From the NCBI GenBank assembly GCA_963706325.1, contig CAVPLT010000001.1, forward strand, positions 576,001-640,000: DNA of 64,000 bases, in the 5' to 3' direction. The position numbers were made by a program, and so were the translations under genes. Of this stretch, positions 1 to 64,000 are shown one piece after another; the stretch's first letter is position 1; every line of letters starts with the position of its first letter. Origin of the DNA: an uncultured Nitrospiraceae bacterium (GTDB taxonomy: Bacteria > Nitrospirota > Nitrospiria > Nitrospirales > Nitrospiraceae). The notes beneath the pieces are model-generated. The model did not search any database. It was not told the DNA's origin and saw nothing but the letters and a program-made list of their open reading frames with translations.

Positions 1-1
1 A

Positions 2-1492
2 TTGGAGATTCCCTTCATTATCGTTTCGGGGTGCATCGGCGAAGATATGGCCGTGGAATGCATGAAGGCAGGCGCGGCAGATTACCTGTTAAAGGAACGC
101 TTGGGACGGTTGCCGCATGCTGTGTCACAGGCGCTGGAACGCAAGAGATTAGTGGAAGAGAAGCGCCAAGCGGAACAGCGGCTGTTTCTCGAAACCTTCC
201 ATGACCCCCTCACCGGTCTGCCCAACCGCTCCCTGTTCCTTGACCGGGTCAATCGGGTCATTCTTCGAAACCGGCGAGATACGAGCCGCTTGTTTGCTGT
301 GGTCTATCTCAGCCTCGAGGGGTTTCAGATTGTGCACAACAGCCTTGGGTCTACAGCAGCAGATCGATTACTCATCGAAGTCACCCGACGGATATTGATG
401 CGAGTTCGTTCTGCCGATACGCTGGCTCGGCTTGGTGCGGAAGATTTCGTGTTCCTCCTCGACAATCTCAAGTCAGACGACAATGCCACCAGGGTGGCGG
501 AGCGAGTGAGGCAAGAATTCGTGTTGCCATTTTCATTGGATGGGCAGGATATTTTTCTCACGGCGACTCTTGGCATTACCTTGAGCGCCACCGGGTACGA
601 CGATGCAGAGCATGTATTGCGGGATGCGACGACGGCCGTACATCGGGCTCAGGCTCTCGGCCGCTCTGGTTTCGCCATCTTCGACCAGGTGATGCACGAT
701 CAAGCCATGTCCCGGCTCAAATTGGAAACCGATCTGCGTCAAGCCATCGGACGGAATGAGTTTCGCTTCCATTATCAACCGATTATCGAGCTGCAGACGG
801 GACAGATTGCGGGGTTTGAAGCCCTCATTCGCTGGCAGCATCCGGAGCAAGGACTCGTGACGCCGCATGCGTTCTTAACGACTGCGGCTGAACTGGGGAT
901 GCTTCCGTCCTTGGGAGACTGGAGTTGCCGGGAGGCATGCGGGCAGCTACGTGCTTGGCAGGATGCTTTTCCGAAATTGATGCCGTTAACAATGAGCGTG
1001 AATCTTTCGACCGAACAATTTTCTAATGCGGACCTTGTGTCCACACTCCAGAAGGTGGTGCAGTCTACGGGTATAGCGCGCGGAAGCCTGAAGATCGAGA
1101 TTACGGAATCTGAAATAATGGAAAATCCGAAAGCGGTGAGGGATATGCTGCACCAACTCAAAGAGCAGGGTATCGAGGCCTGTTTGGATGATTTTGGAAC
1201 CGGCTATTCGTCTCTCAGCTATCTTCAGCAACTCCCGATCACGTTCATCAAGATTGATCAATCCTTCGTGCGGCGGTTAGGGGGAGAGGATGATGCCTTG
1301 GCAATCGTGAAGACGATCATGATCCTTGCGCATCAATTGGGTCGCAAAGTCATTGCAGAAGGGGTCGAAACCAGTGAACATCTGAGCATTCTCAGGTCGC
1401 TGGGTTGTGAGTATGCCCAAGGATACTTATTCGCAAAGCCTCTTCCCGAAGAGGCGGTTCCGCAACTTCTGGCAACAAGCCGGCGATGGTGA
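2..1492 (+). CDS. REC-GGDEF(degenerate)-EAL c-di-GMP phosphodiesterase, 5' truncated by window edge
   Basis: End of a receiver domain (IIVSG..GEDMAVECMKAGAADYLLK), HDPLTGLPNR, GGDEF motif reads GAEDF, and EAL motifs are intact (FEALIRW, IEITE, DDFGTGYSS, IKID, AEGVET, QGY). Confidence 0.92.
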   Translation: MEIPFIIVSGCIGEDMAVECMKAGAADYLLKERLGRLPHAVSQALERKRLVEEKRQAEQRLFLETFHDPLTGLPNRSLFLDRVNRVILRNRRDTSRLFAVVYLSLEGFQIVHNSLGSTAADRLLIEVTRRILMRVRSADTLARLGAEDFVFLLDNLKSDDNATRVAERVRQEFVLPFSLDGQDIFLTATLGITLSATGYDDAEHVLRDATTAVHRAQALGRSGFAIFDQVMHDQAMSRLKLETDLRQAIGRNEFRFHYQPIIELQTGQIAGFEALIRWQHPEQGLVTPHAFLTTAAELGMLPSLGDWSCREACGQLRAWQDAFPKLMPLTMSVNLSTEQFSNADLVSTLQKVVQSTGIARGSLKIEITESEIMENPKAVRDMLHQLKEQGIEACLDDFGTGYSSLSYLQQLPITFIKIDQSFVRRLGGEDDALAIVKTIMILAHQLGRKVIAEGVETSEHLSILRSLGCEYAQGYLFAKPLPEEAVPQLLATSRRW

Positions 1493-1692
1493 TCTCTGGT
1501 GTGGTACGGACTGGTTCACATCATAATCAAACGATCGATAGTGCGACAGGCGCGGTTCAGACCAACAATCCTCCTCGCTACACCATTCTATTCCCCTCCC
1601 TGCGGTAGATCATCGGCGGCATAGCCAGGTTCACGATCCTCGGCTAGGCTTGCAACATGGACATCACGAAACCCACAGGAGGAGAAACGATT

Positions 1693-2071
1693 ATGTCAGC
1701 GAGGTACGATCGCGCCTCGTCGATCCCCATCCTGCCGATCAACGGCGATAAAATGTCGTCATTCGCGAATATCTGGCGAAAACCCATTTTTTATAGCGCC
1801 GGTCAGGAGGTCTTACAACGGGATGGAGAAATCAAGTTTACGATGACCTGTGGGGGGAGTTAGCCGCTGCACGGTGCGAGTCAGTTCTGCATTGCTATCT
1901 GATCAGCACCTCACTTCAATAGAGCTTCGCTGGGCCTTGAAGAAAAAGGATATTGCCCGCAAACTGCTCTCTGGCGACTACATCGATCTCAACCATGAGA
2001 TGCTGCGGACGGGAAATATGGGGGCAATTGCTCGGAGGCGGAGGCAAATCAGGAGTTCTGGCAATGAATGA
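1693..2071 (+). pseudogene. Hypothetical protein split by a frameshift in a G6 run
   Basis: GGAG RBS before ATG 1693. ORFs 1657-1863 and 1850-2071 join (..TMTCGG|VSRCTVR..) if one G is removed from the G6 run at 1852-1857. Confidence 0.45.
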
Positions 2072-2295
2072 ACAAGGGTGCGATTGCCCTTTGCAGGAAG
2101 CTGGACCATCTGGTCTGAAGGTGTCAGGCAATGCTTATTGTCAGCATTCTCCACCTGACCAAGTGCTTTTCTTAGCCCGCTGCCCACGTACCCATTTTTT
2201 TGCTGCAGCAGACGACGAAGAGCTTAAGCTTCTGGCATTGTATGGTTGCTCTAGCAAATATGCGGCGATACTACAGAATGGACTAGGGACATGCT

Positions 2296-2538
2296 ATGCG
2301 TAGGTCGTGTTTAAGGTATGGTTCAGGGATGTTGGTGTGGATAGCACTGAGCTGGGGATGTGCGGCAGTTCCTCCCTGTTCTCCACCAGAGGGCCTCACA
2401 GCGCCTGCTTCATCAATCAACCCGTCAAGTTCCGCTTTACAGCAAAAAGTTAAAGCACAGGAGAAGCGCATCAGCGAGCTCTCAACGCAGTTGCAGATGC
2501 TGAGGCGTATTGATCAAGATCAGCAAAGGCCGCGATAG
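2296..2538 (+). CDS. Small putative lipoprotein with C-terminal coiled coil
   Basis: Hydrophobic N-terminus ending SWGC, followed by a heptad-like QQKVKAQEKRISELSTQLQMLRRID segment. Confidence 0.6.
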   Translation: MRRSCLRYGSGMLVWIALSWGCAAVPPCSPPEGLTAPASSINPSSSALQQKVKAQEKRISELSTQLQMLRRIDQDQQRPR

Positions 2539-3184
2539 TATGAAGATAGCCGTGGGCACCATGTACTAAGAAAAGAAAGTCTATGATCGTCCGGCTTGAA
2601 ATTCTACGGCACATGTCGCCCGAATCGTATTGGCAACTCAAGCGATGTCAGGTGCAACGAGCCGCGATGATAGAGGCCCTAAGCGATCCTGCCTTGTTTC
2701 GTCCGATGCGGTCGACACGTTGGAGGAGGTCGCGTTGAGAATCGACGATTTGGTCTCACCCGGCCTACCACGCACTTAAGCCGCCGCCACATCCGCGCTT
2801 TCGCCATCAGGCATGTAGCATGGGTTCCGATTCTTGTCAGAGGGAAAGACATAAACAATCATATTCGGAACAACGAGCGATCCGACTTATCGGAATCCTG
2901 CCAAAAAATTTACCCCATAGTTGGTCATGCTATTGAAGACATACCTTTTCTTCGGGGACGCTCATTTTCCCTGACGGTGAGAGAAGGCTTGCTCAGCTAT
3001 CTTGTCGCCTAGTGCCAGCCCTAGTGGACCTCAATCGAATAGTAGCCTAGGCTCGAAAACGGCAGAATACGAAGCTCAGGGCGCGGGATGAAGATGCGAT
3101 GCTTATGCGCGCCAACTTCACGCTGAAAGCCTCGCCGCGCCAGAAGGCTTGAACGCGGTCATTGTCTAATCTTGGGAGCGATTC

Positions 3185-3775
3185 ATGATTCGTTTTGCGA
3201 GAAAACCGGACAGCGTCTTCTCTGAACTCATGGACTGTGCCATCACAGAGATCGTCGACAACTATTTGAATTTTGATAACCCACGGGATCAGGAAGATTG
3301 GTTGTGTGCCTCGATGCCGAGAGGAGCAAGATTTTTCACGGCGCCCCAGGCAAGGGAGCAACTGCTTGCCCTTCAGAAAATCTTTCACGATGACCGCCTG
3401 TATCAGCTCACTAAATACCACTGGCTGTTGTTGTATGAGTGCCTGGACACCTTTGCGCAGGGGTTCAATGAGCAGCCGGTTGGATGGTTAGCAAAAAAAT
3501 ATGGCATTCACCACATCGATTTTCGCAAGCTGATTCAGTTGTTTTTCTGGGACACCTCCTTTTTGGAGGATCATTTGGCGAAGATGAGTCGTCAAGAAAC
3601 ACGGACCATGTTGATTTGGCCGGAATCAATGGGACTCACGGCCGGCTTCAAGACCCATCCCGACGAGCTCGCATTCACCTTATGCAACGAAGCCCACACA
3701 AAGGACTTCCAAGAGAAAATCGAGGCCCCCGCATGGTCTGCCTCATCAAGTTCATATCCGAATGCGGTGAAATGA
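3185..3775 (+). CDS. Hypothetical protein (196 aa)
   Basis: Long ORF with a GGGAG RBS and globular-protein composition. No family recognised. Confidence 0.75.
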   Translation: MIRFARKPDSVFSELMDCAITEIVDNYLNFDNPRDQEDWLCASMPRGARFFTAPQAREQLLALQKIFHDDRLYQLTKYHWLLLYECLDTFAQGFNEQPVGWLAKKYGIHHIDFRKLIQLFFWDTSFLEDHLAKMSRQETRTMLIWPESMGLTAGFKTHPDELAFTLCNEAHTKDFQEKIEAPAWSASSSSYPNAVK

Positions 3776-3823
3776 CGGTCGGAGCTGACTGCGGGTGGCA
3801 TGATCGGCCACCCGGCTCCTTGC

Positions 3824-4291
3824 TTATGGCTTCGCAGGCTTTGTGCCCGCCAGGATCGCACGCACCTTTTCGAGCAACAGGTCTCCCGTCAACGGCTTCT
3901 GCAAGAAAGGATACTGTCGAAGCACTCTTGCCATCCCCCGGCCCCCCAATTTCCATGGCGAGCTCGCGGACATGAGCATAATCGGCGTCAGTGGCCACTT
4001 AGTGCGCAAAATCGGCACTAGCTTATCCCCGCGCATTCGGGGCGAGCCATTTTTGTGATTGTCCAGCTGAACCTCGGGTGGATACAGCATCACATCAATA
4101 AGGATCAGATCAATCTTCGCAGGATGCTCCGCACAAAGACGGTCCGCCTCGGCGCTGCCGATCGCCTTCAGTACCGAAAAGCCGTGGGCTTCCAGCTTAC
4201 CAGCGCAGAGAGTAAGCATCTCCACGTCATCATCGACAAGGAGATGGTGGACGGTCGTTGAGTGGGAAACGGATTCGTTAGTTGCCGACAT
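3824..4291 (-). CDS. Single-domain response regulator (REC)
   Basis: LLVDDD, DLILIDVM (phospho-Asp), MSAS and FLQKP motifs. Confidence 0.88.
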   Translation of the reverse strand: MSATNESVSHSTTVHHLLVDDDVEMLTLCAGKLEAHGFSVLKAIGSAEADRLCAEHPAKIDLILIDVMLYPPEVQLDNHKNGSPRMRGDKLVPILRTKWPLTPIMLMSASSPWKLGGRGMARVLRQYPFLQKPLTGDLLLEKVRAILAGTKPAKP

Positions 4292-4569
4292 GCCTCGTGT
4301 ACTCCATGAGCAGATTAGGCATTCGTCATGACGCCACTCTACTGCATTACTTCTCCAATGGAGCTAGGGAAACCCATAGGAGTCTTGAGCGCACTTTGTG
4401 AATTGGGCCCTACGGGCGCTATATCAAGGCACAGGTGTCCTCAAGCGGTGCCACTCAAGACGCCTCGTCAGTCGAATGTTAGAGCAATGCCTAGTGGTCG
4501 CGGCTCGTGCGAGTCTGTACGCTCTCTCGAGAACACCACTTTCATCTATTGTCGAAGGGGAGGAGTTTT

Positions 4570-4970
4570 ATTAAAACGCTGTATAGGAAATTGCACGTCC
4601 GAGTCGGAGTAATGCTCCTGGCACTTGGCGGTTTGCCGTTTATCGTGTGGGGCCAAGAGCCCATGACGGCGGCCCCCCGCAAGCGTCGTTCCCTCCATCT
4701 GAGAAATGCACCACGTCGACCCCGTGTCGAAATGTGACCAGAGAAGTGGTGAAGATAGAAGAATCATACTGGGTGCAATTTCCCAATGGGCAACAAACCC
4801 ATATTCGCGTGAAGCCCGACACGAAGATTGATTCGAGGGGCAGAATCGGCGACAGCATTGCCGCGCAACTCACGTCTACGGGGGATGCAGATGCGGTGAT
4901 TAAGCTGAGCGAGAAACCGCAGACCCTTGAGTTATGGAAGCCGGACAAGAACCTGATGGACATGCGCTAA
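4570..4970 (+). pseudogene. Small secreted beta-rich hypothetical protein, frameshifted
   Basis: AGGAG RBS at 4561 precedes ATT-AAA-ACG, possibly a mutated ATG. The signal-like (I)KTLYRKLHVRVGVMLLALGGLPFIVWG lies in one frame and the body (..EVVKIEESYWVQFPNGQQTHIRV..) in another, joined at the C6 run 4673-4678. Confidence 0.5.
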
Positions 4971-5132
4971 GAGGCTGTGCTCTTTGACTCGACGTAAAGG
5001 AAGCCCACAGCGCCCTCTCCACCGCCCGTGGGCATGGAGTGATGTGATCACCCGGGCGGACGTAGGTTGCGGGAGTGAGAGGCAGACATCAAAGAATACC
5101 GACAACATGCTGGTAAACAAAGGAGGGATGTT

Positions 5133-6047
5133 TTGTCTATGAACAGTTGTAAGACTTCGCATTTCAGTGTCACGCCCCGCTCGCGCGTGCTCATGATGGT
5201 TCTGTTGTTGGCTAGTCTGTCTTCGGCCGCTTGGGCGGCAGAAGAGTCCCTTGGGCCGGAGGCTACGCTGCGCCTCATTGTGGAGGCCAATGCCGCGCGA
5301 GACCTTGATACGATGTCCCGCTACATGTCGCACGATGCCGATGCAGTGGGGTACACCATCGACGGCCATAAATATGTCGGATGGCCTGCCCTAGAAGCAG
5401 AAATGCGGACAGAATTTAACGCCGTCCACAAGCTGGAGCTCCCGATCACGTACCTTCAAGTCTGGGAGAAGGGTGAACTAGCCTGGTTTGCGATGGAACT
5501 AGATTATATTCGGTACTTCAGCGCAGCGGATCTAAGTCAGCGGATGGTGCTACCGCTACGAGAAACGGGTGTCCTGGAGCGGCGAGAAGGCCGCTGGATT
5601 CTCATCGCGTGGCACGAATCGGGTAGGCAGCCGGACACGGGACTGGGTAGTCCACTGGAAGCTCCGGCGGCATTGCAGCATCGCACCGGTGGGATTCATG
5701 CGGACGCGGCCAACGGTAGCGACTTGAGCGGCCGGTGGGACATCACCGAGATTGAAGACAATAAGCAATACCGCGCGACGCTCGATGCTCAGGGCAATGG
5801 TGCGTATACTTGGCAGGGAGGGCAGATCCTGACCACAGCGTTTCACGATCGACGCTGGCAGGGGACCTGGAAGCAACCGGGCAATGATCGAGACGGAGGC
5901 TTTGAGGTCGTCCTATCAGAGGACGGGTCTGAAGCGAAGGGAATCTGGTGGTATAACCGGGTCGGGACGAAAAACAACATCCCGCCTCGGCAGCATGGCG
6001 GCAGTTATTTGTGGAAGCGGGTGATTTCCTCGCCCACGGTTCGCTGA
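5133..6047 (+). CDS. Secreted SnoaL/NTF2-like domain protein with an additional C-terminal beta-rich domain
   Basis: Signal peptide (..LLLASLSSAAWA), SnoaL-type pattern (ANAARDLDTM..YVGWPAL..RETGVLERREGRWILIAWHES) and a second domain starting DLSGRW. Confidence 0.82.
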   Translation: MSMNSCKTSHFSVTPRSRVLMMVLLLASLSSAAWAAEESLGPEATLRLIVEANAARDLDTMSRYMSHDADAVGYTIDGHKYVGWPALEAEMRTEFNAVHKLELPITYLQVWEKGELAWFAMELDYIRYFSAADLSQRMVLPLRETGVLERREGRWILIAWHESGRQPDTGLGSPLEAPAALQHRTGGIHADAANGSDLSGRWDITEIEDNKQYRATLDAQGNGAYTWQGGQILTTAFHDRRWQGTWKQPGNDRDGGFEVVLSEDGSEAKGIWWYNRVGTKNNIPPRQHGGSYLWKRVISSPTVR

Positions 6048-6399
6048 ATAACTGTCTCGAAGGCCGCATGGGCATAACAGCGGACGGTGTGAGGATTGTT
6101 CCTTCGGGTTCCACCGCAATTCGCGGGTGCCAGCCGCTTCTGCGGCCTCCCGGCGCTCGGCAAAGTAGCCCATCGTCTTACCGTACAGTCGGAGTGCTTT
6201 CATATTTATCGACTATTGTGCCGGTTCAACCATCGGCCGCATCATCTCTCCAATCCTTGCATGGACCGTGGGTTTCGCATCAGTCCAGTGGACATTTCAT
6301 GGATGGTTTTGACATTGACGCGATGAGGCTTATAAACGGTCGATATGTCCGGAGTCGAATGTAGTCACAATCAGTCGCACACAAGTCTGCGTAAAGCGC

Positions 6400-6633
6400 T
6401 TACACATAATCATCATTTTTCTTGTCGGCCAACTTCCGCAACACCCTTTCGAGTCGGGCTTTAACCAACTGCTCTAAAAGCGACCTCATTTTCGGATCAG
6501 TCTTGAGCACCTGTTCCATCAGCTGCTGACTCATCGCAGCCGCCGAACGCAGTAAGCCCTGGTCTACGGAGTTTCCAATAGCCTCGTCGATGGAAATGGC
6601 TTTCCGCCTCTGATGTTTTTTCTTTCCGCTCAT
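6400..6633 (-). CDS. Small basic helical hypothetical protein (77 aa)
   Basis: GAGGAGG RBS just upstream of the ATG and a plausible helical sequence. Confidence 0.6.
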   Translation of the reverse strand: MSGKKKHQRRKAISIDEAIGNSVDQGLLRSAAAMSQQLMEQVLKTDPKMRSLLEQLVKARLERVLRKLADKKNDDYV

Positions 6634-7113
6634 TAGACCTCCTCATTCTGACTGCTGCTGAATGAACTTTTGATGCCGGTGTTACTTCCATGTGCAATCC
6701 CAGGCCTGCTCCTGGTTCAGCCTGGCAATTAATCGCAGGCAGTCGCAACCACAATTTTCAAACCATCGTTCCTTATGCGCCTGCGTAGCGAACGATCACT
6801 CACTCTTATTGTCTATAGTGCAAACTCAGAGTTCTGTAAGGTAGCTCGTGCGCGGGATGGTTAGGAACACTGAGTGTCTGATTGGGTTACAGCGGGGAAG
6901 AAATCACCGAGAGCTGATCTGAGAATGATTAGCGGTGCATGGTGCCTCAACCTGAAGAAAGTCAGGCCGTCGCTCTCGGCCTTAGACAGGGCCACTGCGT
7001 CCCAACGCTGGTCAATCTCACTCTAATATGGATATAGCTTTCACTCACTCATAGTGGAGACGTTCTAGTGTCTCAGTCCCCAGTTGCCCCTGAGCAGGGT
7101 CTGCCTACCTTCT

Positions 7114-7713
7114 CTACGAGAGATGAGAAGCATTGGAGTGAGAGCCATACATGACATCGGTGCGGAGCACGTACTTCTGTCCGCTCTGCACGACCGCACC
7201 TTCGTGCCAAATAGAATGTAAGAATACCAGCGCTGCTCCTGCCTTCGGCTGAACCGAGAGATATGGACATCGAGGCGGCTGGAATGCTTGCTCTATGCCC
7301 GCATAGAACCTCGTCTCCCCGCCGGCCATTCCGTCGTTCAGATAGATCATAAACGTTAACTCACTTTTATGCCAGGTCTCCATCCGCAGATACTGCCCGT
7401 CCCGATGAGGGTTGAAGGTCTGACCAGGTTGATACCGGTAGAAACGCCACCGTTCGTTGAACCCGACAAGGCGATGGTCCTCAAGGACAGCCGGCAGGAG
7501 GGATTCAGCGCGTTGAAACAGGTCTGAGGCGAGCGACTCATCGTCGACAATGACTCGCCCGTTGTTACGGACATCCTCGTACATGACGCCAGCGACGGTG
7601 CTTGGTTCGTAGGCAAGCGCTTCGCTCCGTCGAATCAGTGCCGCGCACTCCTCCTTCGACAGGAAATTGTGAATCACGAAGACCTTCTCCGAATCCAGCA
7701 CTTCTTTGATCAC
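7114..7713 (-). CDS. 2OG-Fe(II) oxygenase (prolyl-4-hydroxylase-like)
   Basis: HNFLSxEEC, RFYRY, HxD (HRD), IYLND, GGET, distal His (WHEG) and Arg (LRTD) of the DSBH fold. Confidence 0.92.
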   Translation of the reverse strand: MIKEVLDSEKVFVIHNFLSKEECAALIRRSEALAYEPSTVAGVMYEDVRNNGRVIVDDESLASDLFQRAESLLPAVLEDHRLVGFNERWRFYRYQPGQTFNPHRDGQYLRMETWHKSELTFMIYLNDGMAGGETRFYAGIEQAFQPPRCPYLSVQPKAGAALVFLHSIWHEGAVVQSGQKYVLRTDVMYGSHSNASHLS

Positions 7714-7799
7714 GACGACACCCCCTCCATTTCGCCTGGTGTCCTATCCCCACAACGTACCTCGTCCTGCAAAGCACTTGGATTGCACCCAGAGGCCAG

Positions 7800-8126
7800 C
7801 ATCGCATCAATGGTATTCCTGTGCACCAAATCTCTCATTTATCTCATGCAGCATTGGAGCTTGGGCCTTCGGGCAAAAATGTGATGGTGTATGGGACAAG
7901 CGGGAGCGCTATGGACGAACGCCCAGAGACGCTTCTGCCGGATGGCCGGAGCCTTAACCAGGAACTCACCAAGGCAGGATTGCCGCGGCAGTCTCGGAAG
8001 TACTCACAAAATCTAAGTTGGGAAAGTTGGACCGTCAGGCGCGAGTGGCGAAGAGAATGGCTGTGGGTAGAAACGCGCCTCCTACCATGTGGGAATGACG
8101 GGGGAAGCGTCAAGCAGAGCTTCTAG
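7800..8126 (+). pseudogene. Degraded thermonuclease (SNase-like) remnant
   Basis: Collinear fragments in different frames (RINGI, AFGQK..RERYGRT, LLPDGRSLNQELTKAGL..RKYS..EWLW) match the SNase order RLxGID / DxYGRT / LPDGxxxNxxLVxxG / GLW. Confidence 0.55.
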
Positions 8127-8218
8127 GCGCGTCTGGATAGTTAGACTCTTGGTCTTATTTTGCATCTGGAGTATGCTTCCGCCCGTAGTTACAGAAATAC
8201 TTTCTAGACACATCTTCG

Positions 8219-9049
8219 ATGGGTAACTTCGCTTTTACGACCGCGTTGATTCTTTTACTGGCTTTGCCGGGATATTTATTTCGTGCCTGTTATAACTCCG
8301 GAGAGTTTACGCGTCAGCTGCTGTCCAGGACTTGGACCGATGATGTCGCGAAGGCGATTCTTTTCTCTGTCCCTTTCCACATCGCTTCGTTGGCATTCGT
8401 CGAGTATCTACAGCATGCCCACTGGTGGACCCATACTCTTTACGCTGAGTTGCCCTTCCGCGTTCTGACGGATCAGTACGCCGATCCATCCACACACCTC
8501 AAGGGATCTGTAACCGGGATAACCGGCGCTCTCTACAGCAATCAGCGGTATGTCTTAGCCTATTACGGTTTTGTCCTCGTGCTCGCCTTCCTGTCTGGTC
8601 ATGGCCTCCGCCATCTTGTATGGGAGTATGAATTAGATGTGAAATGGCCCGGCCTATTCCGATTTAAGAGCGAATGGATCTATCAGTTGATGGGGCGGGG
8701 GAAACTATTCGTTCCTCACGCCAATAGATTTTGCCGCATGGTTGGCATGGCGGGTGCCGGCTCTATCGCACATAAGGCTACGGTTGTCATTTTGGATGGA
8801 GTCACAGATCAACCGTCAGAAAGGCCGGGAAGGGCACAGCTGTATAGCGGGATAGTGGCCGGATTTACGGTCGATGACAAGGGAGGATTGAGCGAAATTG
8901 TACTCGTAAAGGCTAAACGAGGAAAGTTTTTGAAGAAGGCGCCGTTCGCGGGCTCTGAGTTTGTTCTAGAGGCGATTCCCGGCCGAGCTTTCGTGTTGCG
9001 TTACTCTACGGTAAAAAATATGAATCTCACTTACCTGCCTGTACCTTAA
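8219..9049 (+). CDS. Membrane protein, hypothetical (about 3 N-terminal TM helices plus a C-terminal soluble beta domain)
   Basis: 276-aa ORF with LLLALPGY at the N-terminus, several hydrophobic segments and a more AT-rich sequence than its flanks. Confidence 0.8.
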   Translation: MGNFAFTTALILLLALPGYLFRACYNSGEFTRQLLSRTWTDDVAKAILFSVPFHIASLAFVEYLQHAHWWTHTLYAELPFRVLTDQYADPSTHLKGSVTGITGALYSNQRYVLAYYGFVLVLAFLSGHGLRHLVWEYELDVKWPGLFRFKSEWIYQLMGRGKLFVPHANRFCRMVGMAGAGSIAHKATVVILDGVTDQPSERPGRAQLYSGIVAGFTVDDKGGLSEIVLVKAKRGKFLKKAPFAGSEFVLEAIPGRAFVLRYSTVKNMNLTYLPVP

Positions 9050-9188
9050 CGGGGGCTTTAGTGCCCCCGGCCATACCCATACATGAGGATTGGTGAGCCT
9101 TAGTGAAGAGCTCATCCAACTTACCTTCCTTTTCCAATTTGTCCGCGAGTTGATTGATTTGTTCGGTAAGGACGAAATATGTACCCAT
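9027..9188 (-). CDS. Small ORF (53 aa) absent from the ORF track, convergent with and overlapping the upstream membrane protein gene
   Basis: GGAGG RBS, ATG 9188 and TGA 9029-9027. Translation is MGTYFVLTEQINQLADKLEKEGKLDELFTKAHQSSCMGMAGGTKAPVKVQAGK. Confidence 0.5.
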   Translation of the reverse strand: MGTYFVLTEQINQLADKLEKEGKLDELFTKAHQSSCMGMAGGTKAPVKVQAGK

Positions 9189-9570
9189 AAAGCCTCCGTA
9201 CAGGTGTACGTTGATATCCTAATCCTTGCCCGATAGGGAATCAAGTAATCTCCCATAATGCCCCCTCGCTGGTCTGATTCAACGGTCGGTCCAATAGTTA
9301 CGATGGGACGACTCGCTAAGTTGCAGGGCAGAAGTGAGTTTGAACTTACTATATCGCCAAGCACAGCTTAGCCACCGCATCCGCCACGTCGCGGGTCGGG
9401 CGGGAAAGCCCCCCCTCGCGCTTACACGGGGACGCTCTCCGCGGAATGATTCCAGGATTTTCTATAGTCCATCCCGCATACCTTGATTTCTCCTAGGGTG
9501 CGTCCCAGTGCCCGCCAAAGCTGACACGGTCTAAAATGCCTCAAGTAGAAAGTGGAAAGGGGGTATCTCC

Positions 9571-9789
9571 ATGCCGTGTAATCGTTGCCACAATCTGATG
9601 TTTCCTGTTGATCTGTTGGACGAAGCCGGTGGGATTCTGCATCAACCAGATGCCGCTTGGCGATGCTTTGCCTGCGGCAATATTGTTGATCCTCTCATTC
9701 AGGTGAATCGCAGTCGGCACCACGAGCCTGAGGGCGACTCCCACAGACGGGGGGCACGGTTGAGGATAGCGCAGAGTGCGGCGGCCTGA
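9571..9789 (+). CDS. Zn-ribbon-like microprotein, family copy 1
   Basis: CNRC..DLLDEAGG..WRCFACGNIVDPLIQVNR, with a purine-rich RBS. Paralogous to the ORFs at 15700, 20253 and 24380. Confidence 0.8.
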   Translation: MPCNRCHNLMFPVDLLDEAGGILHQPDAAWRCFACGNIVDPLIQVNRSRHHEPEGDSHRRGARLRIAQSAAA

Positions 9790-9791
9790 TC

Positions 9792-9910
9792 ATGATCTGT
9801 CGGCGGGGCCATGTCGCTACTATACGAGGGCACAAGCATTGTAAGGCCATGGAGAACTCGTGGTAACTGCGACGACCCGATAGATCTACTCGTGTGGGGC
9901 CGTGAGATGG
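9792..9910 (+). pseudogene. Possible decayed tandem copy of the Zn-ribbon microprotein
   Basis: MICRRG.. is followed in another frame by PWRTRGNCDDPIDLLV, resembling WRCxxCGDxIDPLI. Confidence 0.3.
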
Positions 9911-10203
9911 CACGTCGCTGATGATCTCGCCAACGCGGTCATGGTCGCCATGTGCGATACGTAATCGGTTCGACGATTTGACGCTGGTATTCAAGCTATG
10001 TGTACCCTGATCATGAGCCGCCCCGCTGGATCGTTCGAGAGGTTGTGAGTGCCCCGAGTCGTCCTCCCGTGGATTACCGGCCCCCGGCCTTTGAGTGTGA
10101 ATGCACTGAGGCTCCCCCCAGCGATGCTGCATGGCTTCTGAGAAACGGCTGTGTCCTTTCGAGATGTGCAAGCTAGGGTTGCTGCACCTCAATACGCTTG
10201 ACC

Positions 10204-11391
10204 TCAACCTTTCACACACAAGATCTGTTTCAATTCAGCCACGACTTCAACCAAGTCGGCCTGGTTCGCCATCACCTGATCTATATCTTTGTACGCTCCG
10301 GGAATTTCATCCAGTACGCCAACGTCTTTCCGACACTCCACGCCAGCCGTCTGCCTCTGTAAATCCTGTACAGAGAACGTGCGTTTGGCTTGTCCACGGG
10401 ACATCCGGCGGCCCGCCCCGTGGGAGCAGGAGTGGTAGGATTCTGGGTTACCGCGTCCGCGGACAATGTACGATCGGGCGCCCATGGACCCTGGAATGAT
10501 CCCCATATCGTCTTGTCTCGCCCGCACCGCGCCCTTGCGGGTGACGATCACCTGATGGCCGAAGTGATGCTCGCGCTCGGCATAGTTATGATGGCAGTTC
10601 ACTTCCATAAGGGGCACGATCGGTCTTCTCGTTTTCTGCACGATATTCTCCACCGCACGTAGGACGCGGCGCATCATCAGGTCGCGGTTCATGAACGCGT
10701 AGGTTTGAGCCCATTGCAGGTCGTCCCAGTAGGCATCAAACTGGGCGCTGCCCTCTTCCAAATAGGCGAGGTCGGGATCTGTCAGCCTGACCCGGTGCTG
10801 CTGCATAATCTTTTTCGCCTGATACATGTGCACTTCCGCAATCTCTTTCCCAATATTGCGCGAGCCCGAGTGCAACATCACCCAGACCTGTTGGATCTGA
10901 TCCAGGCAGAGCTCGATGAAATGATTGCCTCCACCGAGCGTCCCCAATTGCCTCTGTGCCTTATCGAAACGATTGCGCAGCTGGGGCGGCCGCCGGGTGA
11001 ACTCGTTCCATCCTTGCCACGCGCTTGACTCTGGACTAGGCGTCTTGTGTTCATTGAAGCCGACGGGAATGGACCGTTCAATCTCAGCCCGTAGGCTTTT
11101 CAGGGAGGCAGGAAGATCGGACGCCATGAGCGGCAGTTGCACGGCCATCATGCCGCAGCCAATGTCGACGCCGACAGCGCCGGGAATGACGGCGCCCTTG
11201 CAGGCAACTACGGATCCGACCGTGGCCCCATAGCCTAGATGGACGTCCGGCATGGCAGCGATGTGTCGAAACACGCAGGGCAGATTCGCCGTGTTGACTA
11301 ATTGCTGTAGGGCAGACGCTTCGACCTCTGCGAGGGGAGCCCACAGTTTGATTGGGACCCGTGCGCTGTTCACAACGGCTTTCATACCCAC
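10204..11391 (-). CDS. rtcB: RtcB family RNA ligase
   Basis: MPDVHLG, VGVDIGCG, LGTLGGGNHF, HSGSR, HHNY, RKGA, IPGSMG, SHGAGR and DEIPGAYK motifs, with C-terminal VKG. Confidence 0.96.
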   Translation of the reverse strand: MGMKAVVNSARVPIKLWAPLAEVEASALQQLVNTANLPCVFRHIAAMPDVHLGYGATVGSVVACKGAVIPGAVGVDIGCGMMAVQLPLMASDLPASLKSLRAEIERSIPVGFNEHKTPSPESSAWQGWNEFTRRPPQLRNRFDKAQRQLGTLGGGNHFIELCLDQIQQVWVMLHSGSRNIGKEIAEVHMYQAKKIMQQHRVRLTDPDLAYLEEGSAQFDAYWDDLQWAQTYAFMNRDLMMRRVLRAVENIVQKTRRPIVPLMEVNCHHNYAEREHHFGHQVIVTRKGAVRARQDDMGIIPGSMGARSYIVRGRGNPESYHSCSHGAGRRMSRGQAKRTFSVQDLQRQTAGVECRKDVGVLDEIPGAYKDIDQVMANQADLVEVVAELKQILCVKG

Positions 11392-11605
11392 TCCATTCTA
11401 AAAATTGGTAAGAGGCTCTGCGTTATTGTACCGTCTATGGCCTTCGTGTGCCTCGCCATCCCGCGGCTAATATCGATACGTGCGTCCGCTTAGCGAGTTC
11501 TAATGCCCAGCTAATGAGGCTCTCATCCCCCACCCGTAACCTAATAGACCGGTCGACGTATGGTCCACAGAGGCGGTGCACAATCATATGTACAGAGAGG
11601 GTCGG

Positions 11606-12094
11606 ATGATCCACGGCATCTACGGAACGCGGTTTACCTCCAATGGACAAGACATCGGAGGCGGCATTGTGGTCATTGACGGCATATCGATTCACGGCGG
11701 CGATCCTGATTATCTCTATAAGGGTCAATATTGGCTCCAAGGCAATCACCGCATCGAAGCGATCGTGAATGTACAGAATTACACCGGTCGTTTGAACGCC
11801 CTCGTAGGCCATTTGTCATCCTTTGAGCTCACGCTATCCGGCATGGCGGAGCCTAAGCTGATGCGCCTTTCAGGGTCCGTGAATGGACAACGTCATCGGA
11901 CCATTCAAATCGCCCTCACCAAGATCAGCGATCTTGTCGATCCGTCGATGGGATGTTTCGATGCGGCCTGCGCCATAGTTGCCGGCACGGATCTTGAGAC
12001 TCCTTGCACCGTCACTCACCGGACCCGCCGGTCTTCAGGCAGGATGGAGAGGAGTGAGGTCAAGCCCCCACGCCGAAACAGCCGCAATAGGTGA
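11606..12094 (+). CDS. GrlR-like beta-barrel protein
   Basis: GIYxxxFxS..G.GIVVIDG..IHGGDxxYxYxG pattern typical of GrlR-family proteins, with a GAGAGG RBS. Confidence 0.65.
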   Translation: MIHGIYGTRFTSNGQDIGGGIVVIDGISIHGGDPDYLYKGQYWLQGNHRIEAIVNVQNYTGRLNALVGHLSSFELTLSGMAEPKLMRLSGSVNGQRHRTIQIALTKISDLVDPSMGCFDAACAIVAGTDLETPCTVTHRTRRSSGRMERSEVKPPRRNSRNR

Positions 12095-12253
12095 TCCATC
12101 TTTTTCAACATCCCGCTCGTCCATCAGGGAAAACGTGCCCGCTATGAAGAAGCGGCCAGGGCTCTACCCAGGTACGGTCTCTGGCCTGGTGCAATAAGCT
12201 ACAACTGTCTTAACCATCCTCACCTTGCCCACTGTGTAGTCGGAGGGCAGGGC

Positions 12254-12817
12254 GTGAGTTCATCATTGTTCACGGTGCAGGTGAAAGTGCAGGCGACTCA
12301 GAAAACTCTATCTCTCTTCGCTGGGCTGCTTGTGACCTGCCTAAGCATGGGATGCTCCAGTGTCAGCGTTCTTCGTCTAACTTCAGACACATTTCCCCGT
12401 CGCTCGGTGGAGGAGGTGGCGATCTTGAGCGAGGCACCGCCCACCGAACATATTCGAATCGCGGAGCTCTCGGAGACGTCTTCCTCCCGTGTCGATACGC
12501 TTCACCGACACATTTTGAAAAAAGCCGCACAATTGGGGGCGGACGCGGTCATATTCTCGGTGCCTCACACCCGTTCGGAACAGCGAGTGGACTATCAGCC
12601 GATGTACAGCCCGTGGGGATATTATGCCCCCTATTACTATGGACCCGGTCCCTACGGCTATTCGAGACCCTGGGGCTACTCCTACGGCGGATATGGGGCA
12701 TTTAGGCCGTTCGGAGGGTACCGGCGGTATGCGGCCATACCCTACTCAGTCCGGGTTACATCCCTTAAGGGTGTCGCGATCAGATATGGCGGGTCGCCTG
12801 GAGCGCCCGCACCGTAG
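12254..12817 (+). CDS. Putative lipoprotein with a Tyr/Gly/Pro-rich insert
   Basis: Lipobox-like SMGC, KKAAQLGADAVI motif and low-complexity YSPWGYYAPYYYGPGPYGY.. segment. Start codon uncertain. Confidence 0.75.
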   Translation: MSSSLFTVQVKVQATQKTLSLFAGLLVTCLSMGCSSVSVLRLTSDTFPRRSVEEVAILSEAPPTEHIRIAELSETSSSRVDTLHRHILKKAAQLGADAVIFSVPHTRSEQRVDYQPMYSPWGYYAPYYYGPGPYGYSRPWGYSYGGYGAFRPFGGYRRYAAIPYSVRVTSLKGVAIRYGGSPGAPAP

Positions 12818-12832
12818 ACGGAAGGAGACACC

Positions 12833-13309
12833 GTGAATCGAAATATGCAGTGGCTGGCGGGTATCGGACTTTTGGTTTTGATGGGGTGCAGCGGCCCGTC
12901 GGCCATACTCCAGGAACGACACGCAGTTGATCCGGTCATGGACATGCTGCATCGGGGCATCCTCGACTTGGAGGAAAATGTCGAAGAACTCCACGAACGC
13001 ATCGCCGAACTGCAGCAACTGCCCCCTGTGCCGGATCCCGCGGTTCAGGAGTTGCGCGCACTCGATCTCGCGGGCTGGCAGCTTCACCAGCAACAGTGGC
13101 TGCTACAGCGTGAGCGACTGTTCTTGGCAGTGCATCAGATTCAACAAGCCCAGGCACACCCACCCCAGCGTGCTGATCTCTGGGCCCAATGGACCGGACG
13201 ACAGCAGCAATTCCTGACCTCGCTGGAAGATCTTCGCGCCCAACGACATGCACTGGAACAAAAACGATTAGCCGTGGAATCTCAGCTTCTCGAGCGGTAT
13301 TTCAAGTAA
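12833..13309 (+). CDS. Putative coiled-coil lipoprotein
   Basis: AAGGAG RBS, GTG start, lipobox-like LMGC and Gln/Leu-rich helices. Confidence 0.78.
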   Translation: MNRNMQWLAGIGLLVLMGCSGPSAILQERHAVDPVMDMLHRGILDLEENVEELHERIAELQQLPPVPDPAVQELRALDLAGWQLHQQQWLLQRERLFLAVHQIQQAQAHPPQRADLWAQWTGRQQQFLTSLEDLRAQRHALEQKRLAVESQLLERYFK

Positions 13310-13604
13310 GAATTGTCATTCGAGCGGATGGCCGGCTTTTTCATCGGCCCCGTCGTTGAGTCACGTTTCGCTGGCACCGGGCCAACCGACGCGCTCGCTG
13401 TGGAGGGCGTGAGAGTTGTTGTAGTGATCCATGCGAGACGCCGACGCACACACGCCTCCCATTCAATAAGTAGCCCACATCCCGAGATCTGTGCTCCGCT
13501 TCTTGCCTGAACTGAGATTGCCAGTGATGCATCCAGCAAATCCCTACCCAACATGCCTCCTGAGAAGGCCGATTGGTGCAGTCGCTTTGTTTCAGGGACT
13601 CAAT

Positions 13605-13880
13605 TCAATTGGTTGCTGAGGGGAACTGCGCGTCAATCCATTCAATGGCGAGCTTCTTGGCCACGGTGTCGGCAGCCTCCTTCGTCGGCAACGGATGGTC
13701 CGCAGCATCGACAACTTGCTGCTGTCCTAGATGATCCCCACCGACGCAACAATTTATCTGTGCTTTTGGAGCCCAGCCGCCTTCGGCCAATAGATAAGAC
13801 ATGAGCGAGATTTTCCGAGTTTTATGCTTGAAAAAGGGCGGCTCCTGATTTGCTTCGTTCACGTCTTCTTCATTCGGCAT
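13605..13880 (-). CDS. Hypothetical protein (91 aa)
   Basis: ATG-started ORF with a purine-rich upstream region and protein-like composition. Confidence 0.55.
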   Translation of the reverse strand: MPNEEDVNEANQEPPFFKHKTRKISLMSYLLAEGGWAPKAQINCCVGGDHLGQQQVVDAADHPLPTKEAADTVAKKLAIEWIDAQFPSATN

Positions 13881-14016
13881 GGTGATAACCCTTCCTGGCG
13901 GCTGAAACTCCGGTCTTCAACAGGGTCACCCTTAGCGACTAGCAGTCACATGACGCCACATCGTGGCCCGGTCGAAGAACAAGAATTATTTGAAGTAGGT
14001 AAGGCAAGGATTGAGT

Positions 14017-14223
14017 TTAGCCACTGTCGGACGAGAGTTCATAGGAAGACACTTCTTTGGACTTTCCGCAGGTGTCGCAGGTGCCTTCTTGAGTTCGATG
14101 TGTATGGCCGGCAGCGTCCGTTGAAGGCCTAAACACGCTCGCATCAATGAAGTCACCTTGAGTACTATTTCGGATGTTCAGCAGCTTTTCGCAGTCGACG
14201 CAGTATTTGTATGTTGTTGCCAC
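14017..14223 (-). CDS. Small CxxC...CxxC protein
   Basis: GAGAGG RBS then GTG, translating to YCVDCEK...CDTCGK. Confidence 0.55.
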   Translation of the reverse strand: MATTYKYCVDCEKLLNIRNSTQGDFIDASVFRPSTDAAGHTHRTQEGTCDTCGKSKEVSSYELSSDSG

Positions 14224-14270
14224 GTGTGATTGCCTCTCGCCATGGAGCTCAACAAGCATTGCCGCGAGGG

Positions 14271-14561
14271 CTAACCTTCTTTGATGCCTAGTGTGTTGTT
14301 GTTGAGATAGACAACAGGCCCCGAGCGGAACCAATCAACGAGCCCCTTATTGTATAAAGTCAGCTCTAGCTCTTGCAGTGAGAGGCGACTGTCTTGCAAG
14401 AGGTCCATCCCGATCTGGATCGTAGATTTTAAAGTCGCCCCTTCAAACAGCATCACCGTGCGGTCAACAGCGGTCCGGGAACCGTCTTCAATTCTCCAAC
14501 CCGGAAGAATCTGCGAGAGGTGCCGACGAATCACCGTCATCTTCTGTGCCTCACTGCTCAT
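14271..14561 (-). CDS. Hypothetical protein (96 aa)
   Basis: ATG-started ORF co-oriented with its neighbours and with globular composition. Confidence 0.6.
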   Translation of the reverse strand: MSSEAQKMTVIRRHLSQILPGWRIEDGSRTAVDRTVMLFEGATLKSTIQIGMDLLQDSRLSLQELELTLYNKGLVDWFRSGPVVYLNNNTLGIKEG

Positions 14562-14624
14562 GTCAATTTCACATAGTAATAGGTTTTGCCTCTAAAAAGG
14601 CGTGCGATGACCGATAACGCGCTA

Positions 14625-14894
14625 TTAGCTGGGCGGTGCATTCATCGAGGAGATAGGAGACTGACCGGGCTTTGAGATGCTCACCGTAAAATGATGGCAA
14701 TCCCTGCATAAAGCTGAAAAGGAGGAAACTTTCGGATTGTAAGAAGTATGGATATGCCCTTGTGGCGTGTCCGCATCCGGCGCCAGGAGGGACTCATCCA
14801 ACAGGATGGATTTCCCGCACCCAGGATTCTCACATCGGACAGTACTCGGAGGTCTTGCGGTTGTTCCTTCTGTATCTACCATAACAAGCTCCAT
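14625..14894 (-). CDS. Small Cys-rich protein (CxxxxC...CxxC)
   Basis: RCENPGCGK...LCRDCHH, with an AGGGG RBS. Confidence 0.6.
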   Translation of the reverse strand: MELVMVDTEGTTARPPSTVRCENPGCGKSILLDESLLAPDADTPQGHIHTSYNPKVSSFSALCRDCHHFTVSISKPGQSPISSMNAPPS

Positions 14895-15699
14895 GTATCC
14901 CCTATGCCGCTATTAAAGACGGACAATGGGTTTGACCCGTTTTCCAATCACACAACTGTCCGCCGGCAGGAGGTCTGATGTAGTCGATATTGCATTGGCG
15001 GACCACCCCTCTACATCCATACTTCTGAATTCTAATTGTCCTGAAGTGACCTTTCTACTGGGATTCCCCCGAGAGGGAGCCTCTTTACCCGACGACAGCT
15101 GAGATTCAGCGTGTTTCGTCCAGGTTTTCCAGGTCGAGTAATCGTGCGGGTGTCCGGAACAGACTGCTTGCAGGAGAAAGAGCGTCAGTAGGTAGCTGAA
15201 GGTCAAGAAAATTGGTCTCGAGAGGGACATTCCATTCTCCTCCGACAGCTCCGTTCGCAGCCACTTTCCCTTGTACACCGTAGAACCTCCGACGCTGAGC
15301 CACTTGAATGGGTAGGGCTGGGGGTTTCGTCATGCATTCGCAGCTGGAGCGGCAATTCGACCAATTTTCTCCCACCCTGTGACGGCGCCCGTCGTGAATT
15401 TCGCTGATGTACTCATGGAGGCTGGCTTGACTGTATAAGCCGGTGCGCCTTTTGCAGACTGTTCAGCTGCTATCGATGAGCCCACTGGAACAAGGGAAGG
15501 GAACATGGACGAGGGAAAGGGAAAGGCAGCAAGGATTAGCATGCTCCGCTTGATCGAGAGCACGAAGAACAGGAGAAGGTTCCGCCTCGAGGCAAGGCAA
15601 AAGAGAACAAGGTCCCCGACGCCGGTTCCGAGGGGCAGCGTAGCTGCCCCTCGGAGAATTAGCTCAAAGCCGTTGGTTGTCAAAGACGGAGGCCACACC

Positions 15700-15861
15700 A
15701 TGTGCTGTGAACGCGGTCGAAACTTAGTGGTGCCGGTTCCTCTTCTTGATGAGGGGGGTGGAGTGATGGATGACCCGGCATGGCGGTGTGTGGCCTGTGG
15801 CGATATCATTGATCCCCTAATTGCCAGGCCCCGCCGCAACGCCAAATTGCCTGCGAGATAG
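15700..15861 (+). CDS. Zn-ribbon-like microprotein, family copy 2 (first CxxC altered)
   Basis: GGAGG RBS at 15688. Translation is MCCERGRNLVVPVPLLDEGGGVMDDPAWRCVACGDIIDPLIARPRR.., closely matching the 9571 ORF. Confidence 0.7.
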   Translation: MCCERGRNLVVPVPLLDEGGGVMDDPAWRCVACGDIIDPLIARPRRNAKLPAR

Positions 15862-16367
15862 CGCGACACGGTCAGGCTGCGCTTTCCTACGGCGGTAAGT
15901 ATGGATTCGCAGTAAAAAAACCGAAGCAGCTGAACCCCTCCGGTTCGACAGGGGTCGCAAGATTGTTCTCCACTCCGTCATCCCTCTGGCCATCTTCGGA
16001 GCCTGCGGAAGTTCGTATGACGGCAGCGAGAGTAAGGTTCTCTTGCAATTTTCCTGTGGACGGATCGTTGGTGTCGAAGGGATTTCACTGTGGGAGCGTC
16101 GCGACTATGGGCGACGCCCTACCTTTACCGGATTGCTCGTACGTCCCAAGGTTCCGTAGTCGAATTGCATTCATGGCCTGGGCACTACCGTGACAGGAAG
16201 CTCAACAAGGCGTGGGAGTTGGAGCCATGACGCAGGGTCTTCGGGCATAGTAGGTAGGATGAGCACGAGGCGAAATACCCGAGGCCGAAGCTGCCAGCGC
16301 TGCGGGACCATTGGAACAACTGGACTTTAACGCGGTCTTGTGTTGAAGTTTGGTTGAAGGAGCATCT

Positions 16368-16550
16368 ATGCCAGTTCAGCATCTCAAAGCATCAGCGTTG
16401 GTGAAGAAGCAATGGGGCGCATTTTGCTGTGAATGTGGAAAGAATGCCGCCGATGCGACGGACGACGCTGTATGGACGGTTTGGACGGTGGAAATGTTGT
16501 ACTGTCCGGCATGTGCGAAGGGGGAAGGAATCGGGCCGGATGATTTCTGA
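16368..16550 (+). CDS. Small CxxC...CxxC protein (60 aa)
   Basis: AAGGAG RBS, translating to FCCECGK...LYCPACAK. Confidence 0.7.
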   Translation: MPVQHLKASALVKKQWGAFCCECGKNAADATDDAVWTVWTVEMLYCPACAKGEGIGPDDF

Positions 16551-16869
16551 GCAGCTGGCCATGCGGCGAGATCGAAGTGGCTTTTGCACGACTGAAGGGC
16601 GTGTCTGTTCACGGACTGGCCGGTTTGTATGAAGAAACTGCTGCAAGCTCCGCGAACAGAGCGTGGCCTAACATAGACCCTCCGGCCACTACCCCCGGGC
16701 CAGCACTCTACAGGACTTAGCCGAATCAGACAGCTCCCCACGATGGGCGCAGGCGGAGGCCGGTCAGAAGTCAGGGCCACGGTCTGGCCGGATCTTCATC
16801 ACTGTCATCATAAAATCTACTAGGGTTTCCATCCAGGGCATCCGCCTAGGTGCGACGCTTGCGACTCAT

Positions 16870-17178
16870 ATGGTACACAACAAGGCCATGCAATCAGACT
16901 GCGTACATGATTACCGGCTAGAGTCTGGCGGTGGGTCGTACCTTACGGGCGCATATGTATGCCGCTTTTGCAGCTTCCGAATCAGCATGTCTGATGAGCA
17001 GTTCAGAAAGCACGCAGATCCTCGAGACTACCAAGTGAACAGCAATACCACAGAGACAGAAAGCGTTGAAGAGGACCCCAGCACGACGGTTCGCGACTCT
17101 TTTCCCCGAATTCCCCCGGCTTGTCTCCTTGCCTCTCAAATCGAAAGCCTCATCGAGATCTGCTGTATAGGGATCTAG
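16870..17178 (+). CDS. Small Cys/His-containing hypothetical protein
   Basis: CxH...GxYVCxxC, a possible Zn site. Start may be 16888 and the C-terminal half is doubtful. Confidence 0.45.
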   Translation: MVHNKAMQSDCVHDYRLESGGGSYLTGAYVCRFCSFRISMSDEQFRKHADPRDYQVNSNTTETESVEEDPSTTVRDSFPRIPPACLLASQIESLIEICCIGI

Positions 17179-17652
17179 CTGCTGTTTGCACCACCCCTTC
17201 TTTACGCCTGCATGTATCCAATGAAGACCTTGTCCGTATGGCGCCATGAATTGACGTCTATTCTTTTAATATCCTTCCCCGCCCTAGTATGTGTCTCGTC
17301 TAGCACGTAGGCTAGGCAGCCATAGTAGGGCTGAATCACATTTATCAAGAATGCAGTCAGGGCTGCGCAAAATCCAATAGGTGCGGTGCTTGTGGAATCG
17401 AAAGCACGTTGAGCGACAAGATGTTGCTGGTTGCTTCGTGCAGTCTTAGGATGTGCTAGATCCATGCAGCTCTTGACGTGCAACTCCAAAAGGCTCAAAA
17501 GTGGGTAGCTTACAAGATGCTTCCCGGCTTTACGAGCCACGCAGAATCTTTCCGATAGCCTGGTGGTTCCGTTGAGGCGTTATTGATTTGAACGGTCGAG
17601 AAGTGCTCTTGCCAAGAGTAGCTGACCGAGCCTGAGGAAGCGACGATCTATT

Positions 17653-18009
17653 ATGATACGAGCCAAGATATCCATCCAACGCACCCCTGAGGGATTGTGG
17701 AAGATGGAACGCGGCGCCATCCACATTGATTCGGTGAGACAGCTGGCTCTTCCGCCCCTCCCCCAAGAAGAAATTTTGGATGATCTGGTCGAAACCCTCA
17801 TGGGTCAGACCCTCCTTTCTCTCGACAAGAACGGCCGACGAGGCACCTCGGAACCGATTCAATGGGAAATTATCGTGGATCGCGTGCCGCACTGCTATCG
17901 CTGCGTCCAACCCATGGCGGAGACGACACCATCGTCAGATGGTTCGACCGGTCCAGGCCGCGCCGAGTGGAAATGTGCAGAGTGTGGAATAGTGATCCAG
18001 TTAAGTTAG
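17653..18009 (+). CDS. Hypothetical protein with C-terminal Zn ribbon
   Basis: PHCYRCVQPM...WKCAECG, with GAGGA upstream. Confidence 0.7.
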   Translation: MIRAKISIQRTPEGLWKMERGAIHIDSVRQLALPPLPQEEILDDLVETLMGQTLLSLDKNGRRGTSEPIQWEIIVDRVPHCYRCVQPMAETTPSSDGSTGPGRAEWKCAECGIVIQLS

Positions 18010-18373
18010 CGCTCGGTGTGCTCGAGGGATAAAGATCTGGTCGTCACGCTGGCTCCTCTCGATGATATTGCAAGGCACGGGCCTTGCGGAGTTCTCTTCG
18101 GCAACGGCTGCATCATTTTCAGACTTTTAGCAGAACCACTGGGACTCGATAGGAATCACATTGCGCTTATTCCTATCCGATGAATGACCCAGAACATTCC
18201 GTTGAACCGCGAAGCAGGGCTTCACTCGTTGGGTAAGAGTGAGGGAGGCGTGGTAGCAAGCGCTTGCAGGCATGCCACGAACACCAGTAAGGTGAGACGA
18301 TAGCAACCGCTGAAGTCCCTCAGCAGTCTAATAAATTCTGTTCTTTATCCGTAGCGCAGGAAAGGGAAAATTT

Positions 18374-18790
18374 GTGAGCGCACTCTCGCAGATTCAAATC
18401 TATACGGACGGGAGTTGTCTCGGGAATCCCGGTCCAGGGGGCTGGGCCTACATCATCGTTCAGGAGGGCAAGGAACGAAGGGAGGGCTCGGGTCACTGTA
18501 CGGCCACGACCAACAATCGCATGGAAATGATCGCCGCCATCGAAGCGCTGAAGAGCCTTGCGCCTGCTCAATCCGTCGTACTCCATTCGGACTCTCAGCT
18601 ACTGATCAAGACCATGACGCTGGGATGGAAACGTAACAAGAACCAAGATTTGTGGGCTGAGCTGGATCAGCTTGCGGCGGTGCATCGTATTACCTGGCAG
18701 TGGGTGCGCGGTCATAACGGGCATCCGGAGAACGAAGCGTGCGACAACCTTGCGCAACGAGCCGCTTCCATCGCCAGTTCTTCGCGTTGA
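18374..18790 (+). CDS. rnhA: Ribonuclease HI
   Basis: IYTDGSCLGNPGPGGW, TTNNRME, SDS, KNQDLW and WVRGHNGHPENEACD motifs. Confidence 0.97.
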   Translation: MSALSQIQIYTDGSCLGNPGPGGWAYIIVQEGKERREGSGHCTATTNNRMEMIAAIEALKSLAPAQSVVLHSDSQLLIKTMTLGWKRNKNQDLWAELDQLAAVHRITWQWVRGHNGHPENEACDNLAQRAASIASSSR

Positions 18791-18812
18791 AGGCAGGCTC
18801 AGAAAGGACGGT

Positions 18813-19016
18813 ATGCACCTACTGAAAGTCGGCCGTTTCCACATTAACCTCGCCTACATTCAATTCATTCATGAAGAACGGGAAGATTTTATCCTCCATT
18901 TCAGCGAAGGCGCCAACATCCGAACTACCAGCGTCGCGCGAAGTTCTCCTGACGGAGAACTGCTGCAGCGATTCGTCACGAGCCGTCTGTGGGTTGATCC
19001 AGCCTCTGCGTCCTGA
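18813..19016 (+). CDS. Small hypothetical protein (67 aa) downstream of rnhA
   Basis: AAAGGA RBS then MHLLKVGRFHINLAYIQFI.. Confidence 0.6.
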   Translation: MHLLKVGRFHINLAYIQFIHEEREDFILHFSEGANIRTTSVARSSPDGELLQRFVTSRLWVDPASAS

Positions 19017-19198
19017 GGCATTTTATCTAGAGCCTCAGTCTCCGGCCCTGTAGCCGATCACTTGAGCAAGGCGGCTCCCCGAGACAAGAGCGTTGCGCGA
19101 TCGTGGGCACACGCAGGATTACGTGACGCTGCTAGTGGCTTGGAGTGAGGTGCTGAATGCACTTTCCTGAGCAGAATTGTTGACGAGCGGTCTCATGG

Positions 19199-20116
19199 TC
19201 AGCCTTGAACCGTCGATCGCCTCGCGAGTTGCTCTAACTCCTCATCCAGCGCAGCAAAATCTTCCAGTATATCGATATGTGATTTCAGGAAATGCTCACG
19301 CATCGCGAGGGCGCCATGCCCTCCGACGGTGAGGTGAGAGGCGGGACTCACCTCCTGAGCCAGAGCCTGAATTATCTCGGTGGCTCTGGTTTCTGTGAAG
19401 GCCAATGGAAAAGACACGATGGTCAGATTCGGCTCCACCTCGTGGCAGAGCTTGGTCAGGTCCGCCACGGGCACATTCGCTCCTAGGTAGTACACACGAC
19501 AGCCTCGCACGCGGCAACGATAGGCGACGGCCAACGCGGCGATGTCGTGCTCCTCTCCGGGCGGGCAGGCCACCACCACTTTGACGCCAAATTCAGCCAC
19601 TGGCAGCTGATTCATCGCGGAAAAAATTTTCTGTTGGATGTGCTTGGTGACGTAATGTTCGAGGGCCACATTCACGTGGCCGTCGTGCCAGAGTTGCCCG
19701 ACCTGCGCTTGGAGCGGGAGTAAGATCCCGTGGAGCGCTTCTTCAAAGGGCACCACCGCAACCGCCCCGTTTAATCTTTTTTCAAACATGACGCGGTCAA
19801 AGGGCTCCAGCGCCGACAACAGTTCCCTCAAAAGGCGATCGAAGGTATTGTCGATAAAGGAAGTGCGTGGCGAAGCCGCTCGCATCCGGTTCAGAAGTTC
19901 CTCTCGGCCCAATCGCGCGAGGTCTCCGATGGAACCACCAGCATCTAATTGCTCTTTCAGGTAGCGCAGCAGCGCCACATCTTCATCTGAATAGTTGCGA
20001 TAGCGATTAGCTCCTCGCGTTGGTCTTAGGACCCCAAATCGGCGTTCCCATACCCGAATCACATCCTTCGACAGTCCGGTGAGTTTCGCAACTCTATGAA
20101 TTCTATGAATATTCAT
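19199..20116 (-). CDS. carH: MerR-family, cobalamin-binding transcriptional regulator (CarH/LitR type)
   Basis: MerR HTH (RVAKLTGLSKDVIRVWERRFG..P.R..NRYRNYS), W-x9-EH (WHDGHVNVALEH), B12 motif PPGEEHDIA, YLGANVP and VGG. Confidence 0.88.
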   Translation of the reverse strand: MNIHRIHRVAKLTGLSKDVIRVWERRFGVLRPTRGANRYRNYSDEDVALLRYLKEQLDAGGSIGDLARLGREELLNRMRAASPRTSFIDNTFDRLLRELLSALEPFDRVMFEKRLNGAVAVVPFEEALHGILLPLQAQVGQLWHDGHVNVALEHYVTKHIQQKIFSAMNQLPVAEFGVKVVVACPPGEEHDIAALAVAYRCRVRGCRVYYLGANVPVADLTKLCHEVEPNLTIVSFPLAFTETRATEIIQALAQEVSPASHLTVGGHGALAMREHFLKSHIDILEDFAALDEELEQLARRSTVQG

Positions 20117-20127
20117 GGCGGATTGAA

Positions 20128-20156
20128 ATTATATCTACATGTCTAATGTTTGTCAA
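20128..20156 (-). promoter_or_regulatory. Consensus sigma70 promoter of the carH-like gene
   Basis: Minus strand TTGACA (20156-20151), 17-bp spacer and TATAAT (20133-20128), ending 11 nt before the ATG at 20116. Confidence 0.85.
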
Positions 20157-20234
20157 ATATGTATTGATATAACTATTGACACATTGGACAAATAGGGCTA
20201 TACATTAGACATACTTGTTACAAACATTGAACAT
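20139..20234. promoter_or_regulatory. 11-bp repeat array, putative CarH-type operator, overlapping both divergent promoters
   Basis: Plus strand ACATTGGACAA (20181), ACATTAGACAT (20202), ACTTGTTACAA (20213) and ACATTGAACAT (20224). Minus strand ATATTTGACAA (20160-20150) and ACATTAGACAT (20149-20139). Plus-strand TTGACA lies at 20176. Confidence 0.78.
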
Positions 20235-20252
20235 AAACCCATGGAGTTGATC

Positions 20253-20546
20253 ATGGCGACATCAAATGGATTGAAAGACAAACCAAGACACAATGACCCG
20301 AATTATTTCTCAACTTTTTCGACGGAGCACAGCTGTGGGCGGTGCGGCGGACTCTTAGTGCAGGACTTCTGCACGGATCTGCTCAATAGCACCGGTGAGC
20401 TTGATTGCTCGACTGCGCGTTGCGTGCAGTGTGGTGATGTCGTCGATCCGGTCATTCACCGGAATCGGCATCTCCAGCAAACCGCTGGCACGGTTCGGGA
20501 CACGAAGGCGTCGGTGTCATCGGCTCACAGTCGGTTCTCGATCTAA
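20253..20546 (+). CDS. Zn-ribbon-like microprotein, family copy 3, first gene of the divergent operon
   Basis: GGAG RBS, translating to CGRCGGLL..DLLNSTG..RCVQCGDVVDPVIHRNR. Confidence 0.82.
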   Translation: MATSNGLKDKPRHNDPNYFSTFSTEHSCGRCGGLLVQDFCTDLLNSTGELDCSTARCVQCGDVVDPVIHRNRHLQQTAGTVRDTKASVSSAHSRFSI

Positions 20547-20596
20547 TGGCTCAACCCGCCGGGGTTGTCGAGGGTTCTTAACCAAGGAGGTTTCTC

Positions 20597-21559
20597 ATGC
20601 GGAGTCTAGCGGTTCTTCAGGTGGGATGGGGAATAGTGTTCATGGCGGGGTCAATGTCCCTGGCTGTGGCGGCGGATACCGCCGGCGACAATAAGGACAT
20701 GGTGCTCATTCCGAAAGGTGAGTTCTCCATGGGTAGCAACGAACACTCAGATGAGGTCAAGCACCAAGTCGTGCTCGATACGTACCTGATCGATAAGTTT
20801 GAAGCCTCCAATACGCGATACAAAGAATTCATGACGGCCACCGGCCATCCCGCACCGGCCTACTGGGACGATCCACGCCTGAGCAAGCCTAATCAGCCTG
20901 TGGTCGGGGTGAGCTGGACGGATGCGAATGCTTTCTGCAAGTGGGACGGCAAACGGCTGCCGACCGAGGCGGAATGGGAGAAGGCAGCCAAGGGTCCGGA
21001 CGGCGATAACCATTATCCCTGGGGTCACCACCTCGATCCGAAGAAGGCCAACTATGGGCAAAACGTTGGTCACACCACGCCGGTCGACTCGTATCCTGAG
21101 GGCGTGAGTGGATATGGCCTCTACAACATGGCGGGAAATGTCTTTGAATGGGTCGAAGACTGGTATGACCCGAAGTTTTACAAAAACAGCAACGCCCTGA
21201 ACCCTCGCGGGGCCGAGAAGGGCTACAACTTTGCTAATCAAGGCCCGGTGAGAGTGTTGCGTGGTGGCTCGTGGTTGGCTCCCGAGACCTCACTGCATAC
21301 CAGCCATCGGTTCTGGAATCAGCCGGAGAATAACTCCTACGGCGTCGGCTTGGGATTCCGTTGCGCAAAATCGGCCCAGACGGTCTCGGACGAATCCGTG
21401 CAGGTGGGACGCGATGCATTTATTCAGGCCTTAGTGGCCATGGGGGCCGAGAAGAATGCTGATGCGATGGCCTCCATCGAGAAGGCGCTGGCGGCCGATC
21501 CGAACAACAAGGAATACGTGGCGACCCGCGAGCTCATCAAGAAGAGCACGAAGAAGTAA
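20597..21559 (+). CDS. Secreted FGE-sulfatase/SUMF1-fold protein 1 with C-terminal TPR-like helices
   Basis: AAGGAGG RBS, signal peptide, [45 protein letters not shown] and GFRC. Confidence 0.92.
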   Translation: MRSLAVLQVGWGIVFMAGSMSLAVAADTAGDNKDMVLIPKGEFSMGSNEHSDEVKHQVVLDTYLIDKFEASNTRYKEFMTATGHPAPAYWDDPRLSKPNQPVVGVSWTDANAFCKWDGKRLPTEAEWEKAAKGPDGDNHYPWGHHLDPKKANYGQNVGHTTPVDSYPEGVSGYGLYNMAGNVFEWVEDWYDPKFYKNSNALNPRGAEKGYNFANQGPVRVLRGGSWLAPETSLHTSHRFWNQPENNSYGVGLGFRCAKSAQTVSDESVQVGRDAFIQALVAMGAEKNADAMASIEKALAADPNNKEYVATRELIKKSTKK

Positions 21560-21626
21560 CTCGCAGGCGAGGAGGGGGGCGGTACACCCGCCTCCCTGCC
21601 GGAGCCCTCAGGGGAGGAAGTCAGAA

Positions 21627-22685
21627 ATGAATATACTCGAAGGTTTAATCGGTGCGGGGCTGATGGTGGGAATTACCATGCTCACCGGGACCGCTCATGG
21701 GGAAGACAAGCTGCCGCCATCGGACATGGTCTATGTCGGGCATGGTCCATCAGTCATGGGACTGGACAAAGCGCAAACGGCTGATTCGGGCCGATGGCTC
21801 ACGGCCTACGACAAACGAATGAAGAAACCCTGGTCCGCCGAGGCGTTCCACGACGAAGGGCCGGCCCACATGGTGTTCTTGGACGCGTTCCTCATCGACA
21901 AGTACGAAGTGGCGAATAAGGATTACGGCGACTTCATTAGGGCGACCGGCCATCCGGCCCCGGCCTATTGGGATGATCCCCGTTTGAACAAGCCGCAGCA
22001 GCCGGTCGTCGGAGTCAACTGGTACGATGCCAAAGCGTATTGCGAATCTCGCGGGAAGCGGCTGCCGACGGAAGCCGAATGGGAGAAAGCGGCTCGTGGT
22101 CCACACGGCAACCTCTATCCCTGGGGCAACGATTTCGATTCGGCAAAAGCCAACTACAACCGGCATCAGGATGCGACCTGGCCCGTGGACTCGCACCCGG
22201 ACGGGGCCAGCTACTATGGCCTGTATAACATGGCGGGCAATGTCTTCGAGTGGGTCGCGGATTGGTATGATCCGCAGTATTACGGGAGGCTGCAGACCAT
22301 GGTGAATCCAACCGGTCCCGACAAGGCAGTGTGGATGGGGGGCACCGGCACCTATGTAGACCGCTTGACGGTAGGCGAGAAGCGGGTCATCCGTGGCGGT
22401 TCTTGGATCGCGCCGGAAGGCACGATCCGCTCGACCCACCGGTTCTGGAATCATCCTCTCAACAACAGTTACGGTGTAGGACTTGGCTTTCGTTGCGCTC
22501 AAGCAGCGCCGCCTGAGCTGGAACAACGTGTCAGGGACAGTTACATCACTGCCTTGGTGGAAATGGGACGCCAGCGATTTGTTGAAGCCCAACAAGCCGT
22601 CAACCGTGGGCTGACCCTGGACCCCAAGAATATTGAATTGTTGGAGCTTCGACCTCTCACTGAACAATCGATGAAGCGGCCGTGA
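21627..22685 (+). CDS. Secreted FGE-sulfatase/SUMF1-fold protein 2 with C-terminal TPR-like helices
   Basis: GGAGG RBS, signal peptide and the same core motifs. Shares GHPAPAYWDDPRL and HRFWNxPxNNSYGVGLGFRC with protein 1. Confidence 0.92.
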   Translation: MNILEGLIGAGLMVGITMLTGTAHGEDKLPPSDMVYVGHGPSVMGLDKAQTADSGRWLTAYDKRMKKPWSAEAFHDEGPAHMVFLDAFLIDKYEVANKDYGDFIRATGHPAPAYWDDPRLNKPQQPVVGVNWYDAKAYCESRGKRLPTEAEWEKAARGPHGNLYPWGNDFDSAKANYNRHQDATWPVDSHPDGASYYGLYNMAGNVFEWVADWYDPQYYGRLQTMVNPTGPDKAVWMGGTGTYVDRLTVGEKRVIRGGSWIAPEGTIRSTHRFWNHPLNNSYGVGLGFRCAQAAPPELEQRVRDSYITALVEMGRQRFVEAQQAVNRGLTLDPKNIELLELRPLTEQSMKRP

Positions 22686-22741
22686 AGAGTCAGGGCGGCT
22701 GGTGGTGGCGGCCCAATGTTCCACATGACGGAGGCAGAGGC

Positions 22742-23110
22742 ATGACGCACTCAAGAACAATGGCCCTGATAGGTGGTCTGACGATGTGGCTTACTCCAGT
22801 GATCCTCCAGGCCGGTCCGATCGAGGCCAGCCGCCACCCGCATCCGAAGAATATTGAGATGGTGCATCGGGCGGAACATAGCGTGGACCATGCCTGGGAG
22901 GTGTACCATCGTGCGGCGTTGGGAGGCACGGTGGCGTCCCCGGATCTGCAAGCCCGAATCGAACAACACCTGCATGAAGCCAGAACGCTTGTGCCCCAGG
23001 CGCAAGAGGCCGTCGAACGAGGAGACAGTCCCAAAGTGGAGCGTCTTGTAGGCAAAATTAAGCATCATACGGCCCAGGCAATCCAAGGGAGCAAGGAGCA
23101 GAAGAAATGA
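22742..23110 (+). CDS. His-rich secreted helical protein (possible metal-binding protein)
   Basis: GAGG RBS, signal peptide and many His on predicted helices (HRAEHSVDHAWEVYH, QHLHE, KHH). Confidence 0.75.
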   Translation: MTHSRTMALIGGLTMWLTPVILQAGPIEASRHPHPKNIEMVHRAEHSVDHAWEVYHRAALGGTVASPDLQARIEQHLHEARTLVPQAQEAVERGDSPKVERLVGKIKHHTAQAIQGSKEQKK

Positions 23111-23970
23111 CACCAGGTCTGAGCAGGACAAGAGTCAAATGGAGACGGCTCGGTCTACTCATGACGGCAGCCTGTGCCGTCTCAGTATCATCGGTTCTCG
23201 CATCGCCGGCCTTCAAGGAACCTGATCCGGTTCCCATGGCGACCATTCCCGCCGGACCGTTCCTAATGGGCAGTCAGAATCCGAAGGGGCGAGCCGATGA
23301 GTGGCCCCAGCGAACCGTCGACATCGATGCGTTCGCCATCGATCGCGTGGAAGTGACCAACGAACGTTACATGACGTTTGTTGCAACGACAGGCCACCGA
23401 AGCCCGCCGAACCCCTATGGCACCGGCCTGTTAGTGTCTGCAAAAGGCATCGAACAGCTGCCTGTCGTGCAGGTCACCTGGTACGACGCAAAAGCCTATT
23501 GCGCCTGGGCCAAGAAGCGCCTGCCCACGGAAGCGGAGTGGGAAAAAGCCGCACGCGGCACAGATGGGCGTCATTTTCCGTGGGGCGAGGATCAGCCGTC
23601 CCAGACCAGGTCGAATTTCGACCGGGAATGGGACGGTGAGAAGACTTTTCATGCGGTCGGCTCCTTGCCTGGCGGCAACTCACCCTACGGCATCCAGGAT
23701 ATGTCGGGCAATGCGCGGGAATGGGTGCAGGATTGGTACGATCCCGACTATTACTCGAATGCACCGGAGAAAAACCCGCAGGGACCCGAGAAGGGCGTAG
23801 TACGTGTGATCCGTGGAGGGTCCTGGCACAGCCCCATATCGGACATCACGGCCACTGCGCGCGGACGAGGGGGGTTTGCCTTACAGACGCACGGGACAGG
23901 CTTCCGGTGCGTTCGAGGTGGAGAAGGTCAGGTCCAGAGTAAGTCCAACTCGCTGGGAGCACTGAAGTGA
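23107..23970 (+). CDS. Secreted FGE-sulfatase/SUMF1-fold protein 3
   Basis: ATGA overlap with the upstream gene, [41 protein letters not shown] and GFRC. Confidence 0.92.
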
Positions 23971-24159
23971 CCGGAATGGACGGATGTCGGATGAACGGAA
24001 GCGGTTGGTTGTTCCCTGGTGGAGGCGTCGCTACTCCGCACGGCGCTTCCCATGAGGAGGATGGGTCCTTCCCTTGGGAGGGACTCGTCCCCTCGGTGAG
24101 CCACAGGACCACCAGCAGCGAGCGGGGAGATTCTTCAGAACACTGACGAGGAGACTTCC

Positions 24160-24288
24160 ATGATCTACATGTTGGTCTATAGCATCCCAGCCATCACGCT
24201 GAGTATCGGGGTGACTGTCATGTCGCGGCGGCAACCAGCCTGCGCGGTCGTTCGGCAGGCCGGACTCGGAAGACCTCGTGTCCGGTAG
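24160..24288 (+). CDS. Putative 42-aa single-TM peptide absent from the ORF track
   Basis: GAGGAG RBS, translating to MIYMLVYSIPAITLSIGVTVMSRRQPACAVVRQAGLGRPRVR. Confidence 0.45.
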   Translation: MIYMLVYSIPAITLSIGVTVMSRRQPACAVVRQAGLGRPRVR

Positions 24289-24379
24289 CGCATGTGTGCG
24301 TGTCGGATTGTGTCACATTCGAGCTCGGTGATCATTCCAGGTGTGGAGTCGTTGACAGTTCTCGCACTCGGAGGTTCCA

Positions 24380-24742
24380 ATGGAAACACGTGGGACACCG
24401 GACACGTCTTCTTCTGCAGCTCCGCATGCCGGCCACGCCACCTGCGCCCGCTGCGGTGGGTTGTTGCTTGGGCAGCACTATATGGATTTGCTCGATGATA
24501 CCGGCCAGATCGACATTACGGCCTGGCATTGCACGATGTGCGGCGAGGTCGTCGACGCGGTCATTCTGAAGAACCGCCAGAGCCCGCCGCCGAATTTGCT
24601 CTACGGAACCAAAGCGCGCAAGTTCAGCCAGCGGGTGACGGACATTGTGGACAGCAGTGGCTCGGATGATTCCTCCAATGAGACGGAGGCATCGCAAGCG
24701 AAAGACAAATCGTCCGAAGAGTCTGATGAAGAGGGTGCGTAG
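24380..24742 (+). CDS. Zn-ribbon-like microprotein, family copy 4, with acidic tail
   Basis: GGAGG RBS, CARCGGLL..MDLLDDTG..WHCTMCGEVVDAVILKNR and a D/E/S-rich C-terminus. Confidence 0.82.
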   Translation: METRGTPDTSSSAAPHAGHATCARCGGLLLGQHYMDLLDDTGQIDITAWHCTMCGEVVDAVILKNRQSPPPNLLYGTKARKFSQRVTDIVDSSGSDDSSNETEASQAKDKSSEESDEEGA

Positions 24743-24778
24743 TTAGCGGACAGCTGCTGTAAACGGGAGGATGGGCCG

Positions 24779-25690
24779 ATGAAAATCGTCGTGACCGGCG
24801 GAACGGGGTTTATCGGTCGTCCTCTTGTCGACGAGTTAGCTCGCCTGGGGCATGAAGTGGTTGTCTTGTCGAGGACGGCCGACCGCGATCCTCGGCCGTC
24901 CGTCAGGTTTGTGAGAATGGGATGCGCGTTCGGTGGGACCCTGGCAAGCCGAGCTTCTGTCGACGGATGCCGTCGTGAATTTAGCCGGCGAACCGATCGC
25001 TGAAGGACGATGGACGGAGGCCCGAAAGCGAGTTCTGGTCGCGAGCCGCATTGTTGCCACGAGGCTTGTGGTGACGGCGTTGGCTGCACGGTCTCGCGCT
25101 CTTCCTGTGTCTGATCAGCGCGTCCGGCATCGGCTTTTACGGTGCCAGCGACGATCGTCTCCTGGATGAACATTCTCCACTTGGTCAGGGGTTTCTGGCC
25201 GACCTGTCGTCGGTCTGGGAGGGAGAGGCGCTACGCGCCGGTGAGTCTGGGGCGCGTGTCGTGTTGCTGAGACCAGGCATGGTGCTCGAACAGGATGGTG
25301 GGGCATTGCCCAAGATGTTGTTGCCGTTTCGCTTCTTCGCTGGGGGGCCGATCATGCCTGGCACGCAGTGGGTTTCCTGGATCCACCGGAGTGGATCTTA
25401 TCGGCTTGATCAACTGGGCCATCACGACGCCGACGGTCTCGGGTCCTGTGAATGCGGTGGCTCCAGAGTCGCTCACGATGAAGACGTTCTGTGCGACTGT
25501 CGGGAAGGTCCTCCATCGTCCGTCGTGGTTTCCTGTTCCTGGTCTGGCGTTACGACTGGCGCTGGGTGAGTTGGGAACATTGATGACGACCGGTCAACGG
25601 GTCAATCCGGCCAAGGCGCTTGCGGGCGAGTACGTCTTTCGTTATCCGACGCTGGAGCCGGCCTTACGGGCGATCGTAGCAAAGGGATAA
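24779..25690 (+). pseudogene. TIGR01777-family NAD-dependent epimerase/oxidoreductase with three apparent +1 frameshifts (probably sequence errors)
   Basis: MKIVVTGGTGFIG, DAVVNLAGEPIAEGRWT, LISASGIGFYG, LLRPGMVL, QWVSWIH, GPVNAVAP and FRYPTLE lie across four successive frames. Shifts are near 24914, 25110 and 25390. Confidence 0.85.
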
Positions 25691-25706
25691 GCGAGGAGGC
25701 CTGGGC

Positions 25707-26190
25707 ATGAGCCTAACCATTGAGCCGGTGATGCAGTATCTGCACGCGGTCGCCGTCGCCATTCTGCTGGGGAAGGTTGTGTTGTTGTCGTTCGTGGTGG
25801 CGCCGATCCTTGCGAAGAATTTGGAACGGGAGGCATTTGGGAAAGTCGTTCGGGAACTATTCCCCGCCTATTATAGGTTAGGCATGGCTACGGCTGCTGT
25901 GGGGCTGGTATCCGTGACCGGTCTCTTGACCCTCCAAGGTCTCAACCCATCCCTGCTGGCCGCAGGGGGGCATTTGGCTGGTGATCCTGGCCGCTGAGTC
26001 TTACTGCCGGTCGCCGCTGACCCCACAGAGCAATGCAATGAGAGATCGATTGAAGGAGCAGGAACAGCGTGGCGCCGTCGATGCTCGGCTGCAGGTAGCC
26101 TGGAGTCGATTGCATCAACGATCGATTTACCTCAATTCGATCGTGCTGCTTGGGGGACTCAGTTTATTGGGAGTTGCACGTCAATTTTAA
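25707..26190 (+). pseudogene. DUF4149-like membrane protein with one frameshift at the G6 run 25965-25970
   Basis: SFVVAPIL..L.RE.FGKVVRELFPAYY in the first frame and LTPQ..AMR..RLHQRSIYLN in the second. Confidence 0.7.
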
Positions 26191-26212
26191 TTTCTACGAA
26201 GGGAGACCGAGC

Positions 26213-26701
26213 ATGCATAAATCCATCGACACCAGGGCATATGTAGCGTTGGGACTTTTGGGCGTCATTCTCCTTCAGCTCGCCTCCGCGGATGGCTGAG
26301 GTCGAGGGCGGCTGACGAACAAACCACTCCTGGATCGCGGGCACGGCCGGCACCTGGCTCAGAAATCACGATGCCCGATGGCGTCATCGGGGTGTCGCTG
26401 CATGTCGGGGCTGAACGGGTGGGCGATACCGCGGTGCTGTATATCGCGCATGTTTTGCCTGAGGGTCCGGCGCAGCAGGCGGGACTCAAGCAAGGTGATG
26501 AGGTGACCACCGTGGATGGCGCTGCTCGTCACCGGAAAAACCTACGAGCAAGTGGCCCTAATGGTACGAGGCGCGCCGGGATCGATGGTGAAGTTGGGAG
26601 TGAAGGGTGAGGGTGGCTTGCGCGAGATCTCTGTCACACGTGTGGCGGGACAATCCCTTTACAAGGGTCAGATGGGATCCCATGGCAGCTCTTCTCGATA
26701 G
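26213..26701 (+). pseudogene. Secreted PDZ-domain protein, frameshifted (probably sequence errors)
   Basis: Signal-like MHKSIDTRAYVALGLLGVILLQLAS, then GVIGV..VLPEGPAQQAGLKQGDEVTTVDG, then VTGKTYEQVALMVRGAPGSMVKL, in successive frames. Confidence 0.75.
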
Positions 26702-26708
26702 GTGAGCC

Positions 26709-27234
26709 ATGAGAACGATCATTGGGGTGCTTGGATTGTTCGGAATCTTGGCCGTGAGTTCGACCCTTGGAGGCTCACGGCCAAGTGACCACGGCGTCAC
26801 AGCTGTCTCACGGCGAGAAGACGAACATATATCTGATGGCCGGCGACTATCGCCGGGCGTTGGAGGTGTGCGAGCAAGCGATTCAGGAGATGCCGTCGGC
26901 CGAAGCCTACCTCCGTCTCACCTATGTCTATCAGGCGATCGATGCGTACCTTGAGCAGCTGTCTCAGGACGAGAGTTGGATGGCCGTCGAACAATTGTAT
27001 TTGAACCTCGCTTACCGGCATACGGAAGATCTCGTCGATCCGCCCGGCGGGCTGGCGCGCATGGCAAAAGAGATGATTCAAACGAGTGTCCGGCAGCAGT
27101 CCGACGTCAGCGCAGCGATGGCCGTGCGGCTGGATAAGGCGGAGGCTGATCGTCTCTGGCAGGAACAGACGCAGTGGCGGAAAGCACATCCCACCACGTG
27201 GTGGCGGGCATTTCCAGGGGTCTGGGGTCGATGA
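26709..27234 (+). pseudogene. Secreted TPR-like helical protein with a frameshift near 26769
   Basis: Signal peptide in ORF 26709, with the body (YLMAGDYRRALEVCEQAI..) in ORF 26767-27234. Confidence 0.65.
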
Positions 27235-27281
27235 AGAGGAGGCCTCCTCCCAACATAAGTCCTCGGGAGGAGATCCAAATA

Positions 27282-27713
27282 ATGAACCAGGACACAGCTG
27301 ACCGCGGACGTGATGTCAAACTGTTCGGAGCCTTATTCATCCTGGTGGGATTGGTCGATATGCTCATTATCGAATTCTTCCCAAACTATGCGCTCAAGCT
27401 GTTCGGCCTCACGATTACCGGGCCTTTGGCCTATCCTGTCAAACTACATTCCCCGGCGGTTCACTTTTTGATCGGGTATGGATTTGTATTTCTGCGCCCC
27501 TGGGCCTGGGGGTTGGCGATGGCCTATGGAGGATTCGGGCTCACGAGTGAATTCATGAATCAGCTGCAGTTTGGTTTTCATTATCTGCGAACGGGCTTTA
27601 TGGCTGCGACATTCCTGTTTCTCTGTTACGCGGCGTGGCGGCGGACTCTGTTTGTCGATACTGTGCCTCCGGCTCACCGGCGGGCTTCTTCCACACCAGA
27701 GGTGCCCTCGTGA
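27282..27713 (+). CDS. Four-TM membrane protein
   Basis: GGAGGAG RBS and four hydrophobic segments. Its stop overlaps the photolyase GTG start. Confidence 0.78.
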   Translation: MNQDTADRGRDVKLFGALFILVGLVDMLIIEFFPNYALKLFGLTITGPLAYPVKLHSPAVHFLIGYGFVFLRPWAWGLAMAYGGFGLTSEFMNQLQFGFHYLRTGFMAATFLFLCYAAWRRTLFVDTVPPAHRRASSTPEVPS

Positions 27714-29158
27714 AAGGGTTGGTGTGGTTTCGTCGTGATCTTCGTGTTCGTGATAACCCCGCCCTATCGGCGGCGTGCAAGGACTGTCGGGAGATCGTGC
27801 CCTTGTTTGTCTTTGACGAACCGTTGCTGCAATCGCATGTGTTTGGATCCGCTAGCGTCGGCTTCATGCTGGGTTGCCTGGAGGAGTTGCGAAGCTCGTT
27901 GGCAAGTCTCGGCCTCACACTCGCGTGGCGGATCGGCCAGCCAATCGACGCCGTGATGCAGGCTGCGGCAGATTTTGGAGTGGATGCGGTCTACTGGAAT
28001 CGTGATTATGAACCGGCAGCCCTGGAGCGGGATCGCACGATCGAGCTCCGTCTCACACAACAGAGCCGGGCGGTGAAGACCTTCAAGGACCACGTCGTGT
28101 TCGAGGCCGATGAAGTGCGTGGAGTCACCGGCGAACCCTTCCAACGCTACAGCGCCTACCGTGATCGGTGGTGGGTCAAGTGGCGGGCTGCCACACCGCT
28201 CGAACTCGACGTCCCGACATTCGAGGCGACGAAGTCAGGTGCCTCTGCTCCAGAGGTATCGCCGTGGCCTTCGGCGGAGGATCTGGGATACCAGACGGTC
28301 TCGATGTGGATCGAACCAGGTGAGCTGGCGGCGCGCGCCAGACTCCGATGGTTCCTGCGAGGACCAATCCATGCCTATGTCAGTGGCAGGAATCTCCCGG
28401 CGATCGACGGCACGTCCAAGCTGTCTCCGCACTTGCGCTTCGGAACTATTTCTGCGCGCACCGTGATTCACGCGGCGCTGAACACCCTGTCGAAAGACGG
28501 TCCGGTGTCGCGCGCCGATGTCTTCACGTGGATGGATGAGCTTGTCTGGCGGGAATTTTTTCAGCAAGTCCTGATGGCGTTTCCTCGCGTGTCCGAAGGG
28601 CCTTTCAAAATCAAACCCGGGCTTCCCTCAGCGAGAGGCGCGGGGCCTGAACGCGATCGATTATTTGCCGCCTGGTGTCAGGGACGGACGGGCTATCCGA
28701 TCGTGGACGCCGGTATGCGCCAATTGAATCAGACCGGTTGGATGCACAACCGCGTTCGGATGGTCGTCGCCTCGTTCCTGGTCAAGGACCTCCGCATCGA
28801 GTGGCAAAGCGGTGAGCGCTATTTCATGCGGCAGCTTGTCGACGGCGATCTGGCGGCCAACAACGGCAACTGGCAATGGTGCGCCTCGACCGGAACGGAT
28901 GCGATGCAGGGCTATCGGATTTTTAATCCCATGTTGCAAAGCGAGAAATTCGATGGCGAGGGTAATTACATTCGACGATACGTGCCGGAGCTCACCGGCG
29001 TGCCGGTGAAATGGATTCATGCGCCACACCTCATGCCACAGGGTGAACAAGACCGTGTCGGATGCCGCATCGGCATGGAATATCCGGCGCCCATTGTTGA
29101 TCATCGCCAAGCTCGTCAGGAATACTTAGACTTCGGAAAACGTCAGGTGGCGACATGA
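27710..29158 (+). CDS. phrB: Deoxyribodipyrimidine photolyase (class I CPD)
   Basis: WFRRDLRVRDNPAL, TSKLSPHLRFG, ELVWREF, GRTGYPIVDAGMRQL, GWMHNRVRM, LVDGDLAANNGNWQW and RIFNP motifs. Confidence 0.95.
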   Translation: MKGLVWFRRDLRVRDNPALSAACKDCREIVPLFVFDEPLLQSHVFGSASVGFMLGCLEELRSSLASLGLTLAWRIGQPIDAVMQAAADFGVDAVYWNRDYEPAALERDRTIELRLTQQSRAVKTFKDHVVFEADEVRGVTGEPFQRYSAYRDRWWVKWRAATPLELDVPTFEATKSGASAPEVSPWPSAEDLGYQTVSMWIEPGELAARARLRWFLRGPIHAYVSGRNLPAIDGTSKLSPHLRFGTISARTVIHAALNTLSKDGPVSRADVFTWMDELVWREFFQQVLMAFPRVSEGPFKIKPGLPSARGAGPERDRLFAAWCQGRTGYPIVDAGMRQLNQTGWMHNRVRMVVASFLVKDLRIEWQSGERYFMRQLVDGDLAANNGNWQWCASTGTDAMQGYRIFNPMLQSEKFDGEGNYIRRYVPELTGVPVKWIHAPHLMPQGEQDRVGCRIGMEYPAPIVDHRQARQEYLDFGKRQVAT

Positions 29159-30108
29159 TGTCCACACCGCTCCGTCTCGGTATCAGCCGCTGTCTTCTCG
29201 GCGCAGAAGTTCGGTTCGATGGAGGCCACAAACGGGACGGGTTTCTGACCGACCTGTTGGGCCGCTACGTCGAATGGGTGCCGGTCTGTCCGGAGGTCGA
29301 GGCAGGGCTCGGCACTCCTCGCGAAGCGATGCGACTGGTCGGCGATCCGCAACAGCCTCGACTGGTTGCGATCAAGAGCGGGAAGGACCATACCCAAGCC
29401 TTGGCGACCACGACGGCGACTCGACTTCCTGAGCTCGAAAGACTGGACCTTTCGGGGTTTGTCTTTAAAAAGGACTCGCCGAGTTGTGGGATGGAACGGG
29501 TGCGTACATACAATGAGCATGGCATGCCGGGCAGGAAGGGAATCGGGCTATTTGCGCAGGCCTATGTCGAGCGGTTTCCGCTGATTCCAGTTGAGGAGGA
29601 AGGGAGGCTATGCGATCCCCTCTTGCGAGAAAATTTTATTGAGCGGGTGTTTTGCTACCGCCGTTGGCAGGACCTGGTTCAACGTGGGATTTCCAGGCAG
29701 GCACTCGTACAGTTCCATACCACTCACAAATATCTGCTCCTCGCTCATAGCGCCCAGCATTATCGCCTGCTCGGGCGCTTGGTGGCGCAGGTGAACGCCT
29801 ATCGCCCCAAGGATCTGACTCTTCGATATGGCGAGCTCTTCATGCAGGCGCTGTCCGTGAAGGCGACGGTGCGTAAACATGTGAATGTGCTTCAGCACAT
29901 CCTGGGGTACTTCAAACCGCGACTCGATGCGCAAGGAAAAGCCGAACTATTGAGTGTGATCGGGGATTATCACCAGGGGCTGACGCCTTTGATCGTTCCT
30001 CTGACCTTGATCAAGCACTACGTGCAGATCTTTGACGTCGACTACATTCGCGAGCAGGTCTATCTGAACCCGCATCCGAAGGAGCTCATGCTCCGGAACC
30101 ATGTGTAG
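29155..30108 (+). CDS. ybgA: DUF523 (TudS-like) plus DUF1722 protein (YbgA/RudS-type)
   Basis: GISRCLLG, VRFDGGHK, VCPEVE, SPSCG, EEEGRL, FH..HKYLLLAHS, HVNVLQHILGY and YLNPHPKEL motifs. ATGA overlap with phrB. Confidence 0.92.
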   Translation: MMSTPLRLGISRCLLGAEVRFDGGHKRDGFLTDLLGRYVEWVPVCPEVEAGLGTPREAMRLVGDPQQPRLVAIKSGKDHTQALATTTATRLPELERLDLSGFVFKKDSPSCGMERVRTYNEHGMPGRKGIGLFAQAYVERFPLIPVEEEGRLCDPLLRENFIERVFCYRRWQDLVQRGISRQALVQFHTTHKYLLLAHSAQHYRLLGRLVAQVNAYRPKDLTLRYGELFMQALSVKATVRKHVNVLQHILGYFKPRLDAQGKAELLSVIGDYHQGLTPLIVPLTLIKHYVQIFDVDYIREQVYLNPHPKELMLRNHV

Positions 30109-30290
30109 AAAGGAACGCCATGCCGCACGTTGTCGTTGAAAAGCCCGTGATGGAGGGCTGTGGTGGTGGGGTTCATCAGAAGGTGTACCTGGCTAGCCGT
30201 CATAGAGACAATCTTCAAGAGTGCTTGGACTTAAGAGGTTCGTGAGAAACGGCACCCAAATTTGAATATCCGAATAGGAGGAGCAGAGAC

Positions 30291-30800
30291 ATGGCAGCTG
30301 AGCGACGAGGTGTCATTCTGGTTGGTCACGGGGGCATTCCCAAGGGTTGCCCTCAAGATGTCGTCACGAAATTGAAACGCCTGGAGGCTCAGCGGCGCGC
30401 CGCCAAGCAACCGCCGTCAGCCGAAGAGATCGAGTTGGATACAAAGATTCGCCAATGGCCGAGGACGCCGGAAACCGATCCCTATCAATCAGGGCTTGAA
30501 GCCGTGGCCGCCCAATTGAAAGCGAACCTGGGAGATGTGCTGTTTGCGGTGGCCTACAATGAGTTTTGCGCCCCGACCTTGGAAGAGTCGGTGGAGCAGC
30601 TTGTTCAAAACGGCGCGACCCACATTACTGTGACCACGACCATGTTTACGCCGGGCGGTTCGCATTCAGAAGTCGAGATACCGGAAATTCTTGATCACCT
30701 TCGGCCACAGTATCCAGGTGTGGAACTCCGCTATGCCTGGCCGTTTGATCTGAACCGGGTCGCGAATACGCTGGCTGAGCAGATCAAGCGATTTGCCTGA
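30291..30800 (+). CDS. cbiX: CbiX/SirB-type class II chelatase (short form)
   Basis: ILVGHG, AYNEFCAPTL and MFTPGGSHSEVEIP carrying the two chelatase His. AGGAGGAG RBS. Confidence 0.8.
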   Translation: MAAERRGVILVGHGGIPKGCPQDVVTKLKRLEAQRRAAKQPPSAEEIELDTKIRQWPRTPETDPYQSGLEAVAAQLKANLGDVLFAVAYNEFCAPTLEESVEQLVQNGATHITVTTTMFTPGGSHSEVEIPEILDHLRPQYPGVELRYAWPFDLNRVANTLAEQIKRFA

Positions 30801-30973
30801 TTGACGGGTCGAATCGGCTCCTGGCTCTGCCTCGGCGGGAACAAATACGGGATCGCGGGGCGTTGCGCATGACTGATTCCATCTGCACCGCGATCTGTGT
30901 AAAATCAGTTTCCATGTTGAAAGTCTTTCCGCCGTAGTGGATAAAAGGAAGTCTCCCAGGAGCCAAACGAATC

Positions 30974-31540
30974 ATGCCGCCAGACGACCTGATTGCTGCG
31001 TTTCACAAGACCCAATCGTTCAAGTGGGATCCCCAGGGCGGGTTTAAACTTGCCTCGGGACTGACCAGTCCGTTTTACGTCGATTGCCGAACCTTGATGG
31101 CGTTTCCGCATGCTCGCCGCTTGGTCGCGCAGTTGGCCTATGAAGAGACCACGGATCTTGACGTCGATTGTCTTGGGGGTCTGGAGATCGGAGCTATCTC
31201 CATTGCCACTAGCATCTCTGATTTTGCTTATTCGGCCGCTCCCCGCCGCGAGTGGCGAACATTTTTTGTGCGCAAGCTGGCGAAAGATCATGGTCTGGGG
31301 CGACTCGTCGAGGGAGTCGTCCAGGCTGGAGATCGCGCATTGATTGTGGATGACGTCTTGACCAGCGGCGGTTCGGTCCTGAAAGCCATCGTGGCGGCCC
31401 GCGAGGCCGGACTACAAGTACGAGACGTGCTGGTGATCGTCGATCGCAAGGAGCAGGATGGCCGAGCACGTATCGAGCAGGAGCAGGTGCGCGTGCGAAG
31501 TCTCCTGACCATAGATGATCTCATGGAAGGCAACAGATGA
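30974..31540 (+). CDS. pyrE: Orotate phosphoribosyltransferase
   Basis: FKLASGLTSPFYVDCR, VRKxxKDHG and PRPP loop IVDDVLTSGGS. Confidence 0.93.
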   Translation: MPPDDLIAAFHKTQSFKWDPQGGFKLASGLTSPFYVDCRTLMAFPHARRLVAQLAYEETTDLDVDCLGGLEIGAISIATSISDFAYSAAPRREWRTFFVRKLAKDHGLGRLVEGVVQAGDRALIVDDVLTSGGSVLKAIVAAREAGLQVRDVLVIVDRKEQDGRARIEQEQVRVRSLLTIDDLMEGNR

Positions 31541-31624
31541 CTATGGCGCAATGTGTATAGGCCGGCGGGCTCAAGCTCATCGAGAGGCGGTGGATGAGGT
31601 GGGCGATTCCGATCCCGACGGATC

Positions 31625-31936
31625 TTACTTGCACTGGAAGTGAATCCCCCAGCGCCGCTCTTCCACTACGTCGCTCGATCCTGCGATAGGACTGGCCTGG
31701 CGTACACGACCTTTTGTTTCCCCTTCACGGACAGTCGTATGCCCCCCCGGGCATTTCTCTTCCATGAGGTGTATCGCTGCTTTTCTGGACGAGGAGAGCA
31801 GGTTGCCCTGCTCGGCTCGATAGGGGTAGACCACCACGCCCCCGTTATCGAAGTCTTTCACTAGGATCGCTCCCTCTCCGCAGCCCCATGCGACCAGCAA
31901 CATGGCCAGGAAACTGCCTCTTGACCACCTTTTCAT
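31625..31936 (-). CDS. Small putative lipoprotein
   Basis: AGGAG RBS, lipobox-like AWGC and a C-terminal Cys. Confidence 0.7.
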   Translation of the reverse strand: MKRWSRGSFLAMLLVAWGCGEGAILVKDFDNGGVVVYPYRAEQGNLLSSSRKAAIHLMEEKCPGGHTTVREGETKGRVRQASPIAGSSDVVEERRWGIHFQCK

Positions 31937-31996
31937 AGGACTCCTATCATAGAGTGTCCGCCGTAAATCTTCCTGTTTTGAGTCAAGGAGGTGACT

Positions 31997-32422
31997 ATGA
32001 GATATCTGACTTTTGTCGCATGCGGCTCAATCCTGTGCGGGCTGCTTATGGTGGGGTCCCAGGAAACATTCGCGCACCATTCCTATGTGTTGAGCGTACA
32101 ACAGTTACGGGCCGGTTTGGTCAAGGCGCCGTCGACGAGTGCCAAAGGCTTCGTACTCGTAGATGTGCGCTCTCCGGAGGAACATGAGTCCGGCATGATT
32201 CCCGGCACCGACATGAACATCGACTTTCGTGAGCTGAAGGCGCGGCACCGAGAGCTTGGCGCGAAATTGGATGACCACATTGTTGTGTACTGCCAGTCTG
32301 GGCACCGCAGCAACATTGCCGCAGAGGCGCTGGCCGATCTTGGCTATACGCATGTGTACAATGTCGTGGGAAGCATGAATGCTTGGACTGAAGCCGGATT
32401 TCCGGTCGCCCCTGCTCGGTAG
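31997..32422 (+). CDS. Secreted rhodanese-like domain protein
   Basis: AAGGAGGT RBS, signal peptide, LVDVRSPEE, IPG, VYCQSGHRS and GSMNAW. Confidence 0.9.
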   Translation: MRYLTFVACGSILCGLLMVGSQETFAHHSYVLSVQQLRAGLVKAPSTSAKGFVLVDVRSPEEHESGMIPGTDMNIDFRELKARHRELGAKLDDHIVVYCQSGHRSNIAAEALADLGYTHVYNVVGSMNAWTEAGFPVAPAR

Positions 32423-32433
32423 GTCAGGAACCC

Positions 32434-33360
32434 TCATCGGTTGCGGGCTGACGGCGAAGTGGATGAGGACGATATGTTTCGCATTCCGATTCGGGGGCTG
32501 ATGCCGATGACGGCAGGAAGGCCGATGTGTACGCCCATGTCGCCTTCCAGGACGCGACGCCACGGGGCTTGGGCTGTGCTGTCCAGTGAGGCATGGAGCA
32601 GGTCAGGACTCGCGATGACATCTGAGGAGGAGCCGCCGTCCATGGCCATGGCCTGCTGAATCGCGGGCATGTGCTGATGCAGGCAATCCGCGAGGTCGTG
32701 GAGTGAGACAATATCGACTGTCTTCATCACGAGAATGGACCCGGTGTTGTCTTCTGCCAAGACGGTTTGATAGGCACGTTTCCCGCTATTCCGTACACGA
32801 AGCTTGCCTGACCGATCGAGCAACATCAGTGACTGCGCTGCCTCCCGATAGCTGGGGGACTCTTCTGCGAATCCCTCAAAAGCGAGATCCAATACCCGGG
32901 CTTTCCGGAGCTTATTGTCGGTTGGTTCGGCTGCGAACAACCCTTGCCAAGAATGATGCTTCTTGCCGCCGAGTGAACGTCCCTCTTTGAGGAGCAACCC
33001 CAAGTAGGAATAGTCCTCGCGAAACAGTCCTGCATTGAAGACCACGTAGGCATCGGTGCGTTGCTGCCACCCGTGAATGGAGGGGGGGGTGTGCAGTCGT
33101 TCATCGCGAAAGTGGTAAACCGAGAACCGAAAGCGTTCCGGGTCAACTTGAAGAATGAGCATGGCCGGGACCTGCGGACATCTATTCGCTGGATTCCACA
33201 ACGCTACCTGCATCCCAGGAGTCAGCCGCTCCCATGATATCTCGCTCACAGCCGCCGAACTTATCTGAGGGTATCCGCCGATATAAAGGGTGGTCAGGCA
33301 AGCGCAGAGGCCAATGAGGCGCTGCGCGAGCCGTGATGATAGTGAACGGTTGGCGAGCAT
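32434..33360 (-). CDS. Phosphodiester glycosidase (NAGPA-like) family secreted protein
   Basis: FNAGLF, AAQS..LL and AMAMDGGSSS motifs. Start chosen at MLANR.. to avoid overlap with the upstream kinase. Confidence 0.75.
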   Translation of the reverse strand: MLANRSLSSRLAQRLIGLCACLTTLYIGGYPQISSAAVSEISWERLTPGMQVALWNPANRCPQVPAMLILQVDPERFRFSVYHFRDERLHTPPSIHGWQQRTDAYVVFNAGLFREDYSYLGLLLKEGRSLGGKKHHSWQGLFAAEPTDNKLRKARVLDLAFEGFAEESPSYREAAQSLMLLDRSGKLRVRNSGKRAYQTVLAEDNTGSILVMKTVDIVSLHDLADCLHQHMPAIQQAMAMDGGSSSDVIASPDLLHASLDSTAQAPWRRVLEGDMGVHIGLPAVIGISPRIGMRNISSSSTSPSARNR

Positions 33361-33487
33361 CAGTAGATGATCCCTTCTCGATCCGACATGGGAGCTGCAC
33401 CAGACACTGTGTGGGCCCTCAGTATAAAAAGGATGCCCTGCGGGGGTCAATTCAGGCGCGAATATACTGTTGGAAAGGCAATGCGCC

Positions 33488-35128
33488 TTACGAGGCTTGC
33501 GCGGATCGTGGAACGGAACCGGATGCCGATGACGGGTGCCGAGAAAGTCCGATTCCCGACGACGACGAATCGAGCAATGCGCGCACGGTGCGCAGCAAGA
33601 GGTCCGGCGAGAACGGCTTCTGTAGAAATGTGGTTCGATGCGGATCCATTCCTCTATTGGCAGAGATATCGTCCAGATAGCCGGACATAAAGAGCACCCG
33701 CAAGTTGGGTTTGATGACAGAAAGATGTTGCGCCAGCTCGCGGCCATTCATGCCCGGCATAACCACGTCGGTCAGCAGCAGATCCACATGGCAAGTGTGT
33801 TGAGTAGCCGTGAGACAGGCCTCGACCCCGTTCCTGGCTTCGAGGACCTGATAGCCAATTTTGGCGAGCTCATTGCGGACAAGCTCACGGACGCTGTTAT
33901 CGTCCTCGACGAGGAGAATCGTTTCCGATCCCTGTCGGACCCCTCCTGATAATTCCGCGGTATTCACCGTCATGGTTTGGGAATTGACGCGCGGAAAGTA
34001 CAGATCGAAGGTGGTGCCGTGTCCGACCTGACTCCACACATCGATACCGCCGCCGCAGCTCGTGACGATCCCGAAGACAGTCGACAGCCCAAGACCGGCG
34101 CCCGTATGCTCTTCCTTGGTGGTAAAAAACGGTTCGAACAAGTGCGAGAGGACGTTTGCATTCATTCCGCATCCGGTGTCGGTCACGGTCCATTTGACAT
34201 ACTTTCCCAGCGGCAGGGGTTGTAGGTGGTGCATCGGCGTGCGTGTGAGTTCGGCCTGTGATGTTTCGATCGCCAATAGACCGCCGTTAGGCATGGCATC
34301 ACGGGCGTTGACGACTAGGTTCATGATGACTTGCTCGAGTTGCCCGGCATCTCCCTTTACGTGGCCGTCGTGTGGATCCAAACGAATGACCAATTGAATG
34401 TCTTCGCCGATGAGGCGCCGGAGCATACTATCTATATTTTTAATGACCGTATTCAACGAGAAGACTTTTGGTTCCAAGGTCTGCTTCCGGCTGAAGGCCA
34501 TGAGTTGCCGAGTCAAGGTCGCGGCTCGCTGCCCGGCTTTCTCCATTTCTTCGATTTTGGCGCGGATCGGATTGCTCGAGGGAAGTTCCCCAAGGAGGGC
34601 GTGGCTGTGGCCCATGATGACCGTCAGCAAATTGTTGAAATCATGGGCCAGGCCTCCGGCGAGGCGGCCGACGGCTTCCATTTTTTGAGCCTGCCGAAAC
34701 TGCTTTTCGCTCATGCGGAGGGCATCTTCTGCCCGTCTGCGTTCGAGTCTTTCGTCGAGATCACGCAGTGTTCGCTTGATTGACGGCACCAGGCGCCCGA
34801 GGCGTTGCTTGAATATATAGTCGGTGGCCCCTTGTTGCATCAGATCGATGGCGAAGTCTTCGCCCTGCTGGCTCGAGACGAACAGGAATGGCATGTCAGG
34901 GTGCAGCGTGCGGGTCAGGGCGAGAGCGGCGGATCCGTCAAATCCCGGGACTGAGGTGTCGGCAAGAATAAAGCTGCTTCCGTCTTGTCGGAGCGCGGCG
35001 AGAAACTCCTCGCGAGTTTGCGTGCGCTTCGATTGACAGAGGATGCCGGCATCTCGCAAGGTCGTAGAGATCAGTTCCGCGTCCGCGGTATTACTCTCGA
35101 GATGGATGAATCGCAGAGGCTCAGTCAT
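33488..35128 (-). CDS. Hybrid histidine kinase (REC-HisKA-HATPase-REC)
   Basis: QAQKMEAVGRLAGGLAHDFNNLL, NLVVNARDAM, DTGCGM, FEPFFTTK, GLGL and C-terminal REC (LLVEDD, TDVVMP, QKP). Confidence 0.94.
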   Translation of the reverse strand: MTEPLRFIHLESNTADAELISTTLRDAGILCQSKRTQTREEFLAALRQDGSSFILADTSVPGFDGSAALALTRTLHPDMPFLFVSSQQGEDFAIDLMQQGATDYIFKQRLGRLVPSIKRTLRDLDERLERRRAEDALRMSEKQFRQAQKMEAVGRLAGGLAHDFNNLLTVIMGHSHALLGELPSSNPIRAKIEEMEKAGQRAATLTRQLMAFSRKQTLEPKVFSLNTVIKNIDSMLRRLIGEDIQLVIRLDPHDGHVKGDAGQLEQVIMNLVVNARDAMPNGGLLAIETSQAELTRTPMHHLQPLPLGKYVKWTVTDTGCGMNANVLSHLFEPFFTTKEEHTGAGLGLSTVFGIVTSCGGGIDVWSQVGHGTTFDLYFPRVNSQTMTVNTAELSGGVRQGSETILLVEDDNSVRELVRNELAKIGYQVLEARNGVEACLTATQHTCHVDLLLTDVVMPGMNGRELAQHLSVIKPNLRVLFMSGYLDDISANRGMDPHRTTFLQKPFSPDLLLRTVRALLDSSSSGIGLSRHPSSASGSVPRSAQAS

Positions 35129-35163
35129 GAGGTCTATTGGAATGAAAATGCCTGAAGAAGGGG

Positions 35164-35631
35164 CTACGTAGCTCGGCCGCCTGAACGGCTTGCTCCTTCA
35201 GGAGGCGGTTCGTTGATCATTCCCCAGAACACACCGAGCTCTTTGACGGCCTTGAGAAACTGGTGAAATTCCACCGGTTTCACCACATAGGCATTGGCCC
35301 CGAGGGCATAACTTTCAACGAGATCTCGCTCTTCGCGCGAGGATGTCAGCATGACCACCGGGATAGGTTTTAAAGCGGCATCACCCTTGATGGTCCGCAG
35401 CACTTCGAGTCCATCGACCTTCGGCATCTTCAAATCGAGAAGGACGACAGCCGGGTTTCCTTGGAGGCGGGTCTTAAAGTGCCCACGGCAATAGAGATAA
35501 TCAAGCACCTCGGCGCCGTCGTGACAGAGAATGACCTTATCGGCGAGATGATGCTCTTCCATGGCCGCCAGGGCCAGTTCGGCATCCCGCGGATTGTCTT
35601 CCGCCAGAAGAATAGGTTTGGAGGAGGTCAT
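35164..35631 (-). CDS. Rcp1-like response regulator
   Basis: ILLAEDNPRD, LLDLKMPKVDG, MLTSS, GANAYVVKP and FW motifs. Confidence 0.93.
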   Translation of the reverse strand: MTSSKPILLAEDNPRDAELALAAMEEHHLADKVILCHDGAEVLDYLYCRGHFKTRLQGNPAVVLLDLKMPKVDGLEVLRTIKGDAALKPIPVVMLTSSREERDLVESYALGANAYVVKPVEFHQFLKAVKELGVFWGMINEPPPEGASRSGGRAT

Positions 35632-37127
35632 GCCGTCCGCCTTGTTAAGGGGAGACTGACGAAAAATGTGGCGCCTTCGCCCAGTGTGCCCTCTGCCCAG
35701 GCTTTTCCGCCGTGGCGGTGAATAATGCGACGGACATTGGCGAGGCCAATGCCGGTGCCTTCGAATTCATCCGCTCGATGGAGTCGCTGAAAGACGCCGA
35801 ACAGTTTATTGGCATAACGCATATCAAATCCTACCCCGTTATCGCGTACAAACACCACTGCTTCTTCCTGACTACCCTGTCGACTGCCGATCTCAATGTT
35901 GGCCTGAGGTCGGGTGCCGGTGAACTTGATGGCGTTGCTGACAAGATTGGCAAAGACCTGCCGTAACATTGCTGCGTCTCCAGTGACCTCAGGGAGCTGA
36001 GCGATTGTCCATGAGATCGCCCGATCTTGCAAGTCATGTCGGAGATCATGCAGCACTGAGGCAATCAATTGGTTGAGATTAACCGTTCCATGTAACATTT
36101 CCTGTCGGCCCATGCGGGAAAAGACCAACAGATCGTCGATCAGTTGCCCCATCCGGGTGGCTGATTCCGAAATCGTCTGCAGATAGCGCTTGGCTTTATC
36201 GTCCAATGAAACGGTTGCAGCTTTGGCCAAAAGCGAGGCATAGCCGTCAATATGGCGTAGCGGGGCGCGCAGATCATGTGAGACGGAGTAACTGAAAGCT
36301 TCCAATTCTTTGTTGGCGGCTTCCAGAAGTTCGCCGCGCCGGTGGAGCTCGTCGGCGACTCGCCGCCGTTCCTTCACGTCATGGCGGATTAAGTAGTAGA
36401 CAGCAGCCAGCAAGACGAACAGCAAAAGGGCGCCAATGGTCAGCAGGATAATGCTGGAGCGAGTTGTCGTGGTGGATTCGACAACGCGTTGCGCAAGCGC
36501 TTTTGTTTCATCCTGTTCCATCTGTATTTCCAGATGTCGCGCGGCATCGAGTTCAGCCTTAGCGACCCCGGCCAAAGCCATCGCTCGTACCGATTCGAAT
36601 CCCGTTTCGTTTCGCCGTTCGACGGCCGCACGTTCCTTTTGGAGTTGCTGTGTGATGAGCGTTTCAAGCTCATGTACTCGTTTTCGTTGCGTGCTACCGA
36701 CCTCGGTGAGGTTCTGCAGGTAGCCGATATATTCGGGCGCCCGCGCGCGCAGGGTGTTGTAAGCAGCCAGATATCCGTTGTCGCCGGTCACCAAGAAGCG
36801 TCGATGACCGCTTTCAGCCTCGTCCATGCTTTCACTGGTTGCGGCCAGAAACTGAATGAACTCGTGGCTCCGCTGATCCTGCCGGCCGTTTCGGATGAGG
36901 ATGGTCATGTTGCGGTATGAGATGGCGGAAATCACCAGAATGCCGGCAAATACGAGCCCAAACCCCGCTAGCACGCGGTGTTCAATCGATCGGTTTTGAA
37001 AGGTGTGCACCCATGGAACGAGGAACGGCACTCGCGCCAGGATGCGCCCGCCCTTAGGTGAGAGAGGAAGCGATGATTTCGCGACGGCGTCGGAGGCCGG
37101 CTGACTGTTCGGTTCGTTCATACCCAT
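35628..37127 (-). CDS. CHASE3 sensor histidine kinase
   Basis: Two TMs flanking a DxxESGxRxFLVTG CHASE3 domain, FSYSVSHDLRAPLR, NLVSNAIKF, DNGVGF, FQRLH and GIGL. Confidence 0.93.
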   Translation of the reverse strand: MGMNEPNSQPASDAVAKSSLPLSPKGGRILARVPFLVPWVHTFQNRSIEHRVLAGFGLVFAGILVISAISYRNMTILIRNGRQDQRSHEFIQFLAATSESMDEAESGHRRFLVTGDNGYLAAYNTLRARAPEYIGYLQNLTEVGSTQRKRVHELETLITQQLQKERAAVERRNETGFESVRAMALAGVAKAELDAARHLEIQMEQDETKALAQRVVESTTTTRSSIILLTIGALLLFVLLAAVYYLIRHDVKERRRVADELHRRGELLEAANKELEAFSYSVSHDLRAPLRHIDGYASLLAKAATVSLDDKAKRYLQTISESATRMGQLIDDLLVFSRMGRQEMLHGTVNLNQLIASVLHDLRHDLQDRAISWTIAQLPEVTGDAAMLRQVFANLVSNAIKFTGTRPQANIEIGSRQGSQEEAVVFVRDNGVGFDMRYANKLFGVFQRLHRADEFEGTGIGLANVRRIIHRHGGKAWAEGTLGEGATFFVSLPLTRRTA

Positions 37128-37269
37128 GAGTGATTCGGGCAGAGTGAATGAGGAGCGTAGGCGTTCCTAAACTGTAGCGTGGCGCGTGGGCGACTGCAAA
37201 CTATTCTAGCAGAGGGTATCGAGATGCGAAGGAATTTGAATGAAACCACGCAGCGAAGCGGAGCCGCTT

Positions 37270-38766
37270 CTATCCTCCGAACGGCATGACGGGAGGAGGG
37301 GCCGAGGCCGAGGGGGCAACAAAATTAGAGAACATGAGCGTGGCAGCCACGGCCCAATCGAGGAACGGTTGCGGGTAAATGCCGATCACGAGCGTCCCGG
37401 CGAGTCCTACATAGATCACCGCTCGCAGGGGACCGGTGGTTTTGATGGGAGATGAATCGAGCGGCTCGCTGATGTACATCTTTTTGACCACGATCAAATA
37501 ATAATACATCGAAATGACGATGTTGATGAGCCCGACGGTGATCAGCGTGTACAAGCCTTCTTTGATGGCCGCGACGAAAATATAGAGCTTCCCGATGAAT
37601 CCGGCGAGCGGAGGCACTCCTGCCAAAGACAGCAGGAACAGCAGCATGGCAAAAGCCAGAAACGGTGAGCGCCGGTTGAGTCCGCTGTAATCCTCGATCT
37701 CGTCGCTACCCACCGCATTGCTAATGGCCATAATCACCGCAAAGGCGCCAAGGTTCGCAAAGAGGTAGGTCAACAGGTAGAACAAAATCGAGTCAGTCCC
37801 CATTTTGGTTCCGGCGGCCAAGCCGATTAGCACATTGCCGACTTGCGCGATACCCGAATAGGCCAAGAGGCGCTTAATGTTCCGCTGGCTGATGGCTACG
37901 ATATTGCCGTACGTCATGGAGAGAATGGACGCCGCGACGATGAGTAATGTCCAAGCTGGTTTAAAGGTCGCCAGCGCAACCAAGAACAAACGCAGCAGAA
38001 GGGCGAAGGCGGCCACTTTGGGGGCGATCGACAAAAAGGCGGTCACGGGGGTTGGGGCACCCTGATAGGTATCGGGAATCCAGGAATGAAACGGAACGGC
38101 GCCGATTTTGAACCCCAAGGCTGCAAAAATGAGGAGGAAACCGATGACGAGTCCGGTAGTCGGAGCCGCCCCGCTCATCTCAGAAAAGACGAGCTTGCCC
38201 GTCTCACCAAAAACCAGGCTGATGCCATAGGCCAGCAGTCCTGCCGCAAAGATGCCCAGAATAAAGAATTTAAGCCCTGCCTCGTTGGAAGCCATATCGT
38301 TCCGCAGGTAGGACACGAGCACATAAAAGCCAAAGGTCGCAAATTCGAGGGTGACAAAGAGAGACAAGAGGTCGTTCGCGGAGGCCATGAACATCATGCC
38401 CAGGGCTGACATGGCGACGAGGAAATAGTATTCGCCACGAAAGAAGGCGAATCGATGCACATAGTCGATCGACAGCAGGATCACCAAGATCGTCGCCAGC
38501 AGAATGAGCACCTTGAAGAAGATGGCCAAACGATCGAGGACGAACATTTTGCCGAACAGGGTGCCGGTCACGCCGGTGACGTCAAACCATGCCAGGCATG
38601 CCAGTGTGATGAGAAGCCCCAGAATAGTGAGGTAGGCCAGCTGCTCTTGCACGATTCGTTTAAAGGAAAAATCCGTGATCAGGATCACGCAGAGCCATGC
38701 AGTGAGAAACAGCTCCGGAAGCAGGAGCAATAGGTCGCTGGCTGAGAGAGTCAGGGAAAACGTCAT
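37270..38766 (-). CDS. nuoN: NADH-quinone oxidoreductase subunit N
   Basis: EAGLKFF, FKIGAVPFHSWIPDTYQGAP, KRLLAYS and AGVPPLAGF motifs. Confidence 0.95.
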   Translation of the reverse strand: MTFSLTLSASDLLLLLPELFLTAWLCVILITDFSFKRIVQEQLAYLTILGLLITLACLAWFDVTGVTGTLFGKMFVLDRLAIFFKVLILLATILVILLSIDYVHRFAFFRGEYYFLVAMSALGMMFMASANDLLSLFVTLEFATFGFYVLVSYLRNDMASNEAGLKFFILGIFAAGLLAYGISLVFGETGKLVFSEMSGAAPTTGLVIGFLLIFAALGFKIGAVPFHSWIPDTYQGAPTPVTAFLSIAPKVAAFALLLRLFLVALATFKPAWTLLIVAASILSMTYGNIVAISQRNIKRLLAYSGIAQVGNVLIGLAAGTKMGTDSILFYLLTYLFANLGAFAVIMAISNAVGSDEIEDYSGLNRRSPFLAFAMLLFLLSLAGVPPLAGFIGKLYIFVAAIKEGLYTLITVGLINIVISMYYYLIVVKKMYISEPLDSSPIKTTGPLRAVIYVGLAGTLVIGIYPQPFLDWAVAATLMFSNFVAPSASAPPPVMPFGG

Positions 38767-40418
38767 CGCGGGGATACCTTCGCAATGGCCTCACTGGGGA
38801 TGGACAAGAGTCCAATGGATGATATTGCGCGTGGATTGTTCATGGGATGTTCTGCGACGGGGACGACTTTGGTAATACGGGCGATCAGCGGATCAACCCC
38901 TGATCGGACGACCGAGTACAGATGTCCCGGGAAAATTCCGAAGCTGATGCTGACGGTGATCATGATCAGAAGGGGCATGCGATCGATGACGGTCACGGCA
39001 TCGTGCGAGTGGCTGTATTTCTCCGCCATCGATCCATAGAACAGCCCGCGCATCATTTTGAACAGGTAGGCCATCGTCAGCACGATACCTAGGACGGCGA
39101 CGACGACTTGGAACGGATACTTGTTCCAGCTGCCGACAATAATCATGACTTCGGCAATAAAGTTCACGGTGCCGGGCATGCCGATGGAGGCCATGCAGCC
39201 TATGACAAACGCGGCGGAGATGAAGGGCATCCGGTTGGATAAGCCTCCCAGCGAAGGAATGTCGCGGGTATGTGTTTGGTCATACACCCACCCTGCCATC
39301 GCAAACAACATCCCGGTGGCCATGGCGTGAGCGAACATGTAAATGACGGCTCCACTGAGGCTGATGTAATCGAGCGCAGCCATGCCGAGGAATACGTAGC
39401 CCATGTGGCTGGAACTGGAATACCCGATCACATATTTTGTGTCTTTCGCATAATACGCGACCAGCCCCCCATAAATGATGCTGAAGACGCAGAGGACGGC
39501 CGCGATCGGCATGAGTTCACGCGTGGTTTCTGGCAGAATTTCGAATGCCACTCGAATGATCGAGAAGTGTCCTAACTTCATCAACACGCCGGCATGTAGC
39601 ATGCTGGTCGCCGCCGGTGCGGCCGCATGGCCGACCGGAGACCAGGAATGCAAAGGCCAGATCGGAGCGATCGACGCAAATCCGAAGAAGATCAACAACC
39701 AGATAATCGTTGCGAGTGGACCGGAGAAATGAGCCTGTTCTCGCAGAATCAAAATGTCGAAGGTGTTGAGCCCTGAGAATTTGTAGATCAGGAGAATGCC
39801 CATCAACGCTGCGACCGCAAAAGCTGAGAGAAACAGCACAAGCTTCATGGCCGCGTATTCTTTGCTGTTGGCGCCGAAATTAAAGATGAAGCCTACCGAG
39901 TCTCGCTGCTTCAGCCCTGCGGGGTCCGTCATTTCGAGGTACTTCTTGGTGTGGCTACCCCACATCCCAAGGAGGAGATACATGGGGATGACCGACATTT
40001 CGTAAAAGAAATAGAGGAAGAAAAGATCCAGCGACATGAAGACGCCGATCGTGGCGGCAGCCAGAATCAAGATCCAGATATAAAACTCCTTCACCCGATC
40101 TTTGATGTGCCACGACACGAATATGCCGGCGAAGAGCAAAATGGACGAGGCCAATACCAGCGGAGTGCCGATTCCGTCCACGCCCAGATGGAGCGAAATT
40201 CCCAGCTGACGCGACCATTCGATTCGCTGGAGAAACTGAAAGCCGCCTTTCAGCGGATCGTACGCGTAAAAGAGATACATCGATGCTGTGAGAGATACAA
40301 AAGCGGAACCGGCAGCAATGCCTCGCACGAGCGAAAGCTGACGGTTGGACACAAAGATCAAGGCCAACGCTCCGACAAACGGCGCAAACAAAATGATGAG
40401 GAGTGTGTATTCAGCCAT
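38763..40418 (-). CDS. nuoM: NADH-quinone oxidoreductase subunit M (second copy)
   Basis: LGVDG, FFYE..VIPMYLL, PLHSW, LMKLG and ASIGMPGT motifs. Confidence 0.92.
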   Translation of the reverse strand: MAEYTLLIILFAPFVGALALIFVSNRQLSLVRGIAAGSAFVSLTASMYLFYAYDPLKGGFQFLQRIEWSRQLGISLHLGVDGIGTPLVLASSILLFAGIFVSWHIKDRVKEFYIWILILAAATIGVFMSLDLFFLYFFYEMSVIPMYLLLGMWGSHTKKYLEMTDPAGLKQRDSVGFIFNFGANSKEYAAMKLVLFLSAFAVAALMGILLIYKFSGLNTFDILILREQAHFSGPLATIIWLLIFFGFASIAPIWPLHSWSPVGHAAAPAATSMLHAGVLMKLGHFSIIRVAFEILPETTRELMPIAAVLCVFSIIYGGLVAYYAKDTKYVIGYSSSSHMGYVFLGMAALDYISLSGAVIYMFAHAMATGMLFAMAGWVYDQTHTRDIPSLGGLSNRMPFISAAFVIGCMASIGMPGTVNFIAEVMIIVGSWNKYPFQVVVAVLGIVLTMAYLFKMMRGLFYGSMAEKYSHSHDAVTVIDRMPLLIMITVSISFGIFPGHLYSVVRSGVDPLIARITKVVPVAEHPMNNPRAISSIGLLSIPSEAIAKVSPR

Positions 40419-40425
40419 GGTCTTT

Positions 40426-41985
40426 TTATTTCGGAAGCACGTGGACGATGTTGTCTACGGAAGCCACTTTCGCACGATCCAGCCGGTCGACGAGGGCCTG
40501 AATCGACCCGTTCATCATGCGCAGGAAGGGCGAGGGGTACAGCCCGATCCACAAGATCATAATCGACAGTGACAGCGCAATGGTGATCTCCCGCATTTGC
40601 AAATCTTTGATCGCTGCCGACACGTTCTTCGTCAGGGGCCCGAGCATTGCGCGCTCGTAGTACCAGAGAAAATAGGCTGCTCCGAAGATCACGCCGAGGA
40701 CGGCAACGGCGCCATACCACCATTTGGCTTTGAATGCGCCAAGAAGGATCAGGAATTCTCCGACGAATCCGTTCGTGCCGGGTAATCCGATGGAGGCCAT
40801 GCCGATCAAGAGGAGAAAGGTGGCTAAAAGCGGGACTTGTTTCGCAAACCCTCCGAAGGCGGACAAGTGAGTACTCTGCTGCCTGGTCGATAAGAAGCCC
40901 GCCATGAAAAACAAACCGGCGGTGCTGAATCCCAGGTTGATCATGGTCAATAGGCTGCCCTGCAAGCCTTGAAAATTCAAGGCAAAGAGCCCCACCACGA
41001 CGAAGCCCAAGTGACTGATGCTGCTGAACGCGAGGAGACGCTTGAAGTCTGATTGGACGAGCGCCACGACTGCCCCATAGAGGATTGCCGTGAGGGCCAG
41101 CACCATCACGATGGCGACCACGCCTTCGCTTTTGGAGGCATCTGGAACCAACGGGAAGGTAAAGCGAAGGAATCCATAGGTGCCCAGTTTCATGCCTGCC
41201 AGCATGACGGCCATACCGATGGGGCCTTCAACCAAGGCATCGGGGAGCCAGGTGTGAAACGGGAACACCGGCGCTTTGAAAGCGAATCCCATGAACATGA
41301 GCCAGAAAATCAAGATCTGCTGTGAGAGTGGAATTGGGACAGACAGTAATTGCAGCAGGTCGAACGAATAGACTTCGTCAAGGTGATGGGTTACGGCCCA
41401 CTGGTGATAATTGATATCGAGCAACGCGATACCTACCAGCATAAAGACGCTTCCGAGGAGAGTGTAGAGCACATATTTGAGCGCGGCATAGTGGCGGTCA
41501 GGTCCGCCGCCCCACAGTTTGATCAAGAAATAACTGGGGATGAGCATGAGCTCCCAGAAGACGAAGAATAGAATCAAGTCGATGGAGACAAAGATGCCGA
41601 TCGTCGTCGTTTCAAGGGCCAGGAGTGCCATGAAGTAAAGCCGGACCTGGTTGCGCACCGTATCCCAGGAATAGATCACGACCAGCACGGTCAGGAAGGC
41701 CGTCAGCCCGACAAAGAGCACACTGATGCCATCGACCGCCAGGTGGTACCCGATGCCGAGCGCAGGCATCCAGCGGGCATGTTCGGCGAACTGCATCGCG
41801 GCGGAGTCCGGCACGAAGCGCAATAACACCAGAACCGCCAGTGCCAGCTCTATCAGGGTGATGCCCAAGGCGGTTGTTTTTACGAGATCTTCATCTTCGA
41901 TCAACCAGAGGAGGGCTGCCCCAACCAACGGAAGGAAGATCAGATAGGAGAGAATAGGGAAACCAAAACTAAACTCTTCAAGCAT
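40426..41985 (-). CDS. nuoM: NADH-quinone oxidoreductase subunit M (first copy)
   Basis: AVDGIS, FWELMLIP, KAPVFPFHTWLPDA, KLGTYG and IGLPGTNGFVGEF motifs. Confidence 0.95.
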   Translation of the reverse strand: MLEEFSFGFPILSYLIFLPLVGAALLWLIEDEDLVKTTALGITLIELALAVLVLLRFVPDSAAMQFAEHARWMPALGIGYHLAVDGISVLFVGLTAFLTVLVVIYSWDTVRNQVRLYFMALLALETTTIGIFVSIDLILFFVFWELMLIPSYFLIKLWGGGPDRHYAALKYVLYTLLGSVFMLVGIALLDINYHQWAVTHHLDEVYSFDLLQLLSVPIPLSQQILIFWLMFMGFAFKAPVFPFHTWLPDALVEGPIGMAVMLAGMKLGTYGFLRFTFPLVPDASKSEGVVAIVMVLALTAILYGAVVALVQSDFKRLLAFSSISHLGFVVVGLFALNFQGLQGSLLTMINLGFSTAGLFFMAGFLSTRQQSTHLSAFGGFAKQVPLLATFLLLIGMASIGLPGTNGFVGEFLILLGAFKAKWWYGAVAVLGVIFGAAYFLWYYERAMLGPLTKNVSAAIKDLQMREITIALSLSIMILWIGLYPSPFLRMMNGSIQALVDRLDRAKVASVDNIVHVLPK

Positions 41986-42009
41986 TATGTGTCCACAAAC
42001 TCCGCTGCG

Positions 42010-44013
42010 TCAGCGTGACCCGTATCCGCTGGAACCGGATCCGGTCCAAATGAGAAAAACGATATGCACGAGAATAAATAGTCCCGCCACGATAATGGCC
42101 GCATATTGATGCACCATCCCCGTTTGGAGACGGCGCCATGAGCGAGCCAGTTGGTGATTTGCATAGCCGATAATATTCAAGAAGGCATAAACAATGTGTT
42201 TTTCGGTCCAAGTGATGGCGGCTGAGCTGGCGTCGGTTCCATGGTCAACTGACCGAATAAGGCCATCAATGATGGTGCGATCGAACCAATCGCACAATTG
42301 GCCAAGCCGCTTCGTAGGTTCTACGAACAGCGTGTCGTAAAGTTCGTCCACATAGTATTTGTTGAGCAGCGTCGTATACAGACCGGGCATTCGGCTAGCC
42401 AGCGCCTCTGCCGCAGTGGAGTGGCCGCAATAAAAATAATGGGCGAGCCCCCACCCAAGCAGTGCGATAACGGTGGCGGTGCCCATTAGGCCGAATATCA
42501 CGACAGGTGCGGTGGCATGCTCTTCACCGGCCACGCCTGCAACCGAATGGAGGAAATGATGAAACCAGCCGTTTTCGGGTGGGATGCCGGGAATGCCCCC
42601 GATGACGGACAGTGTGGCTAAGACCACCAAGGGACCGATCATGACCATGGGGGATTCGTGGATATGTGCAGCGGTGTGATGGTCCATCCGCGAGGTTCCA
42701 TAAAATGTAAGGTACGTCAGACGGAACATGTAAAACGAGGTCAGGAACGCGCCCGTCGCAGCCATGCCATAGAGTAGATAATGCTGGTGAACGAACGCAT
42801 GGCCCATGATTTCATCCTTACTCCAGAATCCCGCCAATGGAGGAATCCCTGCGATCGCAATCGTACCGATCAGAAAGAGCATGTGTGTCCAGGGAATCCT
42901 CGACTTCAAGGCGCCCATCTTGCGGATATCCTGCTCGCCGGATAGCGCATGGATGACTGAGCCGGCGGACAGAAACAGGAGGGCCTTGAAAAAGGCGTGG
43001 GTCATGAGATGGAACACTGCGGCTGTATAGGCGCCGAGCCCGCACCCCAGGAACATATAGCCGAGTTGGCTAACTGTGGAATAGGCCAAGACACGCTTGA
43101 TGTCGGTTTGGACCAGCCCGATCGTCGCCGCGAAGAGCGCCGTGAGACCTCCGATCCAGGCTACGGTCGTCATGGCAACAGGTGACAGATCGAAGATGGC
43201 ATGATTGCGGACAATCATATAGACGCCGGCCGTGACCATGGTGGCAGCATGAATCAGAGCGCTGACCGGGGTCGGGCCTTCCATGGCATCGGGCAGCCAG
43301 GTATAGAGAGGGAGTTGGGCGGATTTTCCAACGGCGCCGACTAAGAGGCAGAGCGCGATCGCTGTGGCCATTTCAGGGGATAGCTGGGCGGCATTCTGCA
43401 TGACTTGGGTATAGTCGAGGGTCCGAAAGTTTACGAACACCAGGAAAATCGCCAAGAGAAACCCTGCGTCGCCGATTCGATTGACCACGAAAGCCTTGGT
43501 GGCCGCTTTGGCGGCGGAAACCTTGTCGTAGTAGTACCCGATGAGCAGATAGGAGCAGAGGCCGACGCCTTCCCATCCGATAAAGAGGACCACGTAGTTA
43601 TTGCCCATCACGAGCAACAACATCGAGACCATAAAGAGGTTCATATATACGAAGAATCGCGTGAAGCCGGTTTCCCCATGCATGTACCCGACGGAGTACA
43701 CATGAATCAGGAACCCGACCCCCGTGATGACCAGCAGCATGATGCAGGTCAGAGGATCGATCAAATAGGCAAGATTGATCGTGAGGTCGCCGCCGAAGAT
43801 CCATTTATAGGCGATCACTTCGCGGGCGGCGCCCGTTCTGAGCGTCTCCGTGAAGACCGCCAGCACGCAGAGGAAGGAAAGCAGGACCGATCCCCATGCG
43901 AACCGGTGTGCCAGGTCGTGCGAATAACGGTGTCCGAAGAGGCCGTTCACGAGGACGGCCATCAGCGGAAACAGAGGAATCAATTTGACGATCAGATCGA
44001 TGGAGTCGGACAC
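42010..44013 (-). CDS. nuoL: NADH-quinone oxidoreductase subunit L
   Basis: GWEGVGLCSYLLIG, GKSAQLPLYTWLPDAMEGPTPVSALIHAATMV and THAFFKA motifs. Confidence 0.96.
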   Translation of the reverse strand: MSDSIDLIVKLIPLFPLMAVLVNGLFGHRYSHDLAHRFAWGSVLLSFLCVLAVFTETLRTGAAREVIAYKWIFGGDLTINLAYLIDPLTCIMLLVITGVGFLIHVYSVGYMHGETGFTRFFVYMNLFMVSMLLLVMGNNYVVLFIGWEGVGLCSYLLIGYYYDKVSAAKAATKAFVVNRIGDAGFLLAIFLVFVNFRTLDYTQVMQNAAQLSPEMATAIALCLLVGAVGKSAQLPLYTWLPDAMEGPTPVSALIHAATMVTAGVYMIVRNHAIFDLSPVAMTTVAWIGGLTALFAATIGLVQTDIKRVLAYSTVSQLGYMFLGCGLGAYTAAVFHLMTHAFFKALLFLSAGSVIHALSGEQDIRKMGALKSRIPWTHMLFLIGTIAIAGIPPLAGFWSKDEIMGHAFVHQHYLLYGMAATGAFLTSFYMFRLTYLTFYGTSRMDHHTAAHIHESPMVMIGPLVVLATLSVIGGIPGIPPENGWFHHFLHSVAGVAGEEHATAPVVIFGLMGTATVIALLGWGLAHYFYCGHSTAAEALASRMPGLYTTLLNKYYVDELYDTLFVEPTKRLGQLCDWFDRTIIDGLIRSVDHGTDASSAAITWTEKHIVYAFLNIIGYANHQLARSWRRLQTGMVHQYAAIIVAGLFILVHIVFLIWTGSGSSGYGSR

Positions 44014-44014
44014 G

Positions 44015-44317
44015 TTACCACTTCAAAAGATTCATTTCATCGACGTTGGTAGAAATCTTGCCGCGGAAGACGACAATAATGATGGCCAATCCAATAGCTG
44101 CTTCGCCGGCTGCGATCGCGATGATGAAGAGTGCGACGATCTGCCCCTGCATGGAGTCGAGGTAATGGGAAAAGGCGACCAGGTTGATGGTGGACGCGTT
44201 CAGCATAATTTCGACAGACATCAGTACAATAATGAAATTGCGACGGATCAGTACACCGAGCAACCCCGTCGCAAATAGCACCGCACTCACAACCACATAG
44301 GCGGACAAAGGTATCAT
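44015..44317 (-). CDS. nuoK: NADH-quinone oxidoreductase subunit K
   Basis: RRN..LMSVEIMLN and AAGEAAIGLA motifs. Confidence 0.96.
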   Translation of the reverse strand: MIPLSAYVVVSAVLFATGLLGVLIRRNFIIVLMSVEIMLNASTINLVAFSHYLDSMQGQIVALFIIAIAAGEAAIGLAIIIVVFRGKISTNVDEMNLLKW

Positions 44318-44838
44318 GCGTCGCGCCTCGTCTCGATCGATTTGGGCGTTTTGGCGAGAACGATGGCGCCGACGATGGCGCCCGTTAGGAAGACACCGAT
44401 AATTTCAAATTGCAGCAAGTACTCGCTGAACATTTTGATGCCGATGGCATGGGCATCACCGTTCAAGAGAATGGCCGCCGGGGTCGCATCGCCTTTTGCA
44501 CCTGCGAATGGTGATCGCACCAACAAGAACAAGAGATAGATCAGTCCAATGGCTGCGGGAGCCAATAGATAAGGGGTCTTGGCATGGAAGTAACGATCAT
44601 CGGTCTTGAGATTCAACAGCATGAGGACAAACAGATACAGCACTAGGATAGCGCCTGCATAGACGATCACCTGGACAGCCCACAAGAACTCGGCGTTCAG
44701 CATAATGAACAGACCCGAGACGTGGAGGAGTAGGGCAAGGAGCGCCAGGCCGCATTGCACCGGGTGCTTCAGCGACACCGTGAGAATACCGGCGACAATA
44801 CTTACCACTGCGAAATACGCGAAAAATACGAAGGCCAT
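44314..44838 (-). CDS. nuoJ: NADH-quinone oxidoreductase subunit J
   Basis: AEFL..VQVIVYAGAILVLYLFVLMLL and YLLQFE motifs. Confidence 0.95.
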   Translation of the reverse strand: MAFVFFAYFAVVSIVAGILTVSLKHPVQCGLALLALLLHVSGLFIMLNAEFLWAVQVIVYAGAILVLYLFVLMLLNLKTDDRYFHAKTPYLLAPAAIGLIYLLFLLVRSPFAGAKGDATPAAILLNGDAHAIGIKMFSEYLLQFEIIGVFLTGAIVGAIVLAKTPKSIETRRDA

Positions 44839-44849
44839 AACGGTACGAT

Positions 44850-45437
44850 TCAACTCAAATGTTTGGGTTGTGACTGTGTGGGTTTGAGAACCGACTGCGG
44901 AAAGTAATAACGATACTCCCGGCTCTCCTCCGAGTTTTTTTCTTGGTTATGGGCATACAGATATTTCTTGGCATCTTCAAGATGGCGTTCGCCTATCTCA
45001 TAGAGCCGCTTCTTGTCGAACAGCAAGGTGCGCTTGTCATGCGTGGAGTATTCATACATCTTGGTCATCGCCAGCGCGTTGACGGGGCATGCCTCCACGC
45101 AGTAGCCGCAAAAGACGCATTTGGTGATGTCGATATAGAACTCGGTGGCGTAGCGCTGCAGCGGACGACTGGGGTCTTCCTGGCTGATCACTTTAATGCA
45201 ACGGGAGGGGCAAGCTGCTTCGCAGAGGTCACAACCCACGCATCGCTCATGTCCATCGTCGTAACGAAGCAGTCCTAACGCGCCGCGATGACCATCCGGA
45301 ATCGTCCGCTGCTCACGCGGATACTGAAAGGTGATCGGGCGATGGAACATGTGCTTGAAGGTGACCTTCATGGCGTCCCAGATTTCGTAGAACAACGCCG
45401 CTTCAAGAAGTTTTTTGGTCCGTGCCACGACACTCAT
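44850..45437 (-). CDS. nuoI: NADH-quinone oxidoreductase subunit I
   Basis: Two CxxCxxCxxxCP motifs and TFQYP. Confidence 0.95.
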   Translation of the reverse strand: MSVVARTKKLLEAALFYEIWDAMKVTFKHMFHRPITFQYPREQRTIPDGHRGALGLLRYDDGHERCVGCDLCEAACPSRCIKVISQEDPSRPLQRYATEFYIDITKCVFCGYCVEACPVNALAMTKMYEYSTHDKRTLLFDKKRLYEIGERHLEDAKKYLYAHNQEKNSEESREYRYYFPQSVLKPTQSQPKHLS

Positions 45438-45482
45438 TCACACCACCCTCTGACGATATCAAAAAGACGGACGAGCTTACTC

Positions 45483-48191
45483 TTACGCACCGACCTTTTC
45501 AATCTTCACGCGCGTCGACTTGAAGTATGGCACTCCCGTCACGCTGTCGGCCTCCACAGCCATCAAATCTTTTACCGGCGGCTCATTGAAGTGCTCCGGA
45601 TAGAAACACGATCCGGGCAAGACATTGGGATCTGCCTTCACGCCTAGCTCGGCCGCGCCCTGTTGTGAGCTCAGGCGAATAGTAGATTGTTCGTTGAGGC
45701 CGAGTTGTTGTAGATCGGCGGGGTTCATCCTCAGTCGACCAGTGTTTGGCTCAATATTAATGAGACCGGAGGCTCGCGTGGACATTTTCCCGGAGTGATA
45801 AAGCACTTGCCCTGTCACGAGCGTGAATGGCCGAGTGGTGTCAATCGAGGACTGCCCCGACACCTGACTGCGATATCGGCTTTCGACTTCGGACGCATAG
45901 CCGTTCGACAAATACGCGTCGGCCGAGGGCGCATTCCGACGGGGCTGGCCGAGATTGTAGTAGCCAGGGAGCAGCTTCATGATTTCATTTTGCACGTCTT
46001 GCGCAGACTCATAGGGCCATTCATACCCAAGGCCGTTGGCCAACGAAGTCATAATGTGCCAGTCCGGCAGGCTTTCCCCCACCTGGTCGAGCGCTTGGCG
46101 AACGCGCAGGACCTTCCCCTCGAGATTGGTGAAGGTCCCATCTTTCTCGGCATAGGTTGCGGCAGGAAGAACGATATGCGCCAGTTGACCGGTTTCGGTG
46201 AGAAAGGGATCTTGTACGATCAGGAGTTCCAACTTTTCAAGCGTCCGCTTCACATCCAGGGAGGCGGGTAACGTCGCCAAGGGGTTTTCCCCGATGACGT
46301 AGAGTGCCTTGATCTGACCGCTCCGAATGCGGGAAAAAATTTCCAAAAGATTCGCGCCGCTGTCCTCGGCCGGCAGGGTGACGTCCCAGGCCTTGCCGAA
46401 TCGTTCCCTGGCACTGGGGTCATCATAACGAGCCTGTCCCGGGAGGAACTCCGGCGCGACCCCCATGTCGACGGCGCCCTGTTCATTGATTTCTTCGGTG
46501 ACCGTGGTCACCCCGCATCCTGGCTGACCCAGTTTTCCGGTCACCCAGGCGAGGTCGATAAGTTTCAGAACATTTTGGTACCCGTTGAGTCGGCGCACGA
46601 TGCCTTCCGCGCACAGCGCAATGGCGCGCGGGGCTTCTGCGAAAATGGCCGCGGCTTCCCGAATCTGCTCCGCCGGAATACCGGTGTGCGCTGCCACTTG
46701 GTCCAGCGACACCTGTTCCATCGCCCGCTTCAATGCCGCGAATGCCTGCGGATGCCGGGTTGTGCTTGGTTCATCGATCAAATCATGTTCGATGACTGAT
46801 TTGACCAGCCCATCAATGAGAAGCCCTTCCGTACCCGGTTTTATTAAGAGAGGATGTGAGGCGAGTTGCGCGATATTAGTATTGGCCGAATCTACGACGA
46901 TGACCTGTGCGCTATAGACCCGGATCGCTTCCTTGATGCGGACGGAGGTCAGCGGATTCGTTTCCGTAATATTCGAGCCGATCACGAGCACGGCTTTGGC
47001 TTTGGTCAAGTCTTCCCAGTCATTGAGAGGCCGTCCGATGCCGACGGCATGGCGCACGGCGTGCACGTAATTGAGATGACCATAGCGGGCGCTGCTGTCG
47101 AGTTGGTTGGTCCGGAACCCGGCGCGCATGAGTTTTTGGAACAGATAGAGTTCCTCATTGGTGCAGCGAGCTGTAATGAGCCCGGCGATCGATTCCGGTC
47201 CGTGCTTGCGGTGGATGTCCGACAGCCGATCGATCATGCTCTGCATGGTGTCGAGCCACGGAGTTTCGGTCAGCACGTCGCCCCGGCGCATGAGCGGTTG
47301 CCGCAAGCGTTGGTCACTGTCGATGTATTGAAACCCGAATCGCCCCCGGACGCAGATCCCGCCGTGGCCTTTGCTGGTTTCAGCCCGGTCGCCCCATTTA
47401 TTCTTCCACGAGAGCGGCGAAGTGACTCGAACAACTTCGGTATCTTTGGTCTCAAGATGGATTTGGCAACCATCGCCACAATAGTTACAGGTGGTGGTTG
47501 TTTTCTTCATCTGCCACGGCTTGTAGAGGTATTTGGAGTATTTGTTCGTGATGGCGCCCACGGGGCACACGGCCAGGCAGTCGCCGCAGAACTCGCAAGC
47601 CAGAGGCTGGTCGCCCTTGGGTACGACCTGGTTGAAGCCGCCCTTTTTCATGAACTGCAGAGCGTCGATCATTAAGACGTCTTTGCAGACGTTGATGCAT
47701 TCGGCGCAGGCGATGCAACGATTCATGTTGAAGTCGAGCACCAGGCTGCGCGTGTCTTCGGGAATGAACTTTTGTTTCGCATTGGCGAGGTTCGTCACGC
47801 CATGCTGAAAAGCCATGTCCTGCAGCTCGCAATGCCCGTCTGCATCGCAAACGGGACAATCCAAAGGATGAACGGAGAGGTGTTTTTCAACCGCTTTTTT
47901 CCGCGCCGCAAAGAGATCATCTCCGTCGGTTCGGATCACCATGCCGGCGGTTGCCTTGGCAGTACAGGAGCGGACCGGGGCCTTTTTCCCTTCCTGAATG
48001 ACGAGGCACATGCCGCAGGATCCAAACGGATCGAACGTATAGTGGTAGCACATGGCGGGAATGATCTTGCCGGTGCTGGCGATCACATCGTAGAGCGAGA
48101 CGCCGTCCTTTGCCTCAACTGTCCGTCCATCGATGGACAGTTCAATCGTGGCGACTGCGACGTCTGGATTGGTCGCTGGTTTCAAACCCAT
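45483..48191 (-). CDS. nuoG: NuoG / FdhF-like Fe-S protein (902 aa)
   Basis: 2Fe-2S (CYH..SCGMC..SC), HxxxCxxC, two 4Fe-4S motifs, CNYCGDGC..C and a full molybdopterin-oxidoreductase-like body. Confidence 0.85.
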   Translation of the reverse strand: MGLKPATNPDVAVATIELSIDGRTVEAKDGVSLYDVIASTGKIIPAMCYHYTFDPFGSCGMCLVIQEGKKAPVRSCTAKATAGMVIRTDGDDLFAARKKAVEKHLSVHPLDCPVCDADGHCELQDMAFQHGVTNLANAKQKFIPEDTRSLVLDFNMNRCIACAECINVCKDVLMIDALQFMKKGGFNQVVPKGDQPLACEFCGDCLAVCPVGAITNKYSKYLYKPWQMKKTTTTCNYCGDGCQIHLETKDTEVVRVTSPLSWKNKWGDRAETSKGHGGICVRGRFGFQYIDSDQRLRQPLMRRGDVLTETPWLDTMQSMIDRLSDIHRKHGPESIAGLITARCTNEELYLFQKLMRAGFRTNQLDSSARYGHLNYVHAVRHAVGIGRPLNDWEDLTKAKAVLVIGSNITETNPLTSVRIKEAIRVYSAQVIVVDSANTNIAQLASHPLLIKPGTEGLLIDGLVKSVIEHDLIDEPSTTRHPQAFAALKRAMEQVSLDQVAAHTGIPAEQIREAAAIFAEAPRAIALCAEGIVRRLNGYQNVLKLIDLAWVTGKLGQPGCGVTTVTEEINEQGAVDMGVAPEFLPGQARYDDPSARERFGKAWDVTLPAEDSGANLLEIFSRIRSGQIKALYVIGENPLATLPASLDVKRTLEKLELLIVQDPFLTETGQLAHIVLPAATYAEKDGTFTNLEGKVLRVRQALDQVGESLPDWHIMTSLANGLGYEWPYESAQDVQNEIMKLLPGYYNLGQPRRNAPSADAYLSNGYASEVESRYRSQVSGQSSIDTTRPFTLVTGQVLYHSGKMSTRASGLINIEPNTGRLRMNPADLQQLGLNEQSTIRLSSQQGAAELGVKADPNVLPGSCFYPEHFNEPPVKDLMAVEADSVTGVPYFKSTRVKIEKVGA

Positions 48192-48263
48192 GAAATTACC
48201 TCAAGTCAAAAGTGAGCGAACAACTGCGCTCGTCCACTCGCACTTTTTCCTCTGTATCGGTCT

Positions 48264-49511
48264 TCATCGATCGCATTCCCCCATGACGATATCGTAGGTG
48301 CCGAAGATCGTCACGGCGTCGGCAATCATGTAGCCTCTCGACATATGATCGAATGCCCCCATATGGATAAATGAGGGAGCCCTGATTTTTAGTCGGTACG
48401 GCTTTCCGCCGCCCGTGCTGACGATATAGAAACCCAACTCACCTTTGTGCGCCTCAGTTCCGCAATAGATTTCTCCCGGGGGGGCGTTAAATCCTTGCGA
48501 GAACAATTTGAACTGCTGAATCATGGCTTCCAGGTTGGTGAACACCCGTGCCTTGGGAGGAAGGGTCACGCTGGGGACATCGGCCATAATCGGCCCCTCT
48601 TGGATTTGCTCCAAGCACTGGCGGATGATCTTGACGCTCTCATACAGCTCTTGTACGCGTATCCAATACCGATCGTAGGTGTCGCCGTTCTTCCCAACCG
48701 GGACACTGAACTCGCATCTTGGGTAAGCGGAGTAGGGTTCGTATTTGCGAAGGTCGTAATCGACACCTGATCCGCGGAGCGTCGGTCCGCTTAACCCAAA
48801 ACTCAAGGCATCCTCAGCGGAAATGACTGCCACGCCTTTCGTCCGCGCGAGCCAGATGCGGTTCTTCTCCAGGAAGATCACATATTCATCGATCTTGGGT
48901 GGGAAGTAATCCAGAAACTGCTTGAGTTTGGCGAACAGAGACGGCGTGAAGTCCCGCTCGACCCCGCCGATACGATACCAACTGGTCGTCAGACGCGCGC
49001 CGCAGAGTTCATCAAACCAGTCCAGCAGAATTTCCCGATCTCGAAAGCAATAAAAAAAGACGGTCATTGCACCGATATCGAGCGCTTGCGTGCCAAGCCA
49101 GAATTGGTGTCCGATTATGCGCTGGATTTCTGCGACGATGGTGCGCAGGTACTCGGCGCGGTCCGGCACCGTGATGTTCATCAATTTTTCGACGGCGCGA
49201 CAATACGCAAAGTTGTTGTACATTGCGCACACGTAGTCGAGGCGGTCGGTGTGCGGAATAAACTGATGATAGGTCCCTTCCTCTGCCAGCTTTTCCACTC
49301 CACGATGGAGAAAGCCCATCACCGGCGTCGATTTGACCAGCCGCTCACCTTCTAGTTCGAGAATGACCTTGAGTACTCCGTGCGTGCTGGGATGCTGCGG
49401 TCCCATGTTCAGCAGGAGCTCTTCAGTCCGGAGGGTCGGAAGCGTCGTGCTTTCGGGATGCTCGGGGTCGACTTTATAGACTGTTGTTCGTTGGTCTTCG
49501 AATTGTGCCAT
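48264..49511 (-). CDS. nuoD: NADH-quinone oxidoreductase subunit D
   Basis: NMGPQHPSTHGVL, LHRGVEK, RLDY and C-terminal DIVMGECDR. Confidence 0.97.
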   Translation of the reverse strand: MAQFEDQRTTVYKVDPEHPESTTLPTLRTEELLLNMGPQHPSTHGVLKVILELEGERLVKSTPVMGFLHRGVEKLAEEGTYHQFIPHTDRLDYVCAMYNNFAYCRAVEKLMNITVPDRAEYLRTIVAEIQRIIGHQFWLGTQALDIGAMTVFFYCFRDREILLDWFDELCGARLTTSWYRIGGVERDFTPSLFAKLKQFLDYFPPKIDEYVIFLEKNRIWLARTKGVAVISAEDALSFGLSGPTLRGSGVDYDLRKYEPYSAYPRCEFSVPVGKNGDTYDRYWIRVQELYESVKIIRQCLEQIQEGPIMADVPSVTLPPKARVFTNLEAMIQQFKLFSQGFNAPPGEIYCGTEAHKGELGFYIVSTGGGKPYRLKIRAPSFIHMGAFDHMSRGYMIADAVTIFGTYDIVMGECDR

Positions 49512-49539
49512 GCTCGTTCAGTGGCCCGGTGAAAGTTGC

Positions 49540-50040
49540 CTAACGGGCCGGTTCGTCCAAGAACTCGAATGTATCGCGCCACCCTCTGCCGCGGAGCGGA
49601 AAATCTTTGCGCAGCGGGTATCCTTCTTCGTACTCGTCAGGCATCAAAATGCGGCGAAGGTCCGGGTGGTTGCGGAAGCGGATCCCCATCATGTCGTACA
49701 CTTCGCGCTCCATAAAATCGGCCCCCTTCCAAAGGTCGGTCAAGGATTCCACAACGGCATCCATTTCTGGAACCCGTGTTTTGAGACGAATACGCTGACG
49801 GGTTCGAATGGAATAGAATTCATAGACCACCTCGAAGCGCTCCTCGTCATCCGGCCAGTCCACCGAGCTTACGTGGACAATATAATCAAATTGTAAGGAA
49901 GGTTCGTCCCTCAAAAACTTGGCCACATCGTGCAACGCTTCTCTCTTCACAGTCACGGCAAGATCGCCTCGCCACTCCGCTGCTTTGAGGCAGGCGTGGG
50001 GAAAGGTGTCTTGAATTCTTGTGGCTAGGTGACTCATCAA
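49540..50040 (-). CDS. nuoC: NADH-quinone oxidoreductase subunit C
   Basis: EREVYDMMGI.F.NHPDLRRILM and YPLRKDFP motifs. Confidence 0.96.
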   Translation of the reverse strand: MMSHLATRIQDTFPHACLKAAEWRGDLAVTVKREALHDVAKFLRDEPSLQFDYIVHVSSVDWPDDEERFEVVYEFYSIRTRQRIRLKTRVPEMDAVVESLTDLWKGADFMEREVYDMMGIRFRNHPDLRRILMPDEYEEGYPLRKDFPLRGRGWRDTFEFLDEPAR

Positions 50041-50054
50041 CTCTCTTGTGCCCG

Positions 50055-50582
50055 TCAGACCTTCAGCGCGTCTTTGACTTCTTTGGGTTGGGTGAGGAAT
50101 ACGCGTTTTTGCATGATGCGCTCTTGGAGTTTCAGAATGCCATCAAATAGGGCCTCTGGAGTCGGGGGGCACCCTGGCACGTAAATATCGACGGGCACGA
50201 ATCGATCGACTCCCTGCACCACGCTATAGCTGTCGTAAATGTTGCCTGATGTGGCGCAGGACCCCATAGCGATCACATACTTCGGTTCTGGCATCTGGTC
50301 ATAAATTTTGCGAATTACCGGAGCCATCCGACGACACACGGTTCCGGCGACGATCATCAGATCAGATTGTCGGGGGGAAGCTCGGAACACTCCAGCTCCA
50401 TATCGATCCATGTCATACCGCGACGAGACGGCGGCGATCATTTCGATGGCGCAACAAGCCAGGCCAAATGTCATGGGCCACAACGAACCCTTCCTGGCCC
50501 AGTTGACGGCCTTCTCGACCGTCAAGGTAATCACATCGGGACTGCCGTCTTTATCATGGCCTCCCAGTTGAATTAATCCCAT
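50055..50582 (-). CDS. nuoB: NADH-quinone oxidoreductase subunit B
   Basis: [22 protein letters not shown] and YVPGCPP motifs. Confidence 0.97.
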
Positions 50583-50956
50583 TCCAGAGCTCCTTTTTGC
50601 CAAGCATAGGCATAGGCAACGAGGAAGAGTCCAATGAAGATCAGCATTTCCACGAGACCGATAAGACCGATCTTGTTGAAAACGATGGCCCATGGATAGA
50701 GAAAGATGACTTCCACATCGAAAATGACGAACAGCATGGCAAAGATGTAGTACCGAACAGGAAATGGCATCCGAGCATCAGAAAACGGTTCAGATCCGCA
50801 CTCATAGGTGGACAATTTTTCCGGCTCGGGATACTTCGGTTGAACGAAATAGCTGATCAATAGGGTGCCCGCGCCAAACACAAACGCGATGAACACGAAC
50901 AGCAAAATTGGAAAATATCGGCTCAGGTACTCTAGGAGGAGCTCGGAACCGGTCAT
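50573..50956 (-). CDS. nuoA: NADH-quinone oxidoreductase subunit A
   Basis: YECG, FVIFDVE..FLYPWA and KGALEW motifs. Confidence 0.97.
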
Positions 50957-51431
50957 GGGTTCGAACCTCAATGGGTTTGAGGGCTATAAAGAGGTCGGAA
51001 TCTTAGCCCTGGCCTATTTTTAATAGCAAGCGCACAAAGGACCTAGGGGTCTTTAGTCCCGAAAGTCCTAGAAAGTGAATACTGTCCAGCAGTTAGAAGC
51101 GAGGCCGATTATGGTCATGCGCGAGTGCGAAGTGCCGTGTTTTTGGGTGTCAGAGCTGATGTTTCTGCGGGCGATCGGTTATTCGCGGACCGTGGCATCA
51201 TCTTGTTGGACGGAGTTCTCAGATCGCTTGGTGGGGATCCGGCACTGATATCCCATTCAGATGCCATGGGCGTTTCGGTCAGAACCTTGGTTCTGCGAGG
51301 CATTTGGGTGTTGATTCGACGTTTATCCGTTCCCATATTGCACCTCACGTAGCGCCACGTCACGATGGTTATTCTACCGAGCTTCACATCAGTAATAGAA
51401 GCCACGATAGCATCTGCTGCGCACAGCAATC

Positions 51432-51484
51432 AAACGGTCCAGCGCTGGACCGTTTCTTGACAACCCCCTGCTGTTTGCTAAGGT
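51432..51484 (+). promoter_or_regulatory. Perfect 24-bp palindrome abutting a sigma70-like promoter
   Basis: AAACGGTCCAGC-GCTGGACCGTTT (51432-51455), TTGACA (51457-51462) and TGC-TAAGGT (extended -10-like, 51476-51484), upstream of the ORF at 51518. Confidence 0.55.
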
Positions 51485-51517
51485 TGCTACAGGCAAACCC
51501 TCCGAGGTGAGACCAAC

Positions 51518-53080
51518 ATGAGGACATTACCTATGCGCGCCAGTCTGATCATCCTATCTTGCAGTTTCGCGGCCATCACGGCCATGTCAGCCCATGCGCA
51601 GGATGCCCAAAGCGTGCGGTTGGGGGAATCGGCTTTGACTTTTTCCGCAGGCTCGATTCGCCAAGAGATGCCTTTGGAGGGTGTCGTAAATGTAATTACC
51701 GGGGACAATCAGCTTTCCGGCAATCGAATGATGGTCGGCTGGACCGGGACGGATGCGCTGTATCTCAAATTGAACAATCCGGGAGACGCGGCCCTGGGGG
51801 ATCTCTATACCGTGTACCGGCGCTCACGCAAGGTGTTTCACCCCATCACCAAACAGTACCTAGGCTATATCATCAATCGGTTGGGTGTAGTGGAGGTCAT
51901 TCAATTAGACTCCAAGGTGGTTGGTGTGCGAGTGGTTCGTTCATTTGCTCCATTCTCCCCTGGAGATCCGGTCATGCGGTTTGCTCCGCCTTCTGTGGAA
52001 AGTACGGTTGATGTCTCTTTGCCGGCGATTGATGTCGAGGCCATGGTTGTCGAGTTGCAGTCCGACAAGAATATGTCGCTCGTGTCGCAAGGGAATCTGG
52101 TGTACCTAGACAAGGGGCAAGAAGACGGTCTCCGTCCTGGCGACGGCCTGGAAGTGTTCCGTACGGGCGGCGGACTCCCTGAGAGGAGAATCGGCGAAGT
52201 GAAGATTCTTTCGACAGAGCCTCATACGTCTGCAGCGGTAGTATCTAAAGCGACGGCTCGGGTTCTGATCGGCGATCGCCTTCGGTCTACGCACACGTCA
52301 ATTCAGGCAATGCCATCTTCTGATGGTGCGGATTTCGATACTCCCGCTGCGACCGTAAAGCCGGTGTTGGCTGGGAACACGGGAAGTGCTTCGTCTCTCC
52401 CCAGCGAGTCTCGCCCAATAGGCAAGGTGCGGATCGACTATACTCCTGGGGGCACCAAGATTAATCTCGATGATCTGGCTGATCAACTAGAGTATGAGTC
52501 CGGCGAAGTGAAAATAAAGCCTGCTGCGATGCCGATTCTTGAGCAATTGACAGATTTCTTAACCACTGCGGCCGCGCATCAGCAAATTCGGGTAGAGGGG
52601 CACTCCGATAACATGGAGATTGGTCCAACACTGAAGGGACAGTTTCCGACGAATTGGGAATTGTCTAAAGCGCGTGCAGCCGAAATCGTCCGGTATCTGA
52701 TTCAGAAGGGCGGGATGGATTCTGCAAAGCTTTCGGCTGTGGGCTATGGAGCGAGTCGCCCGGTTGGAAGCAATGCAACCGACGAAGGCCGAAAGAAGAA
52801 CCGCCGCATCGAAGTTGTTCTCGAGTCGACGGAAGAAGCTTCGCCGTCGCAGCTAGTTAAGACGCCGTTAGGTCATCTCCAGCGGAAACCAGCCCAAGTA
52901 AGTCTTAACGACGGGGGCCTGGCAACTGCCGAGGCAGCAGCTGTCGTACCCGTATCCTCATCGCCGATAGGAGCCGCCTCCTCGGAGGCTGGGAGTGACC
53001 ATGCCGCTACTTCTGCGGAAATGCCAACACCGGCTTCGGCTGCCGGAGATGACCTGCCCTCGCCCCCGCCTGGGTTGTAA
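51518..53080 (+). CDS. Secreted protein with FlgT_C/TsaP-like beta domains and a MotB/OmpA peptidoglycan-binding domain
   Basis: GAGGT RBS, signal peptide, VYLDKG..DGL.PGD.LEVFR, IRVEGHSDN, TNWELSKARA, GYG and NRRIE. Confidence 0.85.
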   Translation: MRTLPMRASLIILSCSFAAITAMSAHAQDAQSVRLGESALTFSAGSIRQEMPLEGVVNVITGDNQLSGNRMMVGWTGTDALYLKLNNPGDAALGDLYTVYRRSRKVFHPITKQYLGYIINRLGVVEVIQLDSKVVGVRVVRSFAPFSPGDPVMRFAPPSVESTVDVSLPAIDVEAMVVELQSDKNMSLVSQGNLVYLDKGQEDGLRPGDGLEVFRTGGGLPERRIGEVKILSTEPHTSAAVVSKATARVLIGDRLRSTHTSIQAMPSSDGADFDTPAATVKPVLAGNTGSASSLPSESRPIGKVRIDYTPGGTKINLDDLADQLEYESGEVKIKPAAMPILEQLTDFLTTAAAHQQIRVEGHSDNMEIGPTLKGQFPTNWELSKARAAEIVRYLIQKGGMDSAKLSAVGYGASRPVGSNATDEGRKKNRRIEVVLESTEEASPSQLVKTPLGHLQRKPAQVSLNDGGLATAEAAAVVPVSSSPIGAASSEAGSDHAATSAEMPTPASAAGDDLPSPPPGL

Positions 53081-53090
53081 GCGACTCTAG

Positions 53091-53125
53091 CCGCCGGCAC
53101 CGTCCCGGTGCCGGCGGTCCTTGTT
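53091..53125 (+). terminator. Putative intrinsic terminator
   Basis: CCGCCGGCACCG-tcc-CGGTGCCGGCGG 12-bp stem 10 nt after the stop codon, with a weak U-tract. Confidence 0.55.
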
Positions 53126-53248
53126 TGGTGTCTCTCGCTTCCCTTCATCGCCTCGATGCACCCATAAACTGTTCTAGCGCAATGTGATTCGGAGGGCACT
53201 CTTGGACTCCGTCATTGTTGCTCCGATCCGGTGTTGCTAGAATGGCGC

Positions 53249-55627
53249 ATGCTCAACCAGTGCCCATCTGTGTCTCCTACGATTCCGCCTCCTGCTTGTC
53301 CGGCCTATGTTGACGTGGTGTTGCCTCTCCGACTCCATCGGCACTTTACCTATCTGGTCCCGTCAGAACTCCAGGGCAAAGTAGCGGTGGGACAGTCTGT
53401 GATCGTTCCATTTGGAGCCCAAGATCTTCACGGCCTTGTCATTGCAGTCCATCCCCGCCTTCCGCCCGGTGCGCCGCATCGTGGAATTAAACCCATCCGT
53501 TCGCTCGCCGAGGCATGTTCAGACGAACAACTCACAGTTCATCAAATAGAATTGAGCCGTTGGATAGCCGAACGATACGCCGCTCCATGGGGGCAATGTA
53601 TCAAGCTTGTATCGCCTCCACTCGGTCAGGTGGGCCGGAATCAGGTACGGTATCTCATATCGGAGCAAGGGCTGGCCAGCCTGTCGGCTGGGGAAGATAT
53701 CGGAGACTTGGACAGGCAACTGCTCTTGCGCCTCGCTCGGCGTCCTAAAGGCCTCACCGCGGCTACTCTCACGCAAGGCACTCAGACTTCGGTGATGCGA
53801 ACGATACAGGTGCTGATCCGAAAAGGATTACTCCTTCGCCTGGATGAGCCGGCGATCCCGCGACCTAGTCGCAGCGAGAAGTCGTCGGTCAGTGCAGCCA
53901 GCCAGGCTTTTTCCAGGAAGATGGCCTTCGACGGGACAGCGCATCCGCCGGTCGAAGCAGCCTCCTGGCCGGCTACGGTGCGGGAGTTGCTCTTGCGGGA
54001 TGCCTACGCTTCCTTGCTGGTTCAGGCGAATGGTGACACGAGACTGTGGTGTCTGGTGCAGGCCGTTCAGGAGACCCTTCGTCGTGGGCGGCGGGTGTTG
54101 GTCATCACAGGTGACGTCGAGCATGCGAATCGATTGACCGAGGCCCTTGCAGTCACCGGACAGCACCCGTTGCTGTTGCATAGCGGCCTGACGGCGAGAA
54201 GCCGCGCCGCGGTATGGTCGTCGGCGCACAACCCTTCCGCGACGATCGTGGTCGGCACCCGCCTAGCCGCTTTCGCGCCGATTGAGCGATTGGGACTCGT
54301 GTGGGTGGAGGGCGAAGATGACGCCTCGCTCAAAGAGGAGCAGGTGCCTCGCTACCATGCCCGAGAGGTGGCACGTCGGCGTGCAGTCTGCGATGGGGGG
54401 CTGTTGGTCTTGGGCTCAAGCCATCCTTCGCTGGAGAGCTGGTCGGCGGTTCGGCAAGGCGAGACGGCGGCGTATGTTTATCGTGATCTGATGGCTTATC
54501 CGAGCGTTCGGGTCATCGATCAGAAGGACTACGCATTCGCGTCTGTGCCGGGAACGAGCTTGTCGCCTCCTCTCTGTGACGGCCTCCGCGAGGCCTTGCG
54601 TCAGAATGCCCTGGCAGTTGTGTATCTGAATCGAAAAGGGTTTGCGACGGTCCTGCATTGTGAAGATTGCGGCGCCATGCCGCGATGCGATGTCTGTAGC
54701 GTCACGCTGTCCTTTTACAAACGCAGCAACCATATGCGGTGTCACTACTGTGGGCGGACGAAACCCGTCCCTGATCATTGCAGCCAATGCCGATCTCTCA
54801 AATTGGAGCTGGTAGGTTCGGGCACGGAGCGGATCGAGGAAGCGGTTCGGCGGATGTTTCCTCAGGCGCGTGTGGGTCGTGTGGACGGCGAGACGATCCG
54901 CCGTCCAGCCGATGCGCGAGCGCTCCGTCGTGTGCTTGCCGCAGGCGATCTTGATATTGTGATCGGCACGCAAATGTTGTTTCGATTGGGTCTCCGTTCG
55001 GTAGCGGCTTTCGTGGCCGTGCCGGATGCGGATGCCGCACTCCATATCCCCGATTTTCGCTCGGCAGAGCGGATGTACCATAGTCTTGTCGACGCAGCCG
55101 AGCTGGCTCGCCCTGCTCACGCGGGAGGAGAGATCATAGTCCAGACTCGCTTCCCCGATCATCCTGCGATGTTGGCATTAACTCAGGGAGATGATGCGCT
55201 CTTTCTCGACTCCGAACTGATGTTGCGGCAGCTGCTCTCCTATCCACCGCATACACATCTCGTACGGCTGGATGTGACTGGTACGATTGAGCCAGTGGTA
55301 GCTCAAGCGGCCGATCGCTGGACGACGCTGTTACGGGCGCAGGTAGCCGGCTCCGAGCCTGTAGACTCTAACGACAGACGGCGGACGATGGCGGCTCAGC
55401 GGCTTACGGGTGTGGGCGGAGAGGGAAGGGAGCCCGTCATCTTGGGACCGTCTCCCGCGCCGCACGCCATGGCGAGAGGCCGGTACTGTTGGCAGATTCT
55501 GATTAAGGCGGTATCTCTTAAGTCGGCAACGGAGATCGTTGCCCTGACGCTCGCTGTGGTTGAACGAGGACCACGGCGAGGTGCTCTTAGGTTTGATATC
55601 GATGTTGATCCGGTCACGATGGGGTGA
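53249..55627 (+). CDS. priA: Primosomal protein N' (PriA) homologue with degenerate helicase motifs
   Basis: N-terminal 3'BD (FTYLVP..G..V.VPFG), LHSGL, VVGTR.A.FAP, RYHAREVA, LNRKGF, eight-Cys CRR, GTERIEE, GTQM, PDFRSAER, GPSPAP and IDVDP. Confidence 0.88.
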   Translation: MLNQCPSVSPTIPPPACPAYVDVVLPLRLHRHFTYLVPSELQGKVAVGQSVIVPFGAQDLHGLVIAVHPRLPPGAPHRGIKPIRSLAEACSDEQLTVHQIELSRWIAERYAAPWGQCIKLVSPPLGQVGRNQVRYLISEQGLASLSAGEDIGDLDRQLLLRLARRPKGLTAATLTQGTQTSVMRTIQVLIRKGLLLRLDEPAIPRPSRSEKSSVSAASQAFSRKMAFDGTAHPPVEAASWPATVRELLLRDAYASLLVQANGDTRLWCLVQAVQETLRRGRRVLVITGDVEHANRLTEALAVTGQHPLLLHSGLTARSRAAVWSSAHNPSATIVVGTRLAAFAPIERLGLVWVEGEDDASLKEEQVPRYHAREVARRRAVCDGGLLVLGSSHPSLESWSAVRQGETAAYVYRDLMAYPSVRVIDQKDYAFASVPGTSLSPPLCDGLREALRQNALAVVYLNRKGFATVLHCEDCGAMPRCDVCSVTLSFYKRSNHMRCHYCGRTKPVPDHCSQCRSLKLELVGSGTERIEEAVRRMFPQARVGRVDGETIRRPADARALRRVLAAGDLDIVIGTQMLFRLGLRSVAAFVAVPDADAALHIPDFRSAERMYHSLVDAAELARPAHAGGEIIVQTRFPDHPAMLALTQGDDALFLDSELMLRQLLSYPPHTHLVRLDVTGTIEPVVAQAADRWTTLLRAQVAGSEPVDSNDRRRTMAAQRLTGVGGEGREPVILGPSPAPHAMARGRYCWQILIKAVSLKSATEIVALTLAVVERGPRRGALRFDIDVDPVTMG

Positions 55628-55634
55628 AACGCTT

Positions 55635-56066
55635 TCAACTGCGGATTCGTTTCTTTTTGTTCCGTAGCGAGGTCAGTTCTGGTTTCGGTGAAATGACTGG
55701 GGTGTTCGCCTCACGAACACGTTTGAACAGTCCGAAGGCAAATGTGACCCAGAAGACTGAGGAAAAGAGGCCAAAGAGGACGGCATTCAGAATCGTTCCC
55801 ATCTGTGCCTCGGTCGGCTGCTCCCCTCCCATCCGAATTTGAATCATGGTCACAATCGGCCAGGTCATGCTTTCAATCCCCAGTCCCAATGTGGTCCAAG
55901 CCCAGATGGCTCCGATGCTGCGTCCCCGCCACCACAGAAACGTCGTGGCGCCTGTGACAAAGATCAGCGTCCAGATTGGGGCCAACTGTTCCCACATTAC
56001 GAACGCCCCGACGGCGACGACAATTCCACCCAGTAGCGCGTGTAGGTGCGGAGTCCACCACATCAT
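55635..56066 (-). CDS. Membrane protein, hypothetical
   Basis: About four hydrophobic segments and a basic tail. Confidence 0.75.
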   Translation of the reverse strand: MMWWTPHLHALLGGIVVAVGAFVMWEQLAPIWTLIFVTGATTFLWWRGRSIGAIWAWTTLGLGIESMTWPIVTMIQIRMGGEQPTEAQMGTILNAVLFGLFSSVFWVTFAFGLFKRVREANTPVISPKPELTSLRNKKKRIRS

Positions 56067-56185
56067 ATGATCATTTCTTCCTGGCGAGGAAAACGTAAAG
56101 ATGGTTAGTCTGCGGATCGGTCGGCAGGAAGTCAATGCGGCCCATTGCAGGGGGGTGAACGCGATCAGTACAGGTCGGGCGCTAG

Positions 56186-56557
56186 TCAGCGGGCAATCTC
56201 GGTGTGGACGGCATCCAGGAGCTGTTGCATCTCAAAAGGTTTCTGAAGGGTACGGCGAGCGCCGAGCATCCTGGCCACATCGAGAAAGTTCAAGATGCCA
56301 ATCATATCGCTGCCACCGGTAATGGCCATGATTCTCGCCTCTGGAAATTCTTGGCGGAGGGTCAAGATGCTTTCAAGCCCGTCCTGGTCAGGCATGAGGA
56401 TGTCCATGATCACCAAGTCTGTTGGTGATTGGCGATATCGAGTCAGCCCTTCTTTACCGTTCGAGGCCTCATGGACGTGGTAACCGGCTTGCTTCAATGT
56501 TTCATAGATGAGTCGGCGGATCGCCTCCTCGTCGTCCACGATTAAGACAGATGGCAT
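56186..56557 (-). CDS. Single-domain response regulator
   Basis: VLIVDDE, IMDILMPDQDG, ITGG and QKPF motifs, with a GAGGA RBS. Confidence 0.92.
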   Translation of the reverse strand: MPSVLIVDDEEAIRRLIYETLKQAGYHVHEASNGKEGLTRYRQSPTDLVIMDILMPDQDGLESILTLRQEFPEARIMAITGGSDMIGILNFLDVARMLGARRTLQKPFEMQQLLDAVHTEIAR

Positions 56558-56665
56558 AACATTCCTCGCAACTGTCCTCAAGTGTGAAATTCGAGATGTC
56601 AGAGCGCGACGTGTATGAGTTGGTTGCCGTGGGTAATCGGATTGCGTCCCACGGTTATGGTGAAT

Positions 56666-58366
56666 TTACCGCTCCTTGTCCCGCTCGGCAAGGAATTCCT
56701 TCCCTTCCGTGTGAGTGGAAGCCGCCCCAGGCACCGGCTCGGTGATCACCACTGAGTTGGGGTACGGTATCGCGGGCAAGTATATTTCAATGATGGTGCC
56801 GTGAGCGACTGTGCTCGTTGCGCGGAAGGTGCCGCCATGTTCACTGACGATAGTTTGAACATCGGCGAACTCTGCCCCTGCCCCATCTCCCTCAGCCGCG
56901 GCTGTCACGAACGGATCGCACAACCGGGCCTGGATGTCGGGGCTCACTCCTTCCACGGTATCCGAAACCGTCAGGCGCACATACGGTCCCGCAGGGAGCG
57001 GCAGGTCATGGCCGTTCGCTGCAACGGCGAGCTGAATATTGTCGAGGCGCACTTCCAAGATCCCACCGGTCGATTTCATTGCCTGTTCGGAATGGGCCAG
57101 GAGACTCACACACACTTGGTGAATCTGGGTGGGATCGGCCAAGACGGGTGTGATTGCTCCAGGGATCCATTCGCGGAGGGTGATGTCTTTCGACAATCTT
57201 CCTCTTAAGATTCGAAGTGTTTCTTTCAGAAGGATGTCCAGCGAGATCGGTTGTTTGGCGTTCCCTGCCTGGCGCCCGAACACGAGCATTTGAGTGACCA
57301 GATCTCGAGCCCGCCTCGAAGCTAGGAGGACCTGCTGTATGTGGCCATGGGGTCGACTGTCGGGCACAAGGAGCGGCAGCGCCAAGTCTGAGAAGCCCAT
57401 GATGGCGGTCAGGCAGTTATTGAACTCGTGGGCGATACCGCCTGCCAGGGTTGCTATGGCCGCCGTTTTCTTCGCCTGCTGTAACCGAGCGGCCAGTTCT
57501 TTTTGGGCGGTGATGTCGGTGATAACCACCTGTACGGCCGGGTGTCCATCGAACGTGGTCGGGGTGGCGAGCATCTCCACGTCGATGGAGTTCCCGTCCG
57601 CTCGCTCAAATCGTTGTTCGACGGGCACGGGGGGCGTTGGAATACCGAGGTTCTCTCCCGGGAGCAACCCTCGGATAAAGTCTTCCGGGAAACATTCCGT
57701 CAGCAGTCGTCCCTCAATATCCCGTGCCGAGGTGAGTCCGAAGAGTCGGGTGCCGGCTTGATTGATGAAGAGGATAGCTTGATCGGCATGGACAAGGATG
57801 GCATGGGGCGATGCCAGAATCAGGTTCCGGTAACGTTCCTCGCTCGTGTGTAGCGCTTCCATGGCCAATTGTCGAGGAGTGACGTCGCGGACCATGCCCA
57901 CATATCCGGTCGAGATTTCCCCGTGGGTGCGTAGAGGGAAGGCTTCGGCCATGACCCAGCGCACAGATCCGTCAGGTCGTTGAAAGCGAAACTCACGTGA
58001 AAAGCTCCGATGATCAGCGATAGCGCTGGCCCATTCGGCACTGATGACATCGTGATCTTCAGGGGAGAGTGCATGAAGCCAGCAGTCTCCCGTGGTGGCT
58101 GCCGATGGCAGTCCAGCCATCAGGCGCAGTCGGCCGTTGAGGTAGAGCGTGTGCCCTTCTGGGTCCGACAGAAAGATGCCGATGGAGGCTTCGCCGGAGA
58201 GCGTCCGAATAAAGGACTCGATCGTCGAGTGCGTCCCGGAGGGGAAGGTCGCGAGAAGGTCTGGCGAAGTCACGCGCGACTCCCGTGCGCTGTACGAGCC
58301 CGATGAGTCATCAGTTGGAGGTATCCTCCGACATGTGTGAGCGTCACCTGGTGGCCCAGCTACCAT
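56666..58366 (-). CDS. PAS-PAS histidine-kinase-like protein with a degenerate HATPase domain
   Basis: Two PAS/PAC domains and H-box LAGGIAHEFNN, with altered N, G1, F and G2 boxes. Start uncertain. Confidence 0.85.
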   Translation of the reverse strand: MVAGPPGDAHTCRRIPPTDDSSGSYSARESRVTSPDLLATFPSGTHSTIESFIRTLSGEASIGIFLSDPEGHTLYLNGRLRLMAGLPSAATTGDCWLHALSPEDHDVISAEWASAIADHRSFSREFRFQRPDGSVRWVMAEAFPLRTHGEISTGYVGMVRDVTPRQLAMEALHTSEERYRNLILASPHAILVHADQAILFINQAGTRLFGLTSARDIEGRLLTECFPEDFIRGLLPGENLGIPTPPVPVEQRFERADGNSIDVEMLATPTTFDGHPAVQVVITDITAQKELAARLQQAKKTAAIATLAGGIAHEFNNCLTAIMGFSDLALPLLVPDSRPHGHIQQVLLASRRARDLVTQMLVFGRQAGNAKQPISLDILLKETLRILRGRLSKDITLREWIPGAITPVLADPTQIHQVCVSLLAHSEQAMKSTGGILEVRLDNIQLAVAANGHDLPLPAGPYVRLTVSDTVEGVSPDIQARLCDPFVTAAAEGDGAGAEFADVQTIVSEHGGTFRATSTVAHGTIIEIYLPAIPYPNSVVITEPVPGAASTHTEGKEFLAERDKER

Positions 58367-58768
58367 GGCATAGTGTGGGCCAAGTATCGAGTGCCTCGCT
58401 CATCTTCAGTGAATAAGTACGTAAGTTGGGATCATAGCACCATGCTGGAGGAGGCCGGTAGAGATGATTAACATTTTGCACTGGAATTGGACTCTAGTTG
58501 AATAGGGCCATTTGTCGGTGTGAACGGAGAAGAGTTGTGGGGACCCTCTGGGCTGGTACTGTGGGTTGGATGGGCGCGTGACATCGACCTGCGAGAATTG
58601 TGACGAACAGGCATGAGTCAACCTGCGTGAAGCGACAGGCAGTCTGACTAAAGGATTTGCGCAAAAATGTGAGGCGCAGAATGTTCTGAAGGAAAGGCGC
58701 ACAGAATTACTCATCCGAGTATCGCGCGGCTTGCGATAAAACTGCGCGGATCACGTGAGCAGTAAGGT

Positions 58769-58852
58769 TGGTGCCGAAGGCGGGACTTGAACCCGCACGG
58801 CTTGCGCCACACGCCCCTCAAACGTGCGTGTCTGCCATTCCACCACTTCGGC
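58769..58852 (-). tRNA. tRNA-Leu (anticodon GAG)
   Basis: GCCGAAG acceptor stem, anticodon arm CACGT-TTGAGGG-GCGTG, long variable arm, GGTTCAAGTCC T-arm and encoded CCA. Confidence 0.97.
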
Positions 58853-58954
58853 CCTCGAAGGCGTAATCATCAACCGCTGAAGCGCTATGCGTACAACTGA
58901 GGGGCGCAGTAAATGATCTGACCGCTGCGTACGCATCACGCCCCAAGGAAGCGC

Positions 58955-58984
58955 ATTATAGAAGTGGTCCAAAATGCTTGTCAA
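58955..58984 (-). promoter_or_regulatory. sigma70 promoter of tRNA-Leu
   Basis: Minus strand TTGACA, 18-bp spacer, TATAAT and a GC-rich discriminator (GCGC). Confidence 0.75.
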
Positions 58985-59075
58985 TCAACTAGTTGTCCGG
59001 TAGAATCTGACACGTGCTGCGTAGGCATATCGCACATTTTCCCTCATTACAGCGATCAGCGGGCTGAATTTTGAG

Positions 59076-59771
59076 ATGATACCTCTCTCAATCCCACCTA
59101 TTTCCTATACGAGTCAGCAGACTGCGATCGCGGCGCTCTTTGACGTCGATAACACGATGCTTCCCGGGCAGGTGAGTGAAGTGCGATTTTTTCGATTTCT
59201 CTGGAGGCGTGGTCTAGTTGGATGGCGTGAGGTATGGGACAGTGCAGAATGGGTCTTACGACAAGCGCCATCTATTTCATTGCACCCTCTCCGAGAGCGG
59301 AAGCTCTATCTGGCCGGAAAAGTTGTAGCCGATATCGAGTCGTTCGCAGAGGAATTCTGTCGTGCCGAAATTGTTCCGTATCTCTCGACCCAGGCGGTAT
59401 CTCGCATGGACGAACATCGACGGGCTGGTCATTACATAGTACTGGTGACTGGGTCCCTGGAATTCCTGATGACGCCGCTGGCAACATTGCTAAACGTATC
59501 CACCCTCCTGGCGGCTAAACTCGAGCAGCAGCAGCAGCGATTTACCGGTCAGGTCTGCTCGCCCCTTCCCTATGGCCCCGGCAAACGAGAACTGATTACT
59601 CACTTGACAGAAGAATGCGGCATTGATCTGGCGCAGTCTTTTGCCTATGGTGACAGTCCCGGTGATGTTGAGCTGCTTCGTATGGTAGGCCATCCGCTGG
59701 TCGTGAATCCTATCCGAGGCATGGCCTCTATCGCCCGTCGTCATGGGTGGCCGGTGGCCATATGGAAATGA
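59076..59771 (+). CDS. HAD-IB family hydrolase
   Basis: FDVDNT, LVTGS, K and AYGDSPGD motifs. Confidence 0.92.
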   Translation: MIPLSIPPISYTSQQTAIAALFDVDNTMLPGQVSEVRFFRFLWRRGLVGWREVWDSAEWVLRQAPSISLHPLRERKLYLAGKVVADIESFAEEFCRAEIVPYLSTQAVSRMDEHRRAGHYIVLVTGSLEFLMTPLATLLNVSTLLAAKLEQQQQRFTGQVCSPLPYGPGKRELITHLTEECGIDLAQSFAYGDSPGDVELLRMVGHPLVVNPIRGMASIARRHGWPVAIWK

Positions 59772-59808
59772 AGCAGTCATTCGTCGTCGACTCTTGGATG
59801 CCTGGACT

Positions 59809-60447
59809 ATGATGAAGGTGACAGAAATCTTTCACAGCATCCAGGGCGAGTCCACCTATGCCGGTCGACCCTGCCTGTTCATCCGATTGACGGGCTGTCC
59901 GTTGCGCTGCACCTGGTGTGACACTGCGTATGCGTTCTATGGCGGGCGAGACCTCACGATTGAAGAGATTGTGGAAGAGGTCAGGCGCTTCGATTGCCCG
60001 CTTGTGGAGGTAACCGGAGGAGAACCTCTTAGTCAACCAGCATCCTTGGGACTGCTGACACGACTCTGTGACGAGGGATTCGAGGTATTGCTGGAGACCA
60101 GTGGCGCGATCGATACGGCCGGTGTCGACCGGCGGGTGCATGTTATTCTCGACGTCAAGTGTCCGGGGAGCGGCATGGCTGATCGGATGCATTGGCCCAA
60201 CCTCCAACGGCTCTCGTCGCAGGATGAAGCGAAATTTGTAATCAAAGATCGGGCCGACTACGAGTGGGCACGCGAGCGCGTCCGTCGCGAGGCGCTTGCG
60301 ACACGATGTACGGTGCTCTTTAGCCCGGTGTTCGGTGATAGAGAGGTGCGCCAACTGGCCGAGTGGGTGCTGGCGGACAAGCTGCCGGTCCGGTTTCAGC
60401 TCCAACTTCACAAGTACATTTGGACGCCGGACATGCGGGGAGTGTGA
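59809..60447 (+). CDS. queE: 7-carboxy-7-deazaguanine synthase (radical SAM)
   Basis: EIFHSIQGE, RLTGCPLRCTWCDT, TGGEP, ETSG and QLHK motifs. Confidence 0.93.
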   Translation: MMKVTEIFHSIQGESTYAGRPCLFIRLTGCPLRCTWCDTAYAFYGGRDLTIEEIVEEVRRFDCPLVEVTGGEPLSQPASLGLLTRLCDEGFEVLLETSGAIDTAGVDRRVHVILDVKCPGSGMADRMHWPNLQRLSSQDEAKFVIKDRADYEWARERVRREALATRCTVLFSPVFGDREVRQLAEWVLADKLPVRFQLQLHKYIWTPDMRGV

Positions 60448-60557
60448 CCCGTCCACGTGTCATTTAAGAAACGTCTTGTGTCCTGCAAATGATGGGATAC
60501 ATTTCCTGACAGAGCAGTGAAAGGACAAGGCAACAAGGCAAAGCGCGTGGAGGATTG

Positions 60558-62078
60558 ATGAAGAAGATCCAGGTTCAAGCACAGGTCGGACGGGCGGAGA
60601 ACGAGCCTGCCGAAGTTCTGGTTTTGCTCCGCTGCGAGGGGAACTCTGATCTCACGCAAGAGGCCGCAGCCATCGACGATCAACTTGGGGGACAGCTCGC
60701 CACGTTGATCCGGCGCGAAGAATTTGAAGGCAAGCTTGGGGAAGGGTTGCTGGTCCACACACAGGGGAAGGCCAAGGCGAAACGACTATTACTGACGGGG
60801 CTGGGCAAGGAAAAGGATCTGCGCGTAGACGCGTTCCGTCAGGCCTTAGGTTCTGCTGTGAAACGCGCCCGTCTAGCCAAAGTGACCTCATTTGCCGTGG
60901 TGATGCCGGCAGAACTGCTCGAGGAAATTCCCGTCCAGGATGTGGCGCAGGCGCTGGCAGAGGGAGCCATTCTCGGCAACTACCAGTTCACCGCCTACCG
61001 CAGCGCCAACGGGACCAAGTCGATCGAAGTGGAGCGCCTGGTGATCTACACCTCGCAACCGTCGCTATTGCCACAGATGGCGGAAGGGATCCGGCGCGGT
61101 GTTGCGACGGCTGAAGCCACGGTACTGGTTCGCGATCTGTGCAATCATCCAGCCAACGTAATGACGCCCACGCGCATCGTGCATGAGGCCAAGGCGGTCG
61201 CGAAAGAACCGGGCGTACGGCTGAAGGTGCTTGAACAGAAGGACATGGAGCAACTTGGCATGGGTGCCTTACTCGGCGTGGCTCAGGGCAGCCATGAACC
61301 GCCGAAGTTCATCATACTTGAGTATAAAAGCGCCAAAGCGAAGAAGGGAGATCCTCCCGTCGTATTAGTCGGAAAGACCATCACCTTTGATACCGGCGGC
61401 ATCTCGCTCAAACCGGCCGAAAACATGGAGCATATGAAGGCCGATATGACTGGTGGCGCTGAGGTATTGGCCACCATGCGGGCGGCGGCGCGGCTGAAGC
61501 TGCCCCTCCACCTGGTGAGCATTTTGCCGGTAGCTGAAAATATGCCGGGCGGGCGGGCGATGAGGCCTGGTGATATCGTGACGACCCTCTCCGGCAAAAC
61601 CGTCGAAGTTCAGAATACCGATGCCGAAGGACGGTTGATCCTGTCGGACGCATTGGCGTACGCGACCCGTTACAAACCGGCGGTGCTGATCGATATCGCG
61701 ACGTTGACCGGCGCCTGTGTCGTAGCGCTCGGCCAATTTGCTATCGGCATGTTCGGCAACAACGATCAATTGAAGGAGCATGTCCGGAACGCCGGGCAGC
61801 GGGCCGGGGAGCGCGTCTGGGAGATGCCGTTGTGGGAGGAGTACTTCGAGCAACTGCGCAGTGATGTGGCCGATATGCGGAATATTGGCGGCCGTGGCGG
61901 CGGCATGATTACCGCGGCCCTATTCCTGAGCAAATTTGTGGGCGATTGCCCATGGATTCATCTGGACATTGCCAGCACCGACTGGAGCGAGCGAGAACGT
62001 GCCTACCTGCCGAAGGGGCCGACCGGCATAGGGACCAGGCTCCTCATTCAATTCCTGATCGATCGCACCTTGCCGTAG
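60558..62078 (+). CDS. pepA: Leucyl aminopeptidase (M17)
   Basis: VGK.ITFDTGG, MKADM, NTDAEGRL, ATLTGA and HLDIA motifs. Confidence 0.96.
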   Translation: MKKIQVQAQVGRAENEPAEVLVLLRCEGNSDLTQEAAAIDDQLGGQLATLIRREEFEGKLGEGLLVHTQGKAKAKRLLLTGLGKEKDLRVDAFRQALGSAVKRARLAKVTSFAVVMPAELLEEIPVQDVAQALAEGAILGNYQFTAYRSANGTKSIEVERLVIYTSQPSLLPQMAEGIRRGVATAEATVLVRDLCNHPANVMTPTRIVHEAKAVAKEPGVRLKVLEQKDMEQLGMGALLGVAQGSHEPPKFIILEYKSAKAKKGDPPVVLVGKTITFDTGGISLKPAENMEHMKADMTGGAEVLATMRAAARLKLPLHLVSILPVAENMPGGRAMRPGDIVTTLSGKTVEVQNTDAEGRLILSDALAYATRYKPAVLIDIATLTGACVVALGQFAIGMFGNNDQLKEHVRNAGQRAGERVWEMPLWEEYFEQLRSDVADMRNIGGRGGGMITAALFLSKFVGDCPWIHLDIASTDWSERERAYLPKGPTGIGTRLLIQFLIDRTLP

Positions 62079-62150
62079 CCAGCACCAGACAGTCGCCGAG
62101 TGGTCTGAACGGGAGATCGTCGGATTAGCACATTGACAGATCAGGAGTTT

Positions 62151-63302
62151 ATGACGCTACGGGAACAAATCGGCCAACTGTTTATGATGGGATTCACCGG
62201 AACCACGGTCACCAAAGATTTGGCCTCGTTTGTGAAAGCCTATTCACCGGGCGGCGTCATTTTTTTTAGACGCAATCTGGAATCGGTTCAGCAAATCGTC
62301 GATCTTACCAATGGTCTTCAGAAGCTGTCCCCCGGGTCACCGCTACTCATCGCGATCGATCAAGAAGGCGGACGGGTGTCTCGTCTCCCCAGTGAGTTCA
62401 CAATTTTCCCTCCTGGTGAGCAGTTGGGACGCTGCAATTCCTATGAGTTAGCCTATTCTGCCGCGGCCACCGTCGCCAAAGAATTGCGAGCTGTGGGCAT
62501 CAATATGAACATGGCTCCAGTGCTGGATGTGAATAGCAATCCGGAGAATCCTGTAATCGGTGACCGATCATTCGGCGCCACACCCGAGCTTGTGGGGGAA
62601 ATGGGCTTGGCAACCATTGCGGGCTTGCAGGAAAATAAGGTGATCGCCTGCGGTAAACATTTCCCCGGTCATGGAGACACGGCCACCGATTCGCACAAGG
62701 TATTGCCGGTGGTCGAGGCGGATCTTCGCCGGTTGCGGGATACGGAGTTTCCCCCCTTTCAACAGGCGATTGCGTTTGGCGTGGCAAGCCTCATGACAGC
62801 CCATGTCCTCTATCGAGCCTTGGATCCCGAGGCTCCGGCGACGTTGTCGTCGGCGGTGATCCAGCGTGTGCTACGGGAGGAGTTTGGCTATGACGGGGTC
62901 GTCTTTACCGACGACCTGGAGATGCATGCCATTATCGATCATGACGGAATCGGCGAGGCTGCGGTCCGTGCGTTTGTCGCCGGATGCGATGTCCTGCTGA
63001 TCTGTAAGGACCAGGATCGGGTGATGGCAGCGATGCAGGCGATGGAGAAGGCCGTGGAAGACGGTCGGATCACCCCGGAAATGCTTGAGCAGTCGCTGGT
63101 CCGCGTGGCTCGACTCAAGGCGCACTATCTTCAGCCCTTCAAGGCGGTGACGATTTCCGATGCGCGTCTGGTGGTCGGTTGTCGCTCGCACAAGGTCCTT
63201 CTCGATTCGTGGCATAGCGCTTATGGAAGAGTGCCAAAACAGAAGGCGGCTGAGATCAATGAGTCGGCGGCGGTTCACGATTCTCCAGTGACGCATGTGT
63301 AA
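62151..63302 (+). CDS. nagZ: Beta-N-acetylhexosaminidase (GH3)
   Basis: IDQEGGRV, APVLD, IGDRSF, KHFPGHG..DSH and TDDLEM motifs. AGGAG RBS before ATG 62151. Confidence 0.94.
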   Translation: MTLREQIGQLFMMGFTGTTVTKDLASFVKAYSPGGVIFFRRNLESVQQIVDLTNGLQKLSPGSPLLIAIDQEGGRVSRLPSEFTIFPPGEQLGRCNSYELAYSAAATVAKELRAVGINMNMAPVLDVNSNPENPVIGDRSFGATPELVGEMGLATIAGLQENKVIACGKHFPGHGDTATDSHKVLPVVEADLRRLRDTEFPPFQQAIAFGVASLMTAHVLYRALDPEAPATLSSAVIQRVLREEFGYDGVVFTDDLEMHAIIDHDGIGEAAVRAFVAGCDVLLICKDQDRVMAAMQAMEKAVEDGRITPEMLEQSLVRVARLKAHYLQPFKAVTISDARLVVGCRSHKVLLDSWHSAYGRVPKQKAAEINESAAVHDSPVTHV

Positions 63303-63319
63303 AGGGTAGCTGAAGCGGC

Positions 63320-63706
63320 ATGGCTCTTAAAAAAGGTGATATCCTAGACGAACGAAAACGCCACCCAGATTCCTGTGGCCTCGTGGTGAAGTTTGCCGGC
63401 GGCGGCGAGGGATTTCAGAAGATCCGCTGTTGCGGGCACGAGCTGACCGAAGAGGACCGAGTGCCGGATATCATTCCGTCGAGAGGTCGCAAAAAAGGAG
63501 CGTTGCTCCCTGGAGCGATGCTGGAGGAGAAGCGGCAATTTGCGGATTCCTGCGGTTTGCGTGTCATGGTGCTTGACGGGGGCGCCGGGCTGGAAGGGAT
63601 CGACTGTTGCGGTCATACCATCACAGCTAGCGCCGTCAACGATTTGAAGTTCGGTCAACCTCGGGAGGAGCCTCCGATGCCCACCGGCCCTGCAGGGACA
63701 GCATGA
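63320..63706 (+). CDS. Protein with two tandem desulforedoxin-like Cys repeats
   Basis: DSCGLVV..GGEG...IRCCGH and DSCGLRV..GGAG...IDCCGH. Confidence 0.75.
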   Translation: MALKKGDILDERKRHPDSCGLVVKFAGGGEGFQKIRCCGHELTEEDRVPDIIPSRGRKKGALLPGAMLEEKRQFADSCGLRVMVLDGGAGLEGIDCCGHTITASAVNDLKFGQPREEPPMPTGPAGTA

Positions 63707-64000
63707 TTCAACCACCAATACCGCTCGGTTCCGAGGGCCGGCCGCTTCAAGCAACCACCATGCAGTCCTTGCTCGGATTTATGGACCGGCTGGATAGGCT
63801 GGGGTACGTCGCGGCAGGGTTCAGTCTGCTCCTCCTGGGCATGATCATCTTTGCTCACGCCTGGTATATCTTCCTGATGCGGCCGGTGCAGATTGGCGTG
63901 CTTCCGGCCGGGCTCAAATTATTGAATGATCTTCTTCTGGTTATCATTCTTCTTGAATTGTTTCGAACGGTCGTGCGCTTCCTTCAGACGGAGGTATTGG
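63703..64000 (+). CDS. psiE: PsiE-family (phosphate-starvation-inducible E) membrane protein, 3' truncated
   Basis: ATGA overlap with the upstream gene, TM helices and LNDLLLVIILLELFRTVVRFL. Open to the window end and absent from the ORF track. Confidence 0.75.
   Translation, partial: MIQPPIPLGSEGRPLQATTMQSLLGFMDRLDRLGYVAAGFSLLLLGMIIFAHAWYIFLMRPVQIGVLPAGLKLLNDLLLVIILLELFRTVVRFLQTEVL

Follow-up and report, generated by a model that had tools for sequence, protein, structure and literature searches.

The closest described relatives of the locus reported here are the class I CarH/LitR regulons, namely those of Thermus thermophilus CarH, Bacillus megaterium LitR and Myxococcus xanthus CarH (PMC8156234). 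The Nitrospira locus shares with them the domain order of the regulator, the Wx9EH cap, the His ligand motif, a predicted operator of TnnACA units over a sigma70-type promoter and a photolyase among the likely targets. It differs in having no carotenoid pathway, in an exported FGE-fold module as front cargo, in its boxes (ACATTRRACA, lying on both strands and variously spaced by 9, 11 or 21 bp), in a Gly-to-Ala change in the B12 motif of 18 of 43 regulator homologues, and in high expression in dark-kept cultures. The class II LitR regulons (PplR/PmlR) of Pseudomonas (PMC9758184) also have a carotenoid-free cargo with phrB and RudS, and their cfa/ufaM-like methyltransferase, SDR and FAD oxidoreductase are found in the loci of Nitrospira relatives. 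However, their regulators are devoid of the B12 Rossmann domain and act via LOV proteins, whereas the Nitrospira regulator has both B12 domains; the accessible part of that source describes no FGE module. Both the class of the regulator and the repair genes are known already; no description of the operon was found in the literature searched.

The regulator and its predicted operator

We analysed a window of 64,000 nucleotides from an uncultured Nitrospiraceae bacterium (contig CAVPLT010000001.1, positions 576,001 to 640,000), whose genome (G000) is 96% complete. In this window the regulator gene is divergent from about 15 co-oriented genes, from which it is separated by a 124-bp spacer (Table 1). 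Three pairs of genes, HisR/FGE3, 4-TM/phrB and phrB/RudS, overlap by 4 nt at their stop and start codons, and the remaining intergenic gaps are 7-91 nt long, except for 189 nt after FGE3. This packing, like the nature of the regulator, had been noticed in a first-pass annotation of the DNA and was confirmed. So was the absence of carotenoid genes: a profile search of the genome revealed no crtI over the family cut-off, and its two SQS_PSY genes, both away from the locus, are probably hopanoid genes. Zn-ribbon microprotein 1 is one among about 18 paralogues in this genome.

Table 1. Features of the locus, in window coordinates.
Feature	Position	Strand	Remark
Likely CarH/class I LitR-type regulator, 305 aa	19199..20116	-	Pfam, PDB match, motifs
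carH promoter TTGACA-17-TATAAT (12/12)	20128..20156	-	11 nt above start codon
Candidate operon promoter TTGACA-17-TATACA and three ACATTRRACA boxes	20176..20233	+	
Zn-ribbon microprotein 1, CxxC...CxxC	20241..20546	+	
FGE1, exported FGE/SUMF1-fold protein, C-terminal helical (TPR-like) tail	20597..21559	+	
FGE2, FGE1 paralogue	21627..22685	+	
HisR, exported, predicted three-helix-bundle protein	22742..23110	+	Overlaps FGE3 start
FGE3, exported FGE-fold protein	23107..23970	+	
Conserved two-hairpin RNA element	24020..24097	+	
42-aa ORF, one hydrophobic segment then basic tail	24160..24288	+	Between FGE3 and Zn-ribbon 2
Zn-ribbon microprotein 2	24380..24742	+	
TIGR01777 (YfcH) epimerase-family protein	24779..25690	+	Broken, likely assembly errors
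DUF4149 membrane protein	25707..26190	+	One likely assembly frameshift at 25965
Small exported PDZ-domain protein	26213..26701	+	Broken, likely assembly errors
Exported TPR-like protein	26709..27234	+	Frameshift at 26772
Four-TM membrane protein	27282..27713	+	No Pfam family
phrB, class I CPD photolyase-family protein	27710..29158	+	
RudS (TudS/DUF523-DUF1722), predicted tRNA 4-thiouridine desulfidase	29155..30108	+	
41-codon remnant	30120..30245	+	Whole 123-aa gene at same place in relatives
CbiX-family small chelatase-like protein	30291..30800	+	

The TIGR01777, DUF4149, PDZ and TPR genes are interrupted in the window by five frameshifts, each due to a single extra base (24913-5, 25109-11, 25965, 26525 and 26772). 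Because near-identical contigs of runs X1, X3 or X6 lack these bases and the genes are whole in relatives (median 315, 159, 162 and 182 aa, respectively), the breaks are likely assembly errors, and a pseudogene reading was rejected on the same grounds.

Three domains of the regulator exceeded the Pfam cut-offs (MerR_1 PF13411, B12-binding_2 PF02607 and B12-binding PF02310), giving a MerR HTH followed by a four-helix cap and a B12 Rossmann domain. Its best PDB match was Thermus CarH (5C8D/3WHP, E 2e-27), with a full-length alignment to TtCarH, and it scored 129 bits against the NCBIfam CarH equivalog, under the cut-off of 400. The window copy carries W143-x9-EH and E-x-H190; Wx9EH, defined as the adenosyl-capping motif of class I CarH/LitR (PMC8156234), occurs in all 43 homologues, the window copy among them. 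In the ExHx2Gx41Sx(V/T)x22-27GG motif the E, H, S, spacing and GG are kept, while G is replaced by A and V/T by P; across the 43 homologues the Gly position is occupied by G (22), A (18) or S (2), the remaining one being truncated. All four motifs of the light-response signature GxxW, EH, GxxH and GxxxP (PMC11796333) are found in the window regulator and in 36 of the 43 homologues. These motifs make the regulator a likely CarH-type B12 light sensor, and what is known of the family would give it B12 binding, photolysis and autoregulation. The genome encodes AdoB12 supply functions (btuB, an ABC importer, two adenosyltransferases, cobU/T/S/D, cbiZ and two riboswitches); no cbiC was found in it, although salvage genes are present.

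The 124-bp spacer contains two sigma70-type promoters arranged back to back, together with four ACATTRRACA boxes. One box (20140-20149) sits inside the spacer of the carH promoter, and those at 20181, 20202 and 20224 overlap, then follow, the candidate operon promoter, which was missed by the promoter caller because its -10 is devoid of the last T. Over both promoters, TnnACA units recur at a distance of 11 bp on the minus strand (20156/20145) and of 22 bp on the plus strand (20206/20228). Compared with the CarH consensus nAnnTnnACAn, arranged in tandem 11-bp repeats, the boxes have C instead of A at position 2. A carH-like promoter was found in 32 of 44 orthologous spacers and at least three boxes in 29 of 44, while four boxes never occurred in 100,000 shuffles. 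The clusters are restricted to one per regulator promoter, with none ahead of phrB or amoC, and the four-box cluster was unique in a scan of the window's genome. Taken together, these data support the four boxes as a predicted operator common to both promoters. A wider regulon in this genome was considered and rejected, the next best cluster comprising three weak boxes (score 34 versus 74).

The exported module, the repair genes and their variants

FGE1, FGE2 and FGE3 share the PF03781 fold and export with FGE enzymes and with non-catalytic FGE-fold proteins (SUMF1/2, PvdO, GldK and the C-terminal domains of EgtB/SenA). They differ from them by invariant pocket motifs of their own, HRFWN-P-NNSYG in FGE1 and FGE2 and a distinct 12-residue motif in FGE3, and by the TPR-like tail of FGE1 and FGE2. 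The best score against the NCBIfam EgtB/SenA/OvoA/PvdO/GldK models was 121 bits, for cut-offs of 350-500. Alignment of FGE1 to Streptomyces and human FGE showed that it lacks the two active-site cysteines that follow the GGS motif, and these are also absent from FGE2 and FGE3. Of the three secreted FGE-fold proteins first proposed, the fold and export thus stood but the cysteines of the enzyme are missing, which rules out a Cys-dependent FGE activity; we infer that they are exported binders devoid of catalysis. The fold alone says little, since the genome has 16-17 FGE-fold genes. FGE2 is dispensable (25 of 39 linked loci). The AlphaFold model of FGE1 was poor (pLDDT 55) and was left out of the analysis.

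HisR was likewise confirmed as an exported protein with 11 His in 122 aa in the window copy, but its histidines are not conserved, only one being invariant across 18 orthologues. Its predicted structure is a three-helix bundle (pLDDT 82.5), for which Foldseek returned no match at E<=0.001 and VIA only generic helical bundles. Prediction of a complex with FGE3 scored 0.01. Among 301 genomes of the phylum, HisR is confined to the class of the window; 70 distant HisR relatives were listed. Some databases label it SmbP (PF16785), with which it has in common a small size, export, helicity and, in Nitrospiraceae copies, a richness in His. However, three helices are predicted in HisR, its His are not kept in distant orthologues, there was no Pfam match to PF16785 and some loci encode the true SmbP in a gene of its own; HisR as SmbP was thus rejected.

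Among the loci with room, phrB is present in 28 of 33, RudS in 31 of 33 and CbiX in 30 of 33. The light-stress neighbours expected from the first reading are therefore in place, with the DUF523-DUF1722 protein beside phrB now identified as RudS. It resembles the tRNA s4U de-modifying enzyme of PMC11417400 by its TudS-DUF1722 fusion and by its position next to a photolyase under a MerR-type regulator. It also keeps the three cluster cysteines and the Glu, Arg, Ser, Ser set (Cys13, Cys45, Glu47, Arg56, Ser108, Ser110 and Cys111, for Cys17/49/114, Glu51, Arg60, Ser111 and Ser113 in that reference), and thiI is present in the genome. The photolyase and RudS activities would be those expected from their families.

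Of the 42 sampled genomes that have a CarH-type regulator, 39 place it at the head of the FGE1-HisR-FGE3 core, which bears out the proposed linkage, and RudS and photolyase usually lie downstream. Most nitrifying Nitrospira carry exported-protein and predicted light-repair genes behind a likely B12 light sensor. The module is found in 36 of 50 Nitrospiraceae and is therefore not essential to nitrification; one genome (L059) has the regulator and repair genes with the FGE module missing. Several relatives add cfa, DUF2878, DUF1295, chalcone-isomerase-like, SDR and flavin oxidase genes, a cargo partly common to light-induced Pseudomonas LitR regulons. Genes for PDZ, TPR, DCC1-like, redoxin, glutathione peroxidase and catalase-peroxidase proteins recur across loci.

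Two variants depart further from the window. In genus g10, FGE1-HisR-FGE3-TIGR01777-RudS is kept behind a sigma54 promoter, whose sites end in TTGA; the head regulator and the operator are gone together, the photolyase is mostly gone too, and genes for a heme-b EB_dh-family protein and a c-type cytochrome lie downstream of the operon. A kinase is encoded in the neighbourhood. RudS thus persists there, unlike the arrangement of PMC11417400. No upstream palindrome of the g10 type was found in the window's genome. In comammox relatives, amoC or a NapC-type cytochrome is inserted in the operon. A co-oriented amoC directly follows FGE3 in L122, L132, L135, L137 and L142 (four genome bins), four of the five copies being full-length with the metal-site motif and about 77% identical to typical amoC. 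The NapC-type cytochrome follows FGE3 in five loci. In addition, the same operator accompanies a second CarH that heads a NapC-type cytochrome, a cytochrome-c-FGE fusion and SmbP. The insertions into the operon are lineage-restricted. Canonical nitrite oxidisers such as the bacterium of the window have no nitrification subunit within the operon. An amoC search in its genome gave no match, control genomes being equally blank.

Expression in the dark and readings of the locus

By matching the coordinates of locus L100 to a published table, we assigned the operon of cultured N. moscoviensis to NITMOv2_0130-0146, with NITMOv2_0132 as the FGE1 orthologue. The FGE1 transcript ranks 8 of 4,391 in a glass reactor, the lighting of which is not mentioned in that study. 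In the proteome of dark-kept cells (PMC9381531), FGE1, PDZ, FGE3 and HisR rank 29, 30, 146 and 158 of 2,244, and the photolyase, listed under its gene name, 1,113. This species makes its own B12 enzymes. The operon proteins were also detected, at modest levels, in dark-kept, B12-dependent N. marina, whose table contains neither HisR nor the head regulator. The high FGE1 levels imply that darkness does not silence the operon. Together with genus g10, which keeps the core in the absence of head regulator and operator, they speak against a module that is silent in the dark and induced by light. No lit-versus-dark comparison was found in published Nitrospira data. High dark levels would be expected from weak repression or from light at the time of sampling, but also from a lack of light control.

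With moderate confidence, we propose an operon that light boosts and that serves photo-repair as well as the maintenance of periplasmic nitrification enzymes; repression in the dark would damp an already abundant cargo. Light likely turns the module up rather than on, because the exported proteins are abundant in the dark and kept in a sensor-less lineage. The regulator, bound to coenzyme B12, would occupy the four boxes over both promoters and damp them in the dark rather than close them; its release by light would raise both the exported module and the enzymes predicted to repair DNA and tRNA. FGE1, HisR, FGE3 and PDZ probably bind and maintain periplasmic nitrification enzymes, a role suggested by gene neighbours only, the FGE proteins acting as non-catalytic (lectin-fold) binders via their invariant C-terminal pocket motifs.

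A classic on/off switch, with an operon shut in true darkness, a cargo serving as a photoprotection kit and room light accounting for the high levels, is unlikely. The canonical motifs and operator would suit it, as would the irreversible photolysis of AdoB12, the retention of proteins for days by slow-growing cells, the glass reactor and the modest levels in N. marina, kept dark with B12. It is difficult to reconcile with top-30 abundance in cultures declared dark and with a clade that, without photolyase or head regulator, retains the core, TIGR01777 and RudS. The recurrence of redox and PDZ/TPR genes and the lineage restriction of the insertions could instead indicate that the FGE module serves envelope stress or nitrosative/oxidative stress in general, by surface binding and by protein quality control with its PDZ and TPR partners, and is not specially linked to nitrification enzymes; the amoC and cytochrome genes would then only borrow a stress promoter. 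We consider this unlikely as well: three nitrification-chain gene types entered the operon in separate lineages, and FGE+TPR clusters of similar appearance occur most often in Nitrospinota and Planctomycetota (a lead only). It is improbable that the regulator mainly gauges AdoB12 supply. In that reading the operon would open when cobalamin is short or damaged, as apo-regulator cannot repress, and its exported proteins would scavenge corrinoids or cobalt, with CbiX as chelatase. In its favour, apo-CarH is a poor DNA binder, CbiX closes most operons, cbiC was not found beside the salvage genes and the N. moscoviensis study media mention no vitamin. Against it, B12 uptake genes have riboswitches of their own but lack an operator cluster, neither photolyase nor RudS belongs to B12 salvage, and upon nitrite depletion, when cbi proteins fell up to 13-fold, FGE1 and photolyase increased by no more than 1.4-fold and RudS decreased.

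A broader form of the maintenance reading is possible but tentative. FGE1-HisR-FGE3 with PDZ would be an undescribed class-wide periplasmic system for repair or assembly of nitrification metal and heme enzymes, raised on light damage by the B12 photoreceptor, to which comammox lineages added spare AmoC and cytochromes and which one lineage moved to sigma54 two-component control on giving up photolyase. If true, it would provide a molecular basis for the recovery of nitrifiers from photoinhibition. Inhibition of nitrifiers by light influences how nitrite builds up in waters and reactors; a study of photoinhibition in N. inopinata suggests gene regulation in recovery and, in its accessible part, names no genes. 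The locus puts a name to a likely sensor, together with its predicted operator and with target genes that bear locus tags in a cultured strain, and it draws attention to an exported Nitrospira protein that is among the most abundant of those still unexplained. It also offers a carotenoid-free CarH-type regulon and an apparent natural swap from photoreceptor to sigma54 over the same genes.

The RNA element behind FGE3

The interval after FGE3 contains a 42-aa ORF (52 of 76 loci have one like it, a count without shuffled control) and a two-hairpin RNA present at 82 of 106 loci. The RNA has a near-invariant ACUCCGCA loop, is single-copy in the genome and folds with a z of -3.5, with compensatory change in 11 of 22 pairs. 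It gave no Rfam match at E<=1 at 24020-24097, where no intrinsic terminator was called and no U-tract follows the stem. In published N. moscoviensis data, mRNA levels drop 13- to 50-fold past FGE3, indicating that the operon is not one uniform transcript; the RNA might shield the front message at its 3' end and thereby produce this drop. The PDZ protein is about as abundant as FGE1, yet its mRNA is 80-fold lower in another study; protein ratios therefore do not simply follow from the RNA step.

The regulator and its linkage to an exported module

The locus is a real variant of the CarH/LitR kind without prior description, and its conserved exported module outlives the sensor. In agreement with the first-pass annotation, no description of the operon was found in the literature searched, which largely leaves subscription journals uncovered; within the same coverage the one match for CarH and light in Nitrospira was a Leptospirillum paper, we found none on formylglycine-fold proteins in Nitrospira proteomics, and 12 of the 15 supplementary files of PMC11410670 contained no matches. 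CarH/LitR motifs and light regulons were taken from PMC8156234, PMC9758184 and PMC11796333, with further use of PMC9239080, PMC9797979, PMC10579370 and PMC8115632.

In the window, 14 genes, a 42-aa ORF and one gene remnant face the regulator, with three 4-nt overlaps, as expected from the tight packing and overlapping stop/start codons first described, and one 189-nt gap. Four operon genes are broken. At five or more sites the window has an extra single base that near-identical contigs from up to two independent runs per site lack; given this and the intact genes of relatives, we read these breaks as probable assembly errors.

Among 301 genomes of the phylum, the regulator had matches in 48 and HisR, the exported protein encoded between FGE2 and FGE3, in 54, all within the window's class; both were present in 36 of the 50 genomes of the window's family. 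The best 80 HisR loci, including those of N. defluvii (L079) and N. moscoviensis (L100), were all labelled Nitrospira-type except three Nitrosospira and two merely labelled bacteria. The proposed synteny search recovered divergent linkage to FGE1 in 39 of 42 genomes with a head-type regulator, which are kin and not independent samples; all 39 carry HisR and FGE3, and 25 carry FGE2. Four of these loci are linked via a partial regulator gene and one via an inserted cytochrome module, while of the three remaining genomes two have loci ended by contig ends and one lacks the FGE module. Across the 33 loci with at least 9 kb of room, again kin, we found RudS (the DUF523-DUF1722 protein) in 31, TIGR01777 and CbiX in 30 each, PDZ and the photolyase gene phrB in 28 each, DUF4149 in 18, TPR in 17 and the 4-TM gene in 14. 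Relatives extend the operon with cfa, DUF2878, DUF1295, chalcone-isomerase-like, SDR, redoxin and peroxidase genes.

Features and loci (window coordinates unless a locus or contig is named)
Feature	Location	Remarks
Head regulator	19199-20116(-)	MerR and both B12 domains (Pfam)
FGE1-FGE2 gap hairpin	21565-21600	GC-rich, z -1.4; possibly another message-stability element
Two-hairpin RNA element	24020-24097	3' of FGE3
42-aa ORF	24160-24288	single-TM, Arg-rich, 3' of RNA element; similar ORFs in 52/76 loci, diverged sequences
Other Zn-ribbon microproteins	15505-15861; 9535 region	family has ~18 copies in the window's genome
CHASE3-like sensor kinase, single-domain response regulator, hybrid kinase	33488-37127(-)	no operon tie seen
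Cobalamin salvage cluster	G000:C8:24654-38600 (L154)	BtuB, ABC importer, two adenosyltransferases, cbiZ, two riboswitches
Third CarH paralogue	L070:4511-5479; L159:15349-16317; L155:9525-10604	internal, after RudS; DxH replaces ExH, EQ replaces EH in some copies
DCC1-like thiol-disulfide oxidoreductase	L033:4518-5080; L035-L047; others	3' of carH, same strand, 18/41 loci; not window
amoC 3' of FGE3	L122, L132, L135, L137, L142	four bins
Second-CarH loci	L038, L047, L049, L050, L054, L056, L060, L067, L176	sometimes with catalase-peroxidase
Stand-alone amoC near second regulator	L040, L049, L050, L067	
Sigma54-headed loci	L155-L157, L163-L171	genera g10, g12

Operator boxes, B12 supply and a second regulator

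The domains of the regulator and its end-to-end alignment with Thermus CarH uphold the original CarH/LitR-type assignment. Wx9EH is present in 43 of 43 homologues and the spacing of the B12 motif is intact in 42, with Gly changed to Ala in 18, the window regulator among them. The host genome (4.24 Mb, 96% complete) encodes B12 salvage and adenosylation under two riboswitches; cbiC was not found there and crtI gave no match above cut-off, which bears out the claimed absence of carotenoid genes.

The 124-bp spacer contains a carH promoter perfectly matching sigma70 and, read from the sequence, a candidate operon promoter (TTGACA-17-TATACA), both overlapped by four ACATTRRACA boxes, the candidate operator repeats. 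Among 44 orthologous spacers (one internal paralogue excluded), 29 had at least three boxes, 13 one or two, and 2 none. The window spacer shuffled 100,000 times never yielded more than two, which excludes only an effect of composition since the pattern was derived from the same spacers. In a matrix scan the four-box cluster occurred once in the host genome, and clusters in related loci lay at regulator promoters and not 5' of phrB or amoC, except for a weak cluster of two boxes at another site in L107. B12 and light probably control the two spacer promoters.

In comammox-type genomes, an amoC copy of diverged sequence, co-oriented with the operon, lies directly 3' of FGE3 at five loci, and a NapC-type cytochrome occupies this place at five others. 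A NapC-type (NapC/NirT) cytochrome, a cytochrome-c-FGE fusion and SmbP stand behind a second CarH that has the same operator; at some of these loci the first regulator is only a stub, its operator retained. A role of the exported module in the upkeep of periplasmic nitrification enzymes is a tentative reading, and we give even chances to our preferred explanation as a whole, a regulatory picture leaning to such upkeep.

Exported cargo and its expression in dark-kept cultures

The cargo had been described as secreted FGE-fold proteins: fold and export labels hold, and the enzyme's cysteine pair is absent from FGE1, FGE2 and FGE3, whose NCBIfam scores are far under those of named relatives. Each has its own invariant motif, at what we take to be the binding-pocket position of the fold. 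HisR, a three-helix bundle in the predicted structure, is exported as claimed; the histidines that earned it the description His-rich are unconserved among orthologues. Signal peptides were called from hydrophobic N-termini and published 'exported' labels. The window RudS retains all residues reported as important in PMC11417400.

In an N. moscoviensis chemostat transcriptome (PMC6606698, Table 1; lighting unstated), FGE1 ranked 8 of 4,391 (6,821 RPKM against a median of 97.6), FGE3 42 (2,312), HisR 65 (1,647) and carH 275 (629); past FGE3, the matches listed gave 180, 51, 84, 71, 60, 46 and 69 RPKM. Cultures stated as dark-kept (PMC9381531, ranking by first replicate) gave protein ranks, out of 2,244, of 29 for FGE1, 30 for PDZ, 146 for FGE3, 158 for HisR, 543 for TIGR01777, 619 for CbiX, 1,002 for CarH, 1,113 for photolyase, 1,510 for TPR and 1,517 for RudS. 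In a second proteome (PMC8407350), FGE1 ranked 359 and FGE3, HisR and photolyase about 2,030-2,090. For dark-kept, B12-dependent N. marina, with genes assigned via neighbouring ids and names, the protein table gave 76-101 spectra for FGE1, 3-8 for FGE3, 2-8 for PDZ, 12-22 for RudS and 11-17 for CbiX, and HisR and the head regulator were unlisted in it. Since its proteins are detected in dark-kept cultures of both species, the operon is expressed in darkness and not silent; light at sampling may have contributed to these levels. No lit-versus-dark comparison was present among the Nitrospira expression studies found, and we lean slightly towards the view that light induces the front module substantially.

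The mRNA drop after FGE3 coincides with the two-hairpin RNA element, found in 82 of 106 loci (duplicate genomes counted) and in none of 14 sister-family loci. Aligning 69 of the 76 distinct copies gave two-sided changes at 11 of 22 pairs and pairing in 95.8% of cells, compared with 43-48% in slid controls; as these controls reached double changes at up to 10 pairs, the case for structure rests on the pairing percentage and covariation score. The element has no U-tract and no Rfam match. We infer that it causes the mRNA drop; a simple effect on protein ratios fits poorly with the PDZ protein level.

Loci without the divergent regulator

In g10 (11 loci) and g12 (one locus), the operon core is kept without divergent regulator or box cluster, and at six g10 loci the sole regulator homologue is a distant internal paralogue. 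Ten of the 11 g10 loci, and also the one in g12, carry a sigma54-type site (WGGCACR-N4-TTG) that has TGTCTCA/TGAGACA boxes upstream (78-130 bp); 123 other loci lack the full palindrome. Several of these loci adjoin sigma54 activators, kinases and response regulators, and a second similar site lies 5' of the neighbouring response regulator. The photolyase domain is absent from all five g10 genomes of 99-100% completeness, and the g12 locus retains phrB. In a four-gene FastTree built from 32 selected loci, with the one locus of a different order as root and without an alternative-tree test, the sigma54 loci formed one clade (support 1.0) nested among regulator-headed loci, a placement that suggests a single switch away from the B12 sensor in this lineage. 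At several g10 loci the operon is followed by c-type cytochromes and EB_dh-family heme-b genes, presumably like NXR gamma candidates.
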